Positions 1-64,000 of a stretch of 64,000 bases of DNA are shown one piece after another. The notes under the pieces are model-generated. The model was not told where the DNA came from. It was given only the letters and a program-made list of their open reading frames with translations, and did not search any database. Numbering within the stretch: the stretch's first letter is position 1; each line of letters begins with the position of its first letter. The position numbers and the translations under genes are program-made. The DNA is from a virus, in the IMG/VR virus record IMGVR_UViG_3300022843_000001, positions 96,001 through 160,000 of that record; one strand, given 5' to 3'.

Positions 1-88
1 TCATTTTACCAAGTGTGTACGATGCTGTGATTTCTGCCAGAAGTTCTTCACCTGAAGTCAATCTTATTAAACTTATTTTATTCGTCAT
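1..88 (-). CDS. Partial small conserved T4-like protein (runs off the window edge)
   Basis: ATG at 88 gives MTNKISLIRLTSGEELLAEI; IRLxSGEE is typical of small Sm-like T4-type proteins next to regA. Confidence 0.55.
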   Translation of the reverse strand, partial: MTNKISLIRLTSGEELLAEITASYTLGKM

Positions 89-115
89 AATGTATATTCT
101 CTTTAATGTAGTTTG

Positions 116-538
116 TTAGCTAGCAGTACCTATATTGTATTTGGGTATAAGTTCCCATTTATATTTGTCTTTATGTGAAATGATTTTAATTTGTTTCAGA
201 GGAGCAACATCTGCGGCCTGATCTTCATTTAGTATCGTAATCAATCCCCAATCAGACAATAATGTCGTAATGCTATTTCTTCTCTGAATATCATTTTCAA
301 ACAAGTTAGACGATTTTCCATCTAATAAAAACAGTTCTTTAAAATGTACTATAAAATAGTGTCCTTGTTTGTGTAATATATGGCATGATTGAAATAGTCT
401 ATTTTCTTTTTTCGAAGCAACACCCATACGCGTAAGAGTTTCTCTTACCTTTAAAAAATCGTCTGGAGCACTAAGAGAGACTTCTAGCATACAAGCCGGA
501 GTCCATTCAATTACTACGTTTTCGTTTTCCTGTTCCAC
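116..538 (-). CDS. regA: Translational repressor RegA
   Basis: DDFLKVRETLTRMGVAS and QSCHILHKQGHYFIVHFKELF motifs. Confidence 0.95.
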   Translation of the reverse strand: MEQENENVVIEWTPACMLEVSLSAPDDFLKVRETLTRMGVASKKENRLFQSCHILHKQGHYFIVHFKELFLLDGKSSNLFENDIQRRNSITTLLSDWGLITILNEDQAADVAPLKQIKIISHKDKYKWELIPKYNIGTAS

Positions 539-911
539 CTTGGCACACCCTTTTGGATAGTTTTATCACTTGTTCATTAGATAATATTTTCAAAACTTGG
601 CGAGCCTTTTCGTTACTATAGCCATAATATGTTTTGATCACATCGATATCGCTTGATTCCTCAGCTTTAAACCACTTGGAGAATCGTTTGCGTTTCCTTA
701 AAGTATTTATATAAAAGTGAAACTGCAATTTAGAATCAAGGTGATATGCTCTATTCATTTCATTTGCAAAGAGTATGCTATCTTCAAAATATGAAAGACC
801 TCGATTGACAACAAACGGAGCATATGCTTTTTCGTCTATGTCATCAACCATAATATCCTGCTTAGTTGTGTTTATAGCATTCAGATAATCGAAGGGCGAC
901 AGTGCACTCAT
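507..911 (-). CDS. g62: Clamp loader small subunit gp62
   Basis: SPFDYLNAIN, PFVVNRGLSY, LRKRKRFSKW, YYGYSNEKA. Confidence 0.92.
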   Translation of the reverse strand: MSALSPFDYLNAINTTKQDIMVDDIDEKAYAPFVVNRGLSYFEDSILFANEMNRAYHLDSKLQFHFYINTLRKRKRFSKWFKAEESSDIDVIKTYYGYSNEKARQVLKILSNEQVIKLSKRVCQGGTGKRKRSN

Positions 912-1498
912 TAAGATATAGCTATGATTAGTTGTTGCATACGAAGAACGTCTACGACAATATCGTGCTCCGGGTCATGTTTTTTAAACTTTTTTCCCAA
1001 TCCGTCGGGCATAAAGCTATTTTTGATATCAGAACCATAAGATAAACCTTCAATAAAAGATCTTGTGTCTCGTACAGTCCAGAAGTTATGCGGTTCGGGG
1101 TAACCTAATTGCTTTGCCCATGCAGTTGTAATCATTGGGTCAAATGTATTTCCACGAGTAAAGACTCGGGTCACACCAGCCGCTTCATTTTTAATGATTC
1201 CGATAAGATTAGTAATAGATTGATCTACTCCTGGATTAGGAACCAATTGAGTATTTCTTACGGCTGCAGGCAGCGCTTCCCACCATGCTACAGTTTCTAA
1301 ATTAATCTTTCGTTTATAGGTTTTTACCTGTTCTGCCACGTCAAATTTGAAGAATTTAGTTGCATCTAGCAACTCTTGAAATGTGTATGGATTTGTTGTG
1401 AATCTTTCTGGTTCATATCGCATCGTGGCGATAGATAATACAGGCAAGGTAACCACGTCAGTGTCTAGTGTTTCGTAATCGTATATTAAGTTAGTCAT
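911..1498 (-). CDS. dexA: DexA-like 3'-5' exonuclease
   Basis: IYDYETL, RGNTFD, VRDTRS, HDPEHDIVVD DEDD motifs; start moved to ATG 1498, overlapping the g44 stop. Confidence 0.85.
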   Translation of the reverse strand: MTNLIYDYETLDTDVVTLPVLSIATMRYEPERFTTNPYTFQELLDATKFFKFDVAEQVKTYKRKINLETVAWWEALPAAVRNTQLVPNPGVDQSITNLIGIIKNEAAGVTRVFTRGNTFDPMITTAWAKQLGYPEPHNFWTVRDTRSFIEGLSYGSDIKNSFMPDGLGKKFKKHDPEHDIVVDVLRMQQLIIAIS

Positions 1499-2433
1499 TA
1501 TTTGAACTCCGTTGAGGACATTATTTCTGTCAAACATGCCACGACATTAATCTCTTTGTCAGCACAAAATGCATCGCGAAATTGATAATCAGCAATGATA
1601 AGTACGACAGTTGGTATTGATGATGGCGCGATTGAATCTGACATTGAATCATATATGCGTCTAAATATTACATGAGACTCTGTATCGATATTGTCTGCAA
1701 CCCATTTTCTCATTAACTTGAAGTTTTTATCCTTCAAATAAGCAAGAAGATTATTAAAGCTTTCATCACCTAGATTGACCAGAATGCCTGTATCAATTTT
1801 ACCCGATATAGAGTATCGCTGACATTCGTTTAATATACGGCGAAAATCTGGAAAGTATCTCTGTACAAGTTCAGCAAGGACTTTCTTGTCGTATTCGATG
1901 CCTTCCTTATCAAGGATGCCTGCGGTACGTTTGAAGATGCCATTCGCAATGGCAGGTTTTTGTGCTGAAGGTATAGAAAAATCATAGACCGAACATCTCG
2001 AATGAAGCGGCTCGATAATACGATTGCGGAAGTTGCACGTTAGAATGAACCGACAGTTGTTGGAAAATTCTTCGATGAAACCGCGAAGCGCAGGTTGGGT
2101 AGATTGTGGATTTAGATAATCTGCTTCATCTAGAATCACAACTTTATAACCACCTTGAAGTGATACAGTAGAAGCAAATTGCTTTATAGTTGTTCGCAGA
2201 GTATCAATATTGCCATTTTCCGACCCGTTTATAATAAGATAATCAAGATCAAGTTCTTTACAAAGCGCTTTGGCAACGGTCGTTTTACCAACACCTGCAG
2301 TACCAGCAAACAACATATTTGGCACTTCACCTGATTTGATGATTTCAGAAAATGTCTTCTTTAGATCACTGGTGAGAATAGTATCATTAATTGTTACCGG
2401 CCGGTACTTTTCGACAAATAGAAATTCACTCAT
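1498..2433 (-). CDS. g44: Clamp loader large subunit gp44 (AAA+)
   Basis: VEKYRP, GTAGVGKTT, DEADYL, SRC motif. Confidence 0.96.
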   Translation of the reverse strand: MSEFLFVEKYRPVTINDTILTSDLKKTFSEIIKSGEVPNMLFAGTAGVGKTTVAKALCKELDLDYLIINGSENGNIDTLRTTIKQFASTVSLQGGYKVVILDEADYLNPQSTQPALRGFIEEFSNNCRFILTCNFRNRIIEPLHSRCSVYDFSIPSAQKPAIANGIFKRTAGILDKEGIEYDKKVLAELVQRYFPDFRRILNECQRYSISGKIDTGILVNLGDESFNNLLAYLKDKNFKLMRKWVADNIDTESHVIFRRIYDSMSDSIAPSSIPTVVLIIADYQFRDAFCADKEINVVACLTEIMSSTEFK

Positions 2434-2437
2434 AATA

Positions 2438-2635
2438 TTAATTCACACACACGGCTGAAATATACTCACCACGAACTTCAAATTTGCCCCAGAAAGGGGT
2501 AAAGCATATGTTATTATAATCATTGCCTTCGTCATCACACGAAGTAACGACCTCTGAGGTCAACAGTTGAGGATTGTCTTTTCCAAATTTAATAAGACCG
2601 TTCGTGTATTCTTCTAATGTCATTTCATTTCTCAT
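2438..2635 (-). CDS. Hypothetical early protein
   Basis: ORF directly downstream of a promoter cassette; true start may be the ATG at 2623. Confidence 0.55.
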   Translation of the reverse strand: MRNEMTLEEYTNGLIKFGKDNPQLLTSEVVTSCDDEGNDYNNICFTPFWGKFEVRGEYISAVCVN

Positions 2636-2699
2636 TATGTAATTGAAGCACCATTATATCACAAATGGTGCTTCGTGTCAACCATTTTTAATGTTATTT
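2628..2699 (-). promoter_or_regulatory. Sigma70 early promoter with stem-loop (PeSL-like cassette), copy 1
   Basis: TTGACA-17-TATAAT on minus with an 11-bp inverted repeat GAAGCACCATT/AATGGTGCTTC; near-identical copy at 3091-3161. Confidence 0.85.
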
Positions 2700-3098
2700 A
2701 ATTAATGGAAGGTTGGCTACGTATTCTACTAACCAGACTTTTGGTGCTAAATAGATTTGCAACCATGTTAGATTTAAACATACAGTGTAAATTGTGGACC
2801 AGACTATAACTCTTATAATTGTGCCAAGTCCTACATACCCTATCCAAAAATCGTCAGACGGGTTTTTATTGTAAGTTGATAAACCTATTTTTATGTCTAT
2901 TAACAATGATATTGTTAATCCAATCAAACCAATGATAAACATGATTAAACTATAGGTGCCATACCATAAAATCAATTGTTCTAAATATACTGGTAACTCA
3001 CCTGCTAAAAATTCTTTTGCTTCACTAGCGTTATCTAAAACGCCTGTGACTAGTTGAGTCAATGCTGTTTCAAGTGCTTGGTTCATGTTATTTCTCAT
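2694..3098 (-). CDS. Hypothetical membrane protein
   Basis: Two hydrophobic segments, C-terminal LAPKVWLVEY; lies between the two cassettes. Confidence 0.7.
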   Translation of the reverse strand: MRNNMNQALETALTQLVTGVLDNASEAKEFLAGELPVYLEQLILWYGTYSLIMFIIGLIGLTISLLIDIKIGLSTYNKNPSDDFWIGYVGLGTIIRVIVWSTIYTVCLNLTWLQIYLAPKVWLVEYVANLPLIK

Positions 3099-3161
3099 TT
3101 TGTAATTGAAGCACCATTATATCACAAATGGTGCTTCGTGTCAACCATTTTAATGTTATTT
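3091..3161 (-). promoter_or_regulatory. Sigma70 early promoter with stem-loop (PeSL-like cassette), copy 2
   Basis: 51-nt core 3101-3151 is identical to 2638-2688. Confidence 0.85.
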
Positions 3162-3331
3162 TGTCAAACTTGATTCGAAGTCAATGTCTGGAATTATTGA
3201 TTGAGGTTTAAAAATTACTCTGTAATGATATATACTGACACCTTTGCTTTCTAACTGCTCGGCAGAATAATTTTAATAATTTTACGTTTTTCATTACATA
3301 CTCCTTGTTGCTTATGATAGGTGCTTTTTAT

Positions 3332-3383
3332 TTAATCAAAGGCAGGTTGGCTACGTATTCTACTAACCAGACTTTTGGTGCTA
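3332..3383 (-). pseudogene. 3' remnant of a paralogue of the 2694-3098 gene
   Basis: 39 nt (3345-3383) identical to 2711-2749; reads IAIAPKVWLVEYVANLPLIK* with no start. Confidence 0.7.
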
Positions 3384-3392
3384 TTGCGATCT

Positions 3393-3584
3393 TCAATCAT
3401 CATCGACAATCTCATAATCAGACTTATCAATTTCTGATATTTCGACATCTCGCCATTCGTAATGAGTTGAGTTGGATATTCCGTGAGCACTGAACACTTG
3501 CTGTAACTTAAGTCCCACTGGACCGTCATAATTAGATATAATCTTAGCAGGATCGCAGCCAGTGCATTTTTTAAGTCGAATCAT
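3393..3584 (-). CDS. Hypothetical protein
   Basis: ORF abutting the upstream gene; CxxC near the N-terminus. Confidence 0.5.
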   Translation of the reverse strand: MIRLKKCTGCDPAKIISNYDGPVGLKLQQVFSAHGISNSTHYEWRDVEISEIDKSDYEIVDDD

Positions 3585-3586
3585 TA

Positions 3587-4003
3587 TTAATGCCCCTTAG
3601 ATTTTAGGAAATCTACCATTGCCATCATGTCGATCTTCCAAGCTTTTGGGCTTTCTTGGTACGGTGTTACTCTAAAGTAATCGGATAGAATGTTGGTTTT
3701 ATGTATACCCATCTCATGTAGACCTAGTATTATATCTCCTAAGCGAAATGCGTCTAACGCCGCTAACTTATTATAGTTTTTACCAAAATCGTGAGGATCT
3801 AGAACCTCACGAAAATTTGATCTTAGCGTTCCAGCCATTACAGCTCCAGCAAAACACGCGTAACAGATTTGGTCAACATCACAATAATCGTGCCATCGGG
3901 TCATATTGACTATATAATTAGGGTTTTTTTCTATCAACTCTAAATCGTTCAAGGCCAAAAGTATGAGTTCTGACGGTACGTCTGGTAGCTTTAATTTTTT
4001 CAT
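3587..4003 (-). CDS. Hypothetical phage protein
   Basis: 138-aa ORF with CYACFAGAVMA motif, co-oriented with neighbours. Confidence 0.7.
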   Translation of the reverse strand: MKKLKLPDVPSELILLALNDLELIEKNPNYIVNMTRWHDYCDVDQICYACFAGAVMAGTLRSNFREVLDPHDFGKNYNKLAALDAFRLGDIILGLHEMGIHKTNILSDYFRVTPYQESPKAWKIDMMAMVDFLKSKGH

Positions 4004-4120
4004 AATATATATACTTTTTGTTTAAAATTAGTAAGGCTGGTTACGTTATCCAGCAATGCAGCGCGATCAGTTCGGCATTCGCAGTTTTTTAGATCATCTC
4101 ATTGTTATTTTGTGTTGCTG

Positions 4121-4369
4121 TTACCCCGTAGTAATAGATTCATACAACTCAACAATATCTTCCTGTTCTTGTTGAATCTCGGTAAAATTTTGCTTGTGGT
4201 AGATTGCAGCAATCTTTTTTACGTTTTTCTTGTCAAGATCAAGTTCGTCAGCAATTCTTGCCACCGCTTCTTTCTGGAAATCCCTTTCGGCGTCATTACG
4301 AGTCATACTGTTTGATATTTCAGTAATGGCATCTTTTAACTTTTTTACATCTGCAGGATTGCTTAACAT
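4121..4369 (-). CDS. dsbA: Double-stranded DNA-binding protein DsbA-like
   Basis: Size and pattern (EISNSMTR, KKIAAIYHKQNF) match T4-type DsbA. Confidence 0.75.
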   Translation of the reverse strand: MLSNPADVKKLKDAITEISNSMTRNDAERDFQKEAVARIADELDLDKKNVKKIAAIYHKQNFTEIQQEQEDIVELYESITTG

Positions 4370-4641
4370 TATTTAGTACCTTCAGTTAGAAATTGTGGCT
4401 TGTTGTCTGATGCAGATTCTTCTACTTCTTTAGCTTGAGGAGCAACCGACTTGATGAAGGTCACTACTCGGGTTCTTAGAGCGCCGACAGTTTCCATTTC
4501 GGCGCCTTCAAATGCTCCTCGTTTTGAACAGTTGTCAATAATGCCAATCATTCCTACAAGATCATTTAACTGCAGTTGTTCAGCAGCACCTTCGGTTTCA
4601 ACAGTAGGTGTTACTTTGGTTGATGTATCAGATTCGTTCAT
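4369..4641 (-). CDS. Conserved hypothetical T4-like protein
   Basis: IIDNCSKRGAFEGAEMETVGALR motif recurrent in aquatic T4-like phages. Confidence 0.7.
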   Translation of the reverse strand: MNESDTSTKVTPTVETEGAAEQLQLNDLVGMIGIIDNCSKRGAFEGAEMETVGALRTRVVTFIKSVAPQAKEVEESASDNKPQFLTEGTK

Positions 4642-4688
4642 ATTATTTGTCTCAAATTTTACGTTGCATTATATTTTAATGTGTAACC

Positions 4689-4717
4689 ATTATACACCAT
4701 TTTAATGTGTTTGTCAA
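4689..4717 (-). promoter_or_regulatory. Sigma70 early promoter
   Basis: TTGACA (4712-4717), 17 nt, TATAAT (4689-4694) on minus. Confidence 0.8.
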
Positions 4718-4728
4718 TACCTAATTTA

Positions 4729-4775
4729 TATAAATAATAAAAACAAACCGGTTGGCGTTTTCAGCACCAACCGAT
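4729..4775 (+). promoter_or_regulatory. T4 late promoter plus RNA hairpin ahead of an endonuclease remnant
   Basis: TATAAATA at 4729-4736 followed by a GGTTGG...CCAACC stem. Confidence 0.7.
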
Positions 4776-4803
4776 TCTAACATCACAATACGGACATATT
4801 GCA

Positions 4804-4974
4804 ATGCCTACAATCTATTTATATCTAAAAACCCATAACATCACTGGGTTAAAATACCTCGGCAAAACTACCCAAGAACCGCACAAATATTGGGGTTCTG
4901 GAATAGATTGGCTGTTACATATCAAGAAATATGGTTATAATGTAACACGGTCTGGTTGGTCTATCCAAAGCTAG
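4804..4974 (+). pseudogene. Truncated GIY-YIG (Seg-like) homing endonuclease
   Basis: MPTIYLYLKTHNITGLKYLGKT...YWGSG...HIKKYG stops after 56 aa and runs into the g45 3' end. Confidence 0.8.
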
Positions 4975-5650
4975 AAGACTTCTCCAAAGCAACCCAATAC
5001 TCGATGGCGCCAGAATCATTTACAAAATGTGAGATTAACTTTGAGGATATTGATACCTCGTAATTACCTGACATAAACTTATAGTTTCCAATATTGAACA
5101 CGAAAGAAAACGGTACATCAGGACGAGTACTCGTATCAGCCGTGATATCAATAGAATAGGAATTTGCTGTATTGTTTTTAACTTCACCTATAACTGCGGT
5201 GATAGGTGAATTTTTGTCACCATCGCCTGATATGGTCATATCAGTAGAGCCAAGTGTTGCCGCGGCTTTCCTAAGTGCATTAATGTCAGAATCAGACATG
5301 GTAAACTTAAGATCGATGTTTGGCATATTTACATCTTTTTCGGGCTTTGTAAGAAACGAGGCATCTGAAAAGAAATATTTAACCGATTGACGACCACTTG
5401 ATATTCTGGCAAACATTGCGTCTGAACTCAAAGCAATTTCTGGTTCTTCAAACATGCCATGCACACCAAGGAATTCGTTCAGATCATATATACCGAATGA
5501 TGTATCGAATTCTTCTTGGATAGTGGCTTTTGCGAGGATATTCTTACCTTCAGATATAGTTCGGATTACTGAACCTACATCGAGCACGATATTAGAATTG
5601 ATGGATGCCAAATTTTTTAAAATACTGACTGTGTTTGCACTAAGTTTCAT
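4961..5650 (-). CDS. g45: Sliding clamp gp45
   Basis: MKLSANTVSILKNLASINSNI, FGIYDLNEFL, YWVALE. Confidence 0.95.
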   Translation of the reverse strand: MKLSANTVSILKNLASINSNIVLDVGSVIRTISEGKNILAKATIQEEFDTSFGIYDLNEFLGVHGMFEEPEIALSSDAMFARISSGRQSVKYFFSDASFLTKPEKDVNMPNIDLKFTMSDSDINALRKAAATLGSTDMTISGDGDKNSPITAVIGEVKNNTANSYSIDITADTSTRPDVPFSFVFNIGNYKFMSGNYEVSISSKLISHFVNDSGAIEYWVALEKSSSFG

Positions 5651-5692
5651 AATTAATCTTTCTCACTTGTTGTAATTGTAAATAGTATGACT

Positions 5693-5721
5693 ATTATATC
5701 ATACTAAATTGGGTTTGTCAA
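5693..5721 (-). promoter_or_regulatory. Sigma70 early promoter for g45
   Basis: TTGACA-17-TATAAT on minus. Confidence 0.8.
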
Positions 5722-5739
5722 CCTTTTAGTACACAATAA

Positions 5740-6735
5740 TTAAAGAATTTCTTGTTGGAAAAACCAAGCTCGCGCCTTAGCACTGGTACCTTTGCTTATA
5801 TCCCTCATCTCTAAGGAGTTATCCTTAATCACGTCTGATTCTTCTTTTGCGATATCATTATTCACCCATTGAATAAAGGCGCTTAAGTATTGTCGATCAA
5901 AATCTAATAAGTTATCTGTCTGGGCAAGTTTATGGTGCGGCACATTAGGTAAAATCTCTGCTGCAGCCTGATTTAATCGATTTTCAGTTACCGCGTATTC
6001 GATAAATTCCATAATAGAGTTTAACTTTTCTACATCAACAGGGGCCAAAGTTTTTACTTTAGATATGCTGTGTTTTTCACCTTTAATTTTAAAAGATAAA
6101 AGTTCACCGCTATCTGAAATATGTTCCCATACAACACCCTCGCCTATACCTAAATTACCAAAGAACTTGCCTACTGGGCACTCAGCTTCGATTTTTTCTG
6201 TAATATCAATCAGCTGATTTTGCACTTTCTCTGGATTAGCAAAATCGATTTCAATTGATTGCGACCAGATTGTCAGACAATCAGTAATACAGTCAAGGCT
6301 CGACTTAAACTCTGGACGATTGTCGATCCATTTGCTATCGTCTCCATTCACCAATTTTACACCAAACGTGTAAAAGAACTTTGGTAAACCAGAAACGGCA
6401 ACATTTGGGGATATTTGCTGGCCAGCAAACTCGCCGTATATGACAACCGTATCATTGCTGCCTACAAGATTTGAACTGATAAGATCTTGTTTATATCTTA
6501 AAAACTCGTATTCATAAAGACTGGCCCAGGCGGCAAATCCTTGATTATCATCACCAATCCTAATTTCCTTGTTTCTCGATTGCAGAATTATATCATCATT
6601 GGGTGCAATGACCACGGAAGCATTGGTGCCATGAAGTTTAACAGTGCCTTTAAACGTAAGCAATGGCATTGCACCGTGTCTGGTAACTTCTCTTATAGTA
6701 TTTCTATATTGGGATACAGATGGATATTTAATCAT
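5740..6735 (-). CDS. RNA ligase (Rnl2-like nucleotidyltransferase)
   Basis: Motif I KLHGTN, YGEFAG, GEGVVW, FKIKGEKHS. Confidence 0.85.
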   Translation of the reverse strand: MIKYPSVSQYRNTIREVTRHGAMPLLTFKGTVKLHGTNASVVIAPNDDIILQSRNKEIRIGDDNQGFAAWASLYEYEFLRYKQDLISSNLVGSNDTVVIYGEFAGQQISPNVAVSGLPKFFYTFGVKLVNGDDSKWIDNRPEFKSSLDCITDCLTIWSQSIEIDFANPEKVQNQLIDITEKIEAECPVGKFFGNLGIGEGVVWEHISDSGELLSFKIKGEKHSISKVKTLAPVDVEKLNSIMEFIEYAVTENRLNQAAAEILPNVPHHKLAQTDNLLDFDRQYLSAFIQWVNNDIAKEESDVIKDNSLEMRDISKGTSAKARAWFFQQEIL

Positions 6736-7393
6736 GTAATAAATCTCTAATGTTGGATTTTAAGTCTTGAATGTCACCATGATTGCTAATAGTGCATTTC
6801 GGGCTACAACCTATCCAAGCCCATTCACTTTCATGGACATGTTCAAGCATTTTTGGTTTTTCCTCTGGGTATTTAATTTGGTCGATTTCAGTGTTCCAAA
6901 TCTTTGCAGAAGTGAACCACACAGGTCGCACTCCACGCTCTATCATCCACAAATCACCATTAGTTTTTAACCAAGCAATTTCGTTAGGGAATCTAACGTC
7001 TGTGACGACTACATTACCCAACTTTGCAATTTTGCTCTCCAAAATATTCAACCAAATATCTGAATGAAAGTTGTTGCGAAGAACCTCAGTACCTAAAGTC
7101 TGCAGAGCAGTTCTTGGGGACCAAGGTTTACCCAACTTTTGTGACCAAAAGACGTCTGGGGTATCTCTTTGACTTCTTGATTCATCGGTAAGACCTTCCA
7201 ACATCTCACGGTCCCAATCAAACAAGATAGCAACTACATCCTTTAACGATTCAGCAAAGCTTAGACGAGTATAACCATAATCTGAAACCAGAATGTCTCC
7301 AGCCGTGTCTTTGCCTGAACCGATAGAGCCACATAAACCTATAAGATCAGGTAGATTGGATTTATTTTTTTCGGTTAATTTACAAGTTTTCAT
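6728..7393 (-). CDS. Deoxynucleoside monophosphate kinase
   Basis: GSIGSGKDT P-loop, FAESLK, PRTALQTLGTE, DVRFPNE. Confidence 0.9.
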   Translation of the reverse strand: MKTCKLTEKNKSNLPDLIGLCGSIGSGKDTAGDILVSDYGYTRLSFAESLKDVVAILFDWDREMLEGLTDESRSQRDTPDVFWSQKLGKPWSPRTALQTLGTEVLRNNFHSDIWLNILESKIAKLGNVVVTDVRFPNEIAWLKTNGDLWMIERGVRPVWFTSAKIWNTEIDQIKYPEEKPKMLEHVHESEWAWIGCSPKCTISNHGDIQDLKSNIRDLLHD

Positions 7394-7410
7394 AATTTTT
7401 CCTAGAGCCG

Positions 7411-8679
7411 TTATAGATATGGTGCGTCATCACTATTAGATTCAGCATCAATATCAATATCAATATCAGCATCGACCTTAGTGTAAAGATCAAGAAACGC
7501 TTCTTTAGTTTCTTCATCAAAGCGATTAACACATAACTGAATGGATTTCATTTTATCCTTAAAGATTGAATGTGTTTGGACAATATGACACAAACGTCTA
7601 GTCGAAATAATCTCATCAATTGCATCCATTGCAAATGTATCACGAATTGTTTTTGACCAGTTCGTAAGATTATCTGCAAATTTATCATCAACTTCACCTG
7701 AGTAAAGTTGCATATGTTTTAGGACGATTCGTTTTTCAACAGATGGCGATGGATATGGTTGTTCCAACGTAATAGCGAAGCGTTCAAGAAATGCCTCGTC
7801 TATAATTGTCGCCGCGGCAAAACGGCCATCGTCTGAACCTTTGCCTTTAGTATTAGCAGTAGCAACAACATTGAATCCTTCGGCAGGACGAATGATCTCA
7901 CCTGTCTTTTTAAGTAAAACAGGTTTGCCTTCTAAAATCGCCTGAAGACACATAATCTTGTTAGTACCACGGTCAATTTCGTCAAGCAACAAAATATCGC
8001 CGTTTTCCATTGCCTGAATAACAGGGCCTTTCTGGAAAACAGTATCACCATTAATCAAACGAAAACCACCTAGCAAATCATCTTCATCTGTTTCTGGTGA
8101 GATTTGAACTCGAACACAAGAACGTTTCAGCTTTGCACAAGCCTGTTCTATCATAAGAGTTTTACCGTTTCCAGAAAGACCAGAAGTAAACATAGGGTAG
8201 AACATTTTTGATTTTATAATTTTAACCACATCCCGAAAATGTCCCCATTCGACATAGGTGTCTAAAACTTCAGGTATGAATGTTTCCATTAAAGTCGAAG
8301 TGGGCGCAGGTCCCTTGTCTTCCTTGGTAAAAGAGATCACATTTTCAACAACAGGAATGGCGTCGGTATTTTTAACAGAAAACAGACTTGCAATCTCTGA
8401 AAGATCGTAAAGACCATTTTCAAGTTTAGGTTGGGCAACGGCGATTTGTCGCCCGAAGTTATGTGAGTAACCTAGGTCACGTGCCGCGTCGGCAACGTCA
8501 TCAGCTCGAAATTCTGTCTTTGAGGGATATTGATTAAAGATAGATCTTGCAACCTCGACGATCTTAGCAACCGTAGTGTCTGTGACCTTCATCGAAGGTT
8601 TATCCATAACAGACATACGGCGTTTAAATATTTTAGCAACAGCAACGGTAGTGCCAACAACGGTAGTAGCATCTTTCAT
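7411..8679 (-). CDS. cobS: CobS/MoxR-like AAA+ ATPase
   Basis: GLSGNGKT, LLLDEID, ATANTKG, FLERF. Confidence 0.88.
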   Translation of the reverse strand: MKDATTVVGTTVAVAKIFKRRMSVMDKPSMKVTDTTVAKIVEVARSIFNQYPSKTEFRADDVADAARDLGYSHNFGRQIAVAQPKLENGLYDLSEIASLFSVKNTDAIPVVENVISFTKEDKGPAPTSTLMETFIPEVLDTYVEWGHFRDVVKIIKSKMFYPMFTSGLSGNGKTLMIEQACAKLKRSCVRVQISPETDEDDLLGGFRLINGDTVFQKGPVIQAMENGDILLLDEIDRGTNKIMCLQAILEGKPVLLKKTGEIIRPAEGFNVVATANTKGKGSDDGRFAAATIIDEAFLERFAITLEQPYPSPSVEKRIVLKHMQLYSGEVDDKFADNLTNWSKTIRDTFAMDAIDEIISTRRLCHIVQTHSIFKDKMKSIQLCVNRFDEETKEAFLDLYTKVDADIDIDIDAESNSDDAPYL

Positions 8680-8700
8680 AATATAAGTCTCTTATTTCTC

Positions 8701-8748
8701 AATTTCTATACATGTATTATACCATAGTCGCGGCACAATGTCAATAAC
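8701..8748 (-). promoter_or_regulatory. Sigma70 early promoter for the cobS-like gene
   Basis: TTGACA (8739-8744)-17-TATAAT (8716-8721); 26 nt identical to the promoter at 11054. Confidence 0.85.
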
Positions 8749-8804
8749 TAATTTCAGTTTAGTTAGAATTAGTTGTTATATTAATATAACTTTTAATTAT
8801 AACG

Positions 8805-11039
8805 TTATGCAATCATTTCGATAAACTTGGTAGCAAACAATCGGGTAGATTTTTTACCAACGCTGTGTTTCTTAAATGCGCTACGTATCTGAGTCGCGGT
8901 GGCATTTTCCTGAACTTCAAATTCTTTCTTTTCAGCATTAAGATCTTTGGTATTCATAAAAAACAGACGGTTATAGCCTAGAACGTTATCGACAGGAACA
9001 AAATGATTTTTTCTAAATTCCTTGTTCATAGAGTATATATCAAAGGGCTTTTTATATCCACAAAACGCTGCATAATTCATTTTTTTTTCCATTTGTCTTT
9101 TATTTGTCGCTACAAAGTAACCAATAACATTAAATTCAGTCTGAAGATATTCAAACATATCTTTTTGCAGATTTTTATATCGATCTTCTCGAGTATTATA
9201 TGTGTATATTTTACCATCAATTTCTACTTTATAATGTTGTGGCAACCGGCCGAACTGCCGGTTGAAGTACGCTGGGTCTACTCGATGAGCATTCATACTA
9301 GGGTCTAGGTGATGATTTACATCACCGCCGTCCCCGTCAGTCAAAAATATCGCGGTTACCTTTTGCACATTATTTAATCTCTTAAAATCCCGAATTATAT
9401 GTCTAGCCATCATGATGGTTTCGACCAGAGGTGTGCCACCTAATCGATAATCTTGTATAGGATAGTTCCTGCGAATTAAATCACCATAAGGTCCTTCAAT
9501 AGCTAATTCCAAAAGAAAATGATAACTTGAAGTGTATTCATCTTTATTCATCCGTGATGATAGTATATGTCTAATAATACTATCGCTAACGTCAATATCT
9601 TGATCTTGAAGTGTATGAGTGATCCCTATCACTTTCTCCCTATGTTTTGATTCATTAGAAGAAGAACACGTAAAAGTATAAATATCAAAGGGTATATAAG
9701 CTCGTTTACAAAATGCGGCCAGTATCAAACTCTGCTTAATAACATCTCCTAAATCACCGTTCATAGAGCCAGAAGCGTCGATAAACATAACCATTCCATG
9801 GCTCTTAGCATCCGCCAAATTAGTAACAGATTTGAAAACATCGTCGTCATATTTGTAAGAAAACATGCGGTTAACGTCAAGCACACCTTTAGAAGAAGTC
9901 GTGGCCCGTTGATATTGAAAAGCATGTTTTTTTAAGTCAAATTCCTTAATCATCAACGATACAGAAGATTTAGACGTTTCCATAAAATCATCATATTTTT
10001 TTTTGTTGTGTGTAGACATCTCCTTAAAAGTAATCTTTTTTTCGATTAAAGCGGTTTCTTGATAGTTCTTTCGATTATCAAGAACTTCTTTATAACCAAC
10101 AACACAAGTTTTAGTAGTCTTTTTCGAAACAGCTTTAATATAATGAATGAACTCGCCACCGTTTTGAGTTAGATCGCCATTCTTTTCGTGTTCACGAAAC
10201 GCCGAATCTGTAAAAGGTTCGGGTGGAGTTTCAAAATCATCTTTCTTTGACATATCCACATCATGCGAACCTTTTTTGCCCATTGATCCGGCAGAATCCT
10301 CATCGGCTTGATCACTTGGCTCATCACCACCAGAATCTTCCTCGGCTTCCTCGGCTTGATCACTTGGCTCATCACTGACAGAATCCTCAGCGACTTCATC
10401 ACTGGCAGAATCCTCAGCGACTTCATCACTTGGCTCTTCATCTTCAAGATTGTCGATCAAATCTTTCATTTCCTTTTCCTTTTCCTTTTGTCTTTCTTTT
10501 AGCTCGTCGGCATAACCACCAAGCATTCTACAAACTCTAAGAGTGTCTTCCCAAGTTTCAACCGCCATTGCAGCTTTAAGCAAAGGTTGTTCTTCATCTG
10601 TAAAGTTGATATCTAACAAATTACGAACCTTGGCTTTAATGTTTAGTCGATCTATAAAATGTAGAGAGTTAACATCTTTGTCGTCAATACCGAAGAAGTT
10701 TCTATTTAACAAATCCATATAACCGCGTTTGAAACAAAGAACAAGTCCTGGATAGGTTCTAATCACCAACTTTTCAATTCTAATGTCTTCAATTATATTA
10801 ATAAACGATCTTGGTATGCCAGGGACTTCTTCTTTAGCATCATGCCAACCTTGTGTTGGAGTGTAAAGAGCATGGCCAACTTCGTGGCCAATCATCAGGT
10901 CATTAAGATGTTTAGATTCAGAGGTCCACAAAGGAAGACCAAGAGTACGAGTTTTAGGAACAAAGAAGGCTGTTTTGTAGTTTCCAACTTGAACCGTAAT
11001 ATCTTCTTTGGCTAGTAGATTAACAATGAGTTTATTCAT
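8805..11039 (-). CDS. cobT: CobT-like protein: N-terminal HEXXH peptidase-like domain, acidic linker, C-terminal vWA domain
   Basis: GHEVGHALYT, IIEDIRIEK, FIDASGSM MIDAS, GGTPL, FLTDGD. Confidence 0.85.
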   Translation of the reverse strand: MNKLIVNLLAKEDITVQVGNYKTAFFVPKTRTLGLPLWTSESKHLNDLMIGHEVGHALYTPTQGWHDAKEEVPGIPRSFINIIEDIRIEKLVIRTYPGLVLCFKRGYMDLLNRNFFGIDDKDVNSLHFIDRLNIKAKVRNLLDINFTDEEQPLLKAAMAVETWEDTLRVCRMLGGYADELKERQKEKEKEMKDLIDNLEDEEPSDEVAEDSASDEVAEDSVSDEPSDQAEEAEEDSGGDEPSDQADEDSAGSMGKKGSHDVDMSKKDDFETPPEPFTDSAFREHEKNGDLTQNGGEFIHYIKAVSKKTTKTCVVGYKEVLDNRKNYQETALIEKKITFKEMSTHNKKKYDDFMETSKSSVSLMIKEFDLKKHAFQYQRATTSSKGVLDVNRMFSYKYDDDVFKSVTNLADAKSHGMVMFIDASGSMNGDLGDVIKQSLILAAFCKRAYIPFDIYTFTCSSSNESKHREKVIGITHTLQDQDIDVSDSIIRHILSSRMNKDEYTSSYHFLLELAIEGPYGDLIRRNYPIQDYRLGGTPLVETIMMARHIIRDFKRLNNVQKVTAIFLTDGDGGDVNHHLDPSMNAHRVDPAYFNRQFGRLPQHYKVEIDGKIYTYNTREDRYKNLQKDMFEYLQTEFNVIGYFVATNKRQMEKKMNYAAFCGYKKPFDIYSMNKEFRKNHFVPVDNVLGYNRLFFMNTKDLNAEKKEFEVQENATATQIRSAFKKHSVGKKSTRLFATKFIEMIA
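10303..10430. repeat. Tandem and dispersed coding repeats in the acidic linker of the CobT-like gene
   Basis: CAGAATCCTCAGCGACTTCATCACT twice (27-nt period); TCGGCTTGATCACTTGGCTCATCAC twice (48-nt period). Confidence 0.85.
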
Positions 11040-11053
11040 TTCTTCAATTCCTT

Positions 11054-11101
11054 AATTTCTATACATGTATTATACCATAACCCAAGTACAATGTCAATAA
11101 C
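11054..11101 (-). promoter_or_regulatory. Sigma70 early promoter for the cobT-like gene
   Basis: TTGACA (11092-11097)-17-TATAAT (11069-11074). Confidence 0.85.
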
Positions 11102-11188
11102 AATTTGCAAACTTGTAGTTATAACGATATAACTAAATGTTATATCGGTAAGATTATTTGGTGTAGGTGTTTTCCAATTCATACGACC

Positions 11189-11217
11189 ATTATATAGGGA
11201 TTTCAGTATAATGTCAA
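11189..11217 (-). promoter_or_regulatory. Second tandem sigma70 promoter
   Basis: TTGACA (11212-11217)-17-TATAAT (11189-11194). Confidence 0.75.
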
Positions 11218-11348
11218 CAACTATTTTTGATTTAGACAGAACTTGGAGTTATAACGTTATAACATTTAGTTATATAAGATACGCTGAGTACGCTGCATGC
11301 TTTTAGAGTTGCTTGGTGATTACCGTGAAGGATTCAAGCCAGATATGT

Positions 11349-11390
11349 AAAAAATGTTCTAGTACCGACACATTACGAAGGTACTAGAAC
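11349..11390 (-). terminator. Intrinsic terminator after g46
   Basis: 11-bp stem GTTCTAGTACC/GGTACTAGAAC followed by a T-run on minus. Confidence 0.75.
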
Positions 11391-11397
11391 GTTTCTA

Positions 11398-13113
11398 TTA
11401 TTTTATGACACTAAAGTTACGAGACTTGACGAATTCTATCTTAGATCGAAACTTATCCGCGAGCATATCGCCTTTGTGAGATATGATAAAGGTGTTGCTT
11501 TCGGTGCCCAGAGTGTCCATTATCTTCATAAGGTTATCAACTGAGTCCTGATCAAGACTAGAGTCAAATGTTTCATCCAATATCAACAAGTTGGTGCTAG
11601 CGCTGTTCTTTAACTTCGCGATCTGTCGCCACGCAAATAACAAGGAAATATCAATCTTCATCTTCTCCCCTTCACTGAATGAGGAATAGCTGAAAGCATC
11701 TCTATATCTTGATCTGATGGTCTCGTTAAAGTTTTCATCGATGTTGAAGTCCACAAAGAAGTCAAGAATCTGTAAATACTTATTTACAATAATATTCATG
11801 ACAGGAAGATACTCTTTTATGATTTTTGTCTTTATGCCTGTGTCCTTCAACATCTCATTACAAGCATTAAAATACGTTTGCTCTTCATTAAGTTTAGATT
11901 TAGTTTCAACCATAATGTCTCTTTGATTTATAAGATCATTTAGATTTTCGGTTGCTACACCAATATCTCCATCCTGATTACTTAATTTAATGAGACCAGC
12001 ATTCTTATTATTGATAATACTATTCAGTCTTTTGATAACAGACATGTTATTTCGAATGGTCCCTTTATGATCATTCATTTTGTCCATCTCTTGCTGTAGT
12101 TCAGTCATGGCCAATTTGTTTGAATTTGAAGTATCTTCAAGAGTTGCCATTGCCTGTTGCAACTCTGTTGCTTTTGATTCACACGATCTGATATTATGAT
12201 TCTTGGTATTTTCCTCAATTTGAATACCACACGAAGGACAATGATCATTGTCCGTGTAGAACTTAGCATCCTTTACTATATCATTCATTTTTTGTTTGAA
12301 TTGTGCGGCGTATTCAACCAACTTAAGATTTTGATCGTTAGATTTATTCAATTCTTTTAATACCACATCAAACCTTGTATCGATCTCTGACTGTAAGTCG
12401 CTGTTGTGTTGATCATACTTAGTTATGTCTGCTGCAAGGCTTTCAACTTCTGTCTGTATACCAACCAAAGTGTTCTGATTAAGTACTGCTACTTTGTCTA
12501 TATGACCTTTCTGCATATCTATCTTGTCTTTAAGAAGATCGTTCTGATAGACAACTTCTTTTAGATGATCTTTATTCTTATTAAGTCGATCTTTCATGAT
12601 ACTATTCATTTTAGAAAATATGTTTATATCTAAAAGATCTTCTATTACTTCGCGCCGATGACCAGCAGGCAGCTGCATAAACGGAATAAAAGAACTAGAA
12701 CCTAAAACTACAATCTGATGAAACGATTTGTGGTTCATCTTAATTATGTTGAGTTCAAGAAACTTCTGATAATCCCTTGCTTTTGCATCTTGGTTGATTA
12801 ATGTATCATTCTGATATATTTCAAAACGAGCAGGCTTGATGCCTCGTATAATAAGAAAAGATTGCTTTCCTATATTAAATTCAACTTCCGCTACACAATT
12901 CTTTCCGTTAATAGAGTTTATCAGTTGTGGCTTTGTGATGTTTCTATGAGGTTTGCCAAATAGTGCAAATGACAAAGCATCTGTCATAGTAGACTTTCCA
13001 GAACCATTCTTGCCTACAACTAGTGTAGTTTGAGATCGATCAAGAGCAATCTCAGTAAAAGCATCGCCCGTACTGAGAAAGTTTTTATATCGAAGTTTAG
13101 TAAAGTGTATAAT
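11398..13113 (-). CDS. g46: Recombination nuclease ATPase subunit gp46 (SbcC/Rad50-like)
   Basis: In-frame extension upstream of the track ORF gives IIHFTKLRYKNFLSTG...GKNGSGKST; FSEGEK, LDETFDSSLD; probable ATT start at 13113. Confidence 0.92.
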   Translation of the reverse strand: MIHFTKLRYKNFLSTGDAFTEIALDRSQTTLVVGKNGSGKSTMTDALSFALFGKPHRNITKPQLINSINGKNCVAEVEFNIGKQSFLIIRGIKPARFEIYQNDTLINQDAKARDYQKFLELNIIKMNHKSFHQIVVLGSSSFIPFMQLPAGHRREVIEDLLDINIFSKMNSIMKDRLNKNKDHLKEVVYQNDLLKDKIDMQKGHIDKVAVLNQNTLVGIQTEVESLAADITKYDQHNSDLQSEIDTRFDVVLKELNKSNDQNLKLVEYAAQFKQKMNDIVKDAKFYTDNDHCPSCGIQIEENTKNHNIRSCESKATELQQAMATLEDTSNSNKLAMTELQQEMDKMNDHKGTIRNNMSVIKRLNSIINNKNAGLIKLSNQDGDIGVATENLNDLINQRDIMVETKSKLNEEQTYFNACNEMLKDTGIKTKIIKEYLPVMNIIVNKYLQILDFFVDFNIDENFNETIRSRYRDAFSYSSFSEGEKMKIDISLLFAWRQIAKLKNSASTNLLILDETFDSSLDQDSVDNLMKIMDTLGTESNTFIISHKGDMLADKFRSKIEFVKSRNFSVIK

Positions 13114-13151
13114 AGGTAGTACCCCAATTCATTATGTAATTTTGCATTAAG

Positions 13152-13748
13152 TTATTTCTCATACCAATTTCTCATCAGATTGTCTTTCCAAGGTAACATC
13201 CTTAAGTTATCTTTTTGAGACAATTCCTCAGCTGAAAGGCCGTTTTCAAATCCGAATTTAATCGTTATAATATGGTCCAGTTGGTATCCGCCATCAACAC
13301 CACATATAGTTCGGGGATGATCGTTCGGATTAATTTCCTCTTTGTACATTTCATATATTTTCTGTGTAAGTCGATGCACTCTACCTCCAAATTTTTTAAA
13401 TTCTGGCGTAGTGTCTTTGCTTTGAGCCTTACTGAATGACTCAGTCTGCGTATATGATCTATCAATATTTCGTACTTTAGTTAGATATTCCTCATTTATA
13501 TGCATACATGATCTAGAACAATATTTACGATTGCTAGATGGAACGACTAACATTAACACTCCACACTCCCCGCAAATTTTGTTATTTTTTGGCCCGTGTT
13601 TTGGTCCACTTCCAACTTGGCGCTTTGCACATATTTGATAATGCTTTAATAATCTGCTTACTGTAGGTCTAGATATATTAAAGTTCTTCATAATTTCATC
13701 ATAGGTATGGTCTTTAACCCATAATATATCTTCTTCTGATAAACGCAT
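13152..13748 (-). mobile_element. Free-standing HNH homing endonuclease
   Basis: YQLDHIITIK...NLRMLPWKDNLM; Zn-finger-like CxxC; own late promoter TATAAATA at 13771-13778. Confidence 0.8.
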
Positions 13749-13819
13749 ATTAATCTCTTTTGTATGGAGTTATTTATACATTTCCATTTTTCCATTTCAG
13801 TTTAGTAAAACTTATCATA

Positions 13820-14314
13820 TTAGTGCTTCCAAGTTACCGCCTGATGACCTTTATGTTTAACCATCCAGTCTGCGCAGTAACTTGCAGCAAAAGCATCTGG
13901 TTTCGCCTTGGCTTTCATGCCAGTCATACCCATTACATAACCAGTCGCTTCGTTAATAACGATACTGGAGTTATGCTTTTTATTAGGGTTAATGTCAAGG
14001 TGGATTTCACATTCAAAGTTTTCTAATTCTTCTGCTAATTCCATATACAAACCAACGACCTTATACGACTCATTCATAAGACGCATTCTAGGTTTTGCTT
14101 TGTTTGGGTCATAATCCCGTTCAGTATCGCTGTAACCAAATACTCTACAACCATGGCGGCCGCTAAGATGAATTACCACCACGGTAGTATATCTGGCATA
14201 CCACGTATTGCCTTTCTTATACTTAACGGAGTCACAACCTAAATAGATCTTTGAGTCGTCCTCTACTGTGGTAAGGAATTCTTTAATTTCTTCAATTTCA
14301 ATCTGATTAAACAT
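13820..14314 (-). CDS. RNase H-fold protein (YkuK/DUF458-like)
   Basis: IYLGCDS, RLMNE, EIHLDIN, KPDAFAASYCAD. Confidence 0.75.
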   Translation of the reverse strand: MFNQIEIEEIKEFLTTVEDDSKIYLGCDSVKYKKGNTWYARYTTVVVIHLSGRHGCRVFGYSDTERDYDPNKAKPRMRLMNESYKVVGLYMELAEELENFECEIHLDINPNKKHNSSIVINEATGYVMGMTGMKAKAKPDAFAASYCADWMVKHKGHQAVTWKH

Positions 14315-14317
14315 TAT

Positions 14318-15379
14318 TTAAACTACCTCTAAATTTAAAGCCTCAATGTAGACTTCTTGCATCAATTGCTTGATTCTTTCTTTATTCAAATCCGTTTCTA
14401 CATTCATCACGTAACCATCCAATAACTCCGTGGTATCTTCTACCGTAATGTTATTGTCTGAGGTGTTCATCCCTGCAAATTCATCGAACGATTCCGCGAT
14501 CTTTAGATCATGGACGCCCACATCATTAATCCTATCAACAAACTTATCAAAAGAGTAAGGGTCGGATTTATGTACAACCACGATCTTTATAAATTTGTCT
14601 GTGAACTTTTGCACATCAACTGTGCTATAGTCGGTGGTCTTATCATCATATATTATCTTCTCAAATAGAGTCACCGAATTATGTACTGGACTCATGATTC
14701 GAGTATCTGTATCAAATATATGGAAATACTTAGGATCATGAGCATCAGCCCATGTAAATTCAAGTTGTGACCCAAGATATGTTATATTGCCCTGAGAAGA
14801 CTTTGTATGAAAGTGCCCAGACCACACCTGTTCAAAGCGCTTGAATGCCTCCATACCCATACCATGCTGGTTTTTAATACCTTTCATCATATCAAAACCC
14901 ACCAACTCTAGGTGTGCTCCAAGAAAGTCTGCTTTACAGTTCTGCACAAAGTTCATGCTTTCTTTATAGTTATAGTTATTAATCCACGGCAACAGGGCAA
15001 TATTGCAACCGTCATAGTTCATAACCCGTGGCTCCATTACTATATTTATCTCGTTCATGTAATGACCTAGCAACTCTTTTAGTGAACAAAGATCGTTGTC
15101 ATTCTTATAAAAAACATCATGATTCCCAGGTATGATATCCATAGTGATACCAAACTTCTTTAGGTTGTCTAGAAAGTGCTTACGATTTTCGTGAAGTGCT
15201 TTAAAGTTTATAAACTTTCGGTGGTCGTAATAGTCACCCAGATGAATAATTGTAGTGATGCCATGTTTAACTAAATAAGGAAAAAACACATTCTCATAAA
15301 AGTCGGCCTGATACCTAATAAAGATCTCAGACGAGTTTCGTATACCACAATGAGTATCATTTAAAAATGCAATTTTCAT
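14318..15379 (-). CDS. g47: Recombination nuclease subunit gp47 (Mre11-like)
   Basis: NDTHCG, HLGDYYD, PGNHD, SGHFH. Confidence 0.95.
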   Translation of the reverse strand: MKIAFLNDTHCGIRNSSEIFIRYQADFYENVFFPYLVKHGITTIIHLGDYYDHRKFINFKALHENRKHFLDNLKKFGITMDIIPGNHDVFYKNDNDLCSLKELLGHYMNEINIVMEPRVMNYDGCNIALLPWINNYNYKESMNFVQNCKADFLGAHLELVGFDMMKGIKNQHGMGMEAFKRFEQVWSGHFHTKSSQGNITYLGSQLEFTWADAHDPKYFHIFDTDTRIMSPVHNSVTLFEKIIYDDKTTDYSTVDVQKFTDKFIKIVVVHKSDPYSFDKFVDRINDVGVHDLKIAESFDEFAGMNTSDNNITVEDTTELLDGYVMNVETDLNKERIKQLMQEVYIEALNLEVV

Positions 15380-15612
15380 GATAGATCTTTACTTTCAGGC
15401 CAGTTTCTGAGTCCTTTGCTTTTCAATTCAAGATCAGTCATTATCTTAATAACATAATCTGACGCGTTATTAAGATTTAGTCGAATTGAATATTCATCAA
15501 CATTGTGGCCAAATGGCTGGTCATTTCTTACTAGCATTTCAAATGCTTCTGTATATCTATTAGAAGATAATAGATATGTTTTGTATTTTGCCTTCATAAA
15601 AATGTTGCTCAA
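15376..15612 (-). CDS. Hypothetical protein
   Basis: ORF overlapping the g47 start by 4 nt. Confidence 0.55.
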   Translation of the reverse strand: MSNIFMKAKYKTYLLSSNRYTEAFEMLVRNDQPFGHNVDEYSIRLNLNNASDYVIKIMTDLELKSKGLRNWPESKDLS

Positions 15613-15623
15613 ATTAAAGTTTG

Positions 15624-15791
15624 TTAGTTATCATTGTCGCTAATATCCCAATCCTGTCGTTCCGAATCCATTCGAGAATCATTAAATGCCGTCATATATT
15701 TTGTAGATACCAATTCAGTTTTTACTGCTGAATCTGATTTTACTACCACAACCTCTTGAAGTTTTACGTTATCTTCGGGTGTATAAAACAT
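15624..15791 (-). CDS. Small hypothetical protein (55 aa, not in the track)
   Basis: ATG 4 nt after the g55 stop: MFYTPEDNVKLQEVVVVKSD...DNDN*. Confidence 0.5.
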   Translation of the reverse strand: MFYTPEDNVKLQEVVVVKSDSAVKTELVSTKYMTAFNDSRMDSERQDWDISDNDN

Positions 15792-15795
15792 ATTT

Positions 15796-16392
15796 CTACC
15801 TATTGAATGTGAATAATTCCAACCCTTCTTTTTTAGCTTTTTGTGCTTTCTTCTCAGCTTTTATCTTTTTCTTGGTAAACCCATCGTCTTCCTTTACTCT
15901 TTGAATTCGTGATCTTAAATCATCGACAAAGGTATGATCAATGCTACTTAAATGGTTTAGTTCTTCATCATTTAGATACATAAAATCATCGTAACCAGAT
16001 CTTTCTATGAATTTAAATTTAATATCTTGTTGCTTCTTCTCCTTTGCTATTCGACGCAAAAATGCAAAATAGCTAATTTGAGTAAAGTACGAAAAGGCAT
16101 TTGGATTACCCGTTCGAGTTGCTGCTTCAATGTTATAGTTAACTATGGCTCGTAAGTTGTTTTCTACTGCATCCATTACCATCTCATCTCGATATGTATA
16201 TCTAATGAAGTTTGATTTGTAGGACAACCCTTCTGCTATTTTTAGAAAGCATCTGGCAATATATTCTGGAACAACTGGCACCACGGTTTCATTTTCTTTG
16301 GCCGTGTTTGCAATCTTAACATAATCACAAACTGCTTGTGAGAAGTTTTTATTGTTCACGTAATGCGGTTTATCTTTAGGTTTAATCTTCAT
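15796..16392 (-). CDS. g55: Late-transcription sigma factor gp55
   Basis: HYVNNKNF, KIAEGLSYKSNFIRYTYRDEMVMDAVEN, NAFSYFTQI. Confidence 0.96.
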   Translation of the reverse strand: MKIKPKDKPHYVNNKNFSQAVCDYVKIANTAKENETVVPVVPEYIARCFLKIAEGLSYKSNFIRYTYRDEMVMDAVENNLRAIVNYNIEAATRTGNPNAFSYFTQISYFAFLRRIAKEKKQQDIKFKFIERSGYDDFMYLNDEELNHLSSIDHTFVDDLRSRIQRVKEDDGFTKKKIKAEKKAQKAKKEGLELFTFNR

Positions 16393-16413
16393 TGTTTGTT
16401 TCCTTTATAATGT

Positions 16414-16442
16414 ATTATACACCATCTTGGCGTATTTGTCAA
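16414..16442 (-). promoter_or_regulatory. Sigma70 promoter for g55
   Basis: TTGACA-17-TATAAT on minus. Confidence 0.8.
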
Positions 16443-16476
16443 TAACTATTTAATATTAAACTTATTCACAAAATGG

Positions 16477-16505
16477 TTGACAAACTTGTGTAGTTGTGTT
16501 ATAAT
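16477..16505 (+). promoter_or_regulatory. Divergent sigma70 promoter pointing antisense into the uvsW operon
   Basis: TTGACA (16477-16482)-17-TATAAT (16500-16505) on plus, with no plus-strand ORF following. Confidence 0.75.
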
Positions 16506-16545
16506 AACTAAGTCGTGCCGGGGCAGGTTGGTGTACACTAAATAT

Positions 16546-16902
16546 CTAATGTAAGGTCAACCCTTCGGGATTGCCCTCCTGCGGTTCTTCTTCCTGCAAG
16601 GCATCCTTTAATTCCTGTCCTACGATTTTACTTAATGCATCCACGTAAAAGTTACACATTTCTGCATTAGGCTCTGCTATAACAATTCCAGTCTTCATAA
16701 TTGTCACGGTGTTGTTCTCTGCAAAGTTCATGAAGTCCTTCATATAATAAGTATACTTATCTTCTTCTGAATTGCTTTTAACTACTTCAAGACTGTCTTG
16801 CATTTCAATATAGACATCATTTTGGAATGTAACATTACCTACAATAAACTCTCCAGTGGCAAGTTTTATATACAATAATTGTACTTCATTTATAGCTCTC
16901 AT
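16546..16902 (-). CDS. Conserved hypothetical protein downstream of uvsW
   Basis: IKLATGEFIVG Sm-like start, C-terminal TLH; usual position between uvsW and g55. Confidence 0.7.
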   Translation of the reverse strand: MRAINEVQLLYIKLATGEFIVGNVTFQNDVYIEMQDSLEVVKSNSEEDKYTYYMKDFMNFAENNTVTIMKTGIVIAEPNAEMCNFYVDALSKIVGQELKDALQEEEPQEGNPEGLTLH

Positions 16903-17813
16903 TTTAAAGGTACCTCATAAACTTTATAATCAAATTCTTGTTGACTGTATATCTTAATTCTTTCTGCTGCATGATTTAATGCATAATTTTTATGTGATTT
17001 CCAATGCAAGTCGTCTGCAATGTCATACACGGTTGTAATTCTTCCATCATCAGATTTTCTCAAACCACGTCCTATCGATTGTAAAATCTTAATTTGGCTC
17101 TTCGACGGAGATGCAAAGACAATATTGTGTAGGTTCCTAATATTTATACCTGTAGAAAATACACCTAAACTAGCAACAATAATCGCATTCTTTTGTGTTT
17201 CAGTTAGTTTCCGTACATACTCTCTGGTATCGGCATCAGTCTTACCAGACACATAAAAGATCTTTCTTCTTTCGTGAGCATGCTTTTCTATAAGAGCATG
17301 TAGTGGTATACCATGCTTTTCCACAAACTGAAACAAGATTAAAGTATTACCATCTAGATCAAGAGCAAGATTTTTGATAAAGTTGTTACGTTTTTCGTGC
17401 CGAACAATAAAATCAATCTCGTCAGGATACTTCATCTTCTTAACTAACTTACATTCTTCATCTCTAAACTTCAACAATAGAATGTTAATATTCAGGCCAG
17501 CGAGAGTTCCATCATCAATAAGTTTCTTGGTTGTTGTCACGTAATGTGCTTTACCAAAGTGACCTTCAAGCTGCAATCTATGGCTCTTTGCAGAGCTGTC
17601 TTTGATAGTACCGGTAGTGCCAAATCTATATGCTGCTTCTGATAAGTTGGACATAATAGAGGTCAGAGACTTTGCTGTAGCGAGGTGCGCTTCATCCACT
17701 ACGACACAACCATACCTTTCAAACCAACTCTTATTGAGCTTGTATATAGACTGCCATGTTGATATTACAATTCTGGGTGTTGTAGTTTTTCTAGTTATTT
17801 TTTTTATTTTCAT
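16899..17813 (-). CDS. uvsW: UvsW helicase, C-terminal half
   Basis: VISTWQSIY, DEAH, GTTGT, STGINI, QSIGRGLR. Confidence 0.92.
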   Translation of the reverse strand: MKIKKITRKTTTPRIVISTWQSIYKLNKSWFERYGCVVVDEAHLATAKSLTSIMSNLSEAAYRFGTTGTIKDSSAKSHRLQLEGHFGKAHYVTTTKKLIDDGTLAGLNINILLLKFRDEECKLVKKMKYPDEIDFIVRHEKRNNFIKNLALDLDGNTLILFQFVEKHGIPLHALIEKHAHERRKIFYVSGKTDADTREYVRKLTETQKNAIIVASLGVFSTGINIRNLHNIVFASPSKSQIKILQSIGRGLRKSDDGRITTVYDIADDLHWKSHKNYALNHAAERIKIYSQQEFDYKVYEVPLK

Positions 17814-18639
17814 GATATGATCTTATATGTTTAGGGATGCAATGTGCCGCCATAGCTCTATCACAATATTCACATTTGATTTTGGGTTTTGATCGACCCT
17901 TCGCTTTAGTTGTAGTACCCTTATTGTGACCTTGTTGGATCCAATCATCTCCGGGCTTTTCGTTTGCTTGAGTACGTTCATAGGTTACAGTATTATACCA
18001 ACACTTTCTACCTTTCATATCAGGCATAGAATCAAGTTTTTTCTGAACAAAAACAGGATTTTGCATAGGATTGTTAGTATTCCACACATTCGTTTTATTT
18101 TTAGTACGAGTTTCTATAGACTTCTTATGAGTTTCCTCATCATTGAAGGGACTGTGCTCTTTCATAAACTCGCGTTGATTTTCTCTTTTCCCCGAATTCC
18201 ATTCAGCAACCATCATCTCAGATTGAGTGATGGCGTCCCTTCGCCCATCTTTGTAACTAGCTTTCATATCTTCGGACATCATGGCTGCAAGGTCTCTTTT
18301 TAGACTTTCGTATACCCTATTGGTTACACGACTTTCTGTGTTATTTGATTTCATAGACATTGCTGTATATGCCCTTAACATAGAATATCGACCTTTGTCC
18401 GTTATAAATTTAGGCAACAGCACGTGTGCTAAATAATGTTCCCTTGCTGTTAATCTTACCATATTATTTTTTGCATTACAACCACCAAGAGATTTAGGTA
18501 ATATGTGATGGTTTTCGGTGTAATTGTCTCTATCTACAGGATTAGCTAACCGGTTAGCTATTATATTACAATACCAATTATAATATTTGTTTATGTTCTT
18601 GCCCTTGTAGCCATTTATCGTCAATTTCGTGAGATTCAT
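17791..18639 (-). mobile_element. MobE/MobB-like HNH homing endonuclease inserted into uvsW
   Basis: TENHHILPKSLGG...NMVRLTAREHYLAH; overlaps both uvsW halves. Confidence 0.88.
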
Positions 18640-19402
18640 TTAGTTCGTCTGCTCTTATTTTACATTTCTTATTGTTATTTATAATATCTATAAACGCATT
18701 GCCTAAAAATCTATACAATTTACCATCAATCGTCTCTATTTCTATGTATACTTTTGTGGGTGGTACCTTATCTTGCCCCGAGTATATAATATGGCAAAGA
18801 TCATCAGACATAAACCCGTCGTCAAATTCTGAATAATCCGCGAAGTCACTATTCATTTGTTTTACAAGTGAGGTTGTTGGCACTACAATTAGTATATCTT
18901 TTTCGTTGTTGTCAAGATAATAACGAAGTATAGAATATATAATAAAAGATTTGCCAGACGCAGTTGGAGATATAACCAAAGAGTTTCTATTCTCTAGGCA
19001 ATGCTCTACCGCGGCTAATTGATAGTCGTGATGCTTTATAGGTGCGCCGCGAGAAGTAAAAGTGCAGTCATTGATCCATTCCATATCATAAGAGTGTAGA
19101 GTCCCAGGCATGCCATAATAGTTATTGTGCTCTACTTCGATCTTGTAATCTCGAGTTTTGGCAAATTCTTCAACATAAGTATAGAGCCCAATAGGCAGCT
19201 GTCTATCTCTCGAGTTAAAAATGCGAATGTAGCCGTCCCATTGCTTGTTCTTATATGAGGGCATGAACTGATATCCCTCAGGTTGAAAAGCAAAGAAGTC
19301 AGTTAACTCATTGAGTATAGAAGGCTCGGCATCAACATGCAAAAACGCTTGGTTCTTCTTTTTTAAGGTTATTGTATTCCATTCTTTCATATCACATCCC
19401 AC
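18578..19402 (-). CDS. uvsW: UvsW helicase, N-terminal half with a 62-aa foreign tail
   Basis: WDGYIRIF, DYQLAAV, SPTASGKS, VPTTSLVKQM, HIIYSGQDK, then a non-helicase tail. Confidence 0.92.
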   Translation of the reverse strand: MGCDMKEWNTITLKKKNQAFLHVDAEPSILNELTDFFAFQPEGYQFMPSYKNKQWDGYIRIFNSRDRQLPIGLYTYVEEFAKTRDYKIEVEHNNYYGMPGTLHSYDMEWINDCTFTSRGAPIKHHDYQLAAVEHCLENRNSLVISPTASGKSFIIYSILRYYLDNNEKDILIVVPTTSLVKQMNSDFADYSEFDDGFMSDDLCHIIYSGQDKVPPTKVYIEIETIDGKLYRFLGNAFIDIINNNKKCKIRADELNESHEIDDKWLQGQEHKQIL

Positions 19403-19838
19403 TTGTAAATTGACGCCATTTTATAGCATTGCCGATAGTTTGGTGTCTCCATTTTATCGACTCCATTATCTCTTTCAGTACATCTACCACGTTTTTGGTG
19501 TATTCGATTCTTGCTAGTGCTGATTGTATGTGTTCATCCGCATCATAAAAATAATGCATCTCACCTTTCATGATCTTTAAACCTTGGAGTGCATCGTAAT
19601 CCCAGCCCAGCTTATCTATTGCATCTTTGGACATTTTGCCATTATACCATAGATATTTATTTTTTAGGAGTACTTGTAGTTCTGCTTCGCGCTTTTTGAG
19701 AGTAAGTCTATACATCGACCAGATCTCTATATATTTTGAATGAAGCTTAGCACCTTGGATAGATGCTGCGTCTAGATTCATCTCGTCGATGGGAGAATCG
19801 ACTTTCCACATAGCATAGATTGCTTCTAATGTTATCAT
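19392..19838 (-). CDS. uvsY: Recombination mediator UvsY
   Basis: KLHSKYIE, YFYDAD, IKWRHQTIGNAIKWRQF; late promoter at 19873-19880. Confidence 0.9.
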   Translation of the reverse strand: MITLEAIYAMWKVDSPIDEMNLDAASIQGAKLHSKYIEIWSMYRLTLKKREAELQVLLKNKYLWYNGKMSKDAIDKLGWDYDALQGLKIMKGEMHYFYDADEHIQSALARIEYTKNVVDVLKEIMESIKWRHQTIGNAIKWRQFTSGM

Positions 19839-19883
19839 TATAAAGAGCCTTCATATAATTAGTTTACATATGTATTTATACAG

Positions 19884-20393
19884 CTATAATATCTTGTAGT
19901 AGCTGTAATTAAACGTGACGTTTGCAGTCATATATTCAACGTCAGATGCAGTTGCATCAAAAGCAACGGCAGATAAATCTACTGGAAAAGCATCAATAAA
20001 CTGTATTTGCTTATTAACATTATTTGATGAAGACAATATTGATAATGTCATATCTCGGGTTTTCTTTATGTTGTCACTTTCAACAACCTGTGCCAGAATC
20101 CAATCATGTATTTCTTGATAGTTAATTAGATTCTCGTCAATAAGAAACGTGCAGTCAAATGGACTGTAATCAATCTTATCACCATGAAAGCCTAGTTGTC
20201 TTACAGGTGTTGCAAAGTTAGCGGGTGGTAGAGAAATAGTGGGCAATGTTGCATTTTGAATAAGAAACTGAGAGTTCTTAAATTTAAGATTGTCTATAAG
20301 TAAATGAAATCCCGTAGGCGACAAATAGGAAACGTCTTCCATCATAGAAACTTCGTCTGATGAAGATATGTTGGTTTTAATATTATACGGCAT
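19884..20393 (-). CDS. g3: Tail completion/tube terminator gp3-like
   Basis: YLSPTGF, FLIDENLINYQEIHDW, DAFPVDLS, VTFNY; late promoter at 20421-20428. Confidence 0.85.
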   Translation of the reverse strand: MPYNIKTNISSSDEVSMMEDVSYLSPTGFHLLIDNLKFKNSQFLIQNATLPTISLPPANFATPVRQLGFHGDKIDYSPFDCTFLIDENLINYQEIHDWILAQVVESDNIKKTRDMTLSILSSSNNVNKQIQFIDAFPVDLSAVAFDATASDVEYMTANVTFNYSYYKIL

Positions 20394-20448
20394 AACGTTC
20401 TCTATTTTCTTGTATGTTACTATTTATAACATCTTTATCGGCGCCCAT

Positions 20449-20478
20449 AAAAAAAGGGTCGCAGCAATAGCGACCCTT
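20449..20478 (-). terminator. Intrinsic terminator after g23
   Basis: AAGGGTCGC/GCGACCCTT stem plus T-run on minus. Confidence 0.85.
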
Positions 20479-20507
20479 CCTATTATTTTCTAAAGATTAA
20501 TCAGGGA

Positions 20508-21854
20508 CTAAGCAGTAGAATCAATGATACCATTAACTTTAACAATTCTGTAATAAGTGTTTGTACGAACCGCACCTATTTCATTAGTACTGTCAACGAA
20601 TGGGTTTGCTACCATACCATAGCGAGTTTTGAAACCAATTTTAGGTTGGAATGTATTTTCACCAACAGCACGAACCATTGTTAAAGGAACATATGGGCAG
20701 TAGAAAAGACCTGCGTCATAAGCATTAGAACCTTTATAACCAATTGACATATAATCAACAGTGGCATATGGGTCAAGGATAACTTTCATGTTTCCGCCAA
20801 TTGTTCCTACAACAGTAGGACCAGTAACGTCATCACCAACAGTTAGACCATTCAAAGGTGAAGAATAATCAAGAAGACCAGCAGCATTCAATGAAGCAGC
20901 GATATCAGATGAAACGATAACGAAGTTACCTTTTCCACGGCGAGTATCGATTGCAATTTTGTTTGCTTCACGTTGGATGTGCAACATAAGCATCTTGATT
21001 TTTTCAATTGCCCAACGACCGTCAGCATCTGTAGAAAGGTCGTAAATACCAGCAGTTGTTAAACCAGCTTGTTGAGCACCAAGAACAGCACGTGAGTTAA
21101 CAGTACGAATTACTTCGCGGTTAACTTCAGCAAGAATTTCACCAGAAAGGATATTAGCCAATTCTGATTCAGCATCAAGACCATGTACAGCTTTAAGATC
21201 TTGTGCAAGTTCCATTGTGTATTCAGCTTTAAGAGCACGTGACTTTGCAGTTACAGTAGTCTTATCGATACTGAAAGACATTTCAGCAAAATGACCTTCG
21301 TTTGATTCACCGCTACCTAGAGCTTCAGAAGCAGCAGTAGTCATTGCTTGACCAACGCCGAAAGCGTCATTTACTGTGTCAGCAGGAGATGAGTCAGTTC
21401 CACCAAGTGAACTTGAATCAGCACCCATTGCAGAACCGGCACCGGTTAAATCACCAGCAGCGTTGTTTCCAGAGAAACCAGAGTTAGCTTCGCCAAATAA
21501 TGCTTCAGCACCACTTTGAGAAGTGTAACGAGATTTCATTGCAAAGATAAGTCCAGTAGGACCAGACATTGGCTGAACGCCAGCAATATCATATGCAATC
21601 AAATTAGGCATTGCGCGACGAACAAGAGAGATCAGAATTGGATCCCAGTTTGCCATTGGGCTTGCGCCACCAGCAGTAGCATTCGCAGCTTCGTTAAGAT
21701 AAGTGGATTGACCACGTTCTTCCATAAGAGCACGTTCAGTGTTCTCAAGAGCAACAGCAGTTACCGCGCGTTTTTGAGCATTACCAATAGTTTCAACGCC
21801 ATCAGCGTCGAGCATTGGTGCCCATTTTTCTAAAATTTCTTTTTGGTTTAGCAT
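20508..21854 (-). CDS. g23: Major capsid protein gp23
   Basis: LVRRAMPNLIAYDIAGVQPMSGPTG, KSRALKAEYTMELAQDL, FQPKIGFKTRYG. Confidence 0.98.
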   Translation of the reverse strand: MLNQKEILEKWAPMLDADGVETIGNAQKRAVTAVALENTERALMEERGQSTYLNEAANATAGGASPMANWDPILISLVRRAMPNLIAYDIAGVQPMSGPTGLIFAMKSRYTSQSGAEALFGEANSGFSGNNAAGDLTGAGSAMGADSSSLGGTDSSPADTVNDAFGVGQAMTTAASEALGSGESNEGHFAEMSFSIDKTTVTAKSRALKAEYTMELAQDLKAVHGLDAESELANILSGEILAEVNREVIRTVNSRAVLGAQQAGLTTAGIYDLSTDADGRWAIEKIKMLMLHIQREANKIAIDTRRGKGNFVIVSSDIAASLNAAGLLDYSSPLNGLTVGDDVTGPTVVGTIGGNMKVILDPYATVDYMSIGYKGSNAYDAGLFYCPYVPLTMVRAVGENTFQPKIGFKTRYGMVANPFVDSTNEIGAVRTNTYYRIVKVNGIIDSTA

Positions 21855-21872
21855 TTTGTTAATAACTCCGAG

Positions 21873-22871
21873 TTATTTATTATTTAACGCAGCAATATAC
21901 TGTGTCATTGAATTAGAAAGTGACTTAGTAACAGGGCCAGCTTCGTTTAATTCATCTTCATCAGCAGTAACTACAGTGGTTTTAAAGTAAGATTCTTTTA
22001 AAGTGGTTACTTTTGTAGTAAAAGTTTCAGCACTTTCAAAATCAATATCTTCGACTAAAGTTTTTAGTTTTTCAATTTCCGATTCAGACAACCCAATTGA
22101 AGACTCACGAATGATTTGTTGCTTAACAAGTTTCGCATTTTCTTCTTTAAGTTTGATGTTACGCGCAACTTCTGTATTATAATCTTCTTCAAGACCTGCA
22201 GCTTTATTGCTAAGTTCATCAACAAGATCAACCTTGCTTTCTGGAACTTCGACATAATGCTCATCGAATACAGTTTTCAGTGAACTAATAAATGATTCCG
22301 CGATTTCGGTACGAATGCCTTTTTCTACTTCGATTGTGTTATCTTCCATCCATGTTTCAACAACATAGTTTAAATAACCATCAACCTTTTCGACTAATGC
22401 TGATTGTATAGCATCAACTTCTTCGTTTAATTTTTCAGCATATTCTTCTTCTAAACGGTCAACAGTTTCATTGATTTTAGATGTAAGAGCTGCTTCAAAT
22501 ATAACAGAAGCCTTGGCACGAAATGCTTCAGATAAAGTAGATTCGCCTTCAACTAATGCGTCAAGATCTTTTTTGAATACTTCTTCTTTCTTCAATTTCT
22601 TGGCTTTTAGTTTTGCAGCAGACGCCTTAACAGCAGCGGCAGTAGCAGCGGCAGCTTCTTCGCCGTCATCTTCTACAGATTCGTCAACGTCATCTTCGTC
22701 TTCTTCGTCTTCTTCACCTTCCTTGAAAGGTTTAGCTTTTTTCTTTCCGAAGTTGTCTAGATTTTCATCTTGCTCATCTTCGTCTTCTTCTTCTTCGGTT
22801 TCCTCATCAAACTCTTCAATGTCTTCAACGAGTTCATCTTGGAGGTCATGCGGGTTTTTGTACTTTTTCAT
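21873..22871 (-). CDS. g22: Prohead core scaffold gp22
   Basis: Acidic N-terminus, VDGYLNYVVETW, GIRTEIAESF; late promoter at 22991-22998. Confidence 0.92.
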   Translation of the reverse strand: MKKYKNPHDLQDELVEDIEEFDEETEEEEDEDEQDENLDNFGKKKAKPFKEGEEDEEDEDDVDESVEDDGEEAAAATAAAVKASAAKLKAKKLKKEEVFKKDLDALVEGESTLSEAFRAKASVIFEAALTSKINETVDRLEEEYAEKLNEEVDAIQSALVEKVDGYLNYVVETWMEDNTIEVEKGIRTEIAESFISSLKTVFDEHYVEVPESKVDLVDELSNKAAGLEEDYNTEVARNIKLKEENAKLVKQQIIRESSIGLSESEIEKLKTLVEDIDFESAETFTTKVTTLKESYFKTTVVTADEDELNEAGPVTKSLSNSMTQYIAALNNK

Positions 22872-23021
22872 ATGTACAGTGCTCCTAAAATGTTAAAGTA
22901 TTGAGAGGAAATCACATGATGTAACTTCAGTCCCACTTAATCAAATAACCCATTATATAGTTAAAAACGATTATTTCAAATCATTAATTATATTTATACA
23001 AAAACGATCCTCTGGATCGAA

Positions 23022-23666
23022 TTATATCGTATTTAAGAAATCCTTAAATAATTTAAAAGATAGATCAGTATCCATCTTCTTATTTTTAAGAGTCTTTCTT
23101 TGTTCTTCCAATGTCTCCATTGCATAGACGCCATGCTTTTCATCATACAACCATTCAGCACCTTCTAAGATACCATTAACGAATGCTTCATGAGCAGAAG
23201 GGTCTTGTACAATATCAACAGTGTTAAGCATAAAATCTTCGCCTACCTGATTGATACCATTTTTTGTTACTAATGAACCCATACCCCGTGATGATACACC
23301 AAGCTGAACTCCTCCTTCAATTAAACCTTTCGCGATTAATCCCATAGGAGTATCAAGTAACTTCGCCTTTCCTAAAACATTATTTCCTTCCCAGGTCAGT
23401 TCTGTGATAAGATGAGATACTTTGTCAAGATTGATTGTAGGACCTTCTGGGTGGTTTAATTCACCAACCGATCGTCCTGCCGCTATTTGAGTTTTAGAAT
23501 ATGTCTCTACTGCCTTTTCCATGATCTTCTTTGGATATATACGGCCGTTTCGATTCTTTTTCTCTGACTGCATGAATATACCTTTTATATAGGTACTTTT
23601 CTTTTGGCCGTTAGATTCTGTGATATATTCAAGTTCTTGGCCGAAATCTTCACATATAAGTTTCAT
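23022..23666 (-). CDS. g21: Prohead protease gp21
   Basis: NRNGRIYP, GELNHP, GVSSRGMGS, DPSAHEAFV. Confidence 0.96.
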   Translation of the reverse strand: MKLICEDFGQELEYITESNGQKKSTYIKGIFMQSEKKNRNGRIYPKKIMEKAVETYSKTQIAAGRSVGELNHPEGPTINLDKVSHLITELTWEGNNVLGKAKLLDTPMGLIAKGLIEGGVQLGVSSRGMGSLVTKNGINQVGEDFMLNTVDIVQDPSAHEAFVNGILEGAEWLYDEKHGVYAMETLEEQRKTLKNKKMDTDLSFKLFKDFLNTI

Positions 23667-23818
23667 TAGTCTTCCTGTTTATAGATCGACTTACCTATCT
23701 CTACTTTCTTTGCTTCAATAGCATCTGAGATACGAGCGCCAATCTCTTGTTTGAACATTGAATTAGCTTCTGGACTATCACCATCTGCTATTGATTTAAT
23801 CATTTTTTCTATTGACAT
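23666..23818 (-). CDS. Small prohead core protein (gp67-like, 50 aa, not in the track)
   Basis: MSIEKMIKSIADGD...GARISDAIEAKKVEIGK; stop overlaps the g21 ATG. Confidence 0.7.
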   Translation of the reverse strand: MSIEKMIKSIADGDSPEANSMFKQEIGARISDAIEAKKVEIGKSIYKQED

Positions 23819-23831
23819 AATATTTCTCCGT

Positions 23832-24308
23832 TTATCCTTTAGGATAAGTTATAGATGTAAGTCTTAACAGAGAACTACCTGCAAATAAACTCTGTGTTTG
23901 ATTTTTGTCCATTACTAATGAACCTGCAGCTTCTATTGACATAGAAGCAACCGCTCTGTCGAATTGAATAACCTCTGCCGTTCCTGAACCATCAATATCA
24001 TCGGTAAGATTATTATCCAATGTTATTGCGTTGCCTGCTATAGCAGTTATAACTGAACCGGTGTCAATGTTTGCTGCAGTTGCAACATCTCCAATTAATA
24101 ATCCAACAACATTATCTAATGTCAAAACAGATTGACCTGACGCATTGTTGACTGAAGTTGTTTGTGGATTATTATCTACAAGAGTAATAACATGAGAATT
24201 TGAGCTATCTGTATTAGTAATTCGAACTGCCTTACCTAAAGACACAGTCGATGCTGTTGCTTGTGAGGTAGGAGAAGATATTTCCAAAGTCAGTGGTTTG
24301 TAATACAT
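23832..24308 (-). CDS. Hypothetical virion-associated protein
   Basis: Between g20 and g21, behind late promoter 24333-24340. Confidence 0.65.
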   Translation of the reverse strand: MYYKPLTLEISSPTSQATASTVSLGKAVRITNTDSSNSHVITLVDNNPQTTSVNNASGQSVLTLDNVVGLLIGDVATAANIDTGSVITAIAGNAITLDNNLTDDIDGSGTAEVIQFDRAVASMSIEAAGSLVMDKNQTQSLFAGSSLLRLTSITYPKG

Positions 24309-24459
24309 AGTTTCTATCCTTTAATATGTTTATATTTATACAATCTATATCTAGACTATTTCAAACCTAGAAATTTGATAGTTGTTAGCAATTTGCCGAT
24401 TATTTTACCAAACGATCCCTCTTGTTCATTACTTATTCCTTCAATACAGAAGTCATCGA

Positions 24460-26067
24460 TTATATTAATAATTTATTCAGCTCATTAATTTCATCATCTG
24501 ATTTATCTGCCTTATCTTCTTCTAAGTCTAATGGTTTATCATCCACAACCAAATCTGTGGATTCACCAAAATCGTCGTCATCGTCTGGAGCCGCGTCCTT
24601 TTCGGCCTGTATTTGTTCGATGGTTAATGCGATATCTTCATCATTCTGCATTAAAATATTCTTTCTTACCCATTCAACGGAGTAGTATCTGCCAACGTAT
24701 TCGTCAACTTCTCTAAGAGTAAGGATTCTTTCCCTTAACAATTCCGCATTTTTCATTTCTGCGAAGTGAGAATCTTTAATAAAATTAACCGAAATATCGT
24801 GCTTGATTACTAACCATTCTTCTTCAGTTACAATACCTTTGAGTATTAACTGAGTATGAAGCATGTCTATGAAAAGATTTGAAAACTTTTTTCGTATACG
24901 TGAAACAAACTTTTGAAATTTAAGTTCTTCTCTTGTAGTTTCACTTGCACGACCTAACGAGATCATACCTGAGTTTTCAGTATCTAATCTAGATGCAGGT
25001 ACAGTTAATGCCTTGTATAGTTTCTTTTGAAAATATATAATATCGTCAATCTGTCCTAGATTGTCACCACCTGGGAGAGTTGATATTTCTGTTCCTCGAC
25101 CGCCTTCGCGTCTTGGTAACCAAAAATCTTCAAGCATAGACATATGTTTATTGTTGTCTTTAAGTTCACCAGTAGATGCATCGTAGACCATTTTGTTGCG
25201 ATACCGAGCCATGATATTTCTTAGATATTCCTCGGCTTTGCCTTTAGGTAGATTACCAACGTCTATATAAAATATACGTCTTTCAGGTGCCCGTGACATA
25301 CGGTAGACAACCAAGCTGTCTTCCATCATACGCAATTGATTAACCGCTTTCATTGCTTTGTGTAGATGAGAAAGCACTTGCGTTCTAGTAGGATCAAATA
25401 ATCCAGATGTTACATATGTAATAGAATCTGGAGCAACTTTAAGTCCTGTGTTGGCCGCGCCAATTCCACCAATTCCATTCTTTTCATAGATATAAAATTC
25501 GTTTGTTCCTGTAATTATCTCTGCTTTGGTTACAGGGTCAATTTCTTTTATTACTTCTTTTACCTTTCTGATCTTGGTTGAATCAATTGGTCGTACTTCA
25601 ATCAAACCTTTTTTAGGATTGTCTGGGTCTATAATTTTGTGGTAATATAACCTACCGTCAACGTACCAACGTCTAAATATATCATGACCTTGAAAATTCA
25701 TATTCAGCAATTCGCCGATATATTCAAATTCTTTTCTTATAATATTCTTTATTCTGTCTGGTTGTTTTAAATCGTCTAGCGTAATGCTAACAGGAGATGA
25801 AGAATCGTCTGACACGATTGCTTCGTTTACTATATCGTCTACAGCTGCATCACATTCAGCTTGCATTGCTATATCACGATACTTTATAATTAGTTCTTTA
25901 TCGTTTTGCGCTTGGCCGCCGTCTTGATCTAAATATGTTCCATAATGGCCGCCAGCGTCAACTACATAACCGCCGTCATCGTCATTTACCGCTGGAACAA
26001 ACGACTTATTTTCTTTGTTTTCCTTGCCTTTTCGTACTATTTCAAATCCAAAAAAATCTAATGCCAT
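24460..26067 (-). CDS. g20: Portal protein gp20
   Basis: RRWYVDGR, RAPERRIFYIDVGNLPKGKAEEY, EDFWLPRREGGRGTEI. Confidence 0.98.
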   Translation of the reverse strand: MALDFFGFEIVRKGKENKENKSFVPAVNDDDGGYVVDAGGHYGTYLDQDGGQAQNDKELIIKYRDIAMQAECDAAVDDIVNEAIVSDDSSSPVSITLDDLKQPDRIKNIIRKEFEYIGELLNMNFQGHDIFRRWYVDGRLYYHKIIDPDNPKKGLIEVRPIDSTKIRKVKEVIKEIDPVTKAEIITGTNEFYIYEKNGIGGIGAANTGLKVAPDSITYVTSGLFDPTRTQVLSHLHKAMKAVNQLRMMEDSLVVYRMSRAPERRIFYIDVGNLPKGKAEEYLRNIMARYRNKMVYDASTGELKDNNKHMSMLEDFWLPRREGGRGTEISTLPGGDNLGQIDDIIYFQKKLYKALTVPASRLDTENSGMISLGRASETTREELKFQKFVSRIRKKFSNLFIDMLHTQLILKGIVTEEEWLVIKHDISVNFIKDSHFAEMKNAELLRERILTLREVDEYVGRYYSVEWVRKNILMQNDEDIALTIEQIQAEKDAAPDDDDDFGESTDLVVDDKPLDLEEDKADKSDDEINELNKLLI

Positions 26068-26092
26068 TATACAATACCTCTTTATATAGAAA

Positions 26093-26112
26093 GGGGAGAG
26101 CGTACCCTCCCC
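26093..26112 (-). terminator. Hairpin after g19 (probable terminator)
   Basis: GGGGAG/CTCCCC stem. Confidence 0.55.
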
Positions 26113-26136
26113 ATATGTTTCTATTATTTATAACGC

Positions 26137-26664
26137 CTAGCTTGTTGAACTGGATTCCCAATATTGGATTTGTAATTCAACTGTAAATTCTTCAATTGTG
26201 TTTTCACTATCATAGTTAACATCGATAGCAGAAACATTTGAAGGCCAACATCCACGGATATTGTAAGTCTTAGTAACAACTCCTTCTTTGTTTAGTTGTT
26301 CAACAACCATATCAGCTGAATAATCGGTAGGATTGCTCAAACCTGTATTATTGTTATGTTGGTTGATACCATTCATCCATTGCTCAAACGAGTTACGAAC
26401 ACTCATCTCAACATCATTGATAACCGTCAAGGTCCAAGGTTCGAAAGTTCTATCGCCTGCAATTTGCAGTTGACGACCACGAAAAGGAATCATGATTGGT
26501 GCAATGATTGATGCTGGAAGTGAAGCACCTTTGATAAGGAAAGATGCAAGTTCGGGGTCACCGCCCGCATATCCTGGAAAGTTACAAGTAACTCGGAACA
26601 TATTAGCCCGAGCACCGCCACCTTTTAATTTCGACTTGAAGTCATCTACGCCTAAAGTTGCCAT
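26137..26664 (-). CDS. g19: Tail tube protein gp19
   Basis: GGGARANMF, FRGRQLQIAGDRTFEPW, IEEFTVE. Confidence 0.96.
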   Translation of the reverse strand: MATLGVDDFKSKLKGGGARANMFRVTCNFPGYAGGDPELASFLIKGASLPASIIAPIMIPFRGRQLQIAGDRTFEPWTLTVINDVEMSVRNSFEQWMNGINQHNNNTGLSNPTDYSADMVVEQLNKEGVVTKTYNIRGCWPSNVSAIDVNYDSENTIEEFTVELQIQYWESSSTS

Positions 26665-27317
26665 TAATATATCTCTCCTATTTGAGTTTGTGTTGCAATG
26701 ATGTTACTCATAACTGATTTGATTTGTGTTTCGTTTATATTCATGTGTTTATTCCTATTCTCTTGCCAGGGTATAAATCTTAAGTTGTTTATATGACCTA
26801 ATAACTCGGGAGCAATATTATTATCAAAACCATATTTAATTGATATGATATGATCTAGTTGATAAGCCCCTTCTTGGCCACACAAACCTCGAGGTTTGTC
26901 ATAATTCTTCAAAGACGATAAGTCATTTAATCTTGTAACTCTCAGCACATTCGCATAATATGCTTTCTGGGCATCTTTGTTGGAATTCCAACGTGGATGA
27001 TTCGTCCCTTGCATATTAGGCATTATTCTGCCCTTATTAGCTCTACCAGCAACATTTCCCTTCATCTGAATGCTTTTGCGGCATGTGTAACAAGTATCAG
27101 TATTTCTACTATATCTTTGCGTATAAGTTTCTTCACATAGATCACATTTACATTCAACATCAACACACGAACCGCTCAGAAGTTCAGACACCAATACTTT
27201 AATTCTTGGTATGATTCCCCATCGCGGCGCTGGATTATCAAATGAATAACCCTTTGATTGCCAATATTTCATGTTACTGGATGAAATCTTCATTTCGATA
27301 TATTTCGTTATTATCAT
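26664..27317 (-). mobile_element. Free-standing HNH homing endonuclease between g18 and g19
   Basis: YQLDHIISIK...NLRFIPWQENRNK; same family as 13152-13748. Confidence 0.8.
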
Positions 27318-27415
27318 CTTTGTTTACCTTTAACAAAACCTAAAAATGTGTTTATGCAGAACGATAGGTTATTCGTCTCTTCGGGTGGCCACCCTAGCAT
27401 AAACATAACTCTTAT

Positions 27416-29107
27416 TTACTGACCTGCTATTTCAGAGAATTCGACCCCCGTTCTAGTTGCAATAAAGTTCAATGTAATATAATTTATAGCTCGGGCAGGT
27501 TTGATATAAATATCAGCAACAAAGTTGTTGCTATCGATAACCTGACCCGTGTTATTAGTAGAATCACAAACAACTTTAAAGTCTGTTAAACCACGACGGC
27601 CTTTGATATCTCGTAAGAATGGTTCAACCATATTTCTGAATTGTGCGCGAGTAAACTCATCATTCAATTCAAAGAGTTGAAATTTAGATGCAGTTGCAAC
27701 AGCCTTCTCGAGGACGATAAACAGACGACGAACATTGATTCGATCAAACGCAGATGGGCGAGCCAACATAGTTTTATCACCGTAAAGAATAGTTCCTTCA
27801 CCTGGGAATGAAACGATAGGGTTAACGCGTGCCTTGTAAAGATCATCACGCTCCGCTTTTGTAGGATTATATGCAATCTTAACTGTGTTCAGAATCTGAC
27901 CACGATTAAATCCAGCAGGCGAGAACCATGCATCGGCAACACCATCTGTATAAGCACAAAGTCCTGCGGTATGTCCGTTAGCAGGAATCCAACGATAAAG
28001 ATCGTTGTATTTGTCGTAGATTTTAACAGCAGTAGAATCAGCAACAGAATATGAAGTAGATGCAAGTGCGTTAAAATATTCTAAAACGTTTGTAGCAGGA
28101 GTTGCAGCGTTAACTGTATCTGCGATTGGTGGTGATATAAAAGCAACACAATCCTTCCGGCCTTCAACCAAAGTAATTACTTTAGCGCCCAGGGTTGTTA
28201 CACCGTTAACGTCAACTGGAGCGATTAACAAGTTAATGTCAACAGTTTCAGCATCTGCAAACAGATCAAGTGCTATTGATAATTCACCAGCAGTAGCAGC
28301 AGAACCTTCAACACCACCATTAAGAGTAGTAACTTCGGTTGTACTTCCAGCAGTAAAATCAGTTATACTTGTAGTGCCAGCATCGACAGCAGTAGTGTGA
28401 TCAAGCCAGTAGATGTATTCTGATGTTGAAGCAATAACTTCAATATAGTAGTTAGAAGTACCATCAGTTTTCTTTGCATCAGAAGCAGCAGAAACATATG
28501 CGAATTTTTCTAAAACGTTTCCAGGTGTTCCTGAGATTGTACCCAATGTGTCTATAACGATAATGTGCATTTCATCAAGAGACCCACCACGAGCAACCGC
28601 GTAATCAGAAGAAGTAGGTTTAGAATCAAATTCTTTGTCGTATCGAGCAGCAGAACCTGTCCAAACTGCCCATGCGGCGTCTGACGCAGGACAAACTTCA
28701 ACTTTGATTCCGTTACCGATAGTTCCTGCAGCACGTGCGCCCCAGATACCAACAGAAGCTTCACCAGCCTTAAAATTGTCTTCGTAATGTGATAGATTTT
28801 TGATTAATAATCCAGTTCCAGAACCAGTTGCATTTACTTGTAATGCCTTTGCAGCACGAACAATTCTTAATGAATTTCCGTATTTTAGAAATGCTGCAGC
28901 TTGAAAGAATGGGGTGAAATTTGCGGTGGTTGGTTGACCGAACTTAGCAACCATATCTGTTTCTGATGAAACAGTAGTTACTTCGCCAATCGGGCCCGCC
29001 GAGAAGTCGCCAACCAAAGCACCTATCGATGTAGATACTGCGGGTACGACATTCGTTAAGTCAATTTCCTTGACTTGAACGCCTGCTGATACTTGAAATG
29101 CTGACAT
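27416..29107 (-). CDS. g18: Tail sheath protein gp18
   Basis: SAGVQVKEIDLT, WFSPAGFNRG, DRINVRRLF; late promoter at 29167-29174. Confidence 0.97.
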   Translation of the reverse strand: MSAFQVSAGVQVKEIDLTNVVPAVSTSIGALVGDFSAGPIGEVTTVSSETDMVAKFGQPTTANFTPFFQAAAFLKYGNSLRIVRAAKALQVNATGSGTGLLIKNLSHYEDNFKAGEASVGIWGARAAGTIGNGIKVEVCPASDAAWAVWTGSAARYDKEFDSKPTSSDYAVARGGSLDEMHIIVIDTLGTISGTPGNVLEKFAYVSAASDAKKTDGTSNYYIEVIASTSEYIYWLDHTTAVDAGTTSITDFTAGSTTEVTTLNGGVEGSAATAGELSIALDLFADAETVDINLLIAPVDVNGVTTLGAKVITLVEGRKDCVAFISPPIADTVNAATPATNVLEYFNALASTSYSVADSTAVKIYDKYNDLYRWIPANGHTAGLCAYTDGVADAWFSPAGFNRGQILNTVKIAYNPTKAERDDLYKARVNPIVSFPGEGTILYGDKTMLARPSAFDRINVRRLFIVLEKAVATASKFQLFELNDEFTRAQFRNMVEPFLRDIKGRRGLTDFKVVCDSTNNTGQVIDSNNFVADIYIKPARAINYITLNFIATRTGVEFSEIAGQ

Positions 29108-29169
29108 GTTTTTATCCTTTGTTAAAATAATAAGAAATCATAATAAGGTTGTATTCAATTTACATATAT

Positions 29170-29865
29170 TTATATCAAATGGTATCTGCGAATCTTTGAT
29201 TTAGATATTCCAGTGAGACGCCAAGCCTCAGATATAGAACTATACAGCTTATTGTCTATTGATACTTCTTTAGATTGTGTTTGTATATAGCCGTTCTCAT
29301 ATAACATTTTTAAACTCTTTGACATTTGATCTCTAACACGAATATCACTCATGGCTTTAATCTTTTTGTCGACAGTTTCGCTACTCTGTTTTACCCCCAT
29401 CTTGCTTTTTGATATCTTGCTTTTTGTTTCTTCAGATTTCCTTTTTCCGGTATTAGCAATCTTCAGCTTGAGTTTAAATGATTCAGATTTAGGCTTTCTT
29501 GCACCTTCTAATGCTGATTTCTCACTGATAGCAAAATTATCCGTTTTATTGAGGAATTTTAAATTTTCAACGACTCTCATTCGTTTTAAAACTACATTTT
29601 CCCATGCTATAGCATTTGAACTATTATCAAAGATTCTTCTTATATTGATAATGTCAGGTTCGCCATATTCCATTCTGAATGATTTGACGTGCTTAGAAGA
29701 AGTAAAGTAAGATACCCATAAATCATCGGGGGTACAGTTTTTGGCATATCTTACCCCATAATAATATTTGGCATATTTCGACCATCCTATAACATAAGTA
29801 TAAGGTTTATAACTAATGGTAGACATGATAGCTAATACCTCATTTGAGTTTATAGTAAGATTCAT
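29170..29865 (-). mobile_element. GIY-YIG (Seg-like) homing endonuclease with NUMOD3-like repeats
   Basis: YTYVIGW...YYYGVR...YFTSS, SEETKSKISKSKMG; late promoter at 29893-29900. Confidence 0.8.
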
Positions 29866-29904
29866 AATACGATTATCTTCAATTTACCATTATATTTATA
29901 ATAA

Positions 29905-31527
29905 TTACCAACTTGAAGATTTCATCGTTGTTGAATCGTCTATACCATATCCTCCGTCATCGATTCCGTCATCAACAAACCCAAAAGGTATAACATCATT
30001 TTCTATCATCTTCATATTTTCCGCGTGAATCATATCTCTAAGATTTATATCTGTAATCGATTGAAAGAATGGAGTTGAAGCAAACCAACCAAATAATACA
30101 AGATTCATTACTAAATCGTCGTGATGGCCGTTGGTTGCTTCATAAGAAGAACCTCTTGCTTCAAACGTGGACATTTCTATTATTGTATTTTCATCGCAAA
30201 TCTCTAGTTTATTTTCTTCTATCAGATCTTTGAAGTTGGAACAGCCGATTCTTTTTATCTTCTTGGTCATTTTTACACCAAGTGCATCCGCTTTTACTGC
30301 AGATTCCATATAAACATTTTCGTATTCTAGCTCGTAATATAATCCATTACATACCAGCGTGCCTTGATCGTTGCTTTCAATTACAGCGTACGCTTCGTTA
30401 TAAGTTTTGCAATATTTATAGATCACATCTGGAAACAATAACGGGGAAATCATATTATCTCTGAACACGCAAACCTGCTTCATAGGTCGCGAAGTTATGT
30501 CTATGATTATAAAAGTTGAATAATCCTGTCCTCTACCATGAGCAACATCTACAAAACACATATATTCATGATCGATTTCTGGTTTATAATATACGCTAGC
30601 ATTACCTTGAGTATAAACAGGTTCTGTCTTTCTAAGACTAAGTAATTTGTTGCCATCAATAAGAGTAAGGCCATAACCAATGAACTCGTTACCAAACTCT
30701 TGTCTAAATTGAAGTGCACTAGTATTTTGAATTGTTTCTTGCTTCCACGCCTCGTCTCTACCTGGGACGTCCCACCAATCAACTCGAAAATTGTTATATG
30801 AATTTACTTCCTGAACTGACCCTTCCCATAACTTGTGGAATGAATTGCCAAGACCGTTTGCGGTTGAGGTAATAATAACTCTAGAAGTTTTTCCCGAGGT
30901 TATTACAGGGTAGGTTGAAGTGTAGAATTGAACATCATTTTCAACAAAGGCAAACTCGTCAAGATACAAAAGCGAAATAGATAAACCACGAATAGAACTT
31001 CCACTTGTAGCGGCGGCAACTATACGAGAATTATTATCGAATTCAATTGAACCTTTGTTTAACGCTTTACACCCAGGTTGTAAAAAGAAAGGTACATTTT
31101 CTAACATTAGAGTAATACGAGAAAGCATCTCTCTCGAAGTAGCACCTTTGTTTGCCAATATAGCAACTACCTTTGTTGCATGGAACAAAACATACCAAAG
31201 CAAATACGCGCAAGACGAAATGGACTTACCTGACTGTCTACATGCCAGAACAATGGAAAATCTGTTTGAATTAAAATGATCAAACATATCTTCTTGGTAA
31301 TCATATAAATCGAAATCGACGAGACCTCTATCTAGATGAATTACTTTAAGATAGTTTCGTGCAAAATATGCAGGGTCTGCCATACATTTCTTGTATTCAA
31401 CAACCTGATGCTCTGTAAACTGTGTTACAACCCCTGCGCGCTTTACCTGTGAGTTGCCAAGATATGTTTGTTCAGACGCTGGTGTTACTTGGGTCTTTTG
31501 GTTTATGCTCAAGAGCTTCTCCATCAT
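29905..31527 (-). CDS. g17: Terminase large subunit gp17 (T4 type)
   Basis: CRQSGKS, LDEFAF, FRQEFG, DVAHGRGQD, HDDLVM. Confidence 0.97.
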   Translation of the reverse strand: MMEKLLSINQKTQVTPASEQTYLGNSQVKRAGVVTQFTEHQVVEYKKCMADPAYFARNYLKVIHLDRGLVDFDLYDYQEDMFDHFNSNRFSIVLACRQSGKSISSCAYLLWYVLFHATKVVAILANKGATSREMLSRITLMLENVPFFLQPGCKALNKGSIEFDNNSRIVAAATSGSSIRGLSISLLYLDEFAFVENDVQFYTSTYPVITSGKTSRVIITSTANGLGNSFHKLWEGSVQEVNSYNNFRVDWWDVPGRDEAWKQETIQNTSALQFRQEFGNEFIGYGLTLIDGNKLLSLRKTEPVYTQGNASVYYKPEIDHEYMCFVDVAHGRGQDYSTFIIIDITSRPMKQVCVFRDNMISPLLFPDVIYKYCKTYNEAYAVIESNDQGTLVCNGLYYELEYENVYMESAVKADALGVKMTKKIKRIGCSNFKDLIEENKLEICDENTIIEMSTFEARGSSYEATNGHHDDLVMNLVLFGWFASTPFFQSITDINLRDMIHAENMKMIENDVIPFGFVDDGIDDGGYGIDDSTTMKSSSW

Positions 31528-31852
31528 TAATTTGTTTTAACGCCTGTTGTAAATCCGCGGTGCTGCCAATAAACAAATTATTTGTTGTGGTGCCGTTCGG
31601 TGCATCCAAGCCAGGCTGTGAAACTTTTGTATCTATGTCTTTCTTCTTCTTTTGCAGTTCAATTAATTTTTCCGCCACTTCTGAATTTTGCTTCATAAGT
31701 GTACCCAACACTTCAAACGCTCGAGGGTGTTCAAGATTTTTCGCAAGTTCCATCATTAGATCAATTGCTTCTGCACCTTTTTCTGCTAATTCATAATATT
31801 GCTTTCGGGCAAATTCATAATCATCACGTAAATCTTTTTCATCAATAGCCAT
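31472..31852 (-). CDS. g16: Terminase small subunit gp16
   Basis: DDYEFAR, HPRAFEV, NNLFIGSTADLQ. Confidence 0.93.
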   Translation of the reverse strand: MAIDEKDLRDDYEFARKQYYELAEKGAEAIDLMMELAKNLEHPRAFEVLGTLMKQNSEVAEKLIELQKKKKDIDTKVSQPGLDAPNGTTTNNLFIGSTADLQQALKQINDGEALEHKPKDPSNTSV

Positions 31853-31858
31853 TATTTA

Positions 31859-32836
31859 TTACCAATTTTCAGTTACACTTGTTAGCACATCGGTAACAAC
31901 GGTGTTTTGGATTGTTATAGTTTCTCCTGCCACGAAAAGTTCACTTGGAGAAGAAACCAGCAAAGTATTACTATTTATTTGTGTTATTTGACCCACACTT
32001 GCAGTTGTGGTCCCAACAATAATATCACCTACATTAAACAAAGAAACAGTGCTAACTGCAAGTGAGATTGTTTCTGGTACATTACCAAGGTTGGTCTTAA
32101 CGTTTACAGTATGTTCTTCATCAGGTCCGGTAAGAAAAGGGTTTAACATAACGATTTGTTTTTCAAATACCTGATTTGAGGTTGAATCGATAAAGTCCGT
32201 TACGGTCTTTCGGATAACTGCGCCGTTACTAACTTCTCCATAAAATCTTACCCTTGTCTCGAAGTCGAGAGTATACACAATAGTTCGTCTGGTATTGAAA
32301 TCACCTTCATAATCGTCGGCTATTCCTACTCCATTCAATACAAATGGCATATCAGTTTTTATGCTGTCGTTAACCTGTTTAACCGTGACCGTATAGTCTG
32401 GTTGAAAAAACGGCAAAATCTGTTCGATGATTTGTAAAGCATCGTCTTGATTCTTGGACATTATATTTAATTGAATTCCCATTCTATAACCAACAGGTCC
32501 CAGTATTCTTTTCTTGGTGTATGTTGAAGAAGATGTATTTGTCAGAGTCTGTTTGGTCCCTTTCTGCATTTTGGTGTTTGGGTCATAACTTAAGCTAGTC
32601 AACTCAAAAGACATGCGAGGCAATTTGATCGCAATTTTAGGATCGTTTAAATCCGCCTGTTGATCAATTCGAGCAAGAAACTTCTTTTTAGGTCCGTACG
32701 ATAAAGGTACTTTTGTTATATTTTTAACTGTGCCTGCGTTGTCAGTTCGTAGTATAGTAATGTCATTGAATAAAGTACCGAACACCGCTACTGATCTTCT
32801 TATAGTCTCATGATAAAAATGTATTCCGTTAAACAT
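31859..32836 (-). CDS. g15: Tail terminator/sheath stabiliser gp15
   Basis: FYHETIRR, FGTLFNDI, LPRMSFE, EQILPFFQP. Confidence 0.95.
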   Translation of the reverse strand: MFNGIHFYHETIRRSVAVFGTLFNDITILRTDNAGTVKNITKVPLSYGPKKKFLARIDQQADLNDPKIAIKLPRMSFELTSLSYDPNTKMQKGTKQTLTNTSSSTYTKKRILGPVGYRMGIQLNIMSKNQDDALQIIEQILPFFQPDYTVTVKQVNDSIKTDMPFVLNGVGIADDYEGDFNTRRTIVYTLDFETRVRFYGEVSNGAVIRKTVTDFIDSTSNQVFEKQIVMLNPFLTGPDEEHTVNVKTNLGNVPETISLAVSTVSLFNVGDIIVGTTTASVGQITQINSNTLLVSSPSELFVAGETITIQNTVVTDVLTSVTENW

Positions 32837-33756
32837 TATAAAGTACCTTCAGAGAATGGATTGCTTTCTGTAAAATCAATTATTTCATTGGCCTCAGTTT
32901 CAAAGTCGAAGTTTTGTGAGTCCTCTGTATTTGGAAAAACACTACCAACTGTAGAAGTAGAAATATCAAACACTTCTGTTATGTTGGCCGTTGCGCCAGA
33001 TACTGAACCTAAAATCATATTTGCGTTGACTTCTCCAGTTATGAATGAATGAAAGAGACCATCATTTGTTTCAATGTCTATTACTTGCATAACCGCTTCT
33101 GGATGATTGATATTGACTACTTCTGCTTTTATGTTAATAAGAGGTTCGTCTTGAATAATCTGTGTTATAGTTTCGCCTTGTATGAATGTACCGGTAATCA
33201 GACCTAATTGGAATCTAGTAGTATAAGCATTAACTTCGATTGCATCTATTTCTGCTACACCGGTATTAAAGTCTTCATCATTCATTTCGAATAGTCGTGC
33301 CTGCATCTTATATACAGGAAGATTCGATAGTTGATAAAAAGGCATTTCATGTTCAACAAACGATATCTCGAAGAAACTGTTAGACATAGGCAAATAAATA
33401 AGGTCGCCTTCATTAGGTCTATTTTGAAATTCATCATTTTCAAAAGATCCAACCATCTGTTCCCATCTACGTTTAGCAACTATAAAGGTCGCTTCGTCTC
33501 TAATTTCAAGGCCAAATTTAGACATAAGATTGCCTTCACCTTCAAAGCCTTCGTTGCCTTCGATATAAACTTCGATCATGTATGCATCATCGAATTGAGA
33601 CTCTACATCTTCATTTAATATAGAATCTCGGGTAACAATATTACGAGGAAGGTAGTAAATATCTTGTCCAGCCCACTTAACAGATTCGATGATTAAATCC
33701 TCAAAAAGAATCTGTTCAGAACGAACCTTGGTTGATAAGTATAAATTAGTTGGCAT
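32836..33756 (-). CDS. g14: Neck protein gp14
   Basis: EQILFEDLIIES, SKFGLEI, RPNEGDLIY, FFEISFVEHE. Confidence 0.95.
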   Translation of the reverse strand: MPTNLYLSTKVRSEQILFEDLIIESVKWAGQDIYYLPRNIVTRDSILNEDVESQFDDAYMIEVYIEGNEGFEGEGNLMSKFGLEIRDEATFIVAKRRWEQMVGSFENDEFQNRPNEGDLIYLPMSNSFFEISFVEHEMPFYQLSNLPVYKMQARLFEMNDEDFNTGVAEIDAIEVNAYTTRFQLGLITGTFIQGETITQIIQDEPLINIKAEVVNINHPEAVMQVIDIETNDGLFHSFITGEVNANMILGSVSGATANITEVFDISTSTVGSVFPNTEDSQNFDFETEANEIIDFTESNPFSEGTL

Positions 33757-33800
33757 TTGAACCTGCTTTGTATTTAGTTGTGGTTTCTATAAAGTATGTG

Positions 33801-34556
33801 TTAACCAATGAAAAAATCTAAAGGAGCCTCCCAGTTAATTTGCATATCAGTTTCTAGTTTTTCAACCTCAGCATTCGCTTCTTCCCACATTATCTGTCCG
33901 TTCATAGTAACACCACCTGGGAGAAGCATGCCTTCAAATTTCTTCAAATTTGTTCCCCATTGGCGCTTAATTAATGCTGTTATGTAACGTTTCAGAAACA
34001 TATCATTATAGACTGAAACGTAAGTTTCTGGGTTAATTATAACAGATGCATCTAATATGATCCAATCATTTTCCTTTATGTCAGTACCCCACTGAATGTA
34101 AAGGTGTAACTTATTCTGGTGACGACTAAATCGTACTTGACTTGAAGTATTGAACATATCACGAGCTTGAGTTAATTGCCCTTGCATTTGAGAATAATAT
34201 GCCATGCCTTGAAATCCACCCGATCTTAAATCGTAGACGTCATTATACGCCATTTGATAATCGATATTAAAGATGCCGCCGCCGCTTCCAGCGCCAGATG
34301 TGTTGAGTGGAACAATTCTAGTAATAACTGATATGTCTGAAGGCAGGGTTACAAATTCATTAGAGATGTCTGCCGCGGTAATTTGTATTTTGTAGTATGA
34401 ATTTAAAATAGCGTCTGAATGATACATCTGATAAAATTCAATACCTTCGTCTACTCGGTCAGAAACTTGATCATCATCTACATTGATCTCAAGCACTGGC
34501 GCGCCTAATTGTCTTAGACAATAATCAATAAGCTCGTTTCGTGTTGTGACTACCAT
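33801..34556 (-). CDS. g13: Neck protein gp13
   Basis: YCLRQLGAPVLEINV, KRQWGTNLKKF, PGGVTMNG. Confidence 0.96.
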   Translation of the reverse strand: MVVTTRNELIDYCLRQLGAPVLEINVDDDQVSDRVDEGIEFYQMYHSDAILNSYYKIQITAADISNEFVTLPSDISVITRIVPLNTSGAGSGGGIFNIDYQMAYNDVYDLRSGGFQGMAYYSQMQGQLTQARDMFNTSSQVRFSRHQNKLHLYIQWGTDIKENDWIILDASVIINPETYVSVYNDMFLKRYITALIKRQWGTNLKKFEGMLLPGGVTMNGQIMWEEANAEVEKLETDMQINWEAPLDFFIG

Positions 34557-34584
34557 TTCAGTACCTGTATATTTCTGTTTATGT

Positions 34585-34592
34585 TATTTATA
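34585..34592 (-). promoter_or_regulatory. T4 late promoter for g13 (last clear T4-type signal in the window)
   Basis: TATAAATA on minus, 29 nt upstream of the g13 ATG. Confidence 0.8.
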
Positions 34593-34600
34593 ACTTTATA

Positions 34601-35122
34601 TTATTTAATATACCAAACAAGTTGAAGGCCTAATCCGTCATAACCGTTACGGTCTTTTCCTAACACGCAACTATGATGAGTCAACTGTCCGTTGATTGCA
34701 ATAGCTTTATTACTTGACAACCAAAAATTTTGATTAATGCCTAGGTTTGATGTACCGTGTTCATCTGTGCTTCCTGAGACGCACTGAGGAGATATCTTTT
34801 TAGTATAATCAATTCCAATAAAAACATATGTATGGTTAAAATACGTTCCATTATCAAATATACTATCGGCGTGTGCAGGTTTAATAATTGAGGAAAGAAT
34901 CCATAGTACTCCAGCAATTATTATAATAGTACCGATACCCAATGCGGCTGATGCCACGGCTCCTTTTCCTTCATTTGCCCGCCATGAAGCAAATGAAGCC
35001 TTTTTTATAATAAAAATGTAAACGCTATATGCAATAACTAAAAGCAGTATAAGTGCTAAAAATGATAATGCCTGGGTCATAAAAGAAATCATAATCTTAA
35101 GTCCTTTGTTATAATAGATCAA
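34601..35122 (-). CDS. Hypothetical membrane protein
   Basis: Two N-terminal hydrophobic helices, then a beta-rich domain. Confidence 0.65.
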   Translation of the reverse strand: MIYYNKGLKIMISFMTQALSFLALILLLVIAYSVYIFIIKKASFASWRANEGKGAVASAALGIGTIIIIAGVLWILSSIIKPAHADSIFDNGTYFNHTYVFIGIDYTKKISPQCVSGSTDEHGTSNLGINQNFWLSSNKAIAINGQLTHHSCVLGKDRNGYDGLGLQLVWYIK

Positions 35123-35474
35123 GCAATTCTTGCTCGGTTGTTGTGGAATCTATATCAATTTGCATTTTGTCGTCATTGTCTCGAATAACTTTTCTATCGG
35201 ATTCTGCTTGTGTTGCGTCTTGGCTCGGTATCTGCTTCATTATGATTGCATCATGTGGTGCAAAGTCCTTCTCTCGTTTTGCTCTGCGTAACTCATGTGC
35301 AACCTCCTTCGCTAAAGGTAAATCAGTTACCACCGCGTCACCTACAATTCTCCACGCACCACGAAAGACCTTATCAGGGACTGACACAACTTCAAGCCAT
35401 GTTGCACCTTCAGGTATTGAGGACTGCTTTGAGCAAATCGCAACGGTGTTATCTTCTTGTTGATATGCGTACAT
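35109..35474 (-). CDS. Putative tail-fibre-associated/assembly protein
   Basis: FRGAWR and HELRRAKREKDFAPHD pattern common just downstream of marine phage fibres. Confidence 0.55.
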   Translation of the reverse strand: MYAYQQEDNTVAICSKQSSIPEGATWLEVVSVPDKVFRGAWRIVGDAVVTDLPLAKEVAHELRRAKREKDFAPHDAIIMKQIPSQDATQAESDRKVIRDNDDKMQIDIDSTTTEQELLDLL

Positions 35475-35941
35475 TAATGCTTCCTCAAATAGTTAATAGC
35501 CTTCTCAAGAAGCCCTATATCATCTTTAAAATGGCCTAAAGCAAAGTTACAGCTTATACATAACAAGCCTCTAACCTCACCTGTTATGTGGTCATGGTCT
35601 ACGTTTAAGCTCTTAGTGCAGTCATCTTCATGTACATTACATATTAAACATGAGTAATCCTGACTTACCAGCATACTCGTATAGTCATCGTAGGTTATGC
35701 CATAGTTTTTCTTTAACCTAGTATTGGCTACTTGCCTTGGGTTAGCTTTATACCATGCCTTAGCCCTGCTGCTGACCTTATCTTTTCTACTGTCGTCATA
35801 GGCGATATACTGATAGTTGCGACAAGGAATGCATATATTCCTATATCCATGCTTTGATCCCTTATTAATAACAAAGCCTTTAAGATCTTCCGCAGTATGA
35901 GCCGACTTATCACAAGAAGGGCAGGTTCTTAGTGCTTCCAT
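35474..35941 (-). mobile_element. Endonuclease VII-like HNH endonuclease
   Basis: LNVDHDHITGEVRGLLCISCN; start moved to ATG 35941 behind a GGAGG SD and next to the fibre stop. Confidence 0.82.
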
Positions 35942-35942
35942 A

Positions 35943-38900
35943 TTATTCTTTACCTCCGAAAATGTTAAGGCATAACTGAAAAGGATCGCTAGGAGAAAAA
36001 CCACTATTCCAGTGATTTAAAATAATAGACCTAGTTTCTGGACTTTGTGTACCTGTAACAGAGGGTGAGTTATTGTCTTCCAACCTATTCGCCTCACAGG
36101 AGTAAGAGTAAGTAGCAGTAAAAGGTACTTCGAAGATAACTTGGTATTTCCCAGTTCCCAAATCAACAACATCAGACACATTATAACTAGCGAGAATCAA
36201 CGGTGGATTCTGAGTACCATCAAAGTTGACCCAAGCGGTTGCAACACCAGTGTTCTTAATCTCACCATGAACTGTCAAGTCACCATGCGCTTCAACATTA
36301 TTAAACCGTTGCTTGGCAACAGGCATATTGACGAGTGTAGAGTTGATTACATCACCTTCGCTGTCAGTTCTAAACTCAGCTAAGTATGTCCGTTCAATAG
36401 CGGTGTCACTAGAGTTGTACATTCTACCAGCGTCGATTAAGTAGTAGTCTGACGGGAGGATTGTGTTAAATTCTAGTTCTGCTATTCCAGTGTATGTAGC
36501 GGCTCCATTATTAGCGGTGTTGTTAATTCTGTGGTAAATATACGCAGTGGTGTTACCTGCAGTAGTGTATAGATCGCCCCACAACTTTACCCCATTTCCA
36601 GAGTAATCGGACGAGGTGAAAGTAGAATCAATAGCTGTCCAAGTAAATCCGTCATTAGAGCCTTCAATAGTAAACCTTTTAGGTAATCTAGTATTGTCTG
36701 CAGGAGCACGTAATCTCCATGATTTAAGCACCCTAGCTTCAGTACCTTTATACTGAAGTTGCGAGTTTGTTGTAGACGTGCCTAACCATAGGTCCGAACT
36801 GCCAACAACTTGATCATTAGCGTTTTTATTAAACGCATTCCAAGCTGGGTACAGACTAACACTAGCGCTGGCAGCACCCGTAGAACTCTCGTAACCAAAG
36901 TGCCTAGCGGTAGTTCTCAATGATGCATCTAACGGACTAACAACACCCCATTTATCAGCGTCATTACGAGTAATACCTTCTAGTGGTCTGTTCTCAGTTA
37001 CACCATACGAACCACCTAAGTCTTTATAGATGTAGTAGTGCTTGCTCTCATGTCCAGCACCTAATGCATACGTTACACCAGAACCTACGTTCTCTTTGCT
37101 GTCCACTTGACCATTCGCATCAAAACCTTGAGCAAATGATATGAGTGTATTCTGAGCGATTGAGAGAGTATCTGCCGTAGTTGGGTAGGTGTAGTCACTG
37201 TTGGTATACGTGTTTGTACCAGCACCTCCTGTTGATGACTCTGCATAAGCCATGAAGAGGTATTCATCGTTTAGGTCGTTACCATTACCATTATCATCTC
37301 CAATATAAAATCCATTATCATCTAATCTAGTTCTAGTAGTTTGTGACACTTGCGCTCCTGAGTTTTCTAAACGCAAATAATTATCTAGTATCTGAGAATC
37401 TACTGTTTCCCAGCTACCAATATTAGTTAAATTTTTAACCATTACAAAAGCAGGTTTAAAACCACAGTCTACATAATTACCAGCAGCACCAGTGCCAATG
37501 TACTTGCCTATTTTTGATACGTTGGGGACTGATGTGAAGTGGTAGGATACATAATTTTTATCAGCTTGATTACTGGCTAAATTTGAACCAATGCTTACAG
37601 TCAATTCGTTTACAAGATAGTTTACAGCGGCAATGTTGATAACAGTACCCGTTGTATTAAGGATTATGGTGTTGTGAGAATCACCTAAAAGTTTACTCTG
37701 CACTAACCAATCAAACCCTGTGTCTCGTCCTTTAGTAATAGTTAAATCAGGCTCAACACCTAAATGATGAGGTATTTCATGTCCTGCTGCACCATCACCT
37801 TCGTAACCAACAATACTGAAACCAAGGTCGGGGTTGTAGTGTGATGTATACGCTTTGTTGCGGTTAGTTGTACCAGTAACTTTCTTAGTTGTCTGCCATG
37901 ACCATGAAGCGTAAGTTTCTGCGTTCCCATTTATTACATCTGACGTTCCCACTGTAAAACCAGTGGGGGTGAAACTTTGGTGGGTTGTTGCAACAGTACC
38001 TTCTTCGTCGGTTGTATCACTTCGCAATCTAACTGAGTTACCCCTAATTGTGTCAAATAGGTGATGACTATCAGCACTACGACTTTTAGCCCAAACAAGC
38101 CCACCAAAGTCACCAGTGGACATATCAAGACCAGTGTTAATAGCTCGACCATCTGCACCATCACCTGTGTATATTGCAGCACTAAAACCTGATCTTTCTG
38201 ATTTGCCTTGAGTTACTGCTTCTTGGTTCAAAGTTGAATTACGAGCAATAGTATTAGATACAGCAGTATCTTTATCATCAATTTGTGTCTGAGTATAACC
38301 ACTAACTATGTCTCCCCATAAAGAACCTGAGTAAGCTTGCATTTTATTACTAACACTATTGAAATATAGTGCTCCTATAACTAAAGCGTCACCATCATTA
38401 TCTAATGTAGGATCTGAAGATTTTGCTCCTAAATACCTATCATCAAAGTTATCGTAAGCCAATTCTGCAGCATCTCTAGCATTTTCTGCTAATGATCGTT
38501 CATAAGTTGCTGTTACTACATCAGCATTAGTAGCTACTACATCAGCATTAGTAGCTGATAAGTCTAAAGCAGTATCGATTGTGTCTTGATGTGTAAGTAC
38601 GAGATAAGCAGCTACAGCTATTCGATCTAAACCTGTCTGCACTTTGTCTGCTTCTGATAATATAACGTTGTTATTAGTTGTTACAACATCATTGTTAGTT
38701 GCCACAACATCAGCAGCAGTATCAATAGTATCTTGGTTAGTACTTACTAAGTCATTTGCAACAGCTGTTCTGTCTAAACCTGTCTGGTTTTTATCTGCTT
38801 CAACAAGTATGACGTTATTATTAGTAGTAACAACATCAGCTGCTGTATCTATCGTATCTTGGTTTGTTTCAACTAAGTCAGAAGCCGTATCGATTGTGTC

Positions 38901-39131
38901 TTGATTAGTAGCAACTAAATCTGCTGCAGTGTCTATAGTATCTTGATTAGTAGCAACTAAATTAGAAGAAGTTTGTTCTGCATTATCAGATATGTTATCA
39001 ATTTCTGACTCTAATCTAGTAATTTCTGTAAGTTTATCAGCTACTGACTTTACAATATCATAACCAGTAGTAGCCAATTCTCTGTCTATAGCAACTTTAT
39101 TTGATGTTAGCGAACTAAATTTTCTAGCCAT
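35943..39131 (-). CDS. Tail fibre/appendage protein (mosaic, 1062 aa)
   Basis: N-terminal heptad repeats, DRYLGAKSSDPTLDNDG motif, YTGDG repeats, discoidin/F5-8-like segment (FTIEGSNDG), C-terminal AWVNFDG domain. Confidence 0.85.
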   Translation of the reverse strand: MARKFSSLTSNKVAIDRELATTGYDIVKSVADKLTEITRLESEIDNISDNAEQTSSNLVATNQDTIDTAADLVATNQDTIDTASDLVETNQDTIDTAADVVTTNNNVILVEADKNQTGLDRTAVANDLVSTNQDTIDTAADVVATNNDVVTTNNNVILSEADKVQTGLDRIAVAAYLVLTHQDTIDTALDLSATNADVVATNADVVTATYERSLAENARDAAELAYDNFDDRYLGAKSSDPTLDNDGDALVIGALYFNSVSNKMQAYSGSLWGDIVSGYTQTQIDDKDTAVSNTIARNSTLNQEAVTQGKSERSGFSAAIYTGDGADGRAINTGLDMSTGDFGGLVWAKSRSADSHHLFDTIRGNSVRLRSDTTDEEGTVATTHQSFTPTGFTVGTSDVINGNAETYASWSWQTTKKVTGTTNRNKAYTSHYNPDLGFSIVGYEGDGAAGHEIPHHLGVEPDLTITKGRDTGFDWLVQSKLLGDSHNTIILNTTGTVINIAAVNYLVNELTVSIGSNLASNQADKNYVSYHFTSVPNVSKIGKYIGTGAAGNYVDCGFKPAFVMVKNLTNIGSWETVDSQILDNYLRLENSGAQVSQTTRTRLDDNGFYIGDDNGNGNDLNDEYLFMAYAESSTGGAGTNTYTNSDYTYPTTADTLSIAQNTLISFAQGFDANGQVDSKENVGSGVTYALGAGHESKHYYIYKDLGGSYGVTENRPLEGITRNDADKWGVVSPLDASLRTTARHFGYESSTGAASASVSLYPAWNAFNKNANDQVVGSSDLWLGTSTTNSQLQYKGTEARVLKSWRLRAPADNTRLPKRFTIEGSNDGFTWTAIDSTFTSSDYSGNGVKLWGDLYTTAGNTTAYIYHRINNTANNGAATYTGIAELEFNTILPSDYYLIDAGRMYNSSDTAIERTYLAEFRTDSEGDVINSTLVNMPVAKQRFNNVEAHGDLTVHGEIKNTGVATAWVNFDGTQNPPLILASYNVSDVVDLGTGKYQVIFEVPFTATYSYSCEANRLEDNNSPSVTGTQSPETRSIILNHWNSGFSPSDPFQLCLNIFGGKE
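38490..38965. repeat. Imperfect 7/14-codon repeats (ATNQDTIDTAADLV) in the fibre stalk
   Basis: Repeated translated units NQDTIDT and TNNNVI...EADK.QTGLDR. Confidence 0.85.
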
Positions 39132-39748
39132 TATACAAAACCTCTTTGATCAAATTTATAAGATTCCATATCGTCAGGAAGCAGTAAACCTTGGTCTACT
39201 ACTCTTTTACAGCTTTGGTCAAACCTTATATAGTGTGTATTATTTTCTGCTTTTATGTCAGAAGATATAGTTGAATTACCTCTATAGCCTATGTAATGCA
39301 ACAAAGCTTCTAGTAGTTGTGGAGGTAATGCTAAACTATCAGTAGTGTAATTAACAAAAGGAATAGACCCTCTATATATAATACTTAATTTTTCATCTTG
39401 TGCTACATTAGGAACTTCTACTGTGTTATACGTGGGAGTCATTATACCTAGAGGATCTTTTTCATCATTTACAGAAACTAGTTCTCCTTGTTCGTCATAA
39501 CACTCTATAACTACAAGGAAATTAGCAGGATTGTTTATACTAACATCTGTGTCGGTACCGTCTAGAGTATACGTTGTTTTACCTGTTTGAAGAGTAATAA
39601 TAGCTTCTTCAGCTTTAAGTGTGAACCTTTTATGAAGTTCCAACATACCAAGATTTATAAATCCAATTACTGCTTCTTCATTATCTTTTACAGATAACTG
39701 CCTCAGCTCTGAACTTTTAGCTAGACTTATTACTTGGCTGACTAACAT
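39131..39748 (-). CDS. N4 gp67-like head-tail adaptor
   Basis: SELRQLS, FINLGMLELHKRF, LEALLHYIGYR; position right after the N4-type terminase. Confidence 0.75.
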   Translation of the reverse strand: MLVSQVISLAKSSELRQLSVKDNEEAVIGFINLGMLELHKRFTLKAEEAIITLQTGKTTYTLDGTDTDVSINNPANFLVVIECYDEQGELVSVNDEKDPLGIMTPTYNTVEVPNVAQDEKLSIIYRGSIPFVNYTTDSLALPPQLLEALLHYIGYRGNSTISSDIKAENNTHYIRFDQSCKRVVDQGLLLPDDMESYKFDQRGFV

Positions 39749-39789
39749 TTGTTAACCCTTAAATTTTCATTATACTACCATACTATACA

Positions 39790-41412
39790 CTAAAATATAG
39801 TACTGTTATGTAGATTATCCAAATCATCCTCGTCTGGAAAGGTAGCATACGTACCTTCTTCATTTTGTACATACTGTGTATTAGTTTCTTCACTAGGTTC
39901 AAATGGGCTTAGTTCTGATAGCATAGCAAAAGTATCAGCTACATCATCATGTTTAGATTTAAACCCTTCTTTTGTAACAAACCTTAGTTCTTCTAAACAC
40001 TCATTCATGTATTTAGATCCTTTCATTTCTTCAGGAAGTAATACTTTTTTAGCTATTATCTTAGGAAGAAAAAGCATAAATCTAGATATTTTCTTTTTAG
40101 TAGGTCTTATACCTTCTTTAACGTTATCAAAACCTTTAGCTAGATTAAAGAATACACTTTTTCTTATCATCTCAGCTTTAATCCAAGCTATAAAACCACC
40201 TTGTTGACCACTTACCTCAATTCCAACTTCTAAAGGCTTGTACATAGCTACGTACTTAAACAGATCTGCTAAAGTTTTATCCATCAGTTGTTGTGCAATT
40301 TTACCGTCTACTAAAAGCCAATCTCCGTTATTGTTATAAGCCCACACAGAAATTACGCTGTAGTCAGCTGTTTTTTCTTCACTAGTAGCAAAGTCAGTTG
40401 TTATGTACCAGTTGTAGTTGCCTTTGTTTTTTAGAACATCTTTTCTGCTGTACCAAACTAAATCGTCACTGTTAACTAGTCTGTCTTCGTCACTTGTTAT
40501 TCTAAGCATAAGCTCTTGGTCAAATGCAGCTAACTCGCCACTTTCTTTAAGACTGTGGTACTCGTGGTTAATAAAAGAAAAAGGAAATCTATCTTCCCAC
40601 GCACCAACAAATTCTTCTTCTGTACACGGAAATTTTTCACATAGAGGATAAAGCTTTGTTAGCCATGATTTAGACTCAGCTGCTTCGTATAGAGGATCTT
40701 GCTTATTAAACGGTGTACCTGTCCAATTGATCATACGTTTTTTAGGATGTAAGCACTGTCTTGCTGCTCTATACAGAACTTTTTTAATGTCTTCTACAAT
40801 AGTTGCAGATTCTGCGTTTTTGTCTGACATGAGATCGTCTAGCCCTAGCCATGTAGGACGCTTACCATATTTCTTAAATCCACGAACACCTGTGTTAGCA
40901 CCAAAACCTTTAACGAAAAACATTTTACCGTCAGCGTTTTGAAACTCCCATTCAGAATCTATAAACTTTGTGTAAGGAACATATTTCTGTAAAAATTGTG
41001 AATGGTCCCATCTGTACTGCAGGTTTTGCCTCATAGACTTAACACCGTTGTCTATTGTGTCAGCTACGTACATGGCTACGTCAACTTCACCAAAACCGTC
41101 AACTTCACCGTAAACAGCTATGTACAAAAACATGTACTCATGTATTACTGAAGTTTTAGCACCACCACGAAAACAGACAAACAAGTTCTGCCTAGATTCA
41201 GTTATTGTGTCCAACATGTCATAGTGAAACAGAGGTGAAGTATTTTCTTCACCCATAGATCCGTTAACTAGTTTAATAAATGCTATAAACTTTAAAGCAA
41301 ATCTAGTAGGTACGTAATCTTTAGAAAATTTGGAGTAATCAATTTCTTTCAGCTTTTCTTCAAGATCTTTTTTAGCTTCTTCTACTATTACTTCTGTCAT
41401 TAAAATTTCCAA
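39790..41412 (-). CDS. Terminase large subunit, N4 gp68 type
   Basis: YVPTRFALKFIAFIKLVNG, CFRGGAKTS, LDDLMSD, GTPFN, DFATS, HDDVAD. Confidence 0.9.
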   Translation of the reverse strand: MEILMTEVIVEEAKKDLEEKLKEIDYSKFSKDYVPTRFALKFIAFIKLVNGSMGEENTSPLFHYDMLDTITESRQNLFVCFRGGAKTSVIHEYMFLYIAVYGEVDGFGEVDVAMYVADTIDNGVKSMRQNLQYRWDHSQFLQKYVPYTKFIDSEWEFQNADGKMFFVKGFGANTGVRGFKKYGKRPTWLGLDDLMSDKNAESATIVEDIKKVLYRAARQCLHPKKRMINWTGTPFNKQDPLYEAAESKSWLTKLYPLCEKFPCTEEEFVGAWEDRFPFSFINHEYHSLKESGELAAFDQELMLRITSDEDRLVNSDDLVWYSRKDVLKNKGNYNWYITTDFATSEEKTADYSVISVWAYNNNGDWLLVDGKIAQQLMDKTLADLFKYVAMYKPLEVGIEVSGQQGGFIAWIKAEMIRKSVFFNLAKGFDNVKEGIRPTKKKISRFMLFLPKIIAKKVLLPEEMKGSKYMNECLEELRFVTKEGFKSKHDDVADTFAMLSELSPFEPSEETNTQYVQNEEGTYATFPDEDDLDNLHNSTIF

Positions 41413-42272
41413 GGCTTATCAGGTGTAGAAGATTTACCAGTATTTGGTATATCCCATACGTCTTCTTCAGGATCAGGTACTTCTACAAAAGTATTACTTT
41501 TACTTGGTATAGGTTTATCCCTGATTTCTTCAGTAAACTCAGCTTCTTCAATATCATCTGTTTCTATTTCTTTACTTACTATTTTAGATTCAATAATTGT
41601 TTTAATAGGTACACCAGCTTGAATACTTTGTTGTTCTTTTATAATTAATTTTTCTGTAGCTTCTCTTAAAGACGCTATAGCAGATTTAGCACCATCCTCA
41701 ACTTGTATACTGATAACATTGTCATCAGAAGGTTTAAGCTCTTTAATTAATGTTTCACCTGCCTTTTGTCTAACGATTTCTGATTTAGCATTACGCATTA
41801 ACTCAGCTTGGTTAGTTATTGATTCGTACAGCAGATGTCTAAAAATTAGTTGTACAGGGGTAGTAGCTACTTTTCGTATTTCACTAACTAAAGCAGTAGC
41901 GTTATATCTAGATGCTTCGCCTGTTATTGCACTTTTAGTTTGGCCTCTGTCAGTTCTAGCTTTAAGTCTTTCTGGAAAAACAAGAATATAAGACTCAGTT
42001 AAACTGTTACCAGATTCAACTAAAGAAAAAAACTTAACAGCACACAAGTACCCTCTTGAAGTGTATTTGCTGTTACTGCTCAGTATATTTAAATGGTCCC
42101 TGTAAACGTCTAAAAATTCTTCACCGTAGTCAGGATTTTGAGCTAGCTTGTTAAGCTCATACACAGTATTCTCATCAATCATGTGTTTTTGTTTAGCAGA
42201 CAGCTGAGACTGTAAAACTTTTAAATCAAGTTTAGCTTGTTTGGATTGTTCTGATGTTACTGTTGTTCCCAT
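41400..42272 (-). CDS. N4 gp69-like protein (putative terminase small subunit)
   Basis: YLCAVKF, FPERL, QAELMRNAKSEIVRQKA; adjacent to the large subunit. Confidence 0.75.
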   Translation of the reverse strand: MGTTVTSEQSKQAKLDLKVLQSQLSAKQKHMIDENTVYELNKLAQNPDYGEEFLDVYRDHLNILSSNSKYTSRGYLCAVKFFSLVESGNSLTESYILVFPERLKARTDRGQTKSAITGEASRYNATALVSEIRKVATTPVQLIFRHLLYESITNQAELMRNAKSEIVRQKAGETLIKELKPSDDNVISIQVEDGAKSAIASLREATEKLIIKEQQSIQAGVPIKTIIESKIVSKEIETDDIEEAEFTEEIRDKPIPSKSNTFVEVPDPEEDVWDIPNTGKSSTPDKPWKF

Positions 42273-42281
42273 TTCTATAGC

Positions 42282-42737
42282 CTAATAAGGTATGTCTTGT
42301 TCTACAAATTCTACTGCTGATTTACTTAGTATGTAGTTGTAGTCTTCTGTGCTGATAGGCTTACTACCTTTTGGTAGCAGTACTTTATAATTAATATTTT
42401 TTATGTAACTTATTACTTCTTCAACATCAATGTCTTTAAATAACTCTGTGTGTCCATCAGTTTTCTTTTCAGGAACCCATTTCCACTCTGCTAGCAGTTC
42501 ATGTAAATGCTGTTCTAATAAATAAGGTACACCTGTTTCAAAATCTAACTTTGATCTAGTGAAAGGAATATACCTGTACGCCATAAACCAAGACCTTAGT
42601 ATTTCCATCATACGGTCAGTAGATCTAGGGGCGAAGCACATTCCAATTTTATAGACAACTTCCATGTCATCTAAGGTAAGTTCCAGTATGTAGACTCTAC
42701 CTACTGAAACTTCTGGTACTTTCCTAGTAGCAAACAT
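42282..42737 (-). CDS. T5orf172/MUG113-like GIY-YIG domain protein
   Basis: GRVYIL...VYKIGM...R, EQHLH, GHTELF. Confidence 0.7.
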   Translation of the reverse strand: MFATRKVPEVSVGRVYILELTLDDMEVVYKIGMCFAPRSTDRMMEILRSWFMAYRYIPFTRSKLDFETGVPYLLEQHLHELLAEWKWVPEKKTDGHTELFKDIDVEEVISYIKNINYKVLLPKGSKPISTEDYNYILSKSAVEFVEQDIPY

Positions 42738-42740
42738 TTA

Positions 42741-43193
42741 TTAATCTACAACACACCAATCTTCAGACATTATATCTATTACTGTACTGGCATAGGGTAT
42801 TTTTCTTGTGCCTTCTTCACAATCAGGAATAACAAAATAAGGATAAGAAACAGTCATTTCAGAGTTTGTAGAGTTACGAAGTACTAAGTACATACCTTTT
42901 CCATTCCAACCTGCTCTACATACTTTAGAACCACGTTTAAGTAATTCTATTGCGTGACCAAACGTTAAATTACCACTAGTTTTATATGAAGTTTCAAACA
43001 CATCTTTAGGTGACCAACTGATGTAACCATCGTAAGCAGCTGTATTAGGAAACCCTGTTTCAAGATACTCAACTAAATAACCTTCATCAGTACCATCTTC
43101 GTCATCAGGTAATACCCAACCTCGAAATTCGTTGTAATCTAAACGACTCATAGGTTTTGCAGACACTAATTTTGTTCCTACAAAAATTTCCAT
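42741..43193 (-). CDS. tad2: DUF2829/Tad2-like cyclic-nucleotide sponge with an N-terminal extension
   Basis: LTFGHAIELLKRGSKVCRAGWNGKGMYL...DIMSEDW, the DUF2829 signature. Confidence 0.75.
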   Translation of the reverse strand: MEIFVGTKLVSAKPMSRLDYNEFRGWVLPDDEDGTDEGYLVEYLETGFPNTAAYDGYISWSPKDVFETSYKTSGNLTFGHAIELLKRGSKVCRAGWNGKGMYLVLRNSTNSEMTVSYPYFVIPDCEEGTRKIPYASTVIDIMSEDWCVVD

Positions 43194-43471
43194 TAGAAAA
43201 ATTCCGGCTGCGCTACTGCTCTGGTTGCGTACATTAAACCGGTCTGTAAATCTGTTTTAGCTAGTGCCAAGAATCGTTCAGGTGTTGAATTTTTAATGTG
43301 GTCTTTTTCTTTTTTAGTCATGTCTGGACTGTATTGACTAGATACGTGTTTAGAAATTTCAATAAGTACTTCTTCCATTTTAGGACCAAGTGCTTTAATT
43401 TTGTTCATTAAGTCGATTTCGGTCTGTGAGAGTTCACGGTATCCAGTAATTTTGCGGTGCTGGTTGTCCAT
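43193..43471 (-). CDS. acb2: Anti-CBASS protein Acb2
   Basis: MDNQHRKITGYRELSQTEIDLMNKIK (Y11, K26) and KTDLQTGLMYATRAVAQP; start moved to ATG 43471. Confidence 0.92.
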   Translation of the reverse strand: MDNQHRKITGYRELSQTEIDLMNKIKALGPKMEEVLIEISKHVSSQYSPDMTKKEKDHIKNSTPERFLALAKTDLQTGLMYATRAVAQPEFF

Positions 43472-43504
43472 CTTTAAATCCTGTATAGGTTGTTTAAAAA
43501 TTAA

Positions 43505-43533
43505 AATATACACTATGTACTTTTTGTAGTCAA
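43505..43533 (-). promoter_or_regulatory. Sigma70 promoter with extended -10 upstream of acb2
   Basis: TTGACT-17-TATATT with TG immediately before the -10 element. Confidence 0.7.
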
Positions 43534-43579
43534 TAATAAACGGATCTTAGGCTGGTACGTAGAACTAGGGGGTACTGTC

Positions 43580-43669
43580 TGGCAGAAAGAGAGAGATTTG
43601 AACTCTCGGCCCCATTTCTGGGACTTTCCCTTAGCAGGGGAACGCCTTAAACCACTCAGCCATCTTTCT
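43580..43669 (-). tRNA. tRNA-Ser (GCT)
   Basis: Cloverleaf, long variable arm, loop CTGCTAA, encoded CCA. Confidence 0.92.
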
Positions 43670-43675
43670 TTAATT

Positions 43676-43753
43676 TGGGGCTTTACACAAGTTTTTACAC
43701 TTACTGGTTAAAACACGTTAACCATCCACAGCTATCAAACTGTGGGATAAAGC
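43676..43753 (-). ncRNA. tRNA-like RNA with acceptor stem and CCA but no D/T consensus
   Basis: GCTTTAT/GTAAAGC 7-bp stem, C discriminator, CCA; three internal hairpins; lies between two tRNAs. Confidence 0.6.
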
Positions 43754-43755
43754 AT

Positions 43756-43830
43756 TGGTAGCGATAACGGGATTCGAACCCGTGATTTCTAGGTTATGAG
43801 CCTAACGCCTTACCACTTGGCTATATCGCA
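43756..43830 (-). tRNA. tRNA-CAU (Met, fMet or Ile2 unresolved)
   Basis: Loop CTCATAA, TTCGAAT T-loop, CCA; T1:T72 mismatch. Confidence 0.9.
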
Positions 43831-43860
43831 AACTGCACAGTACTATATTATTTATACTAA

Positions 43861-43934
43861 TGGAAGACCTGTCTGGAATCGAACCAGAATAAAAAGATTC
43901 AAAGTCTTTCGCATCACCATTCTGCCACAGGTCT
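43861..43934 (-). tRNA. tRNA-Gln (TTG)
   Basis: AAAGA-CTTTGAA-TCTTT anticodon arm, TTCGATT, CCA. Confidence 0.9.
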
Positions 43935-43938
43935 AAAT

Positions 43939-44013
43939 TGGCTCCAAAGGTCGGACTCGAACCTACAACCTTTCCGTTAACAGCGGAATGCTCTACCATT
44001 GAGCTACTCTGGA
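43939..44013 (-). tRNA. tRNA-Asn (GTT)
   Basis: TTCCG-CTGTTAA-CGGAA, TTCGAGT, CCA. Confidence 0.92.
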
Positions 44014-44055
44014 ATAATAAAATGTAAGTGCTAGGCGCTAACACTATTCGCACAT

Positions 44056-44086
44056 AAAAAAACCCCCAGTACTTTCGTAGTGGAGG
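44056..44086 (-). terminator. Intrinsic terminator upstream of the tRNA cluster
   Basis: CCTCCACTAC-GAAA-GTACTGGGGG followed by T7 on minus. Confidence 0.65.
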
Positions 44087-44245
44087 TTTTTGTCTTCTAG
44101 GTTTTTCTTTACTTTTAGGTATAGATACTACTGAAGATCACCTCCACGGTGCTGTTTGAAATTCGGTTGATGTTTATTGTTAAAGTAAGTTTTCATTTTT
44201 GTACTCTATCAAGTATTTATTGTTTAGTACAGTACTTATAGCAGT

Positions 44246-44488
44246 TTATTTTATCCACACGTAATTTGTTATTTGAGTACTATATTTAAAATCTTTATGT
44301 AGTACTCCTTCAGTAACTTCTATTTTACCAAATTTTACTACTACTGCAGGAATCCCTTCAGCCCTTAGTTTGTCTGCTAACCAATGAAGATAAGGTCCAT
44401 TTTCTATTACGCTGTGTGCATAGTTTCTGCTTGGAGCAGGACCATTGTACTCACATTCATTTATTTCTACTTTTACACTTTTAGCCAT
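44246..44488 (-). CDS. Hypothetical protein
   Basis: 80-aa ORF in a tight minus-strand run. Confidence 0.6.
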   Translation of the reverse strand: MAKSVKVEINECEYNGPAPSRNYAHSVIENGPYLHWLADKLRAEGIPAVVVKFGKIEVTEGVLHKDFKYSTQITNYVWIK

Positions 44489-44491
44489 TAT

Positions 44492-44758
44492 TTACACAGC
44501 TTTAATTATTACTAAATTTGATTCAGCTGCTGTAGTGCCTTTTGGTACGTACAATCTGCATTTTACGTTATTATAGTCTACTGTATAAAAATCAGTTAAC
44601 ACGTAAGTTTTCTTTTCTTTTTGTACATCACCATGAACTACGTACTTTTCTATTTCTTGGTGTAATTCTTTAGCATAACCTAATGGGCCACACCAATTAC
44701 CATAACCACTAGGTTCGTGTACGTAAGTGTAGATATCATAACCTTCTATCATTAACAA
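44492..44758 (-). CDS. Hypothetical protein
   Basis: 88-aa ORF overlapping the upstream gene end. Confidence 0.6.
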   Translation of the reverse strand: MLMIEGYDIYTYVHEPSGYGNWCGPLGYAKELHQEIEKYVVHGDVQKEKKTYVLTDFYTVDYNNVKCRLYVPKGTTAAESNLVIIKAV

Positions 44759-45153
44759 TCACCCCAACGTTTAAATAAGATAGCACCTTTGTTTTGATTA
44801 CCATGTCGAAGTAAACTAGGGGATAGCATGTACACACCGTTATGCACTTTTTTAAGTAAATTTTTCTTGTACAGTTTTTGGAACAAAGTAGAAACAGTAG
44901 GTACTGTTGTATCACATTCTTTAGCAATAAAAGCAAATGTTCCTATGATACGGTTATTACTATCTTTGTTTTTAATAAGCCACGCCAAAACAGTATTAGT
45001 AGCGGTACCAGCTACACCAATGTATTCAGCTAATAACTTAGCATAAGACCTTTCCCAATAAGCTTTAGGAATCTTTTCAATAAACATATCAACAGGCATT
45101 ATTTCACCTGTACGATCATTTACCATTGTGTACGTGTCTTCATCTATATTCAT
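44752..45153 (-). CDS. RepL-like winged-HTH DNA-binding protein
   Basis: VNDRTGEI, IAKECDTTVPTVSTLFQKL HTH, GVYMLSP. Confidence 0.65.
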   Translation of the reverse strand: MNIDEDTYTMVNDRTGEIMPVDMFIEKIPKAYWERSYAKLLAEYIGVAGTATNTVLAWLIKNKDSNNRIIGTFAFIAKECDTTVPTVSTLFQKLYKKNLLKKVHNGVYMLSPSLLRHGNQNKGAILFKRWGDC

Positions 45154-45261
45154 ACTTAAATATTCTTTAGTACTTATTAAAATCGTATTTTAGCAGTTAT
45201 ATAAGTTGTTGTCTACATTATTATAGTGTTTACTAAAATACGATTCTACTAATGGGTGTAT

Positions 45262-45978
45262 TTAATCTACGTACTCTTGTATTTTGTACGGAAGTTTAAA
45301 AAATAATATCCATTCATTTCTATGAGCTACTGCATCTTTTAACTTTACAAATCTGTCAGACGCTACTAACTTTCCTTCATGTTTTAGTACAGAAGACCAT
45401 TTTCCTGTTTTTTTAACTAGTGTTATGCCTACGTACCCACTAGAACTATTTTTATACACTCTTTTGTTAACTGCTTGTTCTTGTCTTGTAGCCCACGTAC
45501 AGTTGCCGGGGTTATAACCACCATTGTTGTCAATACGCTCTATAGTCAGTTTTTCTTTGTACCCACTGTTTTTAGCCCACTCTATAAATGTCTCCATTGA
45601 GTTTGCCCATTCAGAACACATATCTATTCCTCTATTACCATAGTCAATATAGCTTTTATTTTTTGGGTTAGTACATCTGTGAACCATCGCGTACCAGACT
45701 GCTGATATTTTGCTTGTTGAAAGTCCGTGAGTAGTTCTTACTTTTGATACAGCTTCTTTAGCAAAGCAACCACAAGATGTAGATAGACCTGATTTTAAAT
45801 TACTACCTCTTATAGTTTTTTCATTACCACACTGACATTCACATAACCAGTAATGAGTGTTCTTTACATCTTCTGCTCTACTAACAACAGTTAGTCTTGA
45901 GTATACGTTTCCTACAATGTCTTTAGTGTTTACCATTACGAATCTCCTGTTAAAGCAGTAGCATAACATACTAAACAA
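45262..45978 (-). mobile_element. HNH-AP2 type homing endonuclease
   Basis: WLCECQCG...SCGC, YGNRGI, TIERIDNNGGYNPGNCTWAT, C-terminal AP2-like SGYVGI. Confidence 0.82.
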
Positions 45979-46259
45979 TGTTTATCACTACATTTACTAA
46001 AGTCTAATGCCACATACCCCTTAACTTATACAAATATTCTTTAGTAGACACTATTAAATATTATAGTGCCGTAGGGCTAAGAGCTAGGTGTGTCAAGGGG
46101 TACCTACCTTCTGCTTATATACTCTATGGTCCTTCGTTCCGCTTTGCTACTAACAGCTAGTTTTCCTCAACTACTTTATCGTAAACAAAGTGCCTTATCA
46201 TACCCGTTAACAACCACTACATTACTAAACGTAAATTTAGAAGACATTCCAAACTCCTA

Positions 46260-46440
46260 CACAAATAAAATTATATTATATATTAAAATAATTTTTTATT
46301 AAATATTAAAATAAAATTTATAAAAAATTTAAATAGGGTCGGAACAAATACTAAATTTTTAATATAACTTCTAAAGCAGTATATAGCATTCCGCTATATG
46401 TACCGCTGGGTACCCCCCGCATTCCGTGGATGGGACCCAT
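46260..46440. other. AT-rich tract plus GC-rich hairpin block at the strand switch (candidate genome terminus/origin)
   Basis: About 80 nt almost only A/T, then an ATATAGC-ATTCC-GCTATAT hairpin and GGGTACCCCCC; genes diverge on either side. Confidence 0.5.
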
Positions 46441-46462
46441 TCAAACCAAAAGGTAAATAACC

Positions 46463-46846
46463 ATGAACGTAATCAAAACTGTAGTAAAAGACATCTACAC
46501 AATCACAGGCACACTGCTAGGAGCAACAGGTGAGATAGTAACCACACTATCAGGTGAGGCAGCTAACGCTACTAAGTTAGTGACATCAGCTATCACTGCA
46601 ACACCGGGTGTCATACGTGAGGTAATCAACGCACCTATCACTGCGACAGCTGCTTACCAAGCAGAGGACAAGGGCATCTCATACGACGAAGCAGAGGCAG
46701 CACTAATAGCTATGCTACCAAGCACTGCTAGCCAAGCAGTGAAGGACTCTATGATAGCAGCAGGTAGGCTATCAGCGTCTCTCATGAAGGAAGAGGAAGC
46801 TGCGGAAGCTAAGGTAGCTACTTCAGTCACTACAACTGTAGGTTAG
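46463..46846 (+). CDS. First early protein (Ala/Thr-rich)
   Basis: ORF with AAAAGG SD; GC-richer codons than its neighbours. Confidence 0.7.
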   Translation: MNVIKTVVKDIYTITGTLLGATGEIVTTLSGEAANATKLVTSAITATPGVIREVINAPITATAAYQAEDKGISYDEAEAALIAMLPSTASQAVKDSMIAAGRLSASLMKEEEAAEAKVATSVTTTVG

Positions 46847-47099
46847 TACACACTCACACTAACTACACTCACCAGCTCTAGGCAAGCTATATAATACTGC
46901 CTACTTACCACCATGCATACTGTGTACATGCAGTATGTATGCTAGTAAGTGTTACGTACTACTCAGTACGGCTTACAAACAGGAGAAATGTGATGAAAGA
47001 ATCCACCAAGCAAACTATCGTTGAAACTGTGCTGTATGTAGCATTAATGGTAGCAATACCATGTATGTTTATTCTTTAGGACACTTTAGGAGTATTATT

Positions 47100-47378
47100 A
47101 TGTCAGTAAAATCTAAGTACACTCATGGGTGCGGTGTGTGTAGTCTTATAAGTAACTGTGGGTGTGCAGCAGTATTACAAGTACCTGATTTAACAGGTTA
47201 TAAATACTCTCATGAGTATGATTCTTGTGACTATCATCAGATTGTTAAACATGATATTTATGACAATCGTGATCTTGGTGTGGATAGTTTTGTTGAAACT
47301 ATTTTAGTGACTTATAAAGCTTCTTTAGTGCTATCTGAAGATAGATTAAATGCTTATTTAGCTGATGATAGTAGATAG
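47100..47378 (+). CDS. Hypothetical Cys-rich early protein
   Basis: ATG 47100 behind GGAG; CGVC...C...C. Confidence 0.55.
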   Translation: MSVKSKYTHGCGVCSLISNCGCAAVLQVPDLTGYKYSHEYDSCDYHQIVKHDIYDNRDLGVDSFVETILVTYKASLVLSEDRLNAYLADDSR

Positions 47379-47417
47379 GTTTTAAGTTAGTTTATTTAGA
47401 TAGGTGTTGCTACCACA

Positions 47418-47735
47418 TTGAGTAGCAGTCTATTAATGGAGAATATTATGAACACATTATTAATAAACAGTACACTTACTGTTTTAAGTATTGACGAAAT
47501 AGTGGCGAATCATGCTCAAGCAGTATCTTTAGTATTAGTTGGTTTGTATGACATGCATGTTCAGGTAACTAAGGAAAATAACTCTTTATTCTTTAAGTAC
47601 ATGACAGATCAAGAGATGGATTACGCATTGAGTGATGTTGATGCTGGTACTTCAAGCCAGTTTAATTACCACAACCCTAATTGGCACTTTGTATCATCAT
47701 TACGAATAGCTATCAGAGATAGTTTAGAAGGTTAA
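47418..47735 (+). CDS. Hypothetical early protein
   Basis: ORF; true start probably 47448 behind GGAG. Confidence 0.55.
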   Translation: MSSSLLMENIMNTLLINSTLTVLSIDEIVANHAQAVSLVLVGLYDMHVQVTKENNSLFFKYMTDQEMDYALSDVDAGTSSQFNYHNPNWHFVSSLRIAIRDSLEG

Positions 47736-47833
47736 ATAATGACCACCTAGCTCTACGGAAAGGGTTAGGAAATGTTAAGGAGCAGTACAGTACCGTGTAT
47801 ACATTCGTATACATGTCATGTTTGGAGAACATT

Positions 47834-49840
47834 ATGAAAAACTTACAACCAGCAGTGTCAGAAAAAGCAGCAATAGATCACACAAATGACAGCTTGAAAA
47901 CTGCTATGTATTTGATGCTTAGCAACTCTGATTTGGTTACAAAGACAGCATTTTACGCTAATGAAGAGTTATACGATGATTGGACAGCTATGGTACACGA
48001 ATACGTGTTTGATACTTTATTACCGAACAGACTGAAGCATGTAATAGCAGCAGTAACTAGCGTAACAAACAGTTGCGATAAGGTATTGCTGAGCACTTTT
48101 GTAGGCATGTTGAAGTATAAAAACATGGTTGGGCCATTAAAGGTTAAGCAAACTGAGGGACAGCTTAAACGTTTTAATATACTGGTGGCTGAATTAGTTA
48201 CTAGTATACTAATTGACGAAGGCTTGCTTGAAGTACAAGTAGAAAAAGTTACAACAGCATTAGGTGTTAGAACACATAAGTATGTGACGTTTACTAAACA
48301 TAATGTCAAAGATGTGTATAAAGGCATTATGGATAAAGCTGGTGTTGTGCTGCAGAAAGATATTGCTGGGCGTAAGCCTAATAATGCGCAGAAAACTTGT
48401 CTTGCATTGTTATCTAGTCAGGCGTATGAACTTCATACTGCTCTTAGTCAGGCAGTACTGCACAAGTTTTATACACTTAAACCTGATTGGAACAAGACTC
48501 ACGATAAGAATGGTAATGAAATTAAATGGGTTGGTGCTTATAAACGTAAGCATTACAAAGATATGGCAGCGGAAGTAATGGAACTGCAAGATTGCATTTA
48601 CTATATTGCGCATAAGTTTGACAATCGTTTACGTGTCGGTCCTGAGGCAAATAGGCTTGAAGGTATTAATCTTCATGGAAAGTCTTTTGAAACTGGACAG
48701 CATTGTGCTGCAAACTATAAAGATATAAATGATCAGGCTTATAGAATGATTGAGCAGCAGTTGTATTCAGCTAGGCATAACCGTGTGACTGTTCAGCAAG
48801 CAGTAGATAATTTGTCATCTAATGACTATTTACCTGTTACTGAGGACATTATGCTTGCAGCTACTAGCCAGAAGGAAATGGCTAACTTGCACACTGCTAA
48901 GAAAGCATTAAAGTCAATGCAACGACACGCTGAAGGCAAGCCTTGCGGTAATTTATTCGGCTGGGACTTCACGTTCTCAGGTGGCATTATGGCAGGTCTG
49001 TTGTTCAAGAGTCCTGAGTTCTTACAGTCAGGTAATCTTTATGGTGAGGATAAGGTAACTGATGCACATGCTAGGTTTGGTGAGTTATTTGGTCTTAGTG
49101 GTATTGATAGAGATACTGTTAAGGATATGCAGCAACCAGTTATGCATGGTGGTCACATTTCAGGTTTGCTGAAAGTACTAGCAGATCATGGATTTGAGAT
49201 GTCAGAAGCAGAGGTAAAGAGAGGTCTTACAGGTGTATACGGTGAATGTGTTGGTAATGTAAATATCATTGCTGAGTGGGGTCAAGCGTTAGCATGCAGT
49301 GAGTATGCAACAATGACTTGGACTATGCCTGATAACATGATTTCAGCACACAAAGCTTACCAAAGTGGTATTGCTGTTGAGAATTATGTTGCATCAGCTA
49401 CTAGTAAGCGTGGTTATACTCATAATGTACAGCTTAGTAATTTGCCTTATGAGACTACTAATACTGGTAAACCTTTGTATGCTAAGGAGATGACTATTGG
49501 TCATACTAACTATAAAGTTACTACTCATCTGAGAGGATTATTTGCCGATATTCTTCATAGTGTAGATGCTTATGTGTTACGTAGAGTAGTGAAAGCTGTT
49601 ACTGATCAGGGCTATACTATATTGGTTAAGCATGACAACTTTTATATTCAACCAGCAGCTTATCCTACTTTAATTAAAGCAGCTAAGAAGGTGTTTAGAG
49701 AGTTGCTTCATAGTAATTTGCTGCACAATATACTCACTGAAATTAGTGAACGGTCACATAAAGAATCTAATGTGCCAGAAATAGTTTATGGCGAAGCTCA
49801 AGATTTGATTGAAGAAAGCCATAATTTCTTACTACCATAG
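47834..49840 (+). CDS. Single-chain T7/N4-RNAPII-family RNA polymerase (divergent)
   Basis: HKFDNRLR, motif A GWDFTFSG, motif B RDTVKDMQQPVMHGG, LHSVDAYVLR, motif C VKHDNF; ATG 47834 behind GGAG. Confidence 0.85.
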   Translation: MKNLQPAVSEKAAIDHTNDSLKTAMYLMLSNSDLVTKTAFYANEELYDDWTAMVHEYVFDTLLPNRLKHVIAAVTSVTNSCDKVLLSTFVGMLKYKNMVGPLKVKQTEGQLKRFNILVAELVTSILIDEGLLEVQVEKVTTALGVRTHKYVTFTKHNVKDVYKGIMDKAGVVLQKDIAGRKPNNAQKTCLALLSSQAYELHTALSQAVLHKFYTLKPDWNKTHDKNGNEIKWVGAYKRKHYKDMAAEVMELQDCIYYIAHKFDNRLRVGPEANRLEGINLHGKSFETGQHCAANYKDINDQAYRMIEQQLYSARHNRVTVQQAVDNLSSNDYLPVTEDIMLAATSQKEMANLHTAKKALKSMQRHAEGKPCGNLFGWDFTFSGGIMAGLLFKSPEFLQSGNLYGEDKVTDAHARFGELFGLSGIDRDTVKDMQQPVMHGGHISGLLKVLADHGFEMSEAEVKRGLTGVYGECVGNVNIIAEWGQALACSEYATMTWTMPDNMISAHKAYQSGIAVENYVASATSKRGYTHNVQLSNLPYETTNTGKPLYAKEMTIGHTNYKVTTHLRGLFADILHSVDAYVLRRVVKAVTDQGYTILVKHDNFYIQPAAYPTLIKAAKKVFRELLHSNLLHNILTEISERSHKESNVPEIVYGEAQDLIEESHNFLLP

Positions 49841-50564
49841 TAGGTAGTTAATGCACAAGGATGTGCCAATATACTATTAAGGATTTTTATGTAGTGTACA
49901 ACAAGGTATTACATTAACCGCACCAGTTGTGGGTTTACTTTAGTGTATACGAATATGTATTGATCTTTATTTATTATTTCCCTTATTACACCCCTAGATT
50001 CGACAGTTTTTTTCCTGCTCGCATTCGCTCCCTATAGTGAAAAAAGACGGTATGTTCTTTTTTACAGCAGCTAATGACGTACTGGCAATACGCAATCTGT
50101 AAATATATAGCTGTTTTAATATGTATAGCAATCTCGCATTAATTTAAATAGGAGATGTGTAATGGATATACTGTGCCGTTAGAAGCGGCTTAAATAGACT
50201 TGTAATAAACCAACTCAAGTCTTTTACCAGAACTACCAATAAGATACTAAGTATCTATGTACGATCTCACAGATGTAGCCATAGGCACACAGCTGAGTGA
50301 AACAAACTAGTAGAGTAAACTGCTTGACTAAATCTAACCAAATTTAACACCGTAAGTGTGTAACGGCTATTGTGCTAGCTGTAAAGTTTAGCTATTCGCT
50401 CTGAAGTAGTCTGAGGCAAATTTACACATTTGTACAACGACACGGTTGCCTTGAACAAGCAACACTGGAGACGTAACCAGTATAAATTATGTTAGTAAAT
50501 TTTTAGTTAAGGTAACGTATTACACCTATTTTAAAGTAATACAAAATTTAAGAGGATTTATATC

Positions 50565-50885
50565 ATGTCTATCATGAAAGATACGCCTGAAATGCGGTCA
50601 GCTGCATATAAAGAGGCGTTACAACGTAAGCAGCAAATGAAGTTGCACAATATAACTGCAGACATGACTCAAGAACAGTCTGACGCAAAAATCATTCAAC
50701 TTTCGGAAGCAAAGGCAGAATTAACAGGCAAGCCTGTGTCATCTGTTGCCGCAGGGCAGGAATGGTACGTTAACGAGTTAATTGAGTTTGCTGGAATGTC
50801 TCCTACAGAACGTTATCAATGGGGTAGAGACCAGTCATTTCCTGATACTGCTTCTGATGCAGAACTGCTATCCGCACTAGCTTAA
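50565..50885 (+). CDS. Hypothetical protein
   Basis: GAGG SD, 106-aa ORF after a long structured leader. Confidence 0.7.
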   Translation: MSIMKDTPEMRSAAYKEALQRKQQMKLHNITADMTQEQSDAKIIQLSEAKAELTGKPVSSVAAGQEWYVNELIEFAGMSPTERYQWGRDQSFPDTASDAELLSALA

Positions 50886-50986
50886 CTGTTAGTGCTCACG
50901 TGCCAGTACGTGTACCCAACTGGCAATTAACCAGCGTAATTTATAGGCTTATTCTTAAACTTCTTAATATAAAAGGTTAATTAACT

Positions 50987-51361
50987 ATGACTAATTTACT
51001 AAAAAATCAAGTTGAAGCTGTAAAACTTTGGTGTCAAGCACTTGAGTCTGAAGAATACTTACAAGGAGTGAATACTTTACAAGAAAATGATAATAGTTTT
51101 TGTTGTTTAGGTGTTGCTTGTTTAGTAGCTGAAAAAAATGGTGTACATGTAATTCGTGATGAGTTTGGAATTATAAAAGGCAATAATCTTGCTACACAAG
51201 CAGCAGTTATGGACTGGTTAGGATTACGTGATCCATCTGGTGCGTATAGCTATACTGATATAAATATACCTAGTTTAACTTCGCTTAATGATAGGGAAGT
51301 ATCGTTTAAAAAGATTTCTAAAATTATACAAAGTAACCCAGAAGGTCTATTTATTTCTTAA
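50987..51361 (+). CDS. Hypothetical phage protein, FCCLGVAC family (paralogue 1)
   Basis: ALESEEYLQG...FCCLGVAC...SLND...F. Confidence 0.75.
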   Translation: MTNLLKNQVEAVKLWCQALESEEYLQGVNTLQENDNSFCCLGVACLVAEKNGVHVIRDEFGIIKGNNLATQAAVMDWLGLRDPSGAYSYTDINIPSLTSLNDREVSFKKISKIIQSNPEGLFIS

Positions 51362-51400
51362 AAAGATAATTTAGGCTAATTACAAATTTTAGGTGTAGCT

Positions 51401-51598
51401 ATGAAAATAGATAACAAACATTGGTTATGTTTATGCTTAGTTAAAATGTCTGAAGAGAATAAAAAAGTTAAACATAACCACAGTACGTCTATTACTGATA
51501 ACAGTTTTGAACATTTAACTAAGTCTGTATTTAGTATAGATCTTAATGGTGGTATTACTGAAGAAGGTTTAACTCTAGTAGAACGTAATTTTCCTTAA
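51401..51598 (+). CDS. Hypothetical protein
   Basis: 65-aa ORF with SD. Confidence 0.45.
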   Translation: MKIDNKHWLCLCLVKMSEENKKVKHNHSTSITDNSFEHLTKSVFSIDLNGGITEEGLTLVERNFP

Positions 51599-51619
51599 AG
51601 TAACTTTTAAGAGGTTATT

Positions 51620-52021
51620 ATGATTAGTAAATATCCGGGTAAGTACTGTAGTAAGAAAGTTGCTGATATGTCTCCTGAAGAGCATAAGCAACATAGAATA
51701 CATTCTAACGCTTACAACAAATCTAAAAGTCCTGAACAAAATAAAAGAGATTTGGATTCACAAAATAGATGGAGATCTAAGAATACTGAAAAAGTACTAA
51801 TTTACTCTAAACGTTGGAGAGACAAAAATACTACTAAAGTAAAAGTGTGCTCACGTGATTACTATAGAAGATCGTCTAAAAACTTAACTGATGTGTATAT
51901 AAGAAATCTTGTACATATCAGTACAGGATTACAGAAAAATTTAATAACTCAGGAAATGATAAATATTCATCGTTCAACCCTCGCAATAAAGCGAATTATT
52001 AAAACAACCAGAGAGAAATAA
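51620..52021 (+). CDS. Basic hypothetical protein
   Basis: LTDVYIRNL...EMINIHR...IKR C-terminal pattern seen in phage proteins. Confidence 0.65.
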   Translation: MISKYPGKYCSKKVADMSPEEHKQHRIHSNAYNKSKSPEQNKRDLDSQNRWRSKNTEKVLIYSKRWRDKNTTKVKVCSRDYYRRSSKNLTDVYIRNLVHISTGLQKNLITQEMINIHRSTLAIKRIIKTTREK

Positions 52022-52023
52022 AA

Positions 52024-52560
52024 ATGAAAGATCAAAATTTTAAAGTTATTGTAGATACTATTAAAAAACTTAGTTTTAATAGTGATTCACAAAAGTATGA
52101 CCTAGCTAAAGTATTACATCAAGCTCGTATTGTTAATTGGTCACAGACTAAGTACAAGACATTTGACAACATGATTAAAGTAGAGATTAATGACACTAAT
52201 CGTGAAGTTTATACTTTAATTTATGGTTATTCTTGTATGCAGAAGTTTAAATGGTCTGATGCAGCTATTAAGACAGTGTTAAAACAATTAGGGTGGTCTA
52301 GATTTGTAGCTGCTATACAAAAAGAATTTGTTATTAAAACAAAATATGATTTTATTAATAAGTATTACAAAATGCCTATGAATAAGTTAATACCTGTACG
52401 TGCAGTAGATCCTGAAGGTGATAGAGCTTACGGTTTTAATTTACCTGCAGAACATGCTAATAAATGGGATGGTATTCTTACACAACACGGTATGACTATT
52501 ATCAATGGTCGTAGACATGGTGTAAGAGACTCTGTTATATCATTGATTAACACACTTTAA
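52024..52560 (+). CDS. Hypothetical protein
   Basis: 178-aa ORF abutting the upstream gene. Confidence 0.7.
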   Translation: MKDQNFKVIVDTIKKLSFNSDSQKYDLAKVLHQARIVNWSQTKYKTFDNMIKVEINDTNREVYTLIYGYSCMQKFKWSDAAIKTVLKQLGWSRFVAAIQKEFVIKTKYDFINKYYKMPMNKLIPVRAVDPEGDRAYGFNLPAEHANKWDGILTQHGMTIINGRRHGVRDSVISLINTL

Positions 52561-52801
52561 TATAATTCGAATAGGTAGCTGATGCTCTCTGCTGTTAATT
52601 ACACGATGTTTCTGTTGACAACCAACATGTTCTGAAAAGAAATGTGCAGGGGATTAGAGTAAGAGTGATAGAGTACCTCCTACGAGAAATCTAGGTGTGC
52701 CTGAAGCACAGTAAAAAGCAGTATTAAATTATAACCCTAGCTAGAGGGTAAAGTCGGTATTCGTGTTTCTAGTGAAGCGTCTAATTAACGTATGCGAATA
52801 A

Positions 52802-52873
52802 GCATTAGTGGTGTAATGGTTGCACACCTTCATTGCGAGGGAGTGTAGAGTTCGATTCTCTGCCTAATGTCGG
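52802..52873 (+). ncRNA. Degenerate tRNA (pseudo-tRNA)
   Basis: GCATTAG/CTAATGT acceptor, GTGT-AATGGTT-GCAC D-arm, TAGAG-TTCGATT-CTCTG T-arm; irregular anticodon arm, no CCA. Confidence 0.65.
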
Positions 52874-52903
52874 CACTTATTTTTAATCAACTAGGTAAAT
52901 ATT

Positions 52904-53110
52904 ATGTCTACAATTCAAGTAAATAAAGAAGCTCACAGAGCTAAAGCACAACTATTTCGTACTGGACACATTGTACGTGAATTGTCAGGAAACGTTGTGT
53001 GTGATGGAAGTGTAACAGTTAAAAACTACCCTTGGTGTAATAACGTCAGTGGTATTAATGTTGCAAAGAAATTTGTTCGTAAGTCAGGTCAAGTTTCTGT
53101 TAATAATTGA
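52904..53110 (+). CDS. Hypothetical protein
   Basis: 68-aa ORF with AGGT SD between two tRNA-like elements. Confidence 0.55.
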   Translation: MSTIQVNKEAHRAKAQLFRTGHIVRELSGNVVCDGSVTVKNYPWCNNVSGINVAKKFVRKSGQVSVNN

Positions 53111-53117
53111 TAAGTTT

Positions 53118-53177
53118 TGCCTTTCCACGGTTGGCAGTAAAGTAACTGGCAGGTTCGACTCCTCGCTTTAGGCACCA
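53118..53177 (+). ncRNA. Minimal tRNA-like element ending in ACCA
   Basis: GCCT/AGGC ends, GG-TTCGACT-CC T-loop, short central hairpins, no D-arm. Confidence 0.45.
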
Positions 53178-53207
53178 TTTACTATTTTTAAACTTACAGA
53201 GGCAGTT

Positions 53208-53609
53208 ATGAAAATTGATTTCAGTAACCCATTGTTTGGAACATCAAAACCAAATCCTTGTGAGTATGCATTTCGTTATTGTGATAGTAGTAACATGCTT
53301 GGGTATTGGGATATTTATTCAGAAGAATTTACAGCTACTGGAAGAGAAACTAATATTTACTTAGAGTACTGGAAAATACTTAGATTTACTCCTAAAGGCA
53401 TTGTTATTGAATGTTACAGAGTTGGAAAGTTTAAGGAAAAATTTATAGCCCATAAATGGCTAAAGAAATTTGCTCACTTAAATCTAGAGGAAGCTCAAAC
53501 AGCTTTCTTGTATCGTAAAAGTAAACAAATAGGGTTACTTAAAGGACAACTAGTAAACGCAAATGCTGCTTATAACCTAGCTAAAAACAAAAAATGGGGA
53601 CATGACTAA
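53208..53609 (+). CDS. Hypothetical protein
   Basis: 133-aa ORF with GAGG SD. Confidence 0.7.
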   Translation: MKIDFSNPLFGTSKPNPCEYAFRYCDSSNMLGYWDIYSEEFTATGRETNIYLEYWKILRFTPKGIVIECYRVGKFKEKFIAHKWLKKFAHLNLEEAQTAFLYRKSKQIGLLKGQLVNANAAYNLAKNKKWGHD

Positions 53610-54055
53610 TGAAACCACTTTATATTTTCGATATTGATGGAACACTAGCTGATCTTAGGCATCGTCTTCATTTAATTAAACAAAAAAGTCCTGATTGGGA
53701 TGCGTTTCACTCTAGCGTAATGAGTGACGCACCAATTCCTAGCACGATAAGTACATTGCAAATGTTGGCTGAGTTTTGTGATATTTGGTATTTTACAGGA
53801 CGTATGGAGACTTGCCGAGACTACACTGAGATGTGGTTAAAAGCACACGTACAAGGTTGGAGTAACCCTAATGTGACAATGAGAGCTAAAGACGACACTA
53901 GGCCAGATTACGTAATTAAGCAGGAGATGTTAGATAATATGCTAGATGTTGATCGTCGTAGATTAGTTGCTGTATTTGATGATCGTCAAAAAGTTGTTCA
54001 GATGTGGAGAGCAAATAATATTACTTGCTACCAAGTAGATAACGGAAACTTTTGA
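53609..54055 (+). CDS. Polynucleotide 3'-phosphatase (HAD; C-terminal domain of T4 PseT/PNKP)
   Basis: FDIDGTLAD, FTGR, RPDYVIK, FDDRQKVVQMWR. Confidence 0.85.
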   Translation: MKPLYIFDIDGTLADLRHRLHLIKQKSPDWDAFHSSVMSDAPIPSTISTLQMLAEFCDIWYFTGRMETCRDYTEMWLKAHVQGWSNPNVTMRAKDDTRPDYVIKQEMLDNMLDVDRRRLVAVFDDRQKVVQMWRANNITCYQVDNGNF

Positions 54056-54065
54056 GGATAGTTTA

Positions 54066-54449
54066 ATGAAATTAACAAGTGAAAATGTAGAAAAAGTTTT
54101 TAGATCGTGTTTGTTTGAAGACAATGAAGAACAGATAGATATTGTTAACTCTGCTGGAGTAGTTATAGATGCAGAATTTAAAAAACAAAAACTAGAAGAA
54201 AACAAAGAAAACATTATTGCTATGTTAGATCAGCTACCTGATGACTTTAATCAAGAACTCGGAGGAGGTATGCATTTTACTAATGCTGCTTATAGAAATG
54301 ACAACTATTTATGGGGTGAACACTGCCATGTTGATTTTCTTATTTGTTTAGGTATAGCTGTAGGTTATGTCAGATTTTGTTTAGCAAGGGAATTTTGGGC
54401 AGTATTGCCACAAAAACTTCCTTATTTTGTAACAGGAAAAATTAATTAG
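54066..54449 (+). CDS. Conserved hypothetical phage protein
   Basis: LTSENVEKVFRSCLF, QLPDDF...GGGMHF, WGEH. Confidence 0.7.
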   Translation: MKLTSENVEKVFRSCLFEDNEEQIDIVNSAGVVIDAEFKKQKLEENKENIIAMLDQLPDDFNQELGGGMHFTNAAYRNDNYLWGEHCHVDFLICLGIAVGYVRFCLAREFWAVLPQKLPYFVTGKIN

Positions 54450-54460
54450 GTAATAATATT

Positions 54461-54862
54461 ATGACTAATAAAGAAGAATACAAAAGAAGAAGAAAACTTT
54501 TAACAGACGCTTTGCGTTCTGGTGACTACAATCAAGGTTTTGGAGCTTTAGAAACTAAAGCAGGGTTCTGTTGTTTGGGTGTAGCTTGTGTAGTTGCTGA
54601 AAAAAATGGTGTAAAAGTTAACCGTGTTAGTGGAATACAAACTCTTGAAGGAAATACTTTTTTATCTCAAAAAAATGTTATTGATTGGTACGGTTTTCGT
54701 AGTTTTTCAGCTAAATTTACATTAGCAGGCGATACAAGCGAACTTTCTTTGATAAATTTAAACGATGTATACAAATTTTCATTTGACCAAATAGCAGACA
54801 TTATTGAAAATGAGACTGGCAATCTTTTTGTAGAAAGTGATGATCACCATGTTAAACTCTAA
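54461..54862 (+). CDS. Hypothetical phage protein, FCCLGVAC family (paralogue 2)
   Basis: ALRSGDYNQG...FCCLGVACVVAEKNGV...NLND...FDQIADIIE. Confidence 0.75.
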   Translation: MTNKEEYKRRRKLLTDALRSGDYNQGFGALETKAGFCCLGVACVVAEKNGVKVNRVSGIQTLEGNTFLSQKNVIDWYGFRSFSAKFTLAGDTSELSLINLNDVYKFSFDQIADIIENETGNLFVESDDHHVKL

Positions 54863-55109
54863 TCATCCCTTACATATATGTACTGACTGCACTTATTATG
54901 ATGCTCACAGAGACAACTACGGAAAAATTATAGCTAGGTGGTGTAAAAAACACACTGCTATTTGTGAAGACGCTGTAAAAGTTTGCGATTACCAAGTTGT
55001 ACAAAAGCAAACAAATTTTGTTTTATATACGTGTGATTTTCATAATAAACATTTTATTAACAGGTTTGCTCTTGAAACACAAGATACTGAGTATAACCTC
55101 CACTTGTAG
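54837..55109 (+). CDS. Hypothetical Cys-rich protein
   Basis: CTDC...C...C...C pattern. Confidence 0.5.
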   Translation: MMITMLNSNHPLHICTDCTYYDAHRDNYGKIIARWCKKHTAICEDAVKVCDYQVVQKQTNFVLYTCDFHNKHFINRFALETQDTEYNLHL

Positions 55110-55263
55110 GTTTAAATTATGAAAATGGTTTGTTATTTATTAGTAGTATTAATAATTGTAATCGTAGCTGTTTTTGCAGATCCAAGAACAGAACTAGGGA
55201 GTAAAAAACACTTACCGGGAAGTTCTTTTTGTGTAACGTTTTATTAACAACAGGAGTAAAAAT

Positions 55264-55554
55264 ATGACTACTTTTGAATCTTGGATACAAAATATTAAAA
55301 GCATTATGTGGACTAAAGACAAAGTAGCTTGTGCTACAGTTGCTTGGCATTATCAACAAAAAATAATTAACAAACTTAATGCAAAATTAAGTTTAATTGA
55401 AAATAACAACCATACTTTAAAAGAAGATACTAAAAAGCAATCTGGGTTATTAAAAGAAGCTGTTACAAGGCTAGAATGGTTCATAAACACATTTCCTGAA
55501 GGATGTAGTTATAATGACCACAATTTGATAGCTAGAGTTAAAGAAGTTATATAA
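55264..55554 (+). CDS. Hypothetical coiled-coil protein
   Basis: AGGAG SD, 96 aa. Confidence 0.6.
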   Translation: MTTFESWIQNIKSIMWTKDKVACATVAWHYQQKIINKLNAKLSLIENNNHTLKEDTKKQSGLLKEAVTRLEWFINTFPEGCSYNDHNLIARVKEVI

Positions 55555-55920
55555 TGATAATGAAAAAACCTATGAATATTTTATTTATTGCTATATGACA
55601 AGCACAAACAATAACTAATTGTGTACTAGTAGTTACTATTAGTATATGTAACCCAGTAGCTAAATACCACAGTGTTGATGTATTTTCTACGTTAATCCAG
55701 CCACAACCAGTACCGCCATTCTTTGGGAGTGGTACGGACTATTAAAATGAAATAACTAATACAGCGTAAATAAAGCTAAATTAAAGTGGAATTACAAACT
55801 ACGTACAAATGGTAAAGTAGTGAGTAAAAGTGGTTATTTGACTGCTAAAAACGCTTCTACAGAAAAAGATTTGTATATATTGGAAAACAACTTAATTAAT
55901 CAATTATCAGGTATAGAAAC

Positions 55921-56115
55921 ATGGATATAAAACCCTGCCAATTTTGTAATTCAACAGATACACAATTAGGAGTTTATAAAAATCGTGTGTTTATTATATG
56001 TATAGGATGTGAAGCAAAAGGACCAACTGTTTATGTAGATGATACAGAAAAACTAGGGGAATCTAAAAAACTAGCTATTAGTAATTTTAACAACCGAGAA
56101 TACAAAAATGATTAG
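55921..56115 (+). CDS. Lar-family restriction-alleviation zinc-binding protein
   Basis: IKPCQFC...ICIGCEAKGP...AISNFNNR. Confidence 0.7.
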   Translation: MDIKPCQFCNSTDTQLGVYKNRVFIICIGCEAKGPTVYVDDTEKLGESKKLAISNFNNREYKND

Positions 56116-57097
56116 GTATCCAAGTATTGAACAATTTAGAAGAGTAATTAAAGAAGTAGAAATGACTTTTAAAAATGAAATTCAGCCTACATTAAAATTT
56201 AAAGGTACTGTAAAAGTACATGGTACTAACGCTTCAGTAGTTATTGAACCTAACGGAACTATAACAACACAGTCTAGAAACAACGTAATAACTGTTGAAA
56301 ATGATAATGCTGGTTTTGCTAAATGGATTGAAGAACGAAAAAGCTGGTTTTATGAATACAAAAAACAACTAGAACACCAACTAATAGCTTGGGGAAGTGA
56401 CACTGTAGTTATTTACGGTGAGTTTGCTGGTGGCAATATTCAAAAAAATGTTGCAGTGACAGGTATTGATAAATTCTTTTACGTATTTGGTATTAAAATT
56501 ATTAATGAAAAAGAAAATGAAGATTACTGGTCTTCAGAAATTCCTGAATTTACACGAATGGATAATTATAACTTTGACAGAATTTTTATGGCTAACAAAA
56601 TTTGGAAAAGAAATATACTTATCGATTTTAACAAGCCACAAGAATTGCAAAATCAAATGATTCAGCTAACTGAAGAAATTGAAGCTAACTGCCCTGTAGG
56701 AGCATTATTAGGCTCTACTGAGTGTACTGTTGGTGAAGGAGTAGTGTGGGAACACATTGACTGTAATGGCAACAGATTAGCGTTTAAAGTTAAAGGGAAA
56801 AAACATAGCTCATCTAAAGTTAAAGTTATGGCTGCTGTTGACGTAGAAAAAATGAAATCAATAGATGAATTTGTTGATTATGTATTAACTGAAGCTAGGT
56901 TAGAACAAGGCTTTAAAGAAATATGTGATTGTAATGCAGACAGAAAATACTTAGGTAACTTTATTAAATGGGTTTGTTCTGATGTGTTTAAAGAAGAAAC
57001 TGATACTCTTTTAGCTAGTGGTTTAACAACAAAAGAAGTATCTAGTACTTTAAGCAAAACAATTAGAAATTGGTTTTTCAATAAGGAGTTATTATAA
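56108..57097 (+). CDS. RNA ligase (Rnl2-like), homologue of 5740-6735
   Basis: KVHGTN, DTVVIYGEFAG, GEGVVWEHI, FKVKGKKHS. Confidence 0.85.
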   Translation: MIRYPSIEQFRRVIKEVEMTFKNEIQPTLKFKGTVKVHGTNASVVIEPNGTITTQSRNNVITVENDNAGFAKWIEERKSWFYEYKKQLEHQLIAWGSDTVVIYGEFAGGNIQKNVAVTGIDKFFYVFGIKIINEKENEDYWSSEIPEFTRMDNYNFDRIFMANKIWKRNILIDFNKPQELQNQMIQLTEEIEANCPVGALLGSTECTVGEGVVWEHIDCNGNRLAFKVKGKKHSSSKVKVMAAVDVEKMKSIDEFVDYVLTEARLEQGFKEICDCNADRKYLGNFIKWVCSDVFKEETDTLLASGLTTKEVSSTLSKTIRNWFFNKELL

Positions 57098-57099
57098 AA

Positions 57100-57408
57100 A
57101 TGTATTTAAAAGAAGAAATTGAAAAATGGGCAACAGCTGTAGGAATAATTAAAGATGGTACTTTTATAGGACAACTTAAAGGTTTAAGTACGGAAGTAGT
57201 AGAAGCTACTGAAGCATACACTATGTTTAAAACACAGAATGCAAATGTAGCAGAAATAGAAATGGAAATGGGTGATATTTATATTTACTGGATGAATGCC
57301 TGTACAAAACTAGGGTTAGATCCAGAAAAATGTGTAGATAAAGCTTTTAATAAAGTAATTAAAAGAACTGGAACAATAGTATCAGGAAGGTATAAAAAAG
57401 ATGATTAG
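57100..57408 (+). CDS. MazG-like NTP pyrophosphohydrolase
   Basis: LSTEVVEA...EMEMGDIYIY...DPEKCVDKAFNKVIKRTG. Confidence 0.75.
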   Translation: MYLKEEIEKWATAVGIIKDGTFIGQLKGLSTEVVEATEAYTMFKTQNANVAEIEMEMGDIYIYWMNACTKLGLDPEKCVDKAFNKVIKRTGTIVSGRYKKDD

Positions 57409-57703
57409 AAAACCATTAGTAAATAACTATATGCGTAGAATTAAAACTATTAAAGTCGGAATGAAAAAAATTAACGGCAAAATGATTCCTGCATATCGTG
57501 ATGTTTACGTAGATGTTTATGACGTTATCAGAGCATTTAATGTTACAGATCCTGCTATGGCACATGCAATTAAAAAGTGTTTAGCTGCAGGACAACGTGG
57601 AGCTAAAGACAGTATTAAAGATAAAAATGAATCTATACAAGCTATTGAAAGGTCAATAGTAATAGAAGAGGAAGAAGAAATTTACTCTTCATTAGTACCT
57701 TAA
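57401..57703 (+). CDS. DUF3310/SaV-like protein
   Basis: DVYDVIRAF...AHAIKKCLAAGQRGAKD. Confidence 0.65.
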   Translation: MIRKPLVNNYMRRIKTIKVGMKKINGKMIPAYRDVYVDVYDVIRAFNVTDPAMAHAIKKCLAAGQRGAKDSIKDKNESIQAIERSIVIEEEEEIYSSLVP

Positions 57704-57833
57704 TTTAACAACAATAACAAATTACAGAACTTATGGAAAAATTAAAGATACATGTCCTGTATGTAACAAGTTAATTGCTGCTACAGGTTTGGATCAACAC
57801 ATGAAAGCAAAACACGTATAAAGGAACATACTA

Positions 57834-57944
57834 ATGTCAGAAAGTAACTTATTCGAAGAAGCAAGCCGTTATAAATGGACTTTTAAAACAGCAAAATAAA
57901 CTATTTCAGTTCAAGATCTGGATGCGTTAAACTCTACTCTTTAA
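57834..57944 (+). pseudogene. Interrupted remnant of a conserved phage protein
   Basis: MSESNLFEEASRYKWTFKTAK*TISVQDL..., resembling the FEKASRLKLRF...LSVEDL family. Confidence 0.5.
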
Positions 57945-58132
57945 AAAATATAGGTTGCTGCAATTTCTCCATCGTTAACTTTTATACAAAGTTTAACGGT
58001 AAAAAGACCACGACCGAAAGTGTCGTCAAAAATAACAATGTGCAAACACTAAAGATCCTAAATTTGTATAATTTTATGTTTGTATTAAAACTGGCAGCGT
58101 AATCATATACAGTAAATTGTTTTACTTGAATT

Positions 58133-58162
58133 AAGGTCGGTATTTAAGTACCGGCCTTTTTT
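58133..58162 (+). terminator. Intrinsic terminator
   Basis: AAGGTCGGTA-TTTAAG-TACCGGCCTT plus T-run. Confidence 0.85.
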
Positions 58163-58390
58163 CTACATTAACCTAATAGAAACTAATACTATGAAAAGAA
58201 CTAGAGAAGAGTTAACCAAATACATAGACCACGTAATTAAAGATATTCATGAAGACTGTAACAAAACAAAAAATAGAGAAGAAATAAACTATAGTAATGA
58301 TCTTCTTTTAGTGGCTTTCAAGATTAAAGAATTGTTAGTGAGCAGCAGCCCGTAATTTAGTAAATAATCAATAAACTAGTATGCCTGTAC

Positions 58391-58675
58391 TTGTTACAGG
58401 TATTTTTTTGCCTGAAGGAAAGTAATATGTTAAACATAAAAAAGTACATAAGAGATTTAGTCAATGAACAAGTAAGTTTACTAAACAGAGAAAAAGAAAA
58501 AGAAGTAAAAAATGACACCGTTAAAGAAGTAACGTACTTAATGAGAGATAAAATTAATAGTTACATCAGAGATAAACAGCAAAATGAAATACGACAAGAA
58601 ACTAGCAGGTATACAGAAAGTGAAGAATTTCTTTCTAAAATAGTTCAAAGGATAATTAACCTTCAGGTGAAATAA
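58391..58675 (+). CDS. Hypothetical protein
   Basis: ORF; probable start 58426; stop overlaps the helicase ATG. Confidence 0.55.
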   Translation: MLQVFFCLKESNMLNIKKYIRDLVNEQVSLLNREKEKEVKNDTVKEVTYLMRDKINSYIRDKQQNEIRQETSRYTESEEFLSKIVQRIINLQVK

Positions 58676-60081
58676 TGGAGTTTACAACAGAACAACATAA
58701 CATTATCGATCATGTAATAAATAACCCAGTAACTCCTGACAAATATGGAAATATAACACTTGTACCAGCTAGTGCTGGCTGTGGTAAGACGTTTATAGGT
58801 AAAGAGATAGTATCACGGCTTAACCCACGTAAAGGTCTTTACACAGCATTTAATAAAGCCATAGTGCTTGAATCCGAAGAGAAATTCAGCAACTACGATG
58901 TGGAGTGTAAAACATTTCATGCACTAGCTTATAAATTTGTAAAACCAAAAAGAGGTATGCAAGAACTTAGCTACAATGACATAAAAGAAAAAATTACTTA
59001 CCCTGACAAAGCACTTGTACTGGAAGTTATAAACTTATTTTTTGTTTCTAGTTCATTAGATATGTATGACTTTTTTGAAGAGTATTTTTTTAAAAGAGAT
59101 GATCTTATACCTATAGCAAGTAAATATGTTAACTTGATGATAGATAGAAAAATACCTATGAGTTTTAATTTTCTACTAAAGTACTTACATTTAATGCTAG
59201 TAGAAGGAACTTCATGTAAATACGATATAGTTATTCTTGATGAAATTAATGATGTTACTGCAGTTCAATTAGAAATATTCAAATTAATTGAATCACCTAT
59301 AAAAATAGGTCTTGGAGAATCTAACCAAGCTATTTATAAATTCTTGAATCTTAAAGATGGTTTTGATGAACTACATGAAGCAGTCCAACTACCTCTAACA
59401 AATTCTTTTAGGTGTAGTATTGATATTGCAAAAAATATTGAAAAGTTTATGAAAACTTACGTAAAACATGATTTCCTGTTTACAGGTACATCTAACCCTG
59501 TGAAAAATGGAAATACACTTTACGTTACAATGACAAATGCGGCTATTATATTTTTAATAAAAGAGTTTATTAGTATAAACAAAGGGTTTACGTTACTAAG
59601 AAAAATATCAGATATATTTGCTTATCCTTTAGCTATTGTAAGTGCTTCATCAGGTAAAGAAGTATACCAATATAAATATAAGTTTTTAGAAAAAGAGTAT
59701 AAAAAATATAAAAAAGACCAATCAGATAAAACATCATTTTTTTCTTATTTAATAGAAGAAATCGGTGATCAAGAAACAGAATCTGCAATCTCTTTACTAT
59801 CCACTTTAGCTGCAAATAAAACAAATATATTTGATTTGTATAAAAAAGCTAAGTTTGTTAAAGCAGATTCAAAATATACTATTGCAACTGTGTTTACTTC
59901 TAAAGGTTTAGAATTTGAAACAGTTAACATTAATAATGATATGAACAGTGCTGTTGGCAGAGTAATTGAGAATGGTGGTGTACAGTCAGAAGATGACTTA
60001 GTTATTATGAGAGCATATTATGTTGCTACTAGCCGGGCTGGAGTCAACCTAAATAACGCAATATTCTTAAAAATACAGTAG
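58675..60081 (+). CDS. Superfamily 1 (UvrD/RecD-like) helicase
   Basis: ASAGCGKT, FNKAI, TFHALA, LDEIND, NSFRC, TSKGLEF, YYVATSRA. Confidence 0.88.
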   Translation: MEFTTEQHNIIDHVINNPVTPDKYGNITLVPASAGCGKTFIGKEIVSRLNPRKGLYTAFNKAIVLESEEKFSNYDVECKTFHALAYKFVKPKRGMQELSYNDIKEKITYPDKALVLEVINLFFVSSSLDMYDFFEEYFFKRDDLIPIASKYVNLMIDRKIPMSFNFLLKYLHLMLVEGTSCKYDIVILDEINDVTAVQLEIFKLIESPIKIGLGESNQAIYKFLNLKDGFDELHEAVQLPLTNSFRCSIDIAKNIEKFMKTYVKHDFLFTGTSNPVKNGNTLYVTMTNAAIIFLIKEFISINKGFTLLRKISDIFAYPLAIVSASSGKEVYQYKYKFLEKEYKKYKKDQSDKTSFFSYLIEEIGDQETESAISLLSTLAANKTNIFDLYKKAKFVKADSKYTIATVFTSKGLEFETVNINNDMNSAVGRVIENGGVQSEDDLVIMRAYYVATSRAGVNLNNAIFLKIQ

Positions 60082-60091
60082 GCTAAAATCT

Positions 60092-60337
60092 ATGAATAAC
60101 GCAAAAAATATGAACTTAGGATCATTATCAACATACGAAATACAAGGATTAGCATTAGATAACACATCCTTTCTTGAGGAGCTTGGTAGAAGATGTTTGA
60201 AACTAAACCTAGATTGTTATGATAAGGATTCAACTTGTTATCATGAAGAAGAATGTAACGAGCTTAAAGATGAGATAAGCAACCTACAACAAGAATCAGC
60301 ACTGTGTGCGGAATGTGGAGAAGACCTTGATACATAA
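60092..60337 (+). CDS. Hypothetical protein
   Basis: 81-aa ORF with C-terminal CAEC. Confidence 0.55.
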   Translation: MNNAKNMNLGSLSTYEIQGLALDNTSFLEELGRRCLKLNLDCYDKDSTCYHEEECNELKDEISNLQQESALCAECGEDLDT

Positions 60338-60428
60338 AACAATATTATTTACTTAAAATAAAAATTACGCAGTCACTCACTCTGCATAATAACTTAAATT
60401 TAGTGAGTACCTTTAAAGGAAAATAAAA

Positions 60429-60779
60429 ATGTCAATTAGTAATATTTTAGAACAGAAAAAAGAAGATCTTTCAGATGCTGAGAAAATTAAAGCAATTGCT
60501 GAAATTGTAAGTCAAGCACGTAAAAGTTATGGAAATTCAGATGCAGTTGTTACTTCACCTGAAATTAACACAACTGATGGTGTTGTAGAATTACAGTTTG
60601 TTTCGGTTGAGACAAAACTATCTCTGGTTAAACAAGAAGTAGTAGCTATCAAAATGGCTGCAATCGAGTTTGAAAAAAGTAATGAAGGTGTTAACCGTGA
60701 CAAAATGGTAGAGCAATTGCTTGCTACATCACCCATTATGGTAAACCTTGCTGACACAGCTAAGTTTTCTTACTTGTAA
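60429..60779 (+). CDS. Hypothetical protein
   Basis: AAGGA SD, 116 aa. Confidence 0.65.
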   Translation: MSISNILEQKKEDLSDAEKIKAIAEIVSQARKSYGNSDAVVTSPEINTTDGVVELQFVSVETKLSLVKQEVVAIKMAAIEFEKSNEGVNRDKMVEQLLATSPIMVNLADTAKFSYL

Positions 60780-60812
60780 GCTTTAACTAAATAATATTAA
60801 GAGGTAGTAGTA

Positions 60813-61577
60813 ATGTTTTTATCATTTGTAAAAAAAGATGCTTCTGAGCTAGAAGTAGTAGCAAAGATTCGTGGTAAGTACAAAACACTGCCTTTTGATA
60901 TTATTTTAAGATTGTTACTGATTTATAAAACTATAGGTTTAAAAGAATTAAACCTAAAAATAGACGAATTTGCTAATAAAATAACTAACCAGTCTTTATC
61001 TAACTACTGTGACAGTTACGGTAATGAAGAACAGGATCTTTATTTTAATATAACTAAAGTGCTGCCTTTTTATGAGCATTTTTATTTTAGAGATGATTTA
61101 AAAAATTTGTTAATAAAAGACGCTTTGCGTTTTGTTTTTGCTATAAAACAAAACACTTTAGGTTTATTTGACACAAAAGTAAATGATATATTTGATGTAC
61201 AAAAAAATTTACATATTTCTATAGCTTGGATAATACAAGAACAAGATGCTGTATTTGCTCATTTACCTAATCATATAAATCTAAGCAGCAATAACTTTGA
61301 TCAAATTGTTGAATTCAGTAATCTTAGCAATTTAAAAATTCAAATAATTAATACAATAATTTTAGATGCTGCACGAGAAAAAAAGTACAAGTTTGTGTTT
61401 AACGAAAATTATAAAAAATCTTTTCCTGACGTTACCAGTGAGTTAGAAAAAACTACAAAATATAAAACTGAATCAGGTCAAGTAACAGAAACAACATCAG
61501 CAAGTGCACCGGGAAGCCAAGATGCAATACTGCCAGATGGGTCAATTTATGATTATAAAACTGTGGAAAAACCTTAA
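60813..61577 (+). CDS. Hypothetical protein, possibly truncated by a premature TAA
   Basis: Frame stays open 43 more codons after the stop and ends DDIPF* at 61709. Confidence 0.65.
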   Translation: MFLSFVKKDASELEVVAKIRGKYKTLPFDIILRLLLIYKTIGLKELNLKIDEFANKITNQSLSNYCDSYGNEEQDLYFNITKVLPFYEHFYFRDDLKNLLIKDALRFVFAIKQNTLGLFDTKVNDIFDVQKNLHISIAWIIQEQDAVFAHLPNHINLSSNNFDQIVEFSNLSNLKIQIINTIILDAAREKKYKFVFNENYKKSFPDVTSELEKTTKYKTESGQVTETTSASAPGSQDAILPDGSIYDYKTVEKP

Positions 61578-61720
61578 TTACCAAGACCTGAATTAAAATT
61601 TGGTAAAGGATACGATGATGTAAAAAAATATAATTCTCCTGAATCAGTAGTAAAAATTGCTAAAAAGAAATCACAAATTATTTACGACAACGACGACATA
61701 CCTTTTTAAGAGAAACAATA

Positions 61721-62500
61721 ATGAAACACCCTAAATATGATGAAGTTAAATTACTGGTTGATAATGACATAGCTGTTTTGCTAGTAGGTCCAGCTGGTAG
61801 TGGTAAAACAACTATTATAGAAACAATATCAAAAGAAAGAGATATGGAGTTTTATGTTATATCTATGACAAGACAAACTACGTTATCTGCACTAATAGGT
61901 TTTAAAAATATTAATGGTGACTATACATCTACTGAACTTAGGAAAGCTGTTGAATTTGGACACTTATTATTAATTGATGAAATAGATGGAGGTGATCCAA
62001 ATGTCCTACTATGTCTTAATACGTTAGAAAATGGGTTTATGTCATTTCCTGACGGCGTTGTCAAAAAACATAAAAATTTCAGATTGTGTGCAACAGCTAA
62101 CCCAAAAGAAAAACAATACACTGGTAGAGCAGTATTAGATGAATCTACGTTAGACAGGTTTGACAATATTTTTATAGATACAGACGCAAACCTAGAAAAA
62201 GAAATTGTTGGTGCAACTATTCATGATTGTATGAATGATGTACGAAAAGTACTAAAAAACTGGAATCACCAAAAAACAATTTCTATGCGTGATGCAATCC
62301 GTTTTAAAAAACGTCATGACATAAAATTGATAGACGGATTTGTAGAAAAACTTCTCGATAATGAAGATAGTATGATAGATAAATATAACACTTTAAGAGA
62401 AGTTAAAACTTTTATAGTACAAGAGTTATGTCCTACAGTAGAAATTTTGTACAAAAATATAATGAAATCACAAGGAATATTCAATGAAAACACTACCTAA
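61721..62500 (+). CDS. MoxR-like AAA+ ATPase (N4 gp24-like position)
   Basis: GPAGSGKT, LIDEID, CATAN, TLDRF. Confidence 0.88.
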   Translation: MKHPKYDEVKLLVDNDIAVLLVGPAGSGKTTIIETISKERDMEFYVISMTRQTTLSALIGFKNINGDYTSTELRKAVEFGHLLLIDEIDGGDPNVLLCLNTLENGFMSFPDGVVKKHKNFRLCATANPKEKQYTGRAVLDESTLDRFDNIFIDTDANLEKEIVGATIHDCMNDVRKVLKNWNHQKTISMRDAIRFKKRHDIKLIDGFVEKLLDNEDSMIDKYNTLREVKTFIVQELCPTVEILYKNIMKSQGIFNENTT

Positions 62501-63284
62501 TATATACCCTGACGTATGGAAAAAAGAGCTAAAGATAGAAACTTTAGACTATTTACCTTTTCGTAACTTAATGCATTTTAAACATTTTGTATCAAATATT
62601 ACACAAATTGAAGATAACAAATGTGATGTTTCTTATTCTGATGCGTTATCTGATTTAATGCTGGGAAAATACGAAAAAGATGATAGTAGATATGAAAGCG
62701 TTAGAAACTTAGTGAGAAAAAATCTATTAAAACGTGGACTTATTACTCAAGAAATTTATGAAAACTTTAAATACTCTACTGATGGTATTGTAGTTGACTA
62801 TGATGTAGGAAAATATGCAGCTGGTGAACCTGATTGTGTTATTACACCTTCAGTACAATATGTAGATTTTTTTCATGAACTTTATATAAATATATCTTAT
62901 AGATATGATATTAGTGATATTGATATTTCTAAAAATATTAATAAATTGTTGGCTACTATCGAAGAACTAGAGCGTCAACATATATTCATTAAAATTACTT
63001 TAATACTAGCTTGTAGAGAAATTAACAACAAAAACAATTTCCTGTCTGTAATACCTTTATTTTCTCATAGAGAATTTAAAACAGTAGAAATTATGTCTTC
63101 AGTTTTAAATAATAGACTGTTGAGAAAATTCTTTTTTGCTATATTTGAAAATAAGTATGGTGATGAATTATCAGATTTTTATGGAAGAGTACTAAAAGTA
63201 TCTGACTCTTTATCATTAAATGATGAATTTAATGAAATAGAATTCTTTACTGAAATTAAAGACACTGTTGAAAGGAGATTATAA
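62484..63284 (+). CDS. Partner of the AAA+ ATPase (degenerate vWA-like)
   Basis: Overlaps the ATPase; DYDVGKYAAGEPDC, ELYINISY, TIEELE pattern. Confidence 0.6.
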   Translation: MKTLPNIYPDVWKKELKIETLDYLPFRNLMHFKHFVSNITQIEDNKCDVSYSDALSDLMLGKYEKDDSRYESVRNLVRKNLLKRGLITQEIYENFKYSTDGIVVDYDVGKYAAGEPDCVITPSVQYVDFFHELYINISYRYDISDIDISKNINKLLATIEELERQHIFIKITLILACREINNKNNFLSVIPLFSHREFKTVEIMSSVLNNRLLRKFFFAIFENKYGDELSDFYGRVLKVSDSLSLNDEFNEIEFFTEIKDTVERRL

Positions 63285-64000
63285 TGAGTACTATTGATAT
63301 GCTTGAAAGTTATGTAAAAAGCAAAACTTCATCTTTATCAAATTTTCCTATTATTGTTAAAAAAGGTATAAACACTATATCTGGTGAAGCTCCTTTTAAA
63401 CTAAAATTAGCTATTGTTCTTTCTGAACTAGTTACTTTATCTTCACACCTAAGAAAACCTATAGTGTTGTTTGACGGCACATTAGTTCCTACTAATGCTA
63501 TTACGTTTGCTTTGTGTGGTTCTGGCGAAGGTAAAGATAAAGCAGTAAATGCTGTAAGAAAATCTTTAAAAGAAGCTTATTATAAACTAGAAGAAAAACG
63601 TAAAGAGTATGCTGAAGAAAAAGCTAAGAATGACGCTATAATACATGGTGAGTCACGAGAAGATTGGCAAAAATATTACTCAGCACCTAAGCCTTTACAA
63701 GCTGGTCTTGGCACTGTTGAAGGGCTAACAAGCCATTTTGCTAGTATAGAGTCAAACCCTTTAGGTGCAGGAAGTATCATGAGCACTGAAATTGGTAGTG
63801 AGTTACAAACTAATGGATCTATTATGGAAATTTTTAAAGTAATTTCTGTTGCTTATGATCTAGGTGCTATAGCAGCAAAAATAATTAAATCTTCAGAAAA
63901 TCAAACAGCTTCAATATTAAGTTTACCTGTAAACGCTTTACTGTTTGGCTCACAAGAAGCTTTACTATTTAATAATGATGTAAAATCAAAGTTTAAGCTT
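63284..64000 (+). CDS. N4 gp43-like primase-family P-loop protein, partial (runs off the window)
   Basis: VPTNAITFALCGSGEGKD, GTVEGL, TEIGSEL, AYDLG, NALLFGS parallel N4 gp43 N-terminal motifs. Confidence 0.7.
   Translation, partial: MSTIDMLESYVKSKTSSLSNFPIIVKKGINTISGEAPFKLKLAIVLSELVTLSSHLRKPIVLFDGTLVPTNAITFALCGSGEGKDKAVNAVRKSLKEAYYKLEEKRKEYAEEKAKNDAIIHGESREDWQKYYSAPKPLQAGLGTVEGLTSHFASIESNPLGAGSIMSTEIGSELQTNGSIMEIFKVISVAYDLGAIAAKIIKSSENQTASILSLPVNALLFGSQEALLFNNDVKSKFKL

What the first reader, a model, noticed from the sequence alone, without database searches (positions are those of the whole stretch)
42282..44758. Compact anti-defence island: Acb2 + Tad2-like sponges, tRNAs and unknown neighbours
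Acb2 (ligand-binding Y11 and K26 retained) is translationally coupled to a DUF2829/Tad2-like protein, directly behind a host-sigma70 promoter. Acb2 and Tad2 are established sponges for CBASS and Thoeris signals, so the pair could cover several immune messengers at once. The Tad2-like protein has an extra ~70-aa N-terminal domain (GTKLVSAKPM...YISWSPKDVF) that might be a second binding module. The flanking GIY-YIG gene and the two unknown ORFs at 44246-44758 are guilt-by-association candidates for new anti-defence factors, and the tRNAs could offset anticodon nucleases.
Basis: partly seen in the sequence, partly recalled or inferred. Interest (0 to 1): 0.75.

Follow-up and report, generated by a model that had tools for sequence, protein, structure and literature searches.

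The report
Phage immune-signal sponge cassette (Acb2 + Tad2)
An N4-like phage from a salt lake carries two coupled genes for known "sponge" proteins that soak up bacterial alarm nucleotides, in a slot where related phages keep other sponges; the only open question is the role of a small, unnamed extra domain on the second protein.

Summary
On the minus strand a sigma70-type promoter (43533-43505) precedes Acb2 (43471-43193, 92 aa). Its stop overlaps (TAATG) the start of a 150-aa two-domain Tad2 protein (43193-41), followed by T5orf172, a terminase-associated gene and TerL.

Acb2 keeps the residues of both published ligand pockets. The Tad2 domain has the Tad2 fold and the invariant GWNG loop and Asp, but 5 of 7 residues of its C-terminal pocket strand differ from the family consensus.

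In eight related phage contigs the same promoter element heads a variable slot: Acb2, Acb4, N-Tad2, N-Sequestin-Tad2, N-Tad2-Sequestin, or nothing. This is a sponge hot spot.

The ~72-aa N-domain has no Pfam family. It is homologous to the N-domain of RyR Tad (hhalign 95%), which forms a domain-swapped dimer and showed no activity alone. It occurs fused to Tad2, Sequestin, Acb4, Acb2-hairpin and RyR-Tad domains. A second ligand site is possible but unproven. This scan has met the same domain before on other genomes.

T5orf172 is a conserved backbone gene. ORF86 and ORF80 belong to a separate, terminated operon and are absent from relatives. Nothing supports an anti-defence role for them, or an anti-nuclease role for the tRNAs.

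Verdict: a new member of a known kind.

The parts
43505..43533 (-). Sigma70-type promoter TTGACT-17-TATATT that heads the sponge cassette
   Evidence: Matches 10 of 12 positions. The ~29-nt element, spacer included, is conserved in front of the first cassette gene in L002, L004, L005 and L006, with variants in L007 and L008. It is unique in the 199-kb record.
43193..43471 (-). Acb2, 92 aa: sponge for CBASS cyclic di- and trinucleotides
   Evidence: PF24729 at 55.1 bits. E 6.6e-26 to PaMx33 Acb2 (8H2J), full length. Y11, L14, K26, R67, A70, T74 and P90 equivalents are kept; I71 is Leu (alignment; residue roles).
42978..43193 (-). N-domain of the Tad2-like protein (residues 1-72): unnamed, sponge-associated, SH3/Tudor-like beta domain
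   Evidence: No Pfam or NCBIfam match. 1447 cluster representatives at E<=1e-3. hhalign to the RyR Tad N-domain gives 95.3% probability, E 2.1e-8. pLDDT is above 90. Best fold matches reach only Z 4.1-4.5.
42741..42968 (-). Tad2 (DUF2829) domain of the same protein (residues 76-150, plus stop)
   Evidence: PF11195 at 67.9 bits. Z 10.7 to ModTad2 (9EIB) and 10.5 to HgmTad2 (8KBI). TM 0.81 by target to SPO1 Tad2. GWNG and D140 are invariant. The pocket strand reads Y-A-S-T-V-I-D where the consensus is W-L-A-S-Q-T-D.
42282..42737 (-). T5orf172-domain protein (GIY-YIG clan); a conserved backbone gene downstream of the cassette
   Evidence: PF10544 at 26.5 bits; phrog_681 'endonuclease'. 56-65% identical orthologues sit in the same position in 7 of 8 related loci.
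41400..42272 (-). phrog_2109 protein whose end overlaps the TerL start; presumed packaging partner
   Evidence: phrog_2109 E 1e-42. Conserved synteny in all 8 relatives.
39790..41412 (-). N4-type large terminase, used as the anchor for comparative genomics
   Evidence: phrog_38 E 2e-77. 50-62% identity to TerL of N4-like phages. 61-86% identity to 8 IMG/VR loci.
43580..44013 (-). tRNA array: Asn-GTT, Gln-TTG, Met-CAT, Ser-GCT
   Evidence: ARAGORN. Rfam tRNA at 57-71 bits. The tRNA set at this position varies among relatives.
44056..44086 (-). Intrinsic terminator that closes the RepL-like/ORF86/ORF80 operon
   Evidence: A 14-bp stem interrupted by one 1x1 internal loop, closed by a GAAA tetraloop and followed by U7. 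Free energy -16.5 kcal/mol, z -3.86.
44246..44488 (-). ORF80: orphan small ORF, function unknown
   Evidence: No homologue other than itself. No family match. Atlas model pLDDT 0.41 with no usable hit. Absent from relatives.
44492..44752 (-). ORF86: small all-beta protein of a rare family, function unknown, coupled to the RepL-like gene
   Evidence: Four homologue clusters, 35 invariant columns. AF2 pLDDT 79.7 for the best model, 42-80 across the five. Best fold match Z 3.2. Absent from relatives.
44752..45153 (-). RepL-like winged-helix protein; conserved left flank of the variable slot
   Evidence: PF05732 E 4e-17. 77-86% identical in 6 relatives, always upstream of the slot.
45262..45978 (-). 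HNH homing-endonuclease gene, an insertion specific to this phage
   Evidence: phrog_374 E 6e-69. No match in any related locus.

Best explanation
This is the accessory counter-defence cassette of an N4-like podophage, in which a conserved sigma70-type promoter drives a bicistronic, translationally coupled pair of immune-signal sponges.

- Acb2 is expected to form a hexamer. It should sequester CBASS cyclic dinucleotides in its Y11/K26 pockets and cyclic trinucleotides in its R67/T74 pockets.
- The two-domain Tad2 protein is expected to sequester Thoeris-type ADPR-derived signals through its Tad2 tetramer pocket (GWNG loop plus Asp140). Because its pocket strand has diverged, its ligand preference may be shifted.
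- The N-terminal 72-aa domain is most likely a domain-swapping dimerisation or scaffold module. Phages attach it to many different sponge domains.

By lowering free messenger, both proteins would keep CBASS and Thoeris effectors silent.

Transcription appears to continue into T5orf172, a terminase-associated gene and TerL.

The tRNA array and the RepL-like/ORF86/ORF80 operon upstream are separate units that merely share a variable region.

Shown here: family membership, residue conservation, fold, gene coupling, and slot variability. Inferred: oligomeric states, ligands, promoter use, and the role of the N-domain.
For: Acb2:
- Full-length similarity to PaMx33 Acb2, E 6.6e-26.
- All published contact residues for cyclic dinucleotides (Y11, L14, K26, P90) and cyclic trinucleotides (R67, A70, T74) are kept; I71 is Leu.

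Tad2 domain:
- Pfam 67.9 bits.
- Fold Z 10.7 and 10.5 to ModTad2 and HgmTad2.
- W96, N97, G98 and D140 are invariant in 65 homologues. They correspond to HgmTad2 W21/N22/G23 and D93, whose mutation reduces gcADPR binding.

Coupling: TAATG overlap.

Hot spot:
- In 8 related loci the same promoter element is followed by Acb2, Acb4, N-Tad2, N-Sequestin-Tad2, Acb4 plus N-Tad2-Sequestin, or nothing. The flanks stay conserved: RepL-like on one side, T5orf172/p2109/TerL on the other.
- Acb2 lies immediately next to a two-domain Tad2 in 4 of 80 other IMG/VR loci, and Acb4 lies within 3 kb in 23 of 80.

N-domain:
- hhalign to the RyR Tad N-domain gives 95.3% probability, E 2.1e-8.
- The preprint 10.64898/2026.06.04.730250 reports that domain as a domain-swapped dimer with no activity of its own.
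- Among 150 representatives it is joined to Tad2 (49), Sequestin (40), Acb4 (22), Acb2-hairpin (1) and RyR-like (1) domains, in variable order.
Against: - No binding or phenotype data exist for these proteins.
- The Tad2 pocket strand differs from the consensus at 5 of 7 positions. These include the equivalents of HgmTad2 W87 (Tyr here), S90 (Thr here) and T92 (Ile here). gcADPR binding is therefore not assured.
- The N-domain is at least as conserved as the Tad2 core: 33 of 72 columns reach 90% or more, against 19 of 75, and mean pairwise identity is 0.67 against 0.62. It also occurs as a stand-alone ORF. That is more than a simple dimeriser would seem to need.
- The RyR Tad N-domain is a divergent member (about 30% identity) and, as far as the text shows, was tested against only one defence system.
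- The promoter is a consensus match in AT-rich DNA, and the host is unknown.
- The cassette sits at the head of a packaging-gene operon, which is odd timing for a counter-defence function if the promoter is late.
Confidence: 0.75

Rival explanations
1. The N-domain is itself a further sponge or ligand-binding module. The 150-aa protein would then be a two-specificity fusion like Acb4-Tad2 or Acb4-Sequestin, and the cassette would cover three signal classes or more.
For: The same 'fused to known sponges' logic led to the discovery of Sequestin.

The N-domain is fused to five sponge families, in N-terminal, C-terminal and internal positions, and also stands alone at 76-100 aa.

Its polar and aromatic residues are very strongly conserved (K8, R17, Y20, N21, R24, W26, Y43, Y57, S59, W60, S61, Y70). 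It is more conserved than the Tad2 core.

It has no Pfam family, so Pfam-based fusion screens would have missed it.
Against: - The homologous RyR Tad N-domain (residues 1-86) had no apparent anti-Thoeris-I activity, and ligand density was reported in the C-domain only.
- The domain is strongly acidic, with net charge -8, whereas known sponges use positively charged pockets.
- No oligomer or pocket model could be made here.
- The fold is a generic SH3/Tudor-like barrel, Z 4.5 or below.
Confidence: 0.2
2. The Tad2 domain of this small subclade (pocket strand Y-A-S/P-T-V/I-I/V-D) no longer binds gcADPR. It has been retargeted to another messenger, for example His-ADPR, N7-cADPR or a cyclic mononucleotide.
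For: Four of 65 homologues, the window protein and its three nearest relatives, share the changed strand, while 58-61 of 65 keep W..S-Q.

The T92-equivalent hydroxyl that contacts adenine in HgmTad2 is lost.

Tad2 homologues are known to differ widely in specificity: CBASS, Pycsar, and Thoeris types I, II and IV.
Against: The GWNG loop and the Asp that contact the diphosphate and riboses are intact. The W-to-Y and S-to-T changes are conservative.
Confidence: 0.3
3. The neighbours (T5orf172, ORF86, ORF80) are additional anti-defence factors, and the tRNAs replace tRNAs cut by host anticodon nucleases. On this reading the whole 2.5 kb is one multi-layer island.
For: The ORFs are small and lie in a variable region next to proven sponge families. 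ORF86 and ORF80 are strain-specific insertions. The tRNA content varies between relatives. From general knowledge, phage tRNAs are known to counter some tRNA-cleaving defences.
Against: - T5orf172 is conserved in 7 of 8 relatives regardless of cargo and stays with the packaging genes.
- ORF86 and ORF80 are coupled to the RepL-like gene and are separated from the sponges by a strong terminator and the tRNA array.
- They have no informative homologue, family or fold.
- No specific feature of the tRNAs was found that points to nuclease evasion.
Confidence: 0.1
4. The DUF2829 protein is an anti-CRISPR (AcrIIA7-like) rather than a signal sponge.
For: Some database records call homologues 'anti-CRISPR protein'. 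PDB entries 8KBI and 9KZR carry the names 'Inhibitor of Type II CRISPR-Cas system' and AcrIIA7.
Against: The discoverers of Tad2 note that Cas9 binding was never shown, and they argue that the family is anti-Thoeris. AcrIIA7 and HgmTad2 are the same protein, and it was solved with gcADPR and cGG bound.
Confidence: 0.03

Closest known systems
Acb2 of Pseudomonas phage PaMx33 (PDB 8H2J, 8IXZ and related entries)
   Same: Same length class (92 against 93 aa), the same MDNQH start, and about 50% identity over the full length. Both ligand pockets are conserved (Y11, L14, K26, P90; R67, A70, T74). The expected mechanism is the same: a hexameric sponge for cyclic di- and trinucleotides.
   Different: - It is carried by an N4-like phage of a salt-lake community.
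- The residue at the helix kink (E64) is Thr, and I71 is Leu.
- It is translationally coupled to a Tad2-family gene.
- The relatives L007 and L009 carry a shorter, 74-aa form.
Tad2 family: SPO1 Gp34.65 (8SME), HgmTad2/AcrIIA7 (8KBI), ModTad2 (9EIB)
   Same: The C-terminal 75 residues have the Tad2 fold (Z 10.5-10.7), the GWNG loop and the pocket Asp.
   Different: - It carries an extra 72-aa N-domain.
- The insertion between the strands is short, SPO1-like, so the HgmTad2-type cGG pocket is probably lacking.
- The pocket strand is changed at 5 of 7 positions.
RyR Tad (Pectobacterium phage vB_PatP_CB1 gp68; bioRxiv 10.64898/2026.06.04.730250)
   Same: The N-terminal domains are homologous (hhalign 95.3%, E 2.1e-8). 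The layout is the same: N-domain followed by a sponge domain. Both are in N-like phages.
   Different: - The C-domain there is a ryanodine-receptor Repeat12-like helical gcADPR binder, not Tad2.
- The CB1 N-domain is a divergent member that lacks many residues conserved in the canonical domain (R17, Y20, N21, R24, W26 and others).
Anti-signalling hot spot of Migulavirinae and other N4-like phages (Ab09 gp57-61; same preprint), and multi-sponge fusions (Acb4-Tad2, Tad2-Sequestin, Acb4-Sequestin; bioRxiv 10.1101/2025.07.12.664507)
   Same: It is a variable slot in N4-like genomes that collects Tad2, Acb4, Sequestin and related genes, and it has redundant coverage of CBASS and Thoeris.
   Different: - The published hot spot lies between the primase and the virion RNA polymerase.
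- This one lies near the other end of the genome, between a RepL-like gene and the terminase genes, behind its own conserved promoter.
- It also holds Acb2.

Membership tests
Acb2 (anti-CBASS 2 sponge) | Acb2/Tad1 hairpin domain, and full-length similarity to a structurally solved Acb2 | tested here: met
   PF24729 at 55.1 bits against a cut-off of 27. phmmer E 6.6e-26 to 8H2J, residues 1-93.
Acb2 (anti-CBASS 2 sponge) | Cyclic-dinucleotide pocket residues Y11 and K26 (plus L14 and P90) | tested here: met
   All four are identical in the alignment.
Acb2 (anti-CBASS 2 sponge) | Cyclic-trinucleotide pocket residues R67 and T74 (plus A70 and I71) | tested here: met
   R, T and A are identical and I71 is Leu. 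The kink residue E64 is Thr here, with unknown effect.
Acb2 (anti-CBASS 2 sponge) | Hexamer assembly and measured binding of cGAMP and cA3 | not testable with these tools
   No multimer modelling or biochemistry is available.
Tad2 (DUF2829, PF11195) | Domain match and Tad2 fold | tested here: met
   67.9 bits against a cut-off of 25. Z 10.7 (rmsd 2.3, 70 aligned) to 9EIB and Z 10.5 to 8KBI. Foldseek TM 0.81 by target to 8WJE.
Tad2 (DUF2829, PF11195) | gcADPR pocket: W-N-G loop and pocket Asp (HgmTad2 W21/N22/G23 and D93) | tested here: met
   W96, N97, G98 and D140 are invariant in 65 of 65 homologues.
Tad2 (DUF2829, PF11195) | gcADPR pocket strand (HgmTad2 W87, S90, T92; SPO1 W73, S76, T78) | tested here: inconclusive
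   Y134, T137 and I139 here. Only 4 of 65 homologues share this motif. The aromatic ring and one hydroxyl are kept, and the adenine-contacting Thr is lost.
Tad2 (DUF2829, PF11195) | Second pocket for cyclic dinucleotides, built by the long insertion of HgmTad2 (residues 32-72, with S47 and F70) | tested here: inconclusive
   The insertion here is about 24 residues (109-132), as in SPO1 Tad2. It is the least conserved part of the protein. The R31 equivalent is present, but S47 and F70 cannot be aligned.
RyR-Tad-type N-domain (unnamed sponge-associated domain) | Sequence homology to the N-terminal domain of CB1 gp68 | tested here: met
   BLASTP E 2e-5. hhalign 95.3% probability, E 2.1e-8 over 65 columns.
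RyR-Tad-type N-domain (unnamed sponge-associated domain) | Domain-swapped dimer through strand beta-1 | not testable with these tools
   Only a monomer model could be made. The RyR Tad structure is not in the PDB copy searched.
Anti-defence hot spot / island | Conserved flanks with variable cargo among related genomes, the cargo being rich in proven anti-defence families | tested here: met
   Eight related loci hold seven different cargos built from Acb2, Acb4, Tad2 and Sequestin, behind one conserved promoter element.
Lockin / TadIV-1 (other sponge families, considered for the N-domain) | Lockin: elongated beta protein forming a cog-like hexamer. TadIV-1: two-helix dimer. | tested here: inconclusive
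   The N-domain is a compact beta barrel with two helices. No Lockin or TadIV-1 entry appeared among the fold matches. The published descriptions differ from it.
T5orf172 (GIY-YIG clan) | Domain match | tested here: met
   PF10544 at 26.5 bits against a cut-off of 20, profile positions 1-100 of 101. Catalytic residues were not examined.

The most novel reading that the evidence does not exclude
The unnamed 72-aa N-domain may be a further immune-signal-binding or immune-protein-binding module in its own right. On the evidence here it is the commonest fusion partner of Tad2 and also joins Sequestin, Acb4, Acb2-hairpin and RyR-Tad domains. If so, this protein and thousands like it are dual-specificity inhibitors whose second target, possibly a messenger absent from current test panels, is unknown.
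Probability: 0.2. Interest if true: 0.75.

Novelty: new member of a known kind. Interest (0 to 1): 0.42.

Why it matters
Acb2 and Tad2 are established sponges, so the pair itself only adds a member and a new genomic address. That address is a promoter-headed sponge slot beside the terminase genes of a salt-lake N4-like lineage, distinct from the primase/vRNAP hot spot described for other N4-like phages.

Three things are useful:
1. The slot gives a natural series of interchangeable sponge cargos under one promoter (Acb2, Acb4, and N-Tad2 with or without Sequestin). It also includes unknown cargos worth testing: the C-domain fused to the N-domain in L008, and the 78-aa protein in L007.
2. The window's Tad2 belongs to a rare subclade with a rewritten pocket strand, a candidate for a shifted ligand.
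3. The N-domain is abundant and more conserved than the sponge it rides on. It has only a single negative assay on a divergent homologue. Settling whether it dimerises, binds a ligand or binds a host protein would clarify the design rules of multi-domain sponges.

Tried and rejected
- **Megablast of the locus against GenBank phages:** no match.
- **ORF86:**
  - Only four homologue clusters.
  - The AF2 model gave no fold match: best Z 3.2, best BFVD E 8e-3.
  - Pattern scans of viral and metagenome contigs found no relative.
- **ORF80:** no homologue and no usable Atlas hit.
- **N-domain:**
  - No Pfam or NCBIfam family.
  - No PDB sequence match; the best hit was Gemin6 at E 0.6.
  - Fold matches are only generic SH3/Tudor-like barrels (Mfd RID Z 4.5, DUF1653 Z 4.4, CarD Z 4.1). 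I do not read these as an RNA-polymerase-binding function.
- **vRNAP hairpin promoter idea:** I considered that the conserved palindromic spacer in the promoter (AGTACA-TAG-TGTACT in relatives) marks an N4-type vRNAP hairpin promoter. The motif occurs only once in the record, so it is not a promoter class. An operator is possible.
- **Other sponge loci in the record:** I found only one Acb2, one Tad2 and one N-domain. Acb4 and Sequestin were not found, but the control genomes did not ring either, so that blank is weak.
- **Expression data:** no RNA holder was listed.
- **Supplementary tables of the sponge-diversity preprint:** not held.

Full report
**Anatomy**

The finding lies on the minus strand of a run of leftward genes. 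Read in the direction of transcription, the genes are:

- An HNH endonuclease gene (45978-45262).
- A RepL-like winged-helix gene (45153-44752). Its stop overlaps (TAATG) the ATG of an 86-aa ORF (44752-44492).
- An 80-aa ORF three bases further on (44488-44246).
- A strong intrinsic terminator at 44086-44056: -16.5 kcal/mol, z -3.86, followed by U7.
- Four tRNA genes, Asn-GTT, Gln-TTG, Met-CAT and Ser-GCT, at 44013-43580.
- A sigma70-type promoter, TTGACT-17-TATATT, at 43533-43505.
- Acb2 (43471-43193). Its stop overlaps (TAATG) the start of a 150-aa Tad2-like gene (43193-42741).
- A T5orf172-domain gene three bases later (42737-42282).
- A phrog_2109 gene (42272-41400), whose end overlaps the N4-type large terminase (41412-39790).

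- Acb2 starts at the ATG at 43471. The upstream GTG lies before the -10 box.
- The second "unknown ORF" starts at 44752.
- The "GIY-YIG gene" is a T5orf172 family member.

**Acb2**

The 92-aa protein matches PF24729 (55.1 bits). It aligns end to end with PaMx33 Acb2 (PDB 8H2J) at E 6.6e-26, with about half of the residues identical.

The published contact residues are all present:
- Y11, L14, K26 and P90 for cyclic dinucleotides.
- R67, A70 and T74 for cyclic trinucleotides, with I71 replaced by Leu.

The residue roles come from PMC10312549 and PMC12393519. On sequence grounds it should act like PaMx33 or JBD67 Acb2, as a hexamer binding both ligand classes. The oligomer and the binding are inferred.

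**Tad2-like protein**

Residues 77-149 match PF11195 (67.9 bits). An AlphaFold2 model built on 65 homologues has pLDDT 93.

The C-domain superposes on solved Tad2 structures:
- ModTad2: Z 10.7, rmsd 2.3, 70 residues aligned.
- HgmTad2: Z 10.5.
- SPO1 Tad2: TM 0.81 by target.

The GWNG loop and Asp140 are invariant in all 65 homologues. In HgmTad2 the equivalents W21/N22/G23 and D93 contact the diphosphate and riboses of gcADPR, and their mutation reduces binding.

The strand before that Asp reads Y-A-S-T-V-I-D, where 58-61 of 65 homologues have W-L-A-S-Q-T/S-D. Only the window protein and its three nearest relatives share the change. The Thr that hydrogen-bonds adenine in HgmTad2 is Ile here.

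Tad2 homologues are now known to bind very different messengers: gcADPR, His-ADPR, N7-cADPR, cGG and cGAMP, and cUMP and cCMP. I therefore treat the ligand of this subclade as open.

The insertion that forms the cGG pocket in HgmTad2 is short here and is the least conserved part of the protein.

**The N-domain**

Residues 1-72 form a confidently modelled small beta domain with two helices. It has no Pfam or NCBIfam family, no PDB sequence match, and only weak SH3/Tudor-like fold matches at Z 4.5 or below.

Distribution:
- The domain alone finds 1447 cluster representatives at E 1e-3 or better.
- The full two-domain architecture has more than 2500 relatives at E 1e-5 or better in the 90%-identity collection.
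- Among the best 150 representatives, Pfam finds Tad2 in 49, PF21825 in 40, PF13876 in 22 and the Acb2/Tad1 hairpin in 1.
- A local jackhmmer census shows the domain at the N-terminus, at the C-terminus, or between two other domains (for example Acb4-N-Sequestin). It also occurs alone, and once with a RyR-like domain.

The literature identifies these partners. PF21825 is the Sequestin sponge and PF13876 is the Acb4 sponge (bioRxiv 10.1101/2025.07.12.664507; Pfam 38.1 naming seen).

The same preprint found Sequestin by asking which Pfam families are fused to Tad2 and Acb4. A domain without a Pfam entry would be invisible to that query.

One relative has been handled experimentally. [quoted passage not shown] In the crystal it forms a domain-swapped dimer, and alone (residues 1-86) it had no apparent anti-Thoeris-I activity (bioRxiv 10.64898/2026.06.04.730250). 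I fetched gp68 and found it homologous to the window's N-domain: BLASTP E 2e-5, and hhalign 95.3%, E 2.1e-8.

The best-supported role is thus a dimerising scaffold shared by sponge fusions. Two points argue that this may not be the whole story:
- The canonical domain is more conserved than the Tad2 core: 33 of 72 columns reach 90% or more against 19 of 75, and pairwise identity is 0.67 against 0.62.
- CB1 gp68 lacks many of the conserved polar and aromatic residues.

One point argues against a classical nucleotide pocket: the domain is strongly acidic, with net charge -8.

Earlier notes of this scan reached the same view of this domain on other genomes. I arrived at it independently, before reading them.

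**Comparative genomics**

Eight IMG/VR loci with TerL 61-86% identical keep the flanks. RepL-like lies on one side, and T5orf172 (7 of 8), phrog_2109 and TerL on the other. They differ in between:

| Locus | tRNAs | Cassette cargo |
|---|---|---|
| Window | 4 | Acb2 plus N-Tad2 |
| L002, L003 | 5 | N-Tad2 |
| L004 | tRNA-Met only | none |
| L005 | 4 | one N-Sequestin-Tad2 protein |
| L006 | none | Acb4 plus N-Tad2-Sequestin |
| L007 | 3 | a 74-aa Acb2 plus an unknown 78-aa protein |
| L008 | none | Acb4, the N-domain fused to an unknown C-domain, and a 129-aa ORF |
| L009 | none | a 74-aa Acb2 |

The promoter element, including its spacer, is conserved in front of whichever gene comes first. 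It occurs only once in the record.

This is therefore a promoter-headed sponge slot. It is a different location from the hot spot between primase and virion RNA polymerase described for other N4-like phages.

The pairing is not unique. Among 80 unrelated IMG/VR loci with a two-domain Tad2:
- 4 have an Acb2 gene immediately adjacent on the same strand.
- 23 have a separate Acb4 gene within 3 kb.

**Neighbours**

- T5orf172 stays with the packaging genes whatever the cargo, so it is backbone.
- ORF86 and ORF80 are absent from all eight relatives. They belong to the RepL-like operon and are cut off from the sponges by a terminator and the tRNA array.
- ORF86 has four metagenomic homologue clusters and an all-beta model with no fold match. 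ORF80 has none.
- The context of the ORF86 homologues could not be retrieved.
- Nothing found here supports an anti-defence role for these ORFs or a nuclease-evasion role for the tRNAs. Neither is excluded.

**Context and caveats**

- The window is part of a 198,785-bp IMG/VR record.
- The record holds two unrelated large terminases, a T4-type one with sheath and portal at window 24-32 kb and the N4-type one here.
- It also holds a ~2.8-kb near-duplicate of the fibre region, at record positions 131.3-134.1 kb and 195.4-198.2 kb.
- It is probably two phages joined in assembly, with the cassette belonging to an N4-like genome of about 64 kb.
- Independent contigs (L002-L009) confirm the local gene order, including the divergent early genes beyond RepL.
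- The DNA recurs in many salt-lake metagenome runs of 2018. No RNA run is listed, so expression is untested.
- No other Acb2, Tad2 or N-domain copy occurs in the record.

**Verdict**

This is a genuine, compact immune-signal sponge cassette built from known families, in a newly described slot. Its one interesting loose end is the unnamed N-domain, and to a lesser degree the rewritten Tad2 pocket. The guilt-by-association claims for the neighbours and the tRNAs are not supported.

Noticed in passing
window 24460-34556 against 35943-41412; record positions 131326-134118 and 195436-198225: The 199-kb record holds a T4-type module (TerL at 29905-31527, sheath, portal) next to the N4-type module. 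It also holds a ~2.8-kb near-duplicate of the N4-type fibre region. This is probably a chimeric (figure-eight) assembly of a ~131-kb myovirus and a ~64-kb N4-like phage. The 17-tRNA cluster lies in the myovirus part.
   Followed up: partly
window 45262-45978; motifs at 46046-46032 and 45172-45158: The HNH endonuclease gene is absent from all relatives. The same 15-nt leader motif (TACTAAAGAATATTT) stands upstream of both the HNH gene and the RepL-like gene, as if the insertion had duplicated the RepL leader.
   Followed up: no
window 43505-43533 and the equivalent sites in L002, L004, L005: In relatives the promoter spacer and -10 region hold a perfect 6-bp inverted repeat with a 3-nt gap (AGTACA-TAG-TGTACT). 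It is conserved well beyond what a sigma70 promoter needs and may be an operator. The RepL-like winged-helix gene always lies just upstream.
   Followed up: partly
L008:1909-2457 (also protein P0258): Here the N-domain is fused to an unknown ~100-aa C-terminal domain with no Pfam match, in the same sponge slot behind an Acb4 gene. By the fusion logic this is a candidate new sponge domain. L007:859-1095 (78 aa, basic) and L008:2436-2825 (129 aa) are further unknown cargos of the slot.
   Followed up: no
window 43670-43755: There is an 86-nt gap inside the tRNA array between tRNA-Ser and tRNA-Met. ARAGORN and Rfam (E up to 1) call nothing there. Another reader of this scan proposed a tRNA-shaped RNA at this spot.
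   Followed up: partly
L007:603-827 and L009:8742-8966: Relatives carry a shorter, 74-aa form of Acb2 that lacks about 18 residues in the loop between the two long helices, compared with the 92-aa form in the window.
   Followed up: no
window 42282-44758: The stretch is held nearly whole by at least 11 salt-lake metagenome runs of 2018, possibly one sampling campaign. The phage is therefore recurrent in that habitat. The host is unknown.
   Followed up: no

Follow-up and report, generated by a model that had tools for sequence, protein, structure and literature searches.

A single-chain T7-family RNA polymerase of an N4-like phage, with clade-wide replacement of two active-site tyrosines by histidine

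The window, a 64,000-nucleotide stretch of an IMG/VR virus record, carries on its plus strand an uninterrupted open reading frame (47834-49840) of 668 codons followed by a stop codon. The product is a genuine, intact single-chain T7-family RNA polymerase from an N4-like phage. The start was placed at ATG 47834, 5 nt downstream of a GGAGAA box, because homologues with 54–64% identity give full-length alignments that begin at residue 1; the in-frame GTG at 47795 was rejected as the start, since the N-termini of homologues (64% identity) match from residue 1. When the sequence was re-read, all of the polymerase motifs named in the original prediction were found in their predicted places. The features of the gene and of the region preceding it are as follows, with the supporting evidence in parentheses.

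46370..46441, plus strand: conserved non-coding element with a variable-stem hairpin, about 20–90 nt ahead of the first gene in the rightward operon (three-phage alignment)
46463..46846, plus strand: 127-aa ORF that opens the rightward operon and is conserved in relatives
47834..49840, plus strand: single-chain T7-family RNA polymerase, 668 aa, designated P0001 (ORF, AF2 model, structural and profile matches)
48620..48634, plus strand: DNRLR, residues 263–267, counterpart of T7 D421-x-R-G-R425, with D263, R265 and R267 equivalent to T7 D421, R423 and R425 (hhalign, conservation)
48728..48733, plus strand: residues 299/300, the point corresponding to the gp15/gp16 break of N4 RNAPII (gp15 alignment, gp16 superposition)
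48965..48982, plus strand: motif A, DFTFSG, residues 378–383, with the catalytic Asp378 (T7 D537) and Gly383 (T7 G542, the steric-gate position) (HMMER profile, hhalign)
49061..49069, plus strand: D410-A-H412, with His412 at the position of T7 Y571 and N4 gp16 Y115 (HMMER, hhalign, MAFFT)
49109..49153, plus strand: motif B (O helix), RDTVKDMQQPVMHGG, residues 426–440, with R426 (T7 R627), K430 (T7 K631), Q434 (T7 M635), H438 (T7 Y639) and G439 (T7 G640) (hhalign, conservation, model)
49145-49147, plus strand: CAT, the codon of His438 (sequence)
49556..49567, plus strand: HSVD, residues 575–578, with His575 (T7 H784) and Asp578 (T7 D787) (hhalign, conservation)
49631..49636, plus strand: motif C, residues 600–601, His600-Asp601 (T7 H811-D812) (HMMER profile, hhalign, conservation)

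Searches with the polymerase sequence by itself gave only weak signals. The Pfam RNA_pol profile (PF00940) is matched in the motif C region only, at a borderline 22.2 bits against a cutoff of 22.0, and PHROG families annotated as RNA polymerase are matched at 7e-11 and 1e-6. Neither phmmer against the PDB nor megablast against phage records returned a match, and BLASTP against N4 gp15 and gp16 gave only noise-level matches at the motifs, though these were collinear. An exhaustive HMMER search collected 135 family clusters at 50% identity, mostly of 640–720 aa; 80 score below 1e-10. Used as a profile, 68 full-length members recover T7 RNAP from the PDB at 2e-18, the large subunit of N4 RNAPII (6dt7_B) at 9e-16, mitochondrial RNAPs at about 1e-10, and the small subunit of N4 RNAPII (6dt7_A) at 3e-6.

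The AF2 model built from the 68-member alignment has a pLDDT of 92.8 and a pTM of 0.91. In VIA comparisons, residues 159–666 of the model match residues 266–882 of T7 elongation complexes (Z 30.2, rmsd 4.1 Å, 458 residues), the yeast mitochondrial RNAP aligns over the whole length (Z 28.5, 599 residues), and residues 300–667 match residues 4–404 of N4 gp16 (Z 24.0, rmsd 3.7 Å, 316 of 404 residues). The structural matches to the N4 mini-vRNAP (Z of about 17) and to family A DNA polymerases (Z of about 13 and below) score lower, Foldseek matches the model to T7 RNAP in the PDB at an E-value of 2e-16, and every match in BFVD is a phage RNA polymerase. The prediction and superposition, with Z values of 30 for T7 RNAP and 24 for the N4 RNAPII large subunit, together with the presence of the catalytic residues, support the original description of a single-chain polymerase of the N4 RNAPII kind whose catalytic core is intact.

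The residue equivalences were obtained from an HMMER profile, hhalign and a MAFFT core alignment, which are concordant wherever each covers a position; the O-helix residues 426–439 lie outside the HMMER alignment to T7. The hhalign comparison reaches a probability of 98% against both T7 RNAP (E 3e-13) and N4 gp16 (E 2e-13), and the latter sets H438 on the Tyr of the gp16 sequence ...TALYG. All of the catalytic residues of a T7-family polymerase are present, and the hhalign comparison to T7 bears out the predicted equivalents of the catalytic aspartates of motifs A and C and of R627, K631, H784 and H811. In the model, the helix formed by residues 426–437 terminates at H438-G439, as the O helix of T7 RNAP does. 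The predicted Gln at the M635 position and His at the Y639 position hold in the alignments to both T7 RNAP and gp16. Motif B thus departs from its consensus R-x3-K-x7-Y-G in that R426, K430 and G439 are kept and the Tyr has become His438, a departure that is found clade-wide.

Conservation across the 68 full-length members distinguishes the fixed from the variable positions. D378, G383, K430, G439 and H575 are each found in 68 of 68 members and D601 in 67; position 438 is His in 65, Asn in two and Ala in one, and position 434 is occupied by Gln, Thr or Met. The reported change of DxRGR to DNRLR is correct, and within the family the Gly position of DxxGR varies (G in 19, L in 18, others in the remainder) while both arginines are kept, R267 being invariant and R265 occurring in 62 members. 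The loss of the canonical Tyr and of the DxxGR glycine, together with the borderline Pfam score (22.2 against 22.0), could be read as the marks of an inactive polymerase relic or of a protein with a non-catalytic role; this is highly improbable for a protein whose metal- and triphosphate-binding residues are invariant, whose model is very confident, and whose family is large (135 clusters at 50% identity) and persists in cultured lytic phages.

The distribution of the histidines was traced on a maximum-likelihood tree of the core from motif A to motif C, which comprised 112 sequences with T7 RNAP as the outgroup and omitted five near-duplicates of P0001 or P0003 as well as fragments without the core. 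The histidine-bearing sequences form a clade of 84 rows (SH-aLRT 97), 78 of which have His at position 438, while one sub-clade of four members has Ala and two single members have Asn. The sister group of 27 rows, which includes N4 gp16, has Tyr in 25 and Phe in two. A column-by-column comparison revealed a second, linked swap: the position of His412 is His in 92% of the clade and Tyr in 27 of 27 sister-group members, as it is in T7 (Y571) and gp16 (Y115). Judged from these alignments, the two active-site tyrosine-to-histidine swaps are a fixed trait of a large, uncharacterised clade.

The histidine is therefore not a peculiarity of this one gene. It is conserved in homologues, His438 being shared by 65 of the 68 full-length relatives and by 78 of the 84 clade members, and it defines a large, old clade whose mean identity is about 24%. 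The His form occurs in a cultured lytic phage, Alteromonas phage PT11-V19, whose RNAP is identical to P0017, which has His, in the core columns kept for the tree (PMC11705849). The virion RNAP of the N4-like phage in the window retains Tyr in motif B, so the His is specific to the 668-aa enzyme. The persistence of the histidine throughout so large and old a clade, PT11-V19 included, suggests that it is a selected, working solution, and the Ala sub-clade and the two Asn members indicate that the side chain at position 438 is not strictly required. No mention of a Y639H change, natural or engineered, was found in the literature.

The original prediction also held that both parts of N4 RNAPII are joined here in one 668-aa ORF, and the alignments bear this out. 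Residues 162–269 of gp15 align to polymerase residues 188–299, so that the C-terminus of gp15 (269) falls at residue 299, and residues 4–404 of gp16 superpose on residues 300–667 of the model. As gp15 ends at 299 and gp16 starts at 300, the polymerase is collinear with the N4 heterodimer (668 versus 673 aa), and the split point is crossed without a stop codon or a frameshift. The gp15 alignment detected no sequence similarity for the N-terminal 187 residues of the polymerase, and a separate AF2 fold of residues 1–300, made from a 6-sequence alignment, has a pLDDT of 44; residues 13–156 give weak winged-helix-like matches (Z of about 5) that fall below the trusted level. Whole-chain alignments to T7 initiation and intermediate complexes pair residues 17–667 of the model with T7 73–883 over 588 residues, and within them model residues 17–160 superpose on T7 residues ~73–266. 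The claim that no T7-style N-terminal domain is evident is consequently right in that the region is shortened, and wrong in that a truncated domain is present.

Exact collinearity with gp15 plus gp16 across the junction at 299/300 is what would be expected if the single chain had arisen by secondary fusion of a gp15-like and a gp16-like gene. The phylogenetic distribution of the two forms makes such a fusion very unlikely, as single chains are found in the T7 outgroup, throughout the 84-member His clade and in several Tyr-clade members (P0118, P0124 and P0141, of 615–737 aa, among them), and parsimony puts the split inside the Tyr clade. Heterodimers are few, with only 24 among more than 500 RNAPII homologues in the survey of Lenneman and Rothman-Denes (PMC4496689). 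For these reasons the unsplit chain is probably the ancestral state.

The genome to which the polymerase belongs is smaller than its database record. The window derives from an IMG/VR record of 198,785 bp with a 29-bp terminal overlap, which carries two complete morphogenesis sets. T4-like genes occupy the record from 1 to ~131 kb and include those for the major head protein, portal, sheath, large terminase, baseplate, a gp43-type polymerase and topoisomerase II, whereas N4-like genes at 135–198 kb include those for the terminase, portal, capsid protein, virion RNAP, primase and Pol I; the N4-like terminase is 60–62% identical to those of Alteromonas schitoviruses. The two parts are joined by a direct repeat (131326-134236 and 195436-198343) with 75–96% identity and a 344-bp exact stretch. 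Tetranucleotide profiles correlate at 0.96–0.98 within each part but at 0.79–0.85 between the T4-like and N4-like parts, and the two parts differ in GC content (0.37–0.39 versus 0.33–0.34). The repeat interrupts the contigs of four salt-lake metagenome runs, the depth of the repeat node is approximately the sum of the two sides in three of these four, and the depth ratio of the two sides ranges from ~2 to ~9 across the runs; in runs X1 and X2, no contigs of at least 95% were found over window positions 37340-42000, a gap that was given no weight. Relatives of the polymerase are located on N4-like contigs of up to ~70 kb. On the grounds of the joining repeat, the compositional contrast, the contig breaks and read depth, and the contigs of the relatives, the record is chimeric and joins a T4-like phage (~135 kb) to an N4-like one (~64 kb), and the assignment of the polymerase to a 199-kb hybrid phage was rejected.

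Within the N4-like genome, a 2103-aa ORF encodes the virion RNAP (phrog_2206 match at 9e-21), and all three family-carrying records of at least 61% completeness contain a virion RNAP homologue. Between the polymerase gene and the N4-like terminase, 6 kb away, there is a divergent region. The gene is preceded by three to four small ORFs (two of 105 aa), themselves downstream of the ORF that opens the rightward operon; relatives keep this arrangement of TerL, divergent region, small ORFs and RNAP. N4 gp1 and gp2 gave no significant match in tblastn, hhalign of the 127-aa first early ORF against N4 gp1 was not significant, and the small ORFs near the polymerase gave no informative PHROG match, no gp2 or Drc-type cofactor being recognised among them. 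The ssDNA-binding cofactors (gp2 and Drc) and gp1 are known to differ between genera (PMC7145618).

The element upstream of the first rightward ORF is strongly conserved among the N4-like phage, a TARA relative and PT11-V19, whose polymerases are 30–64% identical, and the stem sequence of its hairpin differs among the three aligned phages. It occurs in one copy in the window, with 0 expected by chance. A degenerate pattern for the element missed relatives owing to spacing, a scan for perfect hairpins gave no clear enrichment in the early region, and Rfam had no match in 45900-47900. By analogy with N4, the element may be regarded as a candidate early promoter for the virion RNAP.

The most likely role of the 668-aa enzyme, on the N4 analogy, would be that of the middle-gene RNA polymerase, the RNAPII counterpart, of an N4-like podovirus. 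After injection, the virion RNAP would transcribe the rightward early operon, which begins ~1.4 kb upstream of the polymerase gene, behind the conserved hairpin element, and the 668-aa enzyme made from this operon would then transcribe the middle genes. Catalysis would follow standard two-metal chemistry through Asp378 and Asp601, with Arg426 and Lys430 of the O helix contacting the triphosphate. In the NTP pocket, the tyrosines corresponding to T7 Y571 and Y639 are replaced by His412 and His438, and the M635 position is held by Gln or Thr; the imidazole of His438 would assume both the stacking and the polar 2'-OH sensing of Tyr639, and together with His412 would substitute for the tyrosine hydroxyls, such that the preference for rNTPs would be retained. 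The comparisons establish the fold, the residue equivalences and their conservation, the structure of the clade, the co-occurrence with a virion RNAP and the place of the gene in the genome; which templates the enzyme takes, when it is expressed and which sugar it selects are inferred. Taken as a whole, a functional T7-family transcriptase with rNTP preference, serving the middle genes of a ~64-kb N4-like podovirus as the unsplit counterpart of N4 RNAPII, is the reading that can be held with good confidence.

Y639 is the classic textbook example of a ribose-selecting residue in T7-type RNA polymerases, and it is engineering at this position that underlies enzymes that make 2'-modified RNA. Related DNA and RNA polymerases are described as having Tyr or Phe there (PMC4223216), and the same article, citing Sousa and Padilla, states that the Y639F change in T7 RNAP abolishes rNTP/dNTP discrimination; any loss of the tyrosine hydroxyl could therefore change selectivity. 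T7 Y571 is described, in a passage of PMC13757076, as lying near the catalytic pocket and as implicated in NTP stabilisation. An altered sugar selectivity of the His-clade enzyme, which the original prediction had raised, is possible but improbable on the comparisons available here. In its fuller form, the pocket of His438 and His412 would relax or alter sugar selectivity toward dNTPs or 2'-modified NTPs, yielding mixed or DNA products or primers. The replacement of the main rNTP/dNTP discriminator of T7 RNAP, at a position otherwise held by Tyr or Phe in family-A-type polymerases, and the departure of two more pocket positions from the RNAP consensus would favour such a change. A local, non-significant hhalign alignment to T7 DNA polymerase (probability 0.8%) points the same way, in that it pairs H412 with H506; it further pairs R426 with R518, K430 with K522, Q434 with Y526 and H438 with Y530, and this apparent DxH...R...K...Y...YG pattern is taken only as a lead.

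Several observations nevertheless make a relaxed selectivity unlikely. The steric-gate Gly383 and His575, the equivalent of H784, are invariant, as is typical of RNA polymerases and as expected for an enzyme that would use rNTPs, and His can hydrogen-bond the 2'-OH, which the Phe of Y639F cannot. That the His has become fixed in a clade of such low mean identity speaks for a specific function that has been retained, and against lost selectivity. The N4-like genome encodes its own primase and Pol I, which also renders the primase-like role proposed in the original prediction unnecessary and unlikely. Because the catalytic residues, Gly383 and His575 are invariant, and because the His form persists at ~24% mean identity and in a cultured lytic phage, use of rNTPs is the preferred reading. 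There is nonetheless a small chance that in this clade histidines at T7 positions 571 and 639, along with a polar residue at 635, make up a rebuilt pocket with a naturally different mode of 2'-group recognition. If this were true, tolerance of dNTPs or 2'-modified NTPs, or a selectivity dependent on pH or metal, might be found in a minimal 668-aa enzyme.

Comparison with known systems places the enzyme closest in organisation to N4 RNAPII (gp15, RNAP1, plus gp16, RNAP2; PDB 6DT7), with which it shares a nearly equal total size, a location in an N4-like phage beside a virion RNAP, a shortened N-terminal region, and a palm and fingers that superpose on gp16. It differs from this enzyme in being one polypeptide instead of a heterodimer, in a pairwise sequence similarity at noise level, in the replacement of gp16 Tyr146 and Tyr115 by His, and in that no gp2 homologue was found by tblastn or by PHROG searches of the neighbouring ORFs. 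T7 RNAP (PF00940; PDB 1CEZ, 1MSW and 1S76) has the same right-hand fold (Z 25–30 over 458–588 residues), and motifs A and C, R627, K631, G640, H784 and the DxxGR arginines are kept. In contrast to T7 RNAP, the phage enzyme is 215 residues shorter, its N-terminal and thumb regions are truncated, Y639, Y571 and M635 are replaced by His, His and Gln, and the fingers are compact, with 14 residues between the Y571 and R627 positions as against 56. Family A DNA polymerases (T7 gp5 and Klenow) share the palm and fingers fold (Z 12–13), and their DxH histidine is paired with His412 in an alignment that is not significant alone, but they have a Glu steric gate where the present family has an invariant Gly, and the counterparts of Q434 and H438 are Tyr or Phe and Tyr, respectively.

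Among cultured phages, the proteins annotated as RNA polymerase in Alteromonas phages vB_AmeP_PT11-V19 (WAK44711) and vB_AmeP-R22Y belong to the same family and clade, at a distant 29–30% identity over 93% of the length; His at the 438 position was read in the PT11-V19 protein through the tree, and the R22Y protein was matched only. These phages have the same genome type, with a virion RNAP of ~2080–2100 aa (PMC11705849). Their polymerases were annotated without analysis, and the R22Y paper notes two polymerase genes and does not mention the His substitutions.

The unsplit form of N4 RNAPII is documented here inside N4-like phages, which bears on the origin of the heterodimer. In nature, at least 84 sequence clusters, cultured phages included, form a clade with a fixed His at the position of Y639 and at that of a second pocket tyrosine; this clade supplies candidate minimal polymerases for the testing of modified nucleotides, and offers a ready comparative system for alternative ways of building ribose recognition.

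The 198,785-bp virus record, labelled "complete", is chimeric and combines a T4-like myovirus (approximately 135 kb) and an N4-like podovirus (approximately 64 kb), which are joined at a repeat shared by both phages with an exact core of 344 bp. The record contains two terminase genes, two portal genes, and two capsid genes, the sequence composition of the T4-like part is unlike that of the N4-like part, and the depth of reads across the junction is unequal, with ratios of 2 to 9 in four salt-lake runs. A second oversized record that carries a polymerase of the family (IMG/VR, L025/G001, 205,076 bp) contains two N4-like large terminase genes approximately 107 kb apart, and was probably produced by the concatenation of two approximately 100-kb phages.

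Window 35326-38236 and genome 195436-198343 (L006:11237-14144): repeat at the site of joining
Window 35474-39131 and L006:11854-14196: shared endonuclease VII/tail-fibre stretch

The endonuclease VII gene and the C-terminal two-thirds of the tail-fibre gene are common to the T4-like and N4-like phages, with 75-96% nucleotide identity, and this shared stretch suggests that a receptor-binding module was swapped between two unrelated phages. The two phages probably infect the same host.

Within the N4-like part, the start of the rightward early operon, the virion RNAP gene, and the primase region are arranged as follows.

Window 45262-45978 (-): HNH endonuclease gene, on the border of the divergent region that separates the terminase module from the early operon
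Window 46370-46441; L008:9100-9175 and L001:2010-2070 in two other N4-like phages: conserved non-coding element, 5' of the first early ORF
Window 46463-46846: first ORF of the rightward operon, kept in relatives
Window 63284-64000 onward (genome 159284-160699 and 161289-161972): N4-like primase
Genome 172691-179002 (L004:692-7003) (-): virion RNAP gene

The non-coding element, with the core GTACCCCCC...ATGGGACCCATT, is strongly conserved in three distantly related N4-like phages, and has a hairpin ahead of it, the stem of which varies from phage to phage. The element has no match in Rfam, and could be a promoter for the virion RNAP or a 5' leader. In N4, the first early gene is gp1, to which the N-terminal part of the first rightward-operon ORF shows a weak, non-significant likeness. 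The HNH endonuclease gene is not found at the corresponding place in the TARA relative.

In contrast to the approximately 3500-aa virion RNAP of N4, that of the N4-like phage comprises only 2103 aa, and retains Tyr in motif B; the Alteromonas phages PT11-V19 and R22Y encode 2083-aa proteins that are 29.5% identical to it over 99% of its length. The primase of PT11-V19 matches that of the N4-like phage in two blocks separated by approximately 590 bp, a gap that points to the insertion of an element or to splitting of the gene.

At the position of His438 in the family polymerase (Tyr639 in T7 RNAP), Ala is found in one well-supported sub-clade inside the His clade (P0065, P0098, P0108, and P0142), and Asn in two single lineages (P0036 and P0046). 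These variants constitute natural tests of the need for the side chain at this position.
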